Below, piece after piece: positions 1 to 33,852 of a stretch of DNA of 33,852 nt. Source of the stretch: Kiritimatiellia bacterium (GTDB taxonomy: Bacteria > Verrucomicrobiota > Kiritimatiellia > JAAZAB01); the NCBI GenBank assembly GCA_040767085.1, contig JAXGPF010000020.1, forward strand, positions 1 to 33,852. The letters run 5' to 3'. Positions within the stretch are counted from its first letter, which is position 1, and each line of letters starts with the position of its first letter. A program made the translations under genes and the position numbers. A model generated the notes under the pieces. That model did not search any database and had not been told where the DNA came from. It saw nothing but the letters and a program-made list of their open reading frames with translations.

Positions 1-1432
1 GCTGGTTTTGAAAAACGCTCATGCCGTTCAGCAGGTTGTAAAAATTCGAAAGCGCCACATGCACGCCCAATTCGGCCTGCATCTGGAGCATGCCGGCAAT
101 GAACAGGCAATGGGCCGCATCCATGGGCTCGCGCACGGAGTATGGTTCGCCATTGGCGGAAAGGCCCTGGGCATGCAACCAGTAATTCCATTCGGTAAAG
201 CCGATCTTGAGCGGCAACCCGCGCGCGGCGATGGCGGCGATGATCTCAAGCAAATCCCGGCGATTCTTTTCCACGCTCTCGGCGGCATTGCAGACCTGGT
301 CCGCCGCATTGTCCTTCAACTGCCCCTTGTAATACTGGTAGGCCACCATGTCCAGCAAGCCGCCGGCCTCGTCCAGCAGTTGCGCCCGCCAGGGATCCTT
401 GTCCACGAAGGAATAAATCCCGATGATTTTGCAATGGGGATAATTGGTCTTCAACAGCGGAACGGTTTCGCGCAGGAGTTCCAGGTAGTTATGAATCCCC
501 ATGTGCGACATCGAGTGGCGCGCATATTGCTCGTTGCCGACCTGGAACAAGATGAGCGGCGGGTTGACCCCGGCTTGCCGGTAGTAGGCCTGGCAGAAAT
601 CGGCCAGGTCGGCGGCATCGGCCGGCGTCCCCTGGCCCAGCGGCAGGGTCAACTGGGGCGTGCAATCAAGCTCCCGGCACAAATCGAGGAATTCGCGCAG
701 CCCGAAATCATAAGCGATTTTGTGATTGAATTGGGGGTCCGGACACACCGGCCGGCGCTCCACCGGCCCGAGCCCTTTGCGCCAGTCGTAAACCGTACTG
801 ATGCATCCGCCGGGAAAGCGCAAGGCGCCCATGTTCAAGGAGCGAAAAGCTTCCACCACCTCCCGCGATAAAAACTGGCCCCTGGGCCGCAAGTGGACCT
901 GGTCCAGATGCAGTTCGCCGTGGCCGGCCGCCGCCAGATGGAAGGTCGCCCGCGCGCAATCCGCCGGAATTTTCACCGGAGCCTGGAAAATTTTCCAGCA
1001 GGGCGTATCCACCATGATTTCCGCGCTGGCCAGCGGCGGGGAGCGCATGGCTTCGGTTTTGACCGCAAACGACAACTTGACCGGCGCGTGCCGGGTTTTG
1101 GCCGCAACCTGGATTTCCAGTTCCTCGCCGGCGGCGACATGCAGGCCGCCTTGCCGGAGCGAGCAGGGCGGGGTCAGCAGCAGCGCTTCACTGCCGGACC
1201 ATCCCAGGCCCGGCACCGACCGGCAATGCGACACGCTGCCGCCATGCCAGCCTGGCGGCACGCCGAACAAATCCGCCGGCCCGAAAAATTTCGGATTGCG
1301 CAGCCGATCCGCCAGCAGACCGTCATGGCAGGCGCCGGTCATCTCCAGGTTGTAACCCTTCAGATGCCGGGAGATAGCATGGCTTTCGGCCAGACCATCG
1401 GGGAATTCGATGCGCAGGGATTGGATTTGCAT
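1..1432 (-). CDS. GH51 alpha-L-arabinofuranosidase-like glycoside hydrolase (3' end truncated by window edge; not in ORF track)
   Basis: Manual translation from ATG at 1432 (MQIQSLRIEF...) stays open to base 1. Contains LRFPGGC, YDWRKGLGPVERRP, acid/base motif GNE (FQVGNEQY) and nucleophile-region IGFTEWN typical of GH51. Starts 3 nt after the upstream stop. Confidence 0.85.
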   Translation of the reverse strand, partial: MQIQSLRIEFPDGLAESHAISRHLKGYNLEMTGACHDGLLADRLRNPKFFGPADLFGVPPGWHGGSVSHCRSVPGLGWSGSEALLLTPPCSLRQGGLHVAAGEELEIQVAAKTRHAPVKLSFAVKTEAMRSPPLASAEIMVDTPCWKIFQAPVKIPADCARATFHLAAAGHGELHLDQVHLRPRGQFLSREVVEAFRSLNMGALRFPGGCISTVYDWRKGLGPVERRPVCPDPQFNHKIAYDFGLREFLDLCRELDCTPQLTLPLGQGTPADAADLADFCQAYYRQAGVNPPLILFQVGNEQYARHSMSHMGIHNYLELLRETVPLLKTNYPHCKIIGIYSFVDKDPWRAQLLDEAGGLLDMVAYQYYKGQLKDNAADQVCNAAESVEKNRRDLLEIIAAIAARGLPLKIGFTEWNYWLHAQGLSANGEPYSVREPMDAAHCLFIAGMLQMQAELGVHVALSNFYNLLNGMSVFQNQ

Positions 1433-1435
1433 GGT

Positions 1436-2602
1436 TTATTGCATGAAATGCCGGTCCATGTCCGGATCCAGCGGCACGGCATCCTTGGCGGTGATTTCAT
1501 ACCCCGTTTCGATGCGCACGCCGTTGAATTCCGGGTGTCCGAAAAAGCTGATGTCCACGCAGACGGTCATGCCGGGTTGCAGGACGTCGTCGCTGTTGGG
1601 GCCGAAAAACGGCGCCTCGGCTTCCAGCAGGCCGATGGTGTGAACGAAGGGGCAGACCAGGTATTTGGCGAATCCGTTTTGATTGAAATAGGCGCGCGCC
1701 GGCGCGTCAATTTCACGTCCCGCCATCCCGGGCTGCAATTGGGCGCGGGTCATTTGAAAAGCCTTTTTCAGGTGGTTGACGCATTCCTGCTGGCGCGCGG
1801 TGTATTTTCCGGAAACCGGCAGCACGTCGCCCGTCACGCCGGCGTACCCCCGCACCTTGGGCGCCAGCCCGATCATGACCAGTTCGCCCTCTGCCAGCGG
1901 TTTGGTGCTCGCAGTCGGCACCACCGCGTTGGAGCGCGCGCCGCTGCCCACGATGGCGCTGAAGCCGAAGCCGGTGGCGCCGCGGCTGCGCGCGGCGAAT
2001 TCGCCGGCCGCGGCCACGGCAATCTCGGTCACGCCGGGCTTGATCGCCGCTTTCATGGCGGCGTAGGAGTGGCCGGCCAACTGGAAGGCCGCGCGAATCT
2101 GCTCGCGTTCCCAGGCGGATTTGAGGTGGCGGAGTTTTAAAAAATCGCCGGTAATGTCCACCAGTTCGCATCCCTGCAAGCCGGCCTTGATCTGCTCCAG
2201 GCAGTCGGCGGGCATGCGTCCGCCGCCGACCAGACCGACGCGTTTGATTTGACCCAACTGTCCGCGGAGTTCGGCAAACAAGGCGGGGAAATCAAGGATG
2301 ACGGCATTGGGATATTCCTCGTCCGGCACCATGAACACGGGGAAGTTCCGGGTTTCTTTGATCGCGCTGTCCAGCTTGGCGAAGGGCTCGCTTTCAGGTC
2401 CGCCCAGAATCATGGGCGCCCCGGCGCGGGGCACCAGCACCGCCCCGCTTTCAAATTGCGGGCACCAGCCGGTCAGGTACCAGCCATTGCCGATGTTGAA
2501 TTCATCGTAGTAAATCAACGCGAAGTCCAGCGCGTGTTGGTTGAGCAATGCGCGCACCGCGTCCAGCCTGCGATCCCGTTCCGCGTCCGTCAGATATGCC
2601 AT
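1436..2602 (-). CDS. M24 (Xaa-Pro peptidase/creatinase) fold protein with degenerate metal ligands
   Basis: N-terminal creatinase-like domain (WYLTG), LRHLKSAWE, HTIGL, LQPGMTV, GVRIE. SD GGAGG upstream of ATG. Confidence 0.85.
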   Translation of the reverse strand: MAYLTDAERDRRLDAVRALLNQHALDFALIYYDEFNIGNGWYLTGWCPQFESGAVLVPRAGAPMILGGPESEPFAKLDSAIKETRNFPVFMVPDEEYPNAVILDFPALFAELRGQLGQIKRVGLVGGGRMPADCLEQIKAGLQGCELVDITGDFLKLRHLKSAWEREQIRAAFQLAGHSYAAMKAAIKPGVTEIAVAAAGEFAARSRGATGFGFSAIVGSGARSNAVVPTASTKPLAEGELVMIGLAPKVRGYAGVTGDVLPVSGKYTARQQECVNHLKKAFQMTRAQLQPGMAGREIDAPARAYFNQNGFAKYLVCPFVHTIGLLEAEAPFFGPNSDDVLQPGMTVCVDISFFGHPEFNGVRIETGYEITAKDAVPLDPDMDRHFMQ

Positions 2603-2626
2603 GATGTCCTCCTGTTGGTTTGATGC

Positions 2627-3727
2627 TTACAGATTGGGGCGGCGCTGCTCCCGGGACGGGCCGGCGCCCGAACTTTCACGCACCGCCAGTTTCGGCAGCA
2701 GTTGGATGCGGCACATCGGCAATTGCGGATGGCGCTGCCGTTCCAGGATGTGTTCCGCGGCCAGGCGGCCGAGCTGCCGGTAATCCAGCACGACGGTGGT
2801 CAGGGATGGAATGGCGTGGGCGCCGATCGGCAACCCATCGCATCCGGCCACCGCCACTTTGCCCGGCACGGCGATCCGGGCGTCATGCAACGCCCGCAGG
2901 ACGCCCAATGCCATTTCATCGTTGGTGAAGACGGCGTCGAATTGCACGCCTTGCGCCAAAGCCGCCATGATTTCCCGCCGGGCGCCGGCGGCGGTAAAGT
3001 CCGCCGTCCGGATCAGCGCGGGATCCGCCCGGACGCCGCTTTGCTCCAAGACCTCCCGGTAACCGCGCTCGATGTCAATCGAGAAATAATGTTCGCACGG
3101 CCCCTTGATCAGCAATATCCGGCCGCGGCCCTGGGCCTGCAAATGTTTGACGGCCAGGCGCGCCGCGGCCGCGTTGTCAAAGCTGATGGATTCGCATTGC
3201 TGCTCGGCGGCGGCATCGGCGTGCCGGTCCACCAGGATGGGGTGGGGGGCGAGGCTGATCAGGCTCTGCATGCGGTCGGCCTGAAACCATCCGATGAGCA
3301 TCAGAATCTGGGGCCGGGTGCGGCGCAGCGCCTCGCATAACAAAATAAAATTATCGTAGTCCGCGTCGCACATGCGGATCATGCAATCGTAGCCATGCTG
3401 ACGCAGGGTCAGTTCGATTTCGCCAAAAAGCTGGGTATGGTAGAGATTGCCGCCGCCGATGGCGGTGCCGACTATGATTTCACATGCCGGGCCGGTCCGC
3501 CCGGCGCCGGGTTGGACGCGGCGCGGCCGCCCCATCCGCGCGTTGAAACGGTATCCCATCTTGATCGCCATATCCCGGACGCGGCGCTGGGTGGCCGTGG
3601 CGCTCGGTTCGGTGGCGCGCAAAGCGCGGCTGACCGTCATTGAGCTTACGCCGCAGGCCTGCGCCAAAAGCCGCATGGAGGGCGCCGGCGCAGCGGGTTT
3701 CTCTGGGCATGGGTTGCTCATTTGCAT
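2627..3727 (-). CDS. LacI-family transcriptional regulator (start possibly ATG at 3721)
   Basis: HTH LAQACGVSSMTVSRAL; sugar-binding domain motifs FDAVFTNDEMALG, VPGKVAVAGCDG, PSLTTV. Confidence 0.92.
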   Translation of the reverse strand: MQMSNPCPEKPAAPAPSMRLLAQACGVSSMTVSRALRATEPSATATQRRVRDMAIKMGYRFNARMGRPRRVQPGAGRTGPACEIIVGTAIGGGNLYHTQLFGEIELTLRQHGYDCMIRMCDADYDNFILLCEALRRTRPQILMLIGWFQADRMQSLISLAPHPILVDRHADAAAEQQCESISFDNAAAARLAVKHLQAQGRGRILLIKGPCEHYFSIDIERGYREVLEQSGVRADPALIRTADFTAAGARREIMAALAQGVQFDAVFTNDEMALGVLRALHDARIAVPGKVAVAGCDGLPIGAHAIPSLTTVVLDYRQLGRLAAEHILERQRHPQLPMCRIQLLPKLAVRESSGAGPSREQRRPNL

Positions 3728-3729
3728 GA

Positions 3730-3757
3730 ACTATAACATGATTAACGTTATAGTCAA
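3730..3757 (-). promoter_or_regulatory. Sigma70-like promoter of the LacI operon overlapped by a LacI-type operator
   Basis: Minus strand TTGACT-16nt-TATAGT with extended TG. Spacer contains palindrome TAACGTTA (3743-3750); flanking inverted repeat ACTATAAC (3730-3737)/GTTATAGT (3747-3754). Confidence 0.7.
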
Positions 3758-3969
3758 GCGAAATCCGGACTGACCGCAAAAAAAAGCAATGACGGAAATT
3801 GGAGGTTGTGCAGGAAGGTGACGCCGACTGCAAATTTGCCGCAAGATCGCAATGAAAAATTTTGGGATGTTTCAGACTGGTATCGGTAGGGCGCAGTGTC
3901 ACACTAAGGTCCGGCATTCCTTCGCGATCTTTGCGTTCCTGGCAGTGAATTTCGGAATGCGGCCCGCAG

Positions 3970-4719
3970 CTAATCGCTGACACCGTCGGGATGATACCGG
4001 CGCATGGCCCGGCTCATTTCACGCACTGCGGCCTGCATGCCGATCAAGACGGCCCGCGCTACGATGCTGTGTCCGATATTCAAGGTGTCGAGATGCGGCA
4101 CCCGCATGATGCCGTCCAGGTTATCCAGGTTGATGCCATGCCCCGCGTTGACTTGCAGCCCGATCTGATTGGCCAGGATGGCGCCTTGAATGAGTTTGTT
4201 CAGTTCGGCGCTGCGGCGCTGACCGCGGGCGTTGCAGTAAGTGCCCGTGTGCAACTCGATGACCGGCGCGCCGACCGCTGCGGCCGCCCGAATCTGTCGC
4301 ACATCCGGATCGATGAACAAGCTCACACGGATACCGGCCGCGGCCAGCCGGCCCGCCGTCGCCTTGATGGCTGGTTGGTGGCCGGCGACATCCAGGCCGC
4401 CCTCGGTGGTCAATTCCCGGCGTTTTTCCGGCACAAGGCATACCTCATCCGGCTGGGCTTTTAACGCGATTTCCACGATTTCATGGCAATTGGCCATTTC
4501 CAGGTTCAACGGTACTTTCAAACCGCGCCGCAGTTCGAATAAGTCGCCGTCCTGGATATGGCGGCGGTCTTCGCGCAGGTGAATCGTGATGCTCTGCGCT
4601 CCTGCTTTTTCGCAGAGTTGCGCGGCGGCCATGGGGCTGGGATAATCCACGCCGCGCGCCTGCCGCAAGGTGGCCACATGGTCAATATTGACTCCTAACC
4701 TTAACATATGCTTTGGCAT
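3970..4719 (-). CDS. pdxJ: Pyridoxine 5'-phosphate synthase
   Basis: LGVNIDHVATLRQAR, ITIHLREDRRHIQ, VPEKRRELTTEGGLD, IELHTG, VNAGHG, LNIGHSI. Confidence 0.97.
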   Translation of the reverse strand: MPKHMLRLGVNIDHVATLRQARGVDYPSPMAAAQLCEKAGAQSITIHLREDRRHIQDGDLFELRRGLKVPLNLEMANCHEIVEIALKAQPDEVCLVPEKRRELTTEGGLDVAGHQPAIKATAGRLAAAGIRVSLFIDPDVRQIRAAAAVGAPVIELHTGTYCNARGQRRSAELNKLIQGAILANQIGLQVNAGHGINLDNLDGIMRVPHLDTLNIGHSIVARAVLIGMQAAVREMSRAMRRYHPDGVSD

Positions 4720-4756
4720 TTAACGCTCCCTTATTCTGCGCCCGAAAATATTTTTC

Positions 4757-4785
4757 ATATTAACGCAGGCCCGCTGCAATGACAA
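4757..4785 (-). promoter_or_regulatory. Sigma70-like promoter of pdxJ
   Basis: TTGTCA-17nt-TAATAT on minus strand; GGGAG SD before the ATG. Confidence 0.55.
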
Positions 4786-4805
4786 GTTGAAACTTCGAGT
4801 CCGCA

Positions 4806-5681
4806 TCAACCGGGCCGGCGCCCACGGATAAAATGCGGCCGTCCGGCATAATCATCGGCCGTCGCAATCTCCGTAAGCCCCGCCGCCTCAAGGCATTGTC
4901 GCAACTGGCGCATCCGCGCCGGCGCAAATTCCATAAACAAACTGCCGCCCGGTTTCAGGCACCGGGCGGCCTGCGGCGCTAATTGCGCCGCCGCCTGCAT
5001 GCCGTCATCGCCCGCCAGCAGGGCCGCTGGTGGTTCGAAATCGCGGATATGCCGCGGTAATCCCCGCCATTCGGCGGCCGTGACGTAAGGCGGGTTGGCA
5101 ATCACCGCGTCGAAATGTCCGGCCGGCTGGCTGGCCAGCAGGTCGCCCAGTTGCAGGTCAACGCGTCCGGCGACGCCATGGCGTGCGGCGTTTTCCCGGG
5201 CCAGGTCCAGCGCATCCTGGCTGATGTCCGTGCCGACGCAACGGGCGCCCGGCAACTCCGCGGCGATGGTGACGCTGATGCAGCCGCTCCCTACGCCGGC
5301 CTCGGCAACGGCTGATGCCGGCGCCGTGGAAAGCGCCGGATCGCGCAGGAACCATGCCACCAGCAATTCCGTCTCGGGCCGCGGGATCAACGCCCGGCGG
5401 TCGCATTTGAAAGCGCGTCCGAAAAATTCCGTTTCACCCGCCAGGTATTGCCAGGGCAGCCCCGCGGCCAGGCGCGCCAGGTCGGCGCGCAAGGCCGGCA
5501 GGATCTCCGGGGGGATGGCGGCCGCGTAATGCAGCGGCAATTCCAGCCGCGGGCAATGCAGGGCGCGGCTGACCAGCAGCTCTGCCAGCAGCCGGCATTC
5601 CTCCGGGTGAACATCCCGCAGCGCATCCGCCGCGGATTGGATGAATGCGGCCGCGTTGACGGTGGGCATAGGCATCGGCAT
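4806..5681 (-). CDS. prmC: Release factor glutamine methyltransferase
   Basis: ALIPRPETE, GVGSGCI SAM motif, NPPY; ATG overlaps prfA TGA (TGATG). Confidence 0.95.
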   Translation of the reverse strand: MPMPMPTVNAAAFIQSAADALRDVHPEECRLLAELLVSRALHCPRLELPLHYAAAIPPEILPALRADLARLAAGLPWQYLAGETEFFGRAFKCDRRALIPRPETELLVAWFLRDPALSTAPASAVAEAGVGSGCISVTIAAELPGARCVGTDISQDALDLARENAARHGVAGRVDLQLGDLLASQPAGHFDAVIANPPYVTAAEWRGLPRHIRDFEPPAALLAGDDGMQAAAQLAPQAARCLKPGGSLFMEFAPARMRQLRQCLEAAGLTEIATADDYAGRPHFIRGRRPG

Positions 5682-6796
5682 CAAGCGTCCAGCAGCCGGT
5701 TCAAATCCGCGCCAGCCTGCATCCGCCGCGCCAGACGGTCCTCCTGCAAGGCCTCCAGCAGGGCCGCGAGGTCGCCTTCCATCACGCGTCCCAGGTTGTA
5801 CGCGGTGTAGTTGATGCGGTGATCGGTGACACGGTTCTGGGGGAAATTGTAGGTGCGGATCCGTTCGCTGCGTTCTCCGGTGCCGATCTGGGCCCGGCGT
5901 TCGTCGCCGATTTCCCGGACATTTTGCGCGCGCTGGAGGGCTAACAGGTGCGAACGCAGGACACGCATGGCCTTGGCGCGGTTTTTGTGCTGGGAGCGTT
6001 CCTCCTGACTGGCAACGACAATGCCGGAGGGCAAATGGGTGATGCGGACGGCGGAATCGGTTTTATTGACGTGCTGGCCGCCGGCGCCGGAGGCGCGGTA
6101 AACGTCAATCTTCAAATCCTCCGGTTTGATATCAATCTCGTCCACCTCGGCAGCTTCGGGCAGCACCGCCACGGTGACAGTGGAGGTATGGATGCGGCCG
6201 CAGGCCTCGGTCACGGGCACCCGCTGCACGCGGTGCGTGCCGGCCTCGAATTGCAGCGCCCGGTAAACGTTTTCGCCTTGGAGGGCGAACACCACTTCCT
6301 TGTAGCCGCCGGTTTCCGAAGGGCTGGCATCCATCAATTCCACCCGCCAGCCCTGGCTTTCGGCGAAGCGGGTGTACATGCGCAGCAGGTCGCCGGCGAA
6401 CAGCGACGCTTCCTGGCCGCCGGCGCCGGCGCGGATTTCCATGATGGTATTGCGGTTGTCGGTCGGTTCGGGCGGAATCAATTCCAGCAGGAGCTGGCGT
6501 TCCAACTCCGGCAGCCCGGCTTCCATTTCCGGCAACTCTGCGCGGGCCATGGCCTGCAATTCCGGATCGGTGCCCTTGTCATTCAGTAATTCCAGGTGCC
6601 CGTCGCGCGCCTGGCGCGCTTGCAGAATGGCGCCCGTCTTGTCGGCAATCTTCTTCAGGCGGGCGTGGGCCTTGATCAGGTCGCGCAGGATCGCGGGATT
6701 GGCGGCGGCCGCCGGGTCAGCCATGCGTTGTTCGCGTTCGTCGAGGCGGCGTTGAACTTCCGCCAGAAATCCCGGATCGATATTGACCTTGACCAT
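5681..6796 (-). CDS. prfA: Peptide chain release factor 1
   Basis: [21 protein letters not shown] (PxT, RF1-specific), [32 protein letters not shown]. Confidence 0.97.
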
Positions 6797-6949
6797 CGGG
6801 CACCGTTTAAACCGGAAAACACGCCGCGGAGGCAGGAACGCATTGCAGCAAACAGCCCCGGCGTCCGCCTGGATCCAAACCGGCCAGCCGCGCAGATAGC
6901 CGCCCGGTGCCGCCGCAGCGCGGGGTAGGGGTGGCGCGGGGACTCCGGT

Positions 6950-7150
6950 TTACTTGATGTTGTATTTCTTGCGGAACTGTTCCACGCGTCCAGCGGTATC
7001 CACCAGCTTCGAAGTGCCGGTATAAAAAGGATGGCACGCGGAGCAGGTATTGGTCTTCATGTCCTTGACCGTGGAACGGGTGTTGATCACATTTCCGCAG
7101 ATACAAGTAATAGTGGCGTCTTCGTATTTGGGATGAATGTCTTTTTTCAT
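6950..7150 (-). CDS. rpmE: 50S ribosomal protein L31 (Zn-binding type)
   Basis: [38 protein letters not shown] upstream of ATG 7150. Confidence 0.97.
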
Positions 7151-7222
7151 GCGGCGCTTCTCCTGGCTGCTGCGGCGCGGCCATCCGCGGAATCGGCCGA
7201 TGCCGCGCCTGTAAATCGTTGA

Positions 7223-7251
7223 AACATAGCTGAAGTCCGGCAGCATTACAA
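7223..7251 (-). promoter_or_regulatory. Sigma70-like promoter of rpmE-prfA-prmC
   Basis: TTGTAA-17nt-TATGTT on minus strand. Confidence 0.5.
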
Positions 7252-7259
7252 TCAAAAAA

Positions 7260-7931
7260 TTATTTTAACGCGTTTTCCATGCGCCGGGCTTCGTTGAGTA
7301 TCAATGCGGCCGGCGTGGCGGGTATGATCAATCCCCGGAATTCCGGCTTGCGCAAGAGGAAGAAAAGGCGGGCCAGGATATGCAGGTGGATTTTCGGAGT
7401 GGGGCTGGCCATCACGAACAGGGCGTATACAGGCAGACCGTCCACGGCGGCAAACTCCAGCGGCTGATCCAGGAAACAGAGCGCCGCCAGCGGAGCGGGC
7501 AATTGGGGCATGGGCTCGCGCGGGTGCGGAATCGCTATGCCGTCGCCGACGCCGGTGGAAACCATTTCCTCCCGCTCCAATAACCGCTGTAGCAGCATTT
7601 CGTCAGGGATGGAATCCGGCAGCGGCAAATGTTCCACCGCCGCCGTCAGCGCCGTGCGCTTATCCCGGCCCGGCAGGCGGTGAAAGATACCGCCGCGTTC
7701 CAGGGCCTCGGCAAATGACGGCAGCGGCCCGGGCTCGTGGCTGGGGGATGCGAGCAATTCCGCGGGGATGGCGATTTTATGCGCTGCCAGCCAGCGGTGC
7801 AGGTCTTCGGACCGGCAGCGGCGTTCGCCCTGGTATTCGCCGGCCGGCAAACCCATGCGCGTGATCCATTGCTCCACGGTGGATCGGGAGGTGCGCAGCA
7901 TGCGGGAAATTTCGTCAACGGTCAAGTACAT
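7260..7931 (-). CDS. Excisionase-type HTH fused to PTS EIIA (PtsN/Ntr-like) domain
   Basis: N-terminal [40 protein letters not shown] phospho-His motif; [17 protein letters not shown]. Confidence 0.9.
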
Positions 7932-7938
7932 AGCAGTT

Positions 7939-8241
7939 TTATCCGGCGGAGGCCTTGGGTTTTTTGGCGGCTTTTTCCGGCTTGGCGGCAGGCTTGGCGG
8001 TCTTATCCGGCGCGGCCTTGGCAGTGCTTGAATCGGCCTGCGCGGCCTTGCGGTAACCCTCGCTGCGGTAATCGGTAATGTAAAAACCGCTGCCTTTGAA
8101 GATCAGCCCGGCGCCGCTGCCGATTTTACGGCGCAGTGGTCCGCGGCACTTGGGGCATTTTTTCAACGGCTCCGCCGTAATATTCTGGAAGAATTCAAAT
8201 TCATGTCCGCATTTGCGGCATTCATACTCGTATGTCGGCAT
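7939..8241 (-). CDS. FmdB-family zinc ribbon protein with Lys/Ala-rich tail
   Basis: MPTYEYECRKCG...CPKC...IFKGSGFYITDY. Confidence 0.92.
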   Translation of the reverse strand: MPTYEYECRKCGHEFEFFQNITAEPLKKCPKCRGPLRRKIGSGAGLIFKGSGFYITDYRSEGYRKAAQADSSTAKAAPDKTAKPAAKPEKAAKKPKASAG

Positions 8242-8361
8242 ATGGCAGCAATCCTTTCCCAGGCTTAGGGTATATTATCCCGGTTTTGCGACTCAGCAAA
8301 AAACGCATGTTATTATATGGCACCGGCTGCCGATAGGCAATATTATATTCACGCGCTCAAC

Positions 8362-8390
8362 TTGACATGCGCGGCGCCATGGGGTATACA
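8362..8390 (+). promoter_or_regulatory. Sigma70-like promoter of GH2 gene
   Basis: TTGACA-17nt-TATACA. Confidence 0.6.
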
Positions 8391-8450
8391 GGTTTTGATT
8401 GCATGCCGGTTCTCGGAGGAATTTTTCCTTCGTGTTTTTTGCCATCGTGA

Positions 8451-11615
<3,165 letters not shown>

Positions 11616-11661
11616 CAGGCGCCGCCGTCCAGACGCGCGCGCAGGGCTGCGTAATGCGAAG

Positions 11662-11809
11662 CGGCTCGCTCTCGCGCCAAACGGGACAAGCCGGAGGTTT
11701 ACCCCGCTTTGAGCGGGGTCTCGCCCTACCCATGGCAAATGCTTGTGAAAATGGTAGGGCGAGGTCTCCCTGCGTCGCTGAAGCTATGCAGGACAAGCCG
11801 ACCGAGCCG
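11662..11809. repeat. Inverted pair of GTAG-type REP-like elements interrupted by small hairpin units
   Basis: CTCGCCCTACC (11720-11730) and GGTAGGGCGAG (11753-11763) are perfect inverted repeats; outer CGGCTCG (11662-11668)/CGAGCCG (11803-11809); internal hairpins at 11701-11719 and 11769-11792. Confidence 0.7.
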
Positions 11810-11864
11810 TCTTTTCCGAGAAATACACCGCCTTAGGCCCGCGCCAAGTTTTTTCACCCCGGCA

Positions 11865-11893
11865 TTGACTGTGCCCGCGCGGTGGAATATAAT
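11865..11893 (+). promoter_or_regulatory. Near-consensus sigma70 promoter of rpe-lepA-lepB
   Basis: TTGACT-17nt-TATAAT. Confidence 0.8.
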
Positions 11894-11940
11894 GCACGGC
11901 TAATTGTTTTCAGGATCACGGACAAACGGGATGGCGCCGC

Positions 11941-12645
11941 ATGAAAATTGAACCATGGATTTGCCCTTCGCTGCTGGCGGGTGATTTCGGCGCGTTGCGC
12001 GATTCCGCCCGCGCGGCCCAGGCGGCCGGCGCCGATGCCCTGCACATGGACATCATGGACGCCAATTATGTCCCCAACCTCAGCATGAATTCGGACGTGG
12101 TGCAAATGGCCCGCCATGCCGTGAAACTCCCCCTGCATGTCCACCTGATGATGATCCGGCCGGAGGACTACCTGCGGCGGTTTATCGAGGCTGGCGCGCA
12201 TACGCTTTCGATTCACGTGGAAGCGCGCGGCGACATTCCCGGCGCCCTGCGCGCCATCCGCGCCCTGGGCGCCCACCCGGGCCTGGCCATCAATCCGGAA
12301 ACCCCCGCGGAGGCGTTATTTGAATTCCTGCCGCTGGTGGATGAAGTCTTGTGCATGACCGTGCATCCCGGGTTTGGCGGACAGAAATTCATGCCGGAAG
12401 CCCTCCCGAAAATCGCCGCCTTGCACCGGCGCCGCCGGCGCGACGGGGCGGGAGATTGCGCCTTCCGCCTGGCGGTGGACGGCGGCGTGGACGCCGCGAC
12501 CGTGCGCGCCGTGGCCGAAGCCGGGGCGGAAGTCATCATCGCCGGCAGCGCCCTCTACCGCGCGCCGGACATGACGGCTGAGATTGCCGCTCTGCGCCGC
12601 ATTGTTTGCGCCGCGCACGGCTGTCCCCGGCCGGGCGGCGGTTGA
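11941..12645 (+). CDS. rpe: Ribulose-phosphate 3-epimerase
   Basis: PSLLAGDF, LHMDIMD, HVHLM, HVE, MTVHPGFGGQKF, VDGG, AGSA. Confidence 0.95.
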   Translation: MKIEPWICPSLLAGDFGALRDSARAAQAAGADALHMDIMDANYVPNLSMNSDVVQMARHAVKLPLHVHLMMIRPEDYLRRFIEAGAHTLSIHVEARGDIPGALRAIRALGAHPGLAINPETPAEALFEFLPLVDEVLCMTVHPGFGGQKFMPEALPKIAALHRRRRRDGAGDCAFRLAVDGGVDAATVRAVAEAGAEVIIAGSALYRAPDMTAEIAALRRIVCAAHGCPRPGGG

Positions 12646-12647
12646 AA

Positions 12648-14453
<1,806 letters not shown>

Positions 14454-14454
14454 A

Positions 14455-15549
14455 ATGCAAATCGCGGCCTGGATAACTTACCTGCAGTTGCGGCGCGGAC
14501 GCAAACAACTCCGCCAGTTGCTCAAGGATGCGCGCCATGTGCGCAACATGCGCGAGGATGTCGCCCCGCCCGACGCCCTGGACCGGCTCCATGCCGCCGA
14601 AACCGGCGCGCAGCAGGCCTTTTCCGGCAAGACGGATCCGCGCCAGATGGACGGCGCGGCCGAAAAACTCTCCGCCGCCATCCGCGCCCTGGCGCTGGCG
14701 CGCCCATACGCCGCCTGGCGTGAAAATATCGAGGTGATCGCCGTGGCCGTCGCCGTGGCCATGGCCTTCCGCGCCTATTTCATCCAGCCGTTCAAGATAC
14801 CCACTTCGTCAATGTTCCCCACGCTCCACGGCATCAAGTATGACCACCCGCCGGCGCGCCTGGGCTGGCTCGATCGCTGGCCGCTGAAAGTCGGCAAGTG
14901 GATGCTGTTCGGCGAATGGTATACCGAGCTGCGGGCGGCGCAGACGGGACCGACCCGCCTGGTCCAGGACCGCCAGGGCCGCCAGTTCATCCTGGTGAAC
15001 CAGGAACAACACGAATTCTTTCCGGGCATGAAACTGGAAATCACGCCGGGACAGTCGGTTTACCGCGGGCAGTTGTTGGCCAGCGGCATCCGCACTGCCG
15101 GCGACCACATTTTTGTAAATCGCCTGATCTGGCACTTCCGCCAGCCGCGCCGGGGCGAAATCATGGTCTTTAAAACCAACGGCATCCAGCATCCGCAGAT
15201 CAAGAAAAACGAGCATTACGTCAAACGCATGGTCGGCTTGCCTGACGAACGCCTGCAGATCGTTCCGCCTGATTTAATGATTGACGGCCGGCCGGTTGAC
15301 CGGCCGGCCATCTTCCGCCGGATTCAATCCGCCACCGGCGGCTATGCCGGTTATGTCAATGCCGGCGATTTCCTGCAGGAATGCCAGGGCGTGGTGCGCC
15401 TGGGGCCGGAGGATTATTTCGCCTGCGGGGATAACCAGCGCAACAGTCTGGACAGCCGCTACTGGGGACCGGTGACCCGGCGCAACCTGGTCGGCCCGAC
15501 TTTCTTCGTCTATTGGCCGCTGTCGCGCCGCTGGGGTTGGGCGCATTAG
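14455..15549 (+). CDS. lepB: Signal peptidase I with N-terminal extension
   Basis: QPFKIPTSSMFPTL (catalytic Ser), YVKR (catalytic Lys), GDNQRNSLDSRYWG; directly follows lepA. Confidence 0.93.
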   Translation: MQIAAWITYLQLRRGRKQLRQLLKDARHVRNMREDVAPPDALDRLHAAETGAQQAFSGKTDPRQMDGAAEKLSAAIRALALARPYAAWRENIEVIAVAVAVAMAFRAYFIQPFKIPTSSMFPTLHGIKYDHPPARLGWLDRWPLKVGKWMLFGEWYTELRAAQTGPTRLVQDRQGRQFILVNQEQHEFFPGMKLEITPGQSVYRGQLLASGIRTAGDHIFVNRLIWHFRQPRRGEIMVFKTNGIQHPQIKKNEHYVKRMVGLPDERLQIVPPDLMIDGRPVDRPAIFRRIQSATGGYAGYVNAGDFLQECQGVVRLGPEDYFACGDNQRNSLDSRYWGPVTRRNLVGPTFFVYWPLSRRWGWAH

Positions 15550-15566
15550 GGCGGTTAAAAAAATAC

Positions 15567-15595
15567 TTGTGGATTGACGCTGCGCCCGGCATAAT
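15567..15595 (+). promoter_or_regulatory. Possible promoter for zinc-ribbon gene / rnpB unit
   Basis: TTGTGG-17nt-CATAAT, 8 nt before ATG 15604; no SD. Confidence 0.4.
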
Positions 15596-15603
15596 ATCCG
15601 GTC

Positions 15604-16326
15604 ATGGAAAAACAGGAAACCTTGCGGATTATAGATCAGTTGCGCGCATTGCAGGAACTGGACGTCGCCATCATGCGCCTCCAGGCTGAATGCGACAGTG
15701 CGCCCGTGCGTAAAAAAGAAGCGGAAGCCGCCCTGGCCGGCAGCCGGCAGGCGCTCGAACAGGCGCGCGAAAATGTCAAGGCCCAGCAGTCGGCCATGCA
15801 CCAGTCGGAGTTGGAAGTGGAAGCCCTCCGCCAGCAGATTGCCAAACTGCGCACACAGCAATTCCAGATCAAAACCAACAGCGAATACCGCGCCTTAAAC
15901 CTCGAAATCGAGCACCTGGAGGATAAAATCCGGCGCTGCGAAGACGAGGAATTGCGGGTCATGGAGGAAATTGACGGCCTGCGCGGCCGGGTGGCCGAAA
16001 AGGAAGCGGAACTCAAGAAGGAACAGGAGCGCGTGGACGCTGAAATCCAGCGCCTCGAAACCCGCCGCCTGGCTTTGGAACAGGAACTGAGCCGCGCCGG
16101 CGCGGAACGGACCAAATTGGCCGGCGCCGTCCCGGAGCAATGGCTGGCGGTTTACGAGCGCGTCCTATCCAACAAAAAAGACAATGCCCTGGCCGGCTTG
16201 GACGGCAACGCCATCTGCGGCGGCTGCCACATGAAATTGCCCGCCCAGGTGCTGCATGATGTGCGCCGCGCGGAAACCATCAACCATTGCGTGTTCTGCG
16301 GGCGCCTGCTCTTCGACAATCATTGA
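15604..16326 (+). CDS. Coiled-coil plus C4 zinc ribbon protein (DUF164/CT398-like)
   Basis: LQELD start, long heptad region, IKTNSEYRAL, CGGCHMKLP and CVFCGRLL. Confidence 0.9.
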   Translation: MEKQETLRIIDQLRALQELDVAIMRLQAECDSAPVRKKEAEAALAGSRQALEQARENVKAQQSAMHQSELEVEALRQQIAKLRTQQFQIKTNSEYRALNLEIEHLEDKIRRCEDEELRVMEEIDGLRGRVAEKEAELKKEQERVDAEIQRLETRRLALEQELSRAGAERTKLAGAVPEQWLAVYERVLSNKKDNALAGLDGNAICGGCHMKLPAQVLHDVRRAETINHCVFCGRLLFDNH

Positions 16327-16335
16327 CCGATTTCT

Positions 16336-16700
16336 GGCTGAAGCAGACGGTCGCGCCGGACGGCTAGTCCGCCCGGTGAGGAAAGTCCGGACTCCCTGGG
16401 GCAGGGCGTCCCGGCGTCATGCCGGGAAACCTTCCGGTAAACGGAAGGGATGGAAAGCGCCACAGAAAATATACCGTCCGCTACGGCGGATAAGGGTGAA
16501 AAGGCGGTGTAAGAGACCACCGGGTCTGGCCGCAAGGCCGGCCGCAAGGCAAGCCCCGCCCGGAGCAAGATCAAATAGGAAACCGTTGGAGCGGCCCGCT
16601 CCCGGCCGCGGAGGCGCGGCCCGGTTTCGGGTTGATCGCATCAGATAAATGACCGTCATCCGCCTCCGGCGGAGACAGAATCCGGCTTATCGCTTCAGCC
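16336..16700 (+). ncRNA. rnpB: RNase P RNA, bacterial type A
   Basis: P1 GGCTGAAGC/GCTTCAGCC; GAGGAAAGTCCGG (16378-16390); GGAAAGCGCCACAGAAA; AGGGTGAAAAGGCGGTGTAAGAG; GGAGCAAG; AGATAAATGACCGTC; ACAGAATCCGGCTTA (16675-16689). Confidence 0.97.
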
Positions 16701-16709
16701 GCTTTTACC

Positions 16710-17621
16710 ATGGAAGAATCATACCTGATCCGCCAACGCATTAAGCTGCTGCAAACCGCCGCCGCCGCAGTTATGATTGCCGCCGCGCTGTTCCTGGCCT
16801 GGCGCGTCCGCGCGGCCTTCAACCTGCCGCGGCTGCCGGATGGCGGCGGTCATGTCACGGAAGTCTCGCCGGCAGCCGGTCCGGCAGCGGCGCCCTGGAA
16901 TGGGGCGGCCTTCCCGAAAAACCCCGCCGCCACACCGGTCTTCAATGGCGAGTTAGCCAGGCGCTACCGCCTGGCCGGCACATTCTTCGCCAGCGGCGAA
17001 CACCAGCAATCGCGCAAAGCCATTATTGACGATCTGCAGGCCAAAGGTCCGGAAAACCAGAAACTGGTAGGGGAGGGCGATACCCTGGACGATGGCGGCG
17101 TGTTGGTGGCGTCAATTCAAACCGAATTTGTGGTTCTGCGGGCGGGAATGCGCGAAGAGAAAATCTGGCTGAGTTTCGCCGGCGGCCCCAGCCATGCTGC
17201 GGCGGAGTCAGACCGCGCGGGACAAGCCGCCGCCGGCGGCGCAGCGGACATGCTCGCGCGGTTTGGCGCCCGCGTGGAAGACCGGCGCTGGTTGCTTAAA
17301 CGCGATGCGCTTCTGCAATATTACCAGGAATTGATGGCCGACACCGAACGCCTGGGCAAGGTTTTCGAATCGCTCAAGCCGGTTTATCAGCAAAGCCGGA
17401 TTGCCGGTTACGTCCTGGATGTCGCCGGCGAAAAGGACATGTTCCATGCCTTCGGATTGCGGCAGAATGACGTCATCCGCAAGGTCAATTCCATGCCCAT
17501 GAACAGCCAACGGCGCGCTGAATATTTTATCAGCGAATTCGTCAAAAACCGCGTCAACGGCTTCGTCCTTGATATCGAACGCGACGGCAAACCTCAGAAA
17601 TTCGTCTACTTGATCCGCTAG
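16710..17621 (+). CDS. Type II secretion GspC-like protein (TM, HR domain, PDZ)
   Basis: N-terminal TM, YRLAGT...KAII...LVGEGD...VVL HR-like region, C-terminal PDZ-like GLRQNDVIRKVN...IERDGK. Confidence 0.75.
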   Translation: MEESYLIRQRIKLLQTAAAAVMIAAALFLAWRVRAAFNLPRLPDGGGHVTEVSPAAGPAAAPWNGAAFPKNPAATPVFNGELARRYRLAGTFFASGEHQQSRKAIIDDLQAKGPENQKLVGEGDTLDDGGVLVASIQTEFVVLRAGMREEKIWLSFAGGPSHAAAESDRAGQAAAGGAADMLARFGARVEDRRWLLKRDALLQYYQELMADTERLGKVFESLKPVYQQSRIAGYVLDVAGEKDMFHAFGLRQNDVIRKVNSMPMNSQRRAEYFISEFVKNRVNGFVLDIERDGKPQKFVYLIR

Positions 17622-17687
17622 CTGCCAGATATCCGGCAAGTTGGCCGGTGATGCGGTTTTGAATGAATGCAGCCAGGAGCATACCAG

Positions 17688-17831
17688 ATGGCCAAACAGT
17701 CTGCGTGTCCGCCGAAAAAACACCGCTGCCGGGACTGCCAGTATTGCCAATGGTGTCCGGACATCCGCTGTAAAGCCTGCCGTCAATCCCGCAAACCAGG
17801 CAAAAACGGCTTGCGCTCCAAACCGGGCTAA
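17688..17831 (+). CDS. 47-aa cysteine-rich basic protein (below ORF-track cutoff)
   Basis: MAKQSACPPKKHRCRDCQYCQWCPDIRCKACRQSRKPGKNGLRSKPG; AGGAG SD 8 nt upstream; 7 regularly spaced Cys. Confidence 0.7.
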   Translation: MAKQSACPPKKHRCRDCQYCQWCPDIRCKACRQSRKPGKNGLRSKPG

Positions 17832-18072
17832 ACCCATCAACGCCACCACAAATAGTGGTTTCCAGCACCCATTATTAGACATAAGATATATTATGCGACG
17901 TAGGTTTAGCAATGTCGGTCCAAGGACGGAAGTCTCAGATGACGCGCTGAAGTCGCCCGTCCAACGCGATCCTCCGTGGCTTGGCGCTTGCAAATCATCA
18001 TCGTTGAGCCTATATTGCCGCCAATCAATCGGATATCGCCAATTCTTTGGTATGCTTTAACTTTCGTGTGCT

Positions 18073-19335
18073 ATGGATGATTTTTCCAATGACCTTATGC
18101 GCTGGATTGACCAGGATCAGAGCGCTTTGATTGATTTCCTTTGCCGGTTCATCCGTGCCAGGACTCCCAATCCGCCCGGACATACCGCCGACGCCTGCCA
18201 ACTTGTCGCCGAACTCCTGGATGTCCATCGGATTCCATATCAAATTATAGAGCCGGAACCTGGCAAACAAAACCTGTTGGCGTCGTTCACCGGCGCGCGG
18301 CCCGGCCGGAGTCTGATCCTCAACGGGCACATGGATGTTTTCCCGGTGGCGGATGAATCGGCCTGGACCTATCCGCCCTGGAGCGGCGCCATCGCCGAAG
18401 GCCGGATTTACGGCCGCGGCGCCTGCGACATGAAATGCGGGACGGCGGCTTCAATTTTCACCTTCATCTTCCTGCACCGCCTGCGGGAACGCCTTGCGGG
18501 CCGTTTGACACTGACGGCGGTGTGCGATGAGGAAAATTACGGCCCGGCCGGGGCCGTGTATCTAATGGAGCATCACCCGGAGATTTTGGGCGATTGTTGC
18601 CTGAACGGCGAACCCAGCAGCCAGCATACCTTGCGTTTCGGCGAGAAAGGCATCCTGCGCCTGAAAGTCACCGTGCGCACGCCCGGATCACATGGGGCTT
18701 ACACACATCTGAGCCCCAGCGCGACCATCCTGGCGGCGCAGATCATCCAGGACTTGCGTCAAATCACCAGGATGCCGGTCAATACGCCGCCGGCCATCGC
18801 GCGCTGGCTGGATGCCGGCCGGGCGGTGACCGACCAGGTGCTTGGCGCCGGCGGCGCGGACACGCTCCGGCAAGTCACCCTGAATGTCGGCCAGTTGCAT
18901 GGCGGCGAGGTGATCAATTTGGTGCCGTCCGAGTGCGCCATCGGCCTGGATATCCGCCTGCCGGTCGGCGTGGCCGAGGCGGCGGTGGTGGCCGCCGTCA
19001 AAACCATCCTGGCCAGATATCCGGCCGCCCAATTGGAGCCCATGGCTTCCGCTCCTACCCTTTGGAGCGATCCGGATGGCGAGATACCGCGCATCATCCG
19101 CCGCCGCGTGCGGCAGTTGAAGGGATTCGAGCCGGCGCCGATCATCAGCCTGGGCGGCTCGGACCTGCGCCTGTGGCGCGCGCGCAATATCCCCGCGTAT
19201 TACTACGGCCCGACCAACCACGGCATGGGCGTGGCGGATGAATACGTCGAAATCGAGGAATACCTGCACATCATCCGTACGCACGCCTTGGCGGCGCACG
19301 ATTATCTGACGGCCGGTCATTCAACGGCATCGTAA
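18073..19335 (+). CDS. M20 family metallohydrolase (ArgE/DapE-like)
   Basis: LILNGHMDV, GRGACDMK, CDEE, GEPS, GSHGAY, GGSD, YGP...DEY. Confidence 0.9.
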   Translation: MDDFSNDLMRWIDQDQSALIDFLCRFIRARTPNPPGHTADACQLVAELLDVHRIPYQIIEPEPGKQNLLASFTGARPGRSLILNGHMDVFPVADESAWTYPPWSGAIAEGRIYGRGACDMKCGTAASIFTFIFLHRLRERLAGRLTLTAVCDEENYGPAGAVYLMEHHPEILGDCCLNGEPSSQHTLRFGEKGILRLKVTVRTPGSHGAYTHLSPSATILAAQIIQDLRQITRMPVNTPPAIARWLDAGRAVTDQVLGAGGADTLRQVTLNVGQLHGGEVINLVPSECAIGLDIRLPVGVAEAAVVAAVKTILARYPAAQLEPMASAPTLWSDPDGEIPRIIRRRVRQLKGFEPAPIISLGGSDLRLWRARNIPAYYYGPTNHGMGVADEYVEIEEYLHIIRTHALAAHDYLTAGHSTAS

Positions 19336-21665
19336 AAATTCAAGCCGACTTTCCAGTCGAGGCTGATCGGCCGTGCGCCGAATCCCTCGGCGGCCGACCA
19401 TTGGGTCAGCATTTCCTCGATGCGCCGGCGCAGCAGCAAACTCGTGCGATGCCGGACTGCGCCGCTTTCAACCACGAGGTAGAGCCGGAATTCCTGGACC
19501 GGCCGGCGCCGGAAAATATAAAAGCCGCCGGCGGCATCCCAACGGGATTTGGATGATGACATGATTGTCCGGAGTTCCGGCTGCATGGCCGCGAAAATGG
19601 CGTCCGCCGCCGCGTTCACATCATTGGCGGGAAACCGCGCGCCGGCGGCACGGCCGGCGGCGGTGAATAAGGCCACTTCGCAGCCGCCATCCGGGGTGTC
19701 AGCCAGCACCAGCACGCCATCCGGGCATTTCAGGTTTTTATTGGTGAAAACACCCAGGGCCTGCTCTTGCATCCCGCCCGCGCCGGCGTTGGCGGCAGCC
19801 TGTTTCTGGGATTCGCTTCCCGCGGCCTTGTCCTGGGTTGATTCGGAGCGCAGTTCCAACGCGCGGGCCGCTGCCGCCGCTCCCTCATCCGGCTGGCCGG
19901 CCGCCGCGGCAGATGCGCTGGCCGCGCTGGATTCAGCATCCCGGCTGACGCTGTCATAAAGCTGGCGGACTGTCTTCTCAAGCTGTTGTTCGGTATTGGC
20001 CAGCAGGCCGGCATAGGGGCTGCCGGTTTTTTTTACCGTTTTCCGCCAGTCGGCCAAAAGTTGTTTCCGCCAGTCGGCGGTAATGGCGCTGACCGGCCGG
20101 TTGTTTTTCACATCCTTACGCAGGCGCTCCATCCGGGTTTTTTCCAGCGCGGCCAGCAGGTTGAGCTGTTCGGTCGCGGTCCAGTAGCCATCGGCAATCC
20201 GCGCCGCGGCGGCCGCCAAAACCTTTTGCGCGGTTTCGTCGAGCAGATTGAGGCCGGCCGGATCGGGCAATCCTGCATACACGCCCTGGCGCATCCTTGC
20301 CAGCGCGGCCTCGAGGGCGGCCGGCGGTGCGCCGCGCTGCTCCAGGATCGCCGCCAGGCAGGCATCGTTCAGCGGGATTGGTTCATCCAGCGCCGCGAAG
20401 TGTTCGGCATATTGCCGCTCGGCAAGCTCGCGCCGGAGATCAGGCAGGATCACTTGCAGTTGGTCATGAACAAGGTTGGAGAGTTCCTTACGTGCTTCAT
20501 CCCGGCCGCAAAGCTCCAGAAAATACGGGGCATCCGCCGGCGCCGGCGCGGCATAGGCTTCGGCAATTCTGGGCGGCAATACGCGCAGATACTCCGTCTG
20601 CAACAAGGCCAGGCTGTTGCTTAGAGACGCATGGGCAGCCAAATCCAGTTGGATCGCGGCGGCTGAGTCAGAGGATGTGATCATGGCAGCCGTGCGCTCG
20701 CGTAAAAATGCCTGGAACCGGCTGGCTTCGAGGTCGGCGGCCGCCGCATCGCGATGGCGGACGACAATATTAAACACCCCGTACCGCGGCGCGCCGTCAG
20801 CCGGCTCCAGTTTGGCGGCGGCGCGGTCCAGGGCCGCGGCCAAATTCCGCGCCATGGCGTCGGCGCGCCGGACATCCGCGGGGAGCGCGGTGGCGGCGGC
20901 ATCGAGGGTTTCAACCTGTGCTTCATATTGACGCTGGATTTCCATCCGCATCCGGCCGCCGGCGTCGCGGACGTGTTTGGCGACTTCCTCAAACATCGGG
21001 CTGGCGGCGGCGCCAGCCCGTGATTCCAGCCAGTCCTGCAACCTGGAATATTCGGCTTCGCCCAGGCGGTCAGCCGGCGGTCGGCCGTCCAGCAGCGCGG
21101 CTAACTTGCCGTCCAATTCCGGCATGGCCGGGTACTGTAGCTGCTGGTCAGCCTCCAGGACGGCCAGGGCGACGACGCGGCGGCGGGCTTCGGCAAACAC
21201 TGCCGGAAACGTTTTTTCCGCAAAGGCGTCCAATCGGGCTTCGATCAGGGCCGGCCATTCCGCGCCCAGCGCATTTTTAATATCCGCCACGGCCACCGGC
21301 GCCGGCGAATATGCGCGCATCTCATCCGCCGCCGACTGGAGGATGCTTTCGGCGGTTTCCCGGCGCCAGGCGCGGGCAAGTTCCCGGGATTTATCGCGGC
21401 TGGCGGCCAGGGCGGCATGGGCGGCCATATTCGTCTGCATGGCGCCAGCCAGATATTCCACCAGGACAATCCGTTCGGCTTCCTGCGCGTCGGGAAGCTG
21501 GGCCGCGGCTTCCTGCGCGCGTTTGGCGGCCGCGCGGATGGCCAGCCGCCATTTGGCCCGGTTTTTGACAGCATCTTCCGCGGCAGCCTGCCCGGTGAGC
21601 GCCGTGCACAAAAGCAAGGCCGCCAATGTATGGCCAAGCCGGCTGATTTTACCAGATATAATCAT
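19317..21665 (-). CDS. Exported, largely alpha-helical protein of unknown function (782 aa)
   Basis: Signal peptide (LAALLLCTALTGQAAA), Ala/Leu/Glu/Arg-rich helical body, Ser/Ala linker, alpha/beta C-terminal domain; 3' end overlaps the convergent M20 gene by 19 nt. Confidence 0.8.
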   Translation of the reverse strand: MIISGKISRLGHTLAALLLCTALTGQAAAEDAVKNRAKWRLAIRAAAKRAQEAAAQLPDAQEAERIVLVEYLAGAMQTNMAAHAALAASRDKSRELARAWRRETAESILQSAADEMRAYSPAPVAVADIKNALGAEWPALIEARLDAFAEKTFPAVFAEARRRVVALAVLEADQQLQYPAMPELDGKLAALLDGRPPADRLGEAEYSRLQDWLESRAGAAASPMFEEVAKHVRDAGGRMRMEIQRQYEAQVETLDAAATALPADVRRADAMARNLAAALDRAAAKLEPADGAPRYGVFNIVVRHRDAAAADLEASRFQAFLRERTAAMITSSDSAAAIQLDLAAHASLSNSLALLQTEYLRVLPPRIAEAYAAPAPADAPYFLELCGRDEARKELSNLVHDQLQVILPDLRRELAERQYAEHFAALDEPIPLNDACLAAILEQRGAPPAALEAALARMRQGVYAGLPDPAGLNLLDETAQKVLAAAAARIADGYWTATEQLNLLAALEKTRMERLRKDVKNNRPVSAITADWRKQLLADWRKTVKKTGSPYAGLLANTEQQLEKTVRQLYDSVSRDAESSAASASAAAAGQPDEGAAAAARALELRSESTQDKAAGSESQKQAAANAGAGGMQEQALGVFTNKNLKCPDGVLVLADTPDGGCEVALFTAAGRAAGARFPANDVNAAADAIFAAMQPELRTIMSSSKSRWDAAGGFYIFRRRPVQEFRLYLVVESGAVRHRTSLLLRRRIEEMLTQWSAAEGFGARPISLDWKVGLNFYDAVE

Positions 21666-21734
21666 GCTCGTTCCATGAATCCGTGATGAGTTATCTTAAC
21701 AACATAAAATCCTGTCATGGATTCAGGGGTTCCC

Positions 21735-22544
21735 CTACCCGCCAGGTTGCCGGTCCGCGCCGGGCGCCGGATGATGATATTCCGCCACGATGCCGGGCAG
21801 CAAAGGATATCCAAGGCGGCGCATTTCCGCCGCCACTTTCGCCATCTGCGCATCCGGCCGGCTGTCCATCAGCGGATCGTTTGGCGGCATTTCCGCCGCC
21901 AGCCGGTCCAGCGCCGACCACTGGAGCATCTCGACCTGCGCCTTCCATTTTCGGCAGCGTTCGTGGATGTATTGCATGGCGAAATCCCGGCGGGCATCGT
22001 CAATCCGGAACTCCGCCGAGATACCGGCGGCGGCCGGCTTGTCATCGCCGAGCGCCGGATCATACATGGGGAAAAACGCGGCAACGTCAGAGTCCGCTGC
22101 GCCGGGCGCAGCTTCGGGGTGATAGCTCAATGCGTCGCGGTAAAGTCCAAGGCTCATTGCCTCAATATCCGCTAATTCCTGGGATTTGGCGCAAAGTTTT
22201 TGAAACGCCGGATCATCCGGCCGGCCATTCCGCCAGAAAACGCGCTGAAAGTCGGGGAAGGCCGGGATGCCGGCGGCGTTTTCCCAGGCATCCGCGGCGC
22301 GGTCAATGCGCAGGATCAATTGCTGTTTCCACAACTCCAGGATCACCGGACCTTTCTCCAGCGCCGCCAGCCCCTGGCCGATGGTCATCAACCGTGTGGC
22401 AATCGCCAGGATCAGGACCAGCGGCAGCGAGATTTGCACCAGGACATCGTTCGGACTCAGGGAAAAGAGCTTGCGGGGCGACCGGCCGGAGAGCGCGTCC
22501 AGCGCTTCGAACTGCAAGCGGGCGTTGGCGGAGTGGTCAGGCAT
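21735..22544 (-). CDS. Single-pass membrane protein, putative MotB/ExbD/ZorB-like subunit
   Basis: Short N-terminus, Asp33 immediately preceding hydrophobic VLVQISLPLVLILAIA; ATG overlaps the upstream gene end by 8 nt. Confidence 0.6.
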   Translation of the reverse strand: MPDHSANARLQFEALDALSGRSPRKLFSLSPNDVLVQISLPLVLILAIATRLMTIGQGLAALEKGPVILELWKQQLILRIDRAADAWENAAGIPAFPDFQRVFWRNGRPDDPAFQKLCAKSQELADIEAMSLGLYRDALSYHPEAAPGAADSDVAAFFPMYDPALGDDKPAAAGISAEFRIDDARRDFAMQYIHERCRKWKAQVEMLQWSALDRLAAEMPPNDPLMDSRPDAQMAKVAAEMRRLGYPLLPGIVAEYHHPAPGADRQPGG

Positions 22545-23751
22545 GGCGTTTGTCGTCAGATCCCATCAAGGCCGTGCCGCCGATGTAAGCCGCCAAAGAC
22601 TGGCGCAGCGATTGCTGATCGGCCAGCCGGGCGTCATGGCTTTGCCGGGTGACCGCGACAAGGCTGGCAAGCGTCGCCGAGAGCTCGTCATAGCGCCGCG
22701 CGTTTTCGCAGCGTTCCGACGCCGATTGGTCGCGGGCTTCCTCCAGGCAGCCCGCCACTCGTTGGAGTTGCCGTGCATCTTCCTCGGCGCACGCGCGCAG
22801 CGCCTTGGCCGACTCAGCCAGTTCCGTGAATCTGGCCGTCTGTTCAACCTGCTGCCGCGCGGATTCATGGACATCGGCGCATAACCCGTCGAAGCGGGCA
22901 AGGCTGGCGCGCAGTCCGGTTTCAAGTCCGGCGATTTGTTTCAGGAATGCATTGGTTTCCTGTTGCGCCCGCACGGCATTTTCAATGGCGCCGCCGGCCG
23001 CCTGCAATCCGCCGCACAATGCGCGCATGGCGGCTTCCTGGCGTTCCATGCGCTCGAACAATCCAGCCAGCACTGGCGGGTGGAGATTTTCGGCGAAAAT
23101 CCGGCTGGCCTGGCCGAGTTCCCGGAGGTCGGCGGTCAGGCTTTCAACCGTTTCCGTGAGCGTCCGCCGGCTTTCCGCCGGGGTGATACCGGCCAGTTTG
23201 CGGAACAGCCATGGGATGGGCCGCGCGGCGAGGAAGGCGCCGACCAGGCCGGCGAGTGAACTGAGCAACGCGGTGGCCGTGCCGGCCAGCAGGCGTTCCA
23301 AGGCGAGGCGGATGGTGTCGGCCGTCGGCGCTTCCCGGGCCAGTTCCGGTACGCCGCTGACATACAATCCCATGAACATCCCGTAAAGCGTGCCGGCCAG
23401 CCCCAGCATCACCAGGAAAAAGCCGAAATGCGCGGGATACGGGTCCGCCTCCAGCTTGTGCGCAAAGGCCGGATTGGCTGGCAGCCGTCGCAGGATGCGC
23501 AGCGCCTGGACCAGCGGGTATAGGAGCATCAACAGCGGGATCAGCGTGGTGATCGTGCTGAGGTCAAGGGACATGATCGCAAACCGGGCAAACCAATCCG
23601 GCGGCAGGATGCGTTCCAGCAGCAGGCATTGCGGGGACCAGACCCGCACCGCCAGTTCCAGATTCACCAACCAGGCCAGCAGGGCCGGCGGCAGGCATGC
23701 CAGGCAGACCAGCGCCACCAGCGCCATATTACGGCTTTCGCGATTATTCAT
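22537..23751 (-). CDS. MotA/TolQ/ExbB-family ion-channel protein with long C-terminal coiled coil
   Basis: LVMLGLAGTLYGMFMGL and LLAGTATALLSSLAGLVGA match the two conserved channel helices; about 210-aa helical tail. ATG 23751 preferred over 23787 because of GGGAG SD and upstream TTGGCA-18nt-TATGCT. Confidence 0.75.
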   Translation of the reverse strand: MNNRESRNMALVALVCLACLPPALLAWLVNLELAVRVWSPQCLLLERILPPDWFARFAIMSLDLSTITTLIPLLMLLYPLVQALRILRRLPANPAFAHKLEADPYPAHFGFFLVMLGLAGTLYGMFMGLYVSGVPELAREAPTADTIRLALERLLAGTATALLSSLAGLVGAFLAARPIPWLFRKLAGITPAESRRTLTETVESLTADLRELGQASRIFAENLHPPVLAGLFERMERQEAAMRALCGGLQAAGGAIENAVRAQQETNAFLKQIAGLETGLRASLARFDGLCADVHESARQQVEQTARFTELAESAKALRACAEEDARQLQRVAGCLEEARDQSASERCENARRYDELSATLASLVAVTRQSHDARLADQQSLRQSLAAYIGGTALMGSDDKRHA

Positions 23752-24107
23752 GAAGACACTCCCGGATTGGCGGCGAGCATATTCCATTCCGGCGGGTTAT
23801 GCCAATACTTTTTATGGGACAGGGGCAACTACTTGCAGGAAATCAATCGCATAACCGAACGGCATGCGCCTTTTCCATCGTCGGCTTCCCGCCGCCGCCT
23901 TGATGATCTTTGTGTCTTCGCAGGCAAAATGCAAATTGCCGCCCATGACAGGCATGGCTATCAATTTTGCCAATATGGACGACGCCCCGGGTTAATACCG
24001 GACATCCATTCGCCCATCAAGAGATGCAAACCATGAGAATCAGGGCCGGAACAGGGAAAATCGGGCAGGCCGATACTCTTCACAATTCAACTCCAGCCCC
24101 GCGGCCC

Positions 24108-27100
24108 TCATTCCAGCGTTAATGTCAATTGCGAAACCAGGATCGGACCGTCCAGGCGCAGAATGCCATCCATCGGGTAATCCACCGCGAACCAGAGGTT
24201 GTAAACGCCCGGCGGCAGCACCATGCCTTGCGCCAGCACGATCCGCGGCATGTTCATCAGCGGACCCTGGTACGCCGGCTGGCAGTTGGCAAGATTGCCG
24301 TCAAACTCGATAAATGCCATGTCGCGGCTCAGGTAATACCAGAGATTCCCGTTATGCGCATACGCCGCTACCCACCAATCCACGTTGTACCCGATATATT
24401 CGGCGGGCAGGTTCATCATCTCCAGGGTAATAGTGATGGGCGTGCCGGCGGGCAGGCACACGTTGTCGCCCACCATACCGTTGACACTCACCAGCGGGCC
24501 GACTTCAGCCAGGTAGCCCGTATCGAATTCGCTGAACGCGCTCGTGCCGGCGGTGTTTACCGCCTTGACCCAGTAGTAATAAGTCATCTGATTGCGGGCG
24601 GTCAGATCATCATACCAGCGCAGGGCGGTCTGCCCGATTTTCCGGGCCGCGCTGGCATCGGGCGCGGTATGCCGCCAGACTTCATAAGACGCAGCGCGGG
24701 CGGCGGCTTCCCAACTCACGCGCACTTTATCGGTATATTTTCCGTCACTGGCGGAAATACCCGCCGGCGGAGCCGGCCCCACCTCCTGCACGATGATCAC
24801 GTTGGTCGCAGTCGCCGCCGCGTTCCAGTTGGAATTGCCCGCCTGCGCCGCCGCGATGGCCACCGTGCCCGCGGCGGTAAACGTGAGACGGTTGCCCCCT
24901 GCAATCTTGCCCGGGCCGGATGACACTGCAAAAGCCACCGACAACCCGGAGGAAGCGGTTGCCGACAATTTCACCGTGTTGGTAACCATCTGGTCGGGAA
25001 TGGCCGGGAACACGACGGTTTGCGCGGCCTTGGCGATGGCGAGCATGGCCTTGGTCTGGCCTTGATAGATCGCGCTAGCTACCGTCCCCGTCACGGCGTA
25101 CGCGCCCGCGTTTACCGGCGGCGCCGCCTGGCCGTTATAAGTCAAAGCGACGGTAAGGCCGGTGGGAACGGACACGGCGTTGACAATGCGCGGCGCGCCG
25201 TTATAGGTCTGGTTCAGGTTATGGAGCGTCACCTGAGCCGGGGCCTTGGCGACGTTGAATGTACTGGTAACATTTAGCGCGGCGCTCCAGATGGCATTGC
25301 CCGCCTGCACGGCCACGACGGCCACCGTGCCGGCCGCCGTGAAAGTCAGGCTGTTGTTCGATTCGATCGTTCCCGGCCCGCTTCCCACCACAAAGCTCAC
25401 CGGCAGCGCGGAGGATGCGGTGGCGGCCAGGCTGACTGTATTCGTCGCGATCTGCGGGCCGGGATTGGCGAAGGCAATCGTCTGGGTCAGCTTCTCCCCC
25501 TGCCCGGACAACGCCACGGCCACGCGCGGCGCATAACGGTCATTGCTGTCAATCAGAACTTCAGCCCGGTTGGAAAGCGCGGCCTGGGGCCTATAGGTCA
25601 CATCGAATGTCATCGATCCATTGGCCGGTATCGAGCAAGGCAGCGCCGGGGCATTGGAAAACGAAAACACCGCGCCCCCGCCGTTGGCCACGGCCATCTC
25701 CATCTCGTCGTCGGATTGGAACTCGCCCACCAGGCGGCTGGCGCCGGTAGCGGTGTCAAGAACCCGCAACGCCCCGCCGCCCGAGTAGTAGGCCGCCCAG
25801 TAAAGGATGTCGTTGGCCTCGTCGAAGTCCAAGCCTTGCGCATAGTTAGCGTTGATTCCCAACGGCCCGATGATCGTGCCGACGCCCGTTGTCTTGTCAA
25901 TGGCCACCAGACGATCCCAGGTTATATCCACGCCGTACATCTTGCCTTCGGCGTTGATCGCGATGCCAATGTAGGTTCCGGGACGGCTGATATCCGTTAT
26001 AAACGTGGCTTCGCCGGTGTTCGGGTTGATCCGGTAAAGCTTATAGTTGGCGACGGCATACAACGTCCCGTCCACGGGATCGCCAGCCAATCCGGTCCAA
26101 TGAAAACCTGTTGCCGGCACGGCGGGGCCGATAAGCGTTATGTCGCCGGTCGTCGTATCGATCGAAACCAGGGTATTGGAGTAATAATGCAGCGCGTATA
26201 ATTTGCTGAAATCCCCGTTAAGGAAGTCGCAGGCAAAATAATCGGCCGGGCCATCCTTGATTGTCATCAACGTTCCCGGCGTCGCCGAGGAGAAAGACAC
26301 CAGAGAATCTTCGTGAAGATCAAGCCCGTAGCACGGCACCGTGCTGGGCGCCGGGGTCGGATCCTCCCCCCGTAACGGCTCCCGCTTCTTCGCCGGCGCG
26401 CGTTCCGTGAATACCGCTTTCCCGGGATTTGCGACCAGCCCGGCGCCAGCCGCGCCCCACCCTCCCGCGCCCGCCCCGCCATTAGTGCCGGCCAGCATCC
26501 GCACGGCGATATTGGTAATCACCAGCGGATAGCTGGAATCGGCGTTGGTGATCGTTATTTGCTCCGTCCGCGATTGCCGGAGCTGCACGACGCCAAAAGG
26601 CATGTTCGTGTCGTTATAGGGCGGAATGGAATCGAGCACTTCGATATTGCCCGGCTGCGGCAGGACCGTTAAGGCCGCTGCCCGCGAATACGCCGTGCCC
26701 GAGGTCTCGTTCGAGAAGATCACCGCGCTTTCATAACTGCCCGCGGCCAAAGAACCCGCCTCTGCGGCTACGATGGACACCGTCACCTCGGCCGAAGCGC
26801 CGGCGGCCAACACTCCGCCCGGCGCGGAGAGCGCGGCCCAGGCCTGGGTTTGCGCGGCCGACCAGGTCAGTGCATTATCCCCCGCATTGGTCAAGGTGTA
26901 AACAATGTTTGTGGGCGCAAAGCTGTCACCCTCGCCCATGTATCCGCTGGAGGCCAGCCCGTTGGAGGGCGACACCGTCATGGGTTCGTGCACAGTCAGG
27001 GTCGCCGTGCGCTCCTGCGTGGTCCCGTCGGTTATATTCGAGAATACCAGCCGGTTGGTATAAACGCCGGGCGCCAGGCTTGCGGCCGACGCATTGGCCT

Positions 27101-30100
27101 GCGCGGTAACACGAACCCAACCGGCGGAATCGAGATAGCCGTATGACGGGGTCACATCCAGCCAGGCTTGCGAGCAGAGGCTGGTCCAGGACAGAGACAA
27201 CAGATTGGTGTTGGCCAGCTGGTACACGCGTTCCGGCGCAAACGGGCCGCCATGGTAGCCGGACGCATTCAGCCCCGCCGAAGGCACGATGCAGGGATTG
27301 CCGCCGGTTATTCCGGATAATACGACGTCATCCACCTGCCACCACCAATCATAGTTGGCGTTGTGGTAACGGAAGCGGAACATCACGTTTGCCTGGCCCG
27401 CGACTTGGGAAGAAACGTCGAGCACGATGTTCGTCGGCCCCCGGTAGTCCTCCTCGGTTTTTCTCCATAGGTTGACCCATGGCCCCGCGGCGCCGTTGAC
27501 GCTGACATCCACGTCAGCTATTTCGACATCGTAAGAATTAAAATCGTTCCTGAACGAAAACTCCGCGGCCTTCAGGGCGGAGCAGTCCACCACGGGCGTC
27601 CGTAATTCCGTGTCCATGTTGACTTCACCCGCATAATCGCTGTCGGCAATGGCGAATCCATTGCTGCCGCCGGTCCTGTTGCCGCGCTTGCCCGGGTCGT
27701 CGAACCGCCATTTGGCGGAGCTGCCGACGATAGACCAGCCCGCCGGCAGGCCGGCGCTGAAATCGCTCGTCATTAAAAGCGGCAATTGGATGGCGAGATC
27801 AACCGCACGCGCCGCTGTGCCGCCATCGGTCATATTGGAAAAAACGACCGTGGCCGCATACGCGCCCCCGGCCATAACGGCGGCTTCGTCGTTAAGCGAC
27901 ACGGTAACCGGCAGGACGGCGCCGGCGGCCAGAACGCCTCCGGACACGGACAACTCCACCCAGGCGGCATCGCACTGCGCCGTCCACGTTAATGGCGCCA
28001 GCGAGGCATTGGTCAGGCTATATACATACCCGGTTGGCGCAAAGGGCCCGCCCTCGTCACCCGCGAAAGAGCATCCCGATGTCGGCGCAACCTGCAGGGG
28101 AATGGGCGTCAGAGCAAAATTCCGGGTGGTGACGCCATCGAGCGTAATGGTTACGGAAACCGCCGCGCTGGTCGCGTAATTCTGCGCCGAGACGACCGCC
28201 CAGTGGGTTCCAGGCGCAAGGAAGATGGAATACTCGCCGCTGCCGAGCGAGAGGGTCGAGTCGCCGCTATTGGTCAACGCAATCCGCGCGCCTTCAATCG
28301 CCTGACCGGTGAGCATGTTGGTGACCACGCCCTGGAGCGTTCCGGCTTCACCCATGCCCGTGACCAGGACATCGTCAATACACACGCCGAATCCATAGTC
28401 GGCAACGCCCTCAAAAGCAATGAAATAGTTGGTTCCCGGAGCGGGAAGGATGACGGTCCGTTTGGTCCAGGGCGTTGTGCAAGTCGCATAATTGGTCAGC
28501 AGAACCCACGCCGCTTCCGCGTTGGTGCGGTAATAAATTGAAAGGGTGTCCTGGTCTTCCAACCAGTCTTCCATGTAATGCCAAAATGTCAGCTCGGTAT
28601 GGTTGGTAAACATCCTGAAGTTAATTGGCGGCGTGACCAACCTTGTGCAATCGTCGTCCGACGAGTAAAACGCGGCATTATACGAGCCGCCGTGCGCGCC
28701 GGACGGCGTATGCTGGTTTGGCCAGCCGCCGCTGATAAATACCCAGTCTTGCCCGCCAACATCATATTCTTGCGACCAGCCCGGCGGCATGCCCCCGTCA
28801 TGCTCGAATCTTTCCGATAAGAGCGCGGGCGCTTCGGTGGTGAACGACCAGACCTCCCCTGTCCGTGTGCCGCCGGAGGTATGGGCGTCAACCCGCCAGT
28901 AATAGGTTGTGCGGTAACGCAAGCTGCCGGGATCAAACCAAGTGGCTTCCTGCGCGCCCATGAACTCGCCCGCGCCCGGCGAGGCATTGGTGCCGAAGTA
29001 GACGTCGAAACTCGTGGCGCCGCCGGCGTTGCCCCACGACATTTTGGCGCCGCGCGCCACGCCTGTTTCCCCATCGGCCGGTTCGGGGCCGCTGGCTTTG
29101 GCCGGGGCCGAAACTGACGCCGACCGGATCGCAAGCGCATAAGGCTGCGGTCCCTGGGGGATGTTGTACCCGATCACCTTGATGGTCAGCGCGCCGATCG
29201 GCGCCGGGTCAAGGTCTATCCCTTCCACATTATTGATCCGATCGAAACCCGAGCGCCCGAACGCGTAGTTGGTCGTGCCGCCGGGCGTAATCACCACCAA
29301 ATCGAGATCGTTCACGAGCTGAACGGCCGCCGCCTCGCTGCCCGGGTAGTCGGTCCAGGCCAGGATAACCGATACGCGGCCGGTGCGGGTGACATTAAAC
29401 GTATACGTATGGGCGCCGCCGGTGGCCAGCGCATTGGTCCCATCGTAAAACATATTGGTGTGGCCCGCGCCCGGGAAGAGCGAAGCGCCAAGGTTGACCT
29501 GCCCCCAGCCTTCAACATTGTTGGGACGGGGGGCGCCGGGCACTTCCCGCTCAGCCCCGGTTCCATATTGTCCGGGAGTCAGAGACTTGGCCCCGGCTAT
29601 CAGTGCCGCTTTGACCAGCGCCGCGCAGGGATTCGTAAAGCCCCGCAACTGCATCAGATATTGGCGCGCAATCGCCGCCGCTCCGGCTGTAAGCGGCGTG
29701 GACATGCTGGTGCCGCCGCTGAACATGTAATAGTTGCTGGCAGAATTGCCCAGGATGCCGCTGCCCGTGCCCCAAGCAGTTCCCGCTCCGCTCACGCGCG
29801 ACCGGCACGAAACAATGTCCGTGCCTGGTGCGACAATGTCCGGCTTGATCCGTCCGTCATTGCACGGGCCGCGGCTGGAAAAGGCCGCCATGCCCTGGCG
29901 CAGGCCGTCGGCGCTGGTCGAAATCAAATCGTCGCTGATAGGCGGCACGGGATAATAATACTTCCACCCTTCGGTGCCCCACGTGTATGACGAATATCCG
30001 CCGGAACCATCGGGGCGATGACTTTCCGAAGCGCCAACGGTCAGCACGTTTTTGGCCGTGCCGGGAGTGCCCATGCGCTGCCAATCTATAACCCCGTCGC

Positions 30101-31331
30101 GGTCGCCGTCGCGGCCTTCGTTGCCGGCGGAAAAAACTACCAGCATGTCCGGATGGTTCCACATGAACGCGTCCGCGTTGGCGGAGTCCACGTTATAACA
30201 GCCATTCATCGAAGAGCCCCAACTGTCGGAATGAATCCGCGCATCGTTGGTGTAGGCCTGTAGAAAGAGGTCGTTCAAATCCGCGGGAACACCACCCAAG
30301 CTGCCATACTCGTCCATAACCGACTGCATCACCAGACGGGCGCCATAGGCCACGCCGTGGAACAGGCCGTTGCTGTAAGCGCGGCCATCCCCCGCGAGGG
30401 ATCCCGCCGTGTGCGTGCCGTGCCCGTCAGGGTCGCTCCAATCACCGGGGCGTCCCAGCGCAAAAGCCGCTTTCACCCGGTTGGTGAAATCCGGGTGCAA
30501 GGTGCCCAGGTTGCCGGTGTCGAAGCCTGTGTCGGCGATGCCCACAACCTGCCCGGCGGCGGTCAAGCCGTAATCGGCCTGCACCGCGGCGGCGTTCATC
30601 CGGGGCGATTCCTGCGCCACGTTATTATGCAGTTCGCGCGGAACATAGTCCTCGATCCATTCGACCTCGCCCAGGGCCGCCAGGCTCTCCACTGCCGCGA
30701 GCGGAACCTGTGCGCGGATCAGGCCGCGCCGGCCGCCCCGGCTCTCGCGCAGCACCTGGCCGCCGGCGGCGGCGACGGCCTGAGCCACGCGGCCGGCGTC
30801 CTCGGGCCGAAAGGTCAGGATGGTCACAACGCCGATGGACGCCGCGGCGGCGGATGCCTCGGCCGGGGACTGGGCCGCCGCCTTGCGGTCAACGGCCGGC
30901 GCCGGGGTCGCGGCGCGGGCCTTGAGCCGCGGCTGCATCTTATATTCGGCCCGGTATTCCCCGATCCATTGCACGTCCGCGATTTTAGCGATAGCGTCAA
31001 GGCTGCCGGGATCGGCCAGGACGACGAAGGCGTTCTCCGGCAGATAGAACTTGATTTCAGCGCCGGCTGATTTCAGCGCCGCCTTCCATTCCGCGCGGAT
31101 GGGCCCGGCGAATTGCACGATATAAGGAAGCGTGCCGCGCGCCGGCGCAACCGCCGGCCTCTCCGCCGCAATCTTATCCGTATGGCGCCCGGTTTTTTTG
31201 CTTTTGGCAACCGCGGCGGATGTGTCAATGACGCCGCCTGCCAAACGTATTTCCGACGCCGTCCCCCGGACATGGAAGATGCCCGCGAGGAATAGGGACG
31301 CAACAACAACGGATAACCGGCATATTTTCAT
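24108..31331 (-). CDS. Giant secreted S8 (KP-43-like subtilisin) serine protease with multiple accessory domains, 2407 aa
   Basis: Signal peptide from ATG 31331, propeptide, triad GIADTG / GHGTH / GTSMSTP, AGNEG oxyanion motif, LVNDLDL beta-barrel, then FN3-like, jelly-roll, Ig/BACON-like repeats, propeller-like region and MBG-like domain. Confidence 0.93.
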   Translation of the reverse strand: MKICRLSVVVASLFLAGIFHVRGTASEIRLAGGVIDTSAAVAKSKKTGRHTDKIAAERPAVAPARGTLPYIVQFAGPIRAEWKAALKSAGAEIKFYLPENAFVVLADPGSLDAIAKIADVQWIGEYRAEYKMQPRLKARAATPAPAVDRKAAAQSPAEASAAAASIGVVTILTFRPEDAGRVAQAVAAAGGQVLRESRGGRRGLIRAQVPLAAVESLAALGEVEWIEDYVPRELHNNVAQESPRMNAAAVQADYGLTAAGQVVGIADTGFDTGNLGTLHPDFTNRVKAAFALGRPGDWSDPDGHGTHTAGSLAGDGRAYSNGLFHGVAYGARLVMQSVMDEYGSLGGVPADLNDLFLQAYTNDARIHSDSWGSSMNGCYNVDSANADAFMWNHPDMLVVFSAGNEGRDGDRDGVIDWQRMGTPGTAKNVLTVGASESHRPDGSGGYSSYTWGTEGWKYYYPVPPISDDLISTSADGLRQGMAAFSSRGPCNDGRIKPDIVAPGTDIVSCRSRVSGAGTAWGTGSGILGNSASNYYMFSGGTSMSTPLTAGAAAIARQYLMQLRGFTNPCAALVKAALIAGAKSLTPGQYGTGAEREVPGAPRPNNVEGWGQVNLGASLFPGAGHTNMFYDGTNALATGGAHTYTFNVTRTGRVSVILAWTDYPGSEAAAVQLVNDLDLVVITPGGTTNYAFGRSGFDRINNVEGIDLDPAPIGALTIKVIGYNIPQGPQPYALAIRSASVSAPAKASGPEPADGETGVARGAKMSWGNAGGATSFDVYFGTNASPGAGEFMGAQEATWFDPGSLRYRTTYYWRVDAHTSGGTRTGEVWSFTTEAPALLSERFEHDGGMPPGWSQEYDVGGQDWVFISGGWPNQHTPSGAHGGSYNAAFYSSDDDCTRLVTPPINFRMFTNHTELTFWHYMEDWLEDQDTLSIYYRTNAEAAWVLLTNYATCTTPWTKRTVILPAPGTNYFIAFEGVADYGFGVCIDDVLVTGMGEAGTLQGVVTNMLTGQAIEGARIALTNSGDSTLSLGSGEYSIFLAPGTHWAVVSAQNYATSAAVSVTITLDGVTTRNFALTPIPLQVAPTSGCSFAGDEGGPFAPTGYVYSLTNASLAPLTWTAQCDAAWVELSVSGGVLAAGAVLPVTVSLNDEAAVMAGGAYAATVVFSNMTDGGTAARAVDLAIQLPLLMTSDFSAGLPAGWSIVGSSAKWRFDDPGKRGNRTGGSNGFAIADSDYAGEVNMDTELRTPVVDCSALKAAEFSFRNDFNSYDVEIADVDVSVNGAAGPWVNLWRKTEEDYRGPTNIVLDVSSQVAGQANVMFRFRYHNANYDWWWQVDDVVLSGITGGNPCIVPSAGLNASGYHGGPFAPERVYQLANTNLLSLSWTSLCSQAWLDVTPSYGYLDSAGWVRVTAQANASAASLAPGVYTNRLVFSNITDGTTQERTATLTVHEPMTVSPSNGLASSGYMGEGDSFAPTNIVYTLTNAGDNALTWSAAQTQAWAALSAPGGVLAAGASAEVTVSIVAAEAGSLAAGSYESAVIFSNETSGTAYSRAAALTVLPQPGNIEVLDSIPPYNDTNMPFGVVQLRQSRTEQITITNADSSYPLVITNIAVRMLAGTNGGAGAGGWGAAGAGLVANPGKAVFTERAPAKKREPLRGEDPTPAPSTVPCYGLDLHEDSLVSFSSATPGTLMTIKDGPADYFACDFLNGDFSKLYALHYYSNTLVSIDTTTGDITLIGPAVPATGFHWTGLAGDPVDGTLYAVANYKLYRINPNTGEATFITDISRPGTYIGIAINAEGKMYGVDITWDRLVAIDKTTGVGTIIGPLGINANYAQGLDFDEANDILYWAAYYSGGGALRVLDTATGASRLVGEFQSDDEMEMAVANGGGAVFSFSNAPALPCSIPANGSMTFDVTYRPQAALSNRAEVLIDSNDRYAPRVAVALSGQGEKLTQTIAFANPGPQIATNTVSLAATASSALPVSFVVGSGPGTIESNNSLTFTAAGTVAVVAVQAGNAIWSAALNVTSTFNVAKAPAQVTLHNLNQTYNGAPRIVNAVSVPTGLTVALTYNGQAAPPVNAGAYAVTGTVASAIYQGQTKAMLAIAKAAQTVVFPAIPDQMVTNTVKLSATASSGLSVAFAVSSGPGKIAGGNRLTFTAAGTVAIAAAQAGNSNWNAAATATNVIIVQEVGPAPPAGISASDGKYTDKVRVSWEAAARAASYEVWRHTAPDASAARKIGQTALRWYDDLTARNQMTYYYWVKAVNTAGTSAFSEFDTGYLAEVGPLVSVNGMVGDNVCLPAGTPITITLEMMNLPAEYIGYNVDWWVAAYAHNGNLWYYLSRDMAFIEFDGNLANCQPAYQGPLMNMPRIVLAQGMVLPPGVYNLWFAVDYPMDGILRLDGPILVSQLTLTLE

Positions 31332-31366
31332 GGTCTCAGTTTTAATATTTACCAGACTCGCATTTC

Positions 31367-32167
31367 TCAAAATCCCGTTTCCCCGCGTTTCCTTTGCCGC
31401 GCGATATTTAACAGAAATTCGTCAAATTCCCTGGCGGCTGCCGGATTAGTTGCACTGATGGCCCCGCCGCGGTCGTCATCGGTGACAAAGACAATCCGCT
31501 CGTTAGCGGCCACGCCCTTGAGAATGCCGCGCGCCGATGCTGCCGGAGTGATGGCGGATTTCGGCGCCCGCCCGGCCCAGATCGGCGTGGCGACGGTCCC
31601 GGGGATGACGGCGGAAAAACGTATGTTTTCATCCCACAACTCATAACGGAGCGAGCCGGTAAGCCCGATCAGCGCGGACTTGGTGGCGCTGTACATGCTT
31701 TGAAAAGGCATGGGCACAAAACCGATGCCGGAAGCGGTGTTGGCGATATGCCCGCCGCCCTGTGCCCGCATGACCGGCAAGACCGCCCGGATTCCGTACA
31801 AGGCGCCGTAAAAATTCACATCGAAGGCGAACTTCCAATCGGCGTCGGTTGTTGCGTCAAAAGGCTTGCCCAAACCGAGCCCGGCGTTGTTGAAAAGGAA
31901 ATGAATCTGACCTGATCCGTAAGCGGCGGCCTGGCGGATCATGCCTGCCACGCTTTCCTGCCTGGTCACATCGGCCTGGATGCCAGACACCTTGCCGGGG
32001 TATGCCGCCTCGAGCCGTTCGCTTTCCTTTTTAAGTTTATCGGCGTTGAGATCCGCCAGGATGACCGTCCTGGCGCCGTATGACAAAAGCGTTTCGCACA
32101 ATGCCAACCCGATCCCCGACGCGCCGCCAGTAACGACGGCGACCTTGTTTTGGTAATAATTATTCAT
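31367..32167 (-). CDS. Short-chain dehydrogenase/reductase
   Basis: VAVVTGGASGIG, NNAG, YSATK; start ATG 32167 (MNNYYQNK) with GGAGG upstream. Confidence 0.93.
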   Translation of the reverse strand: MNNYYQNKVAVVTGGASGIGLALCETLLSYGARTVILADLNADKLKKESERLEAAYPGKVSGIQADVTRQESVAGMIRQAAAYGSGQIHFLFNNAGLGLGKPFDATTDADWKFAFDVNFYGALYGIRAVLPVMRAQGGGHIANTASGIGFVPMPFQSMYSATKSALIGLTGSLRYELWDENIRFSAVIPGTVATPIWAGRAPKSAITPAASARGILKGVAANERIVFVTDDDRGGAISATNPAAAREFDEFLLNIARQRKRGETGF

Positions 32168-32219
32168 GCCTGGCAGTTCCTCCCCGATTTGACCGCGCCG
32201 TATTTCGCCGGCCCGGCAC

Positions 32220-33443
32220 TTATGGCGGCGCCGCGCCGGCCATGCTTGCACGCATTTTGTTTAACACAATCAGAATATGCAGCAGATACAAAAGAACGCC
32301 GCCATCGGCCGCCAGGATCACGCCGATAATCAACCCTGGAATCAGCCCGGGGAGGAGCATTGATGCGCCGAACATGATTGTCAGCAGACTCATCGTCAGC
32401 TGCGCGCGGAAGAGTCGCTTGAGCGCCGGGGGCGCATCCCCGGGCGGCGCCGCCGCTTGCCGCCGGGGCGGCTGGCGGATTTTCACCAGGGCGGCGGCGC
32501 CGCCGAGGATGTTGAGCGCCCCAACCAGCAGCGTCAACTCCGGCGCCAGGATTCCCGGGATAATGCAGGAGACAATGCCCAACGCCGCGCACAAGAGCCC
32601 GAGGACGATCATCAGGCCTGTGCGGGGATACGGACCGAGCGGCGTGTTGCCCGTGGCAAGCATCTGAACCGCGAATATGACCATCAGCAGCCCAAGCTGC
32701 GCGCTTCCCGAAAAAGGCAACCAGCCCAGGCTAACCGGCACCAGCAGCAATCCGAGGAGCAGCATGAAGACGCCCATCAGCAGAATCAGGCTTTGATCCA
32801 GGTCCAGCCCGGCATCGTTTGCCGGACGGTTCCCCGGCGGTGGATACAATTTGTAGATTTTACGGAGCACGCCGGCAAGATAGACAATCGCCGCCCCATA
32901 AACCAGAACCGCCGCCGCTATTACGGGCGTGGCGGACAGGCAACCCCGCCAAACCAGGCCTGCCAGCAGGATCGAGCACAAATAGGACCAAGCACATCCC
33001 GCAATCAGGTGATGGAAAATCCCGCCGTACTTAAACCAGGCGCGGAACTTGTCCCGGGCCAGGCACATCCGCGCCAGCAGCAAGAGGCCGCCCGGGCCGA
33101 AACACAGAAACAGCAGGATGCGGGGAATCTGTTTGAACACCGGGATGAAACAGGCCGTCATGCCAATGGCCGCAATCAATACCCCGGCGGCAACCAGCGA
33201 TTTTGACCGCCGCATATCGCCAAAAGGTGTTTTACCCAAGGTGATCGCCTGCAGGGCAAAAAAGACCAGCAGCAATCCATGCAATCCGTTTTCATTGAAT
33301 GGGAGCCAGCCGCCAGACACCGGGAAAAGCAGAACCCCGGTAATCAGCAGGGCCATCCCGCCGAGCAGCAGGATCACCACCTCAAGCGGCATATCCGCCG
33401 GCTGCACCAGCCAGGATCCTGGTGTGTTTCGCTTGGTTCGCAT
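32220..33443 (-). CDS. Polytopic membrane protein with internal duplication
   Basis: About 12 hydrophobic segments; halves share PVSxGWLPF, GLLxVxFAxQ, GxTPxG, CxIP. Confidence 0.85.
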   Translation of the reverse strand: MRTKRNTPGSWLVQPADMPLEVVILLLGGMALLITGVLLFPVSGGWLPFNENGLHGLLLVFFALQAITLGKTPFGDMRRSKSLVAAGVLIAAIGMTACFIPVFKQIPRILLFLCFGPGGLLLLARMCLARDKFRAWFKYGGIFHHLIAGCAWSYLCSILLAGLVWRGCLSATPVIAAAVLVYGAAIVYLAGVLRKIYKLYPPPGNRPANDAGLDLDQSLILLMGVFMLLLGLLLVPVSLGWLPFSGSAQLGLLMVIFAVQMLATGNTPLGPYPRTGLMIVLGLLCAALGIVSCIIPGILAPELTLLVGALNILGGAAALVKIRQPPRRQAAAPPGDAPPALKRLFRAQLTMSLLTIMFGASMLLPGLIPGLIIGVILAADGGVLLYLLHILIVLNKMRASMAGAAPP

Positions 33444-33494
33444 ACGCCGTTACGTCAAGGATTGGCTATGGGGAATACTGGCCATGGGAGAATG

Positions 33495-33852
33495 TTATTC
33501 GTGGAAGTAAGCCCATTTTCCCAGCCGCTCGTAACCGGAGGCGTCCGGATAATTCTGCTTCGGGTAGTAGTATAACTCATCGAAGCCCATCCCGTATCCG
33601 ACATGCATCTTGATGATCCATGGGTTTCCTTCATTCAACTCCGCCTGATGTCCGACAATGTACGTGTAGTTCGTATAGTTACCCATTCCTGTCGCGGGAA
33701 TCGCAGGGATGTACGCCGGCACAAGCAGGGCCAGTTCTGCGGGATAAGTACCATTATCGCGGTGGTAGGCTTCGATCGCGTTGACCAGCGGCATGAGGCG
33801 CGCGCCAAGAGCATGGAATGCTTCCTTGCGCGGCGATCCGAACACGAGTTGT
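33495..33852 (-). CDS. Hypothetical protein with pilin/GspG-like helix (5' end beyond window)
   Basis: Frame open to the window edge; LVNAIEAYHRDNGTYPAELALLVPAYI resembles the GspG-type AIxxYxxDxGxYP motif. Confidence 0.65.
   Translation of the reverse strand, partial: QLVFGSPRKEAFHALGARLMPLVNAIEAYHRDNGTYPAELALLVPAYIPAIPATGMGNYTNYTYIVGHQAELNEGNPWIIKMHVGYGMGFDELYYYPKQNYPDASGYERLGKWAYFHE

Follow-up and report, generated by a model that had tools for sequence, protein, structure and literature searches.

A conserved three-gene operon of PVC bacteria encoding a candidate ion-driven envelope motor with a ZorA-like subunit and a secreted partner

To our knowledge, only the 5:2 motors convert the ion gradient across the inner membrane into mechanical work on behalf of the cell envelope. 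Each known class, be it the flagellar stator, Ton, Tol, gliding/T9SS or Zorya, has opened its own field. The described systems closest to the locus reported here are the Zorya anti-phage systems. For type I Zorya (PDB 8QYD, E. coli NCTC9026), the ZorAB motor is described as a 5:2 assembly with a tail; ZorA Thr147 and Ser184 contact ZorB Asp26, and the tip of the tail recruits effectors (as reported in PMC11946911). ZorA1 crosses the membrane with three TM helices, binds Ca2+ in a membrane-proximal cytoplasmic domain of 80 residues and ends in a tail of 507 residues; ZorB carries a dimerised peptidoglycan-binding domain, and the effectors ZorC and ZorD are required. In the Tol system, TolQ Thr178 and TolR Asp23 are given as conserved residues of the ion path (PMC12215075). 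GldLM is likewise reported to be a 5:2 motor driven by the proton motive force; GldL, with its two TM helices, itself bears the protonatable Glu49, and motion is passed on by the periplasmic domain of GldM (PMC8986121). A further group of partners of TolQ-like motors, the vWA "transpore-helix" proteins, is described, from PVC bacteria among others, as combining a TM helix that bears a conserved Asp with a periplasmic domain of non-canonical type, and it has been proposed that these B subunits perhaps rotate inside TolQ-like rings (PMC12204202).

The locus described here lies in a 33,852-nucleotide stretch of DNA from a Kiritimatiellia bacterium (contig JAXGPF010000020.1), the whole of which we analysed and refer to as the window. 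As the initial annotation had it, three co-oriented genes are present, all on the minus strand, as are all features given below. Gene A (22537..23751) encodes a 404-aa membrane protein, predicted to be a ZorA-like member of the MotA/ExbB/TolQ superfamily; gene B (21735..22544) a 269-aa single-pass membrane protein, presumed to be the axle or "transpore helix" subunit; and gene C (19317..21665) a 782-aa secreted protein with a signal peptide. Genes A and B overlap by the 8 nt originally claimed, ATGCCTGA containing the start of B over the end of A. The longest open reading frame for gene A spans 22537-23787 and encodes 416 aa (subtracting 12 converts its residue numbers to those of the 404-aa protein). 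We prefer the start at 23751 over the upstream ATG at 23787, because the closest homologues are also 404 aa long, because GGGAG lies 7 nt upstream, and because the only promoter-like site, TTGGCA-18 nt-TATGCT with a sigma-70-like pattern (23776..23805), overlaps the upstream ATG. The earlier proposal that the trio has a candidate promoter of its own has no support above chance: 5.3 kb contain two such sites, where shuffled sequence gives 1.1 +/- 1.1.

We read the trio as a new family of ion-driven inner-membrane motors of the MotAB/ExbBD/TolQR/ZorAB kind with a task in the envelope, and give this reading as a whole a probability of roughly 0.55. The initial annotation had interpreted the genes as a 5:2 motor of a different class, which the sequence evidence supports, with the 5:2 stoichiometry itself a prediction.

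The kinship of A to known motors is apparent from profile comparisons. The profile of its membrane domain (A3) matches ZorA2 of the type II Zorya system of E. coli O157:H7 EDL933 (locus L054) with an hhalign probability of 92.1% (E 6e-7, 89 columns); positions 58-166 of A3 match residues 15-103 of ZorA2, placing segments 2-4 of A on TM1-TM3 of ZorA2, periplasmic loop included. With the full-length profile (A1) the values are 94.2% and 1.2e-7. Searched against all PDB sequences, A3 returns nine sequences at E<=10, of which the best four, the ZorA chains 8qyh, 8qyy, 8qyk and 8qyd (E 9.7e-4 to 6.2e-3), are the sole meaningful matches and the only solved structures reached. The PADLOC ZorA2 model PDLC00635 matches 42 of 43 A family members at E<=1 (best 7.2e-16), a score to which the coiled-coil tail may add; the window's own A is matched weakly by the PADLOC ZorA models (E 3.6e-4, 17 bits), with the tail again a possible contributor. 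Compared directly with TolQ plus ExbB, A3 gives a probability of 45% (E 2.2e-4), and the motifs fall into the correct register. There is also a transitive link: A3 matches a set of 78 distant relatives at 99.9% over 182 columns, and this set matches TolQ/ExbB at 83.9% (E 7.7e-6). Weak matches to PF01618 at E<=0.01 occur in 26 of 41 scanned distant relatives, six of which reach its gathering score of 22.9 bits. The initial assignment of A to a MotA/ExbB-like fold finds backing in the profiles. In Pfam the link is transitive only, through these distant relatives: PF01618 does not match the A of the window at E<=1, and this family is absent from the 25 most-matched families listed for 43 A family members. 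E. coli MotA has no hhalign match to A3, and no Pfam or NCBIfam family covers the window's A, B or C. Judged by the profiles, A is a divergent protein of the MotA/ExbB/TolQ superfamily, apparently nearest to type II ZorA.

The membrane domain of A (23200..23730), delimited by hydropathy, K+R counts and hhalign, contains the four hydrophobic segments proposed originally, with peaks of family-averaged hydropathy at residues 32, 87, 132 and 179-186 of the 416-aa frame. K+R counts peak in three stretches, the N-terminal one, the second loop and the C-terminal one. From hydropathy we infer a topology with four TM helices and the N terminus inside, like that of MotAB/PomAB; alternatively, A may have a three-TM, ZorA1-like topology in which segment 2 is a membrane-proximal helix. 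Compared with ZorA2, A has one additional N-terminal hydrophobic segment; in both proteins, a short loop joins the first two of the aligned helices. It contains neither the large cytoplasmic domain found between TM1 and TM2 of TolQ/ExbB nor the large cytoplasmic torque loop of MotA.

Both motifs singled out in the initial annotation map to these segments, LGLAGTLYGM in TM3 (23377..23406) and GTATALLSSLAGL in TM4 (23245..23283). Within the family, all 173 sequences retain the Thr of the former (T133 of the 416-aa frame, T121 of the 404-aa protein) and 167 of 172 the first Thr of the latter (T170, or T158); T172, S176 and S177 (416-aa numbering) are each present in 172 of 172. An ungapped HMMER alignment to 8qyh pairs T133 and T170 with Thr147 and Ser184 of the type I ZorA selectivity filter. 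More generally, the G-x-x-G-T-x-x-G motif of the TM pair and the hydroxyl-bearing second helix are in register with the solved motors, and in E. coli K-12 TolQR/ExbBD the sequences GLFGTVWG and GIAEALIATAIGL correspond, also in register, to LGLxGTLYG and GTATALLSSLxGL of A.

Downstream of the membrane domain, A ends in a predicted cytoplasmic coiled-coil tail of 220 aa (22540..23199). The tail had been claimed from the start, and its hydrophobic periodicity of 3.52 residues is matched by none of 300 shuffles. Across the family its length varies from 114 to 249 aa (median 198, n=45), and it bears a conserved C-terminal motif, consensus DRxALRxAxAxY. Coiled-coil proteins are its only matches in PDB and Pfam. 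ZorA2 also has a C-terminal cytoplasmic coiled-coil tail, of about 440 aa by subtraction from the 550-aa protein, compared with about 220 aa here.

These features raise the possibility that the trio is a new type of Zorya-like anti-phage system, in which A and B would sense envelope damage via B and C and signal through the tail of A, with an effector that is either C itself or encoded elsewhere. Among characterised proteins, A is closest to a tailed defence protein, type II ZorA; ZorA gives its only PDB matches, and its tail has a conserved tip motif. In Zorya, effectors are reported to be recruited by the tip of the tail (PMC11946911). Two divergent A-B loci without C (L035 and L039) would likewise fit the modularity of defence systems. 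We nevertheless consider this reading unlikely: the tails of about 200 aa compare with about 440-500 aa in ZorA, and features of gene B and of the gene neighbourhood, given below, argue against it.

Gene B has the hallmarks of a B-type subunit, namely a single N-terminal TM helix, an Asp near its cytoplasmic end and a position directly after A, as in ZorB2, a single-pass protein that has an Asp where its TM helix begins, and in MotB, where the genes also overlap. Hydropathy shows one peak, centred on residue 43, and the N-terminus is basic, in keeping with the single TM helix annotated at the outset; the helix (VLVQISLPLVLILAIATRLM) lies at 22386..22445. Asp33 itself (codon 22446..22448), at the cytoplasmic end of the helix, corresponds in position to ZorB Asp26. 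Its conservation had been posed as a check on the motor reading, and it is kept in all 160 distinct B sequences covering the site, as are N32, L35, V36, Q37, L40 and P41; the polar Q37 and P41 share a helix face with it. The 216-aa region that follows (21738..22385), the putative periplasmic domain, contains the invariant residues W72, K73 and Q74, and C118 is present in 152 of 161 sequences. Among 39 B family members, none matches the Pfam families OmpA, ExbD or MotB_plug and none matches PADLOC ZorB; the PDB search gives no match. The hhalign probabilities are 1.7% for TolR/ExbD (1.3% or less for the TM region only, and in an alignment that prefers Q37 to D33 as the counterpart of TolR D23), 0.05% for MotB and 0.06% for ZorB2, so that kinship of B to MotB, TolR, ExbD or ZorB is without statistical support in these comparisons. 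The peptidoglycan-binding domain that Zorya needs is thus not detected in B, which counts against a defence role; the OmpA-like domain of MotB and the periplasmic domain of TolR/ExbD are missing likewise.

The same comparisons bear on whether the genes encode a motor at all. A and B could instead form a membrane-anchored coiled-coil scaffold or channel that has retained only an ancestral TM motif, with C an unrelated periplasmic protein whose gene is simply co-transcribed; the lack of a Pfam or NCBIfam family for A, B or C, the marginal E-values of A to solved motors and the lack of significant similarity of B to any B-type subunit can all be read this way. We regard this as highly improbable, in view of the invariant residues, which coincide exactly with the ion-carrying positions of known motors (the two Thr of A and Asp33 of B), the 92-94% hhalign match to ZorA2 over three TM helices, and the translational coupling and co-evolution of gene C with B. 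That A and B make an ion-driven motor of the MotAB/ExbBD/TolQR/ZorAB kind is, in our judgement, very probable.

A scan with family-specific patterns recovered 50 loci from 50 different genomes, one locus each, in Kiritimatiellia-type and other PVC bacteria. Co-occurrence, which the initial annotation had proposed to check, is nearly complete: A immediately precedes B in all 48 loci that allowed the test, and C comes immediately after B in 43 of 45. The B start codon is within 13 nt of the A stop in 47 of 49 cases, and the equivalent holds for B and C in 40 of 42. The gene trees of A, B and C have 19-24 of 33 splits in common, compared with at most two when labels are permuted, and dN/dS values (A 0.28-0.31, B 0.11-0.21, C 0.30) indicate purifying selection on all three. 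This selection, together with conservation of the trio elsewhere, shows that the arrangement is more than chance; A, B and C are an autonomous, translationally coupled operon. Several cultured Kiritimatiellota are presumably not among the 50 loci, and with a scan that was family-specific, the distribution may be patchy, as in accessory systems. For two of the loci (L027 and L044) the record title names a strain and not a MAG, which brings a putative new envelope function coupled to the PMF within reach of experiment.

The genes on either side of the trio vary from lineage to lineage, and none joins it as a conserved fourth member across the 50 loci. In the window, the 17 other ORFs are housekeeping genes; Pfam and defence searches found among them no Tol/Ton, flagellar or ZorC/D/E genes, in agreement with the initial annotation, and specifically no TolB, Pal or TonB (Pfam), no defence-system parts or Zor effectors, ZorF and ZorG included, and no nuclease or helicase. 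Just upstream of the trio, the window encodes a secreted subtilase of 2420 aa that has adhesin-like domains; this neighbour is not conserved at the other loci. By tblastn, no trio matches are found on plasmids or phages. For a Zorya-like system, the missing effectors, the housekeeping neighbours, the congruent evolution of three genes at a single locus per genome and the lack of plasmid or phage copies would all be unexpected. The trio also differs from type II Zorya in lying outside a defence island and in having a secreted 782-aa protein in place of ZorE; of type I Zorya, the ZorA1 membrane-proximal domain and long tail, the ZorB domain and ZorC/D were not found in the trio. A role in the envelope rather than in phage defence is accordingly somewhat favoured.

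Gene C was annotated as exported, and a signal-peptide-like hydrophobic core is indeed found in C and in 36 of 38 family members. From the sequence and family comparison, the signal peptide comprises 29 aa (21579..21665), ending in AAA before ED. The N-termini of C are variable across the family, which argues that they are not a conserved TolA/TonB-like anchor. The signal peptide is followed by a large N-terminal region of 546 aa (19941..21578), rich in Ala, Leu, Glu and Arg and presumably helical, with invariant residues scattered over it; a low-complexity Ala/Ser/Gly/Gln linker (19731..19940), poorly conserved and variable in length; and a C-terminal domain of 137 aa (19320..19730), which has more beta-formers and the conserved residues R738, H739, S742, R746 and W771. 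C has no known relatives outside its own family. Compared with TolA it scores 0.2%, and the conserved SHLS helix of such transducers is absent from C. The trio thus differs from Tol and Ton in having no TolA/TonB-type anchored transducer, the signal peptide of C being cleavable-looking as well as variable. That C is a physical partner of the motor seems to us more likely than not, and it may contact B.

A motor with a periplasmic partner is also reminiscent of GldLM/PorLM, systems of a different phylum. In a machine of this style, the A ring would be held fixed by tails anchored to a cytoplasmic structure, while the B dimer acts as a rotor that turns in the periplasm and drives C, for surface motility or for secretion of large substrates. 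GldLM and the trio share a large B-type periplasmic domain without peptidoglycan binding and a helical cytoplasmic extension on the A-type subunit, and B subunits with non-canonical periplasmic domains have a reported precedent (PMC12204202), although A is ZorA-like with a tail rather than TolQ-like and Pfam scans find no vWA domain in B or C. The upstream subtilase with its adhesin-like domains would fit such a role, but it is not conserved at other loci. Moreover, the protonatable Glu is described as part of GldL (PMC8986121), whereas the conserved acid of the trio is the classical Asp of the B subunit; Pfam scans of A, B, C and their families show no similarity to GldL/GldM or other Gld/Por families; and nothing in the data points to which part turns. 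A GldLM-style machine therefore appears to be an unlikely interpretation.

Under the preferred reading, an ion-driven motor with an envelope task, a ring of five A subunits would enclose the TM helices of a B dimer. Ions, probably protons, would enter from the periplasm and pass the two hydroxyl residues of A, T121 and T158 in the 404-aa protein, before protonating Asp33 of B, and cycling of Asp33 would turn the A ring and the B dimer relative to each other. The periplasmic module would comprise the novel 216-aa domain of B, lacking a peptidoglycan-binding fold, with the secreted C alongside; the cytoplasmic module would be the coiled-coil tails of about 200 aa, one on every A, ZorA-like and half the length. 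Through B and C, such a motor could energise or anchor a periplasmic or outer-membrane process as a housekeeping task.

The operon retains the ion-handling core of the known motors and swaps all the parts that give each its task, the new elements being a B periplasmic domain without a wall anchor, a C encoded alongside, a half-length tail and no effector. Whether this amounts to a new functional class, with a proton-driven ring, a coiled-coil shaft, a novel B domain and a dedicated periplasmic protein of 780 aa, and with the trio as the best-conserved branch of a wider ZorA-like superfamily, is a more tentative proposal that we find on balance doubtful. If true, PVC bacteria would have a trans-envelope mechanical device whose job is unlike those of flagella, Ton/Tol, gliding/T9SS or Zorya. 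The trio also provides a putative non-defence relative for asking how Zorya evolved, and the wider superfamily may be the housekeeping stock from which the ZorA of Zorya arose. This superfamily, defined by four hydrophobic segments and a tail, contains 231 clusters at 50% identity; the ten that we looked up are all unnamed or "hypothetical", and one of them is from Planctomycetota.

The three genes of the trio lie on the minus strand, with part coordinates confirmed by translation: gene A, whose longest ORF spans 22537-23787 (416 aa), gene B at 21735-22544 (269 aa) and gene C at 19317-21665 (782 aa). Translation of A most likely begins at the ATG at 23751, giving a protein of 404 aa, because its three closest homologues are 404 aa each (97% of the query covered), GGGAG lies 7 nt 5' of this ATG, and the ATG further upstream falls within the sole promoter-like site (TTGGCA-18-TATGCT, 23805-23776). 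This agrees with the start in the initial annotation; residue numbers of A are those of the 416-aa ORF, from which 12 is subtracted for the 404-aa protein. The candidate promoter that the same annotation had assigned to the trio was not borne out, as promoter-like sites occur at chance level (2 found vs 1.1 +/- 1.1 in shuffles). Genes A and B share 8 nt (ATGCCTGA), as had been noted, and 69 nt separate B from C. The 3' end of C reaches 19 nt into a convergent M20 peptidase gene (18073-19335, plus strand), the two 3' ends sharing 19317-19335; no terminator-like site around this overlap exceeds chance.

The three genes are real and are inherited together. A word-based search turned up 106 proteins related to A and 149 related to B (120 of the 149 listed); every listed match is either unnamed or "hypothetical", and where the origin is named it is a MAG of Kiritimatiellia, Lentisphaerae or Verrucomicrobia or one of two records titled Kiritimatiellota strains. 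Scanning genomes with the B alignment yielded 50 loci, each in a different genome of the PVC group; the closest are labelled Kiritimatiellia or Verrucomicrobiota, which makes such a bacterium the probable source of the window. Gene A is directly 5' of B in 48/48 loci where this region is visible (L007 and L045, which both start within B, are outside the count), and a C homologue of ~750-800 aa is directly 3' of B in 43 of the 45 loci with downstream sequence, five contigs ending at B being left out; the conservation across genomes on which the initial annotation had staked the trio is thereby found. Carriers of all three genes include L027 (Kiritimatiellaeota bacterium B1221) and L044 (Kiritimatiellota bacterium B12222, complete genome). 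A candidate B start falls within 13 nt of the A stop in 47/49 cases, overlapping in 35, and a candidate C start within 13 nt of the B stop in 40/42, overlapping in 23. The gene trees of A, B and C (FastTree, 36 genomes) have 19-24 of 33 splits in common, vs at most 2 with permuted labels. Comparison with close relatives gives dN/dS values of 0.28-0.31 (A), 0.11-0.21 (B) and 0.30 (C). The flanks are conserved among near relatives only, and no fourth gene accompanies the trio in the 50-locus flank comparison.

In the two most divergent A-B pairs (L035:320-2287 and L039:5448-7726), with membrane domains 41-43% identical to the window's, unrelated genes follow B and there is no C homologue; its place is taken in L035 by a 143-aa and a 777-aa ORF and in L039 by a 639-aa membrane protein. 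An apparent B-C fusion in a further locus (L024, 6977-10174, 1065 aa) was rejected as an artefact, a masked run of N between the genes having been read as X.

The Pfam and ZorA profiles through which the initial annotation had proposed to place gene A gave a divided answer: Pfam, like NCBIfam, returned nothing except coiled-coil noise, while the ZorA models of PADLOC matched weakly (E 3.6e-4, residues 125-186). Across the family, the ZorA2 model PDLC00635 matches 42/43 members at E<=1, the best at 7.2e-16. A single-sequence search of the PDB with A gave no match, and the full-length A profile was swamped by coiled-coil proteins (SNARE designs, chemoreceptors, Rad50), so the search was repeated with the membrane domain only. 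The alignment A3, built because the tail had to be removed from the A alignment, comprises 40 of the 49 sequences available, the nine excluded being near-identical or partial. It matched nine PDB sequences at E<=10, of which the top four are ZorA chains (8qyh, 8qyy, 8qyk and 8qyd; E 9.7e-4 to 6.2e-3) and a fifth ZorA-type match is 8vvn_C (E 8.7). In hhalign comparisons with ZorA2, the ZorA of the type II Zorya system of E. coli O157:H7 EDL933, A3 scored 92.1% (E 6e-7, 89 columns), setting the second to fourth hydrophobic segments of A, together with the loop that joins the last two, opposite TM1-TM3, and full-length A scored 94.2%. The score of A3 against TolQ and ExbB was 45% (E 2.2e-4) in the expected register, and MotA gave no match.

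When 1.84 billion representatives were searched by profile, 231 clusters passed E<=1e-3, 81 of them E<=1e-10 and 47 E<=1e-30. Among 41 of the 150 relatives listed, picked from the distant ones, PF01618 is present in 26 at E<=0.01, always at profile positions ~35-125 and in six at gathering score. ZorA models match only 8/41 at E<=1e-5, all weakly (30 bits or less); these proteins are not bona fide Zorya components. The ten distant relatives looked up are unnamed or "hypothetical", one of them from Planctomycetota. An alignment of the membrane regions from 78 distant relatives matches A3 at 99.9% across 182 columns that take in the four hydrophobic segments, and this set scores 83.9% against TolQ/ExbB and 88.9% against ZorA2. 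On this profile evidence we place A in the MotA/ExbB/TolQ superfamily, towards ZorA and closest to its type II form, which upholds the predicted channel likeness for ZorA and, directly or via the distant relatives, for TolQ/ExbB; A does not reach the threshold that Pfam itself sets, nor is it a Zorya ZorA. No paper in the literature searched speaks of ZorA-like or Zorya-like proteins or of ZorA homologs. The distant relatives (P0256-P0359) outline a broader, uncharacterised superfamily whose members are 300-600 aa long and form 231 clusters at 50% identity. They have the four hydrophobic segments and coiled-coil tail of A and several of its motifs: an N within the first segment, D-x-S-T ahead of the second, P-[YF]-P, LGLxGT and GTALLS.

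In ZorA, Thr147 of TM2 and Ser184 of TM3 contact ZorB Asp26 and form the selectivity filter, and the double mutant is dead (PMC11946911, in part). An ungapped HMMER alignment sets these two residues opposite A3 positions 114 and 151, which are T133 and T170 of A. T133 is kept in 173/173 and T170 in 167/172 distinct family sequences, and T172, S176 and S177 are each kept in 172/172. Family-averaged hydropathy has four peaks, near residues 32, 87, 132 and 179-186, in accord with the four hydrophobic segments first noted; given these peaks and the mean K+R counts of 4.5 (N-terminus), 1.9, 2.7, 1.8 and 3.0, an N-in topology with four TM segments and a cytoplasmic tail fits A, a ZorA1-like arrangement of three TM segments being the alternative reading.

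The tail of A, already annotated as a coiled coil, is 220 aa long (family range 114-249 aa, median 198, n=45) and shows a hydrophobic periodicity of 3.52 residues that none of 300 shuffles reached, in keeping with that assignment. It is conserved at both ends and carries the C-terminal motif DRxALRxAxAxY. The spacing of two anchor motifs falls into one modulo-7 class in 48/89 sequences, the anchors being regex-heuristic, matched in 89/173 sequences, and the rows related; this hints at a kept heptad phase and does not separate a hairpin from a single helix. Some A-family tails are named "Zn-ribbon protein" or "SbcCD ATPase" in their sources, apparently because their coiled coils resemble those of proteins so named. 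Elsewhere in the window, 15604-16326 (plus strand) encodes a CT398-like protein with a coiled-coil hairpin and a C4 zinc ribbon (PF24481 and PF02591).

Gene B encodes a protein whose basic N-terminus precedes a single TM helix (residues 34-53). The annotated Asp33 just before this helix is conserved in homologues, as are N32, L35, V36, Q37, L40 and P41, each in 160/160 sequences covering the sites (161 distinct); in the periplasmic portion, all 161 have W72, K73 and Q74, and 152/161 have Cys118. Pfam OmpA, ExbD and MotB and PADLOC ZorB were each found in 0/39 members, the PDB gave nothing below E 0.3, and hhalign scores against TolR/ExbD, MotB and ZorB2 were at most 1.7%. Since these searches were empty, the designation of B as a MotB-type subunit rests on position, topology and the invariant Asp, not on measurable homology. 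The vWA "transpore helix" proteins are a precedent for B-type helices on unusual periplasmic domains (PMC12204202, in part).

The ORF of gene C was confirmed, as was its signal peptide, which looks cleavable; its hydrophobic core is present in 36/38 family members, and N-termini are variable. The signal peptide is followed by an Ala/Leu/Glu/Arg-rich region of 546 aa, a low-complexity linker of 70 aa and variable length, and a C-terminal domain of 137 aa with more beta-formers and conserved R738, H739, S742, R746 and W771. The word-based search found only three close relatives, and C relatives were therefore taken by local jackhmmer on the fetched loci. Pfam found no recurring family in them and none fitting an exported protein, and the PDB holds no relative of C at E<=1. 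A TolA/TonB-like anchored transducer was considered for C and rejected: the family N-termini are variable, ordinary signal peptides, and hhalign against TolA gave 0.2%. The N-terminal helix of the window's C carries S8-x3-H12-x6-L19, which resembles the SHLS motif. B and C have no domain in common, and the hydrophobic periodicity of their segments is mostly uninformative.

The ion-handling residues of A and B are invariant in both subunits, a pattern to be expected of a functional ion-driven 5:2 motor rather than a relic. The motor-specific features all differ: the periplasmic domain of B, the obligatory secreted C, the half-length tail and the lack of an effector. Because the ion core is kept while these features differ, we read the trio, from its sequences, as a putative new family of 5:2-type ion motors. 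The literature searched holds no description of it, nor any paper joining Kiritimatiellota with Zorya, and, as far as their main text was available, two surveys, one covering MotAB relatives (PMC12505986) and the other force transducers (PMC12204202), do not describe it.

As to its task, we weigh a putative role in the envelope above phage defence, because there is one locus per genome, the A, B and C trees are congruent, the trio neighbourhoods are housekeeping, no effector accompanies the trio, and B is without a wall anchor. The rest of the window is housekeeping, its other genes including prfA, prmC, pdxJ, a lacZ-type GH2, rpe, lepA, lepB, RNase P RNA, M20 and M24 peptidases, an SDR and an S8 subtilase. 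As first noted, Tol, Ton and flagellar genes are absent from the window, and PADLOC found no defence-system parts in its 17 other ORFs, only generic domain likenesses. In GC content the trio (0.62-0.64) does not differ from the window as a whole. By tblastn, B and the A membrane domain had no match in plasmids, nor B in phages; plasmid matches of a distant A relative were discarded as spurious, reflecting only the Borrelia Bdr coiled coil.

Just 5' of the trio and on the same strand, 24108-31370 encodes a 2420-aa secreted subtilase (Peptidase_S8) that also has CarboxypepD_reg, BACON_2, MBG_3, DUF4394 and Ig-like domains and is not conserved beside the trio in other genomes. Two further long ORFs on the minus strand, 2-1432 (477 aa, running off the window) and 32220-33443 (407 aa), have no Pfam or PADLOC families. 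The window has no tRNA genes; its RNase P RNA (16335-16705, plus strand) is of bacterial class A and full length (225.5 bits, E 3.5e-72). The 303-aa ORF at 16710-17621 (plus strand) is without a Pfam family and is similar over its last 80 residues to the type II secretion domain PulC/OutC (GspC) (PDB 5hj1 and 6hcg, E 0.002-0.007); polyubiquitin-chain matches at its residues 101-139 (to E 4e-6, no stretch passing alone) are probably spurious. Finally, the 223-aa protein encoded at 7260-7931 (minus strand), adjoining the LacZ-type GH2 gene, fuses an HTH_17 DNA-binding domain to PTS EIIA-2 and may be a sugar-responsive regulator.
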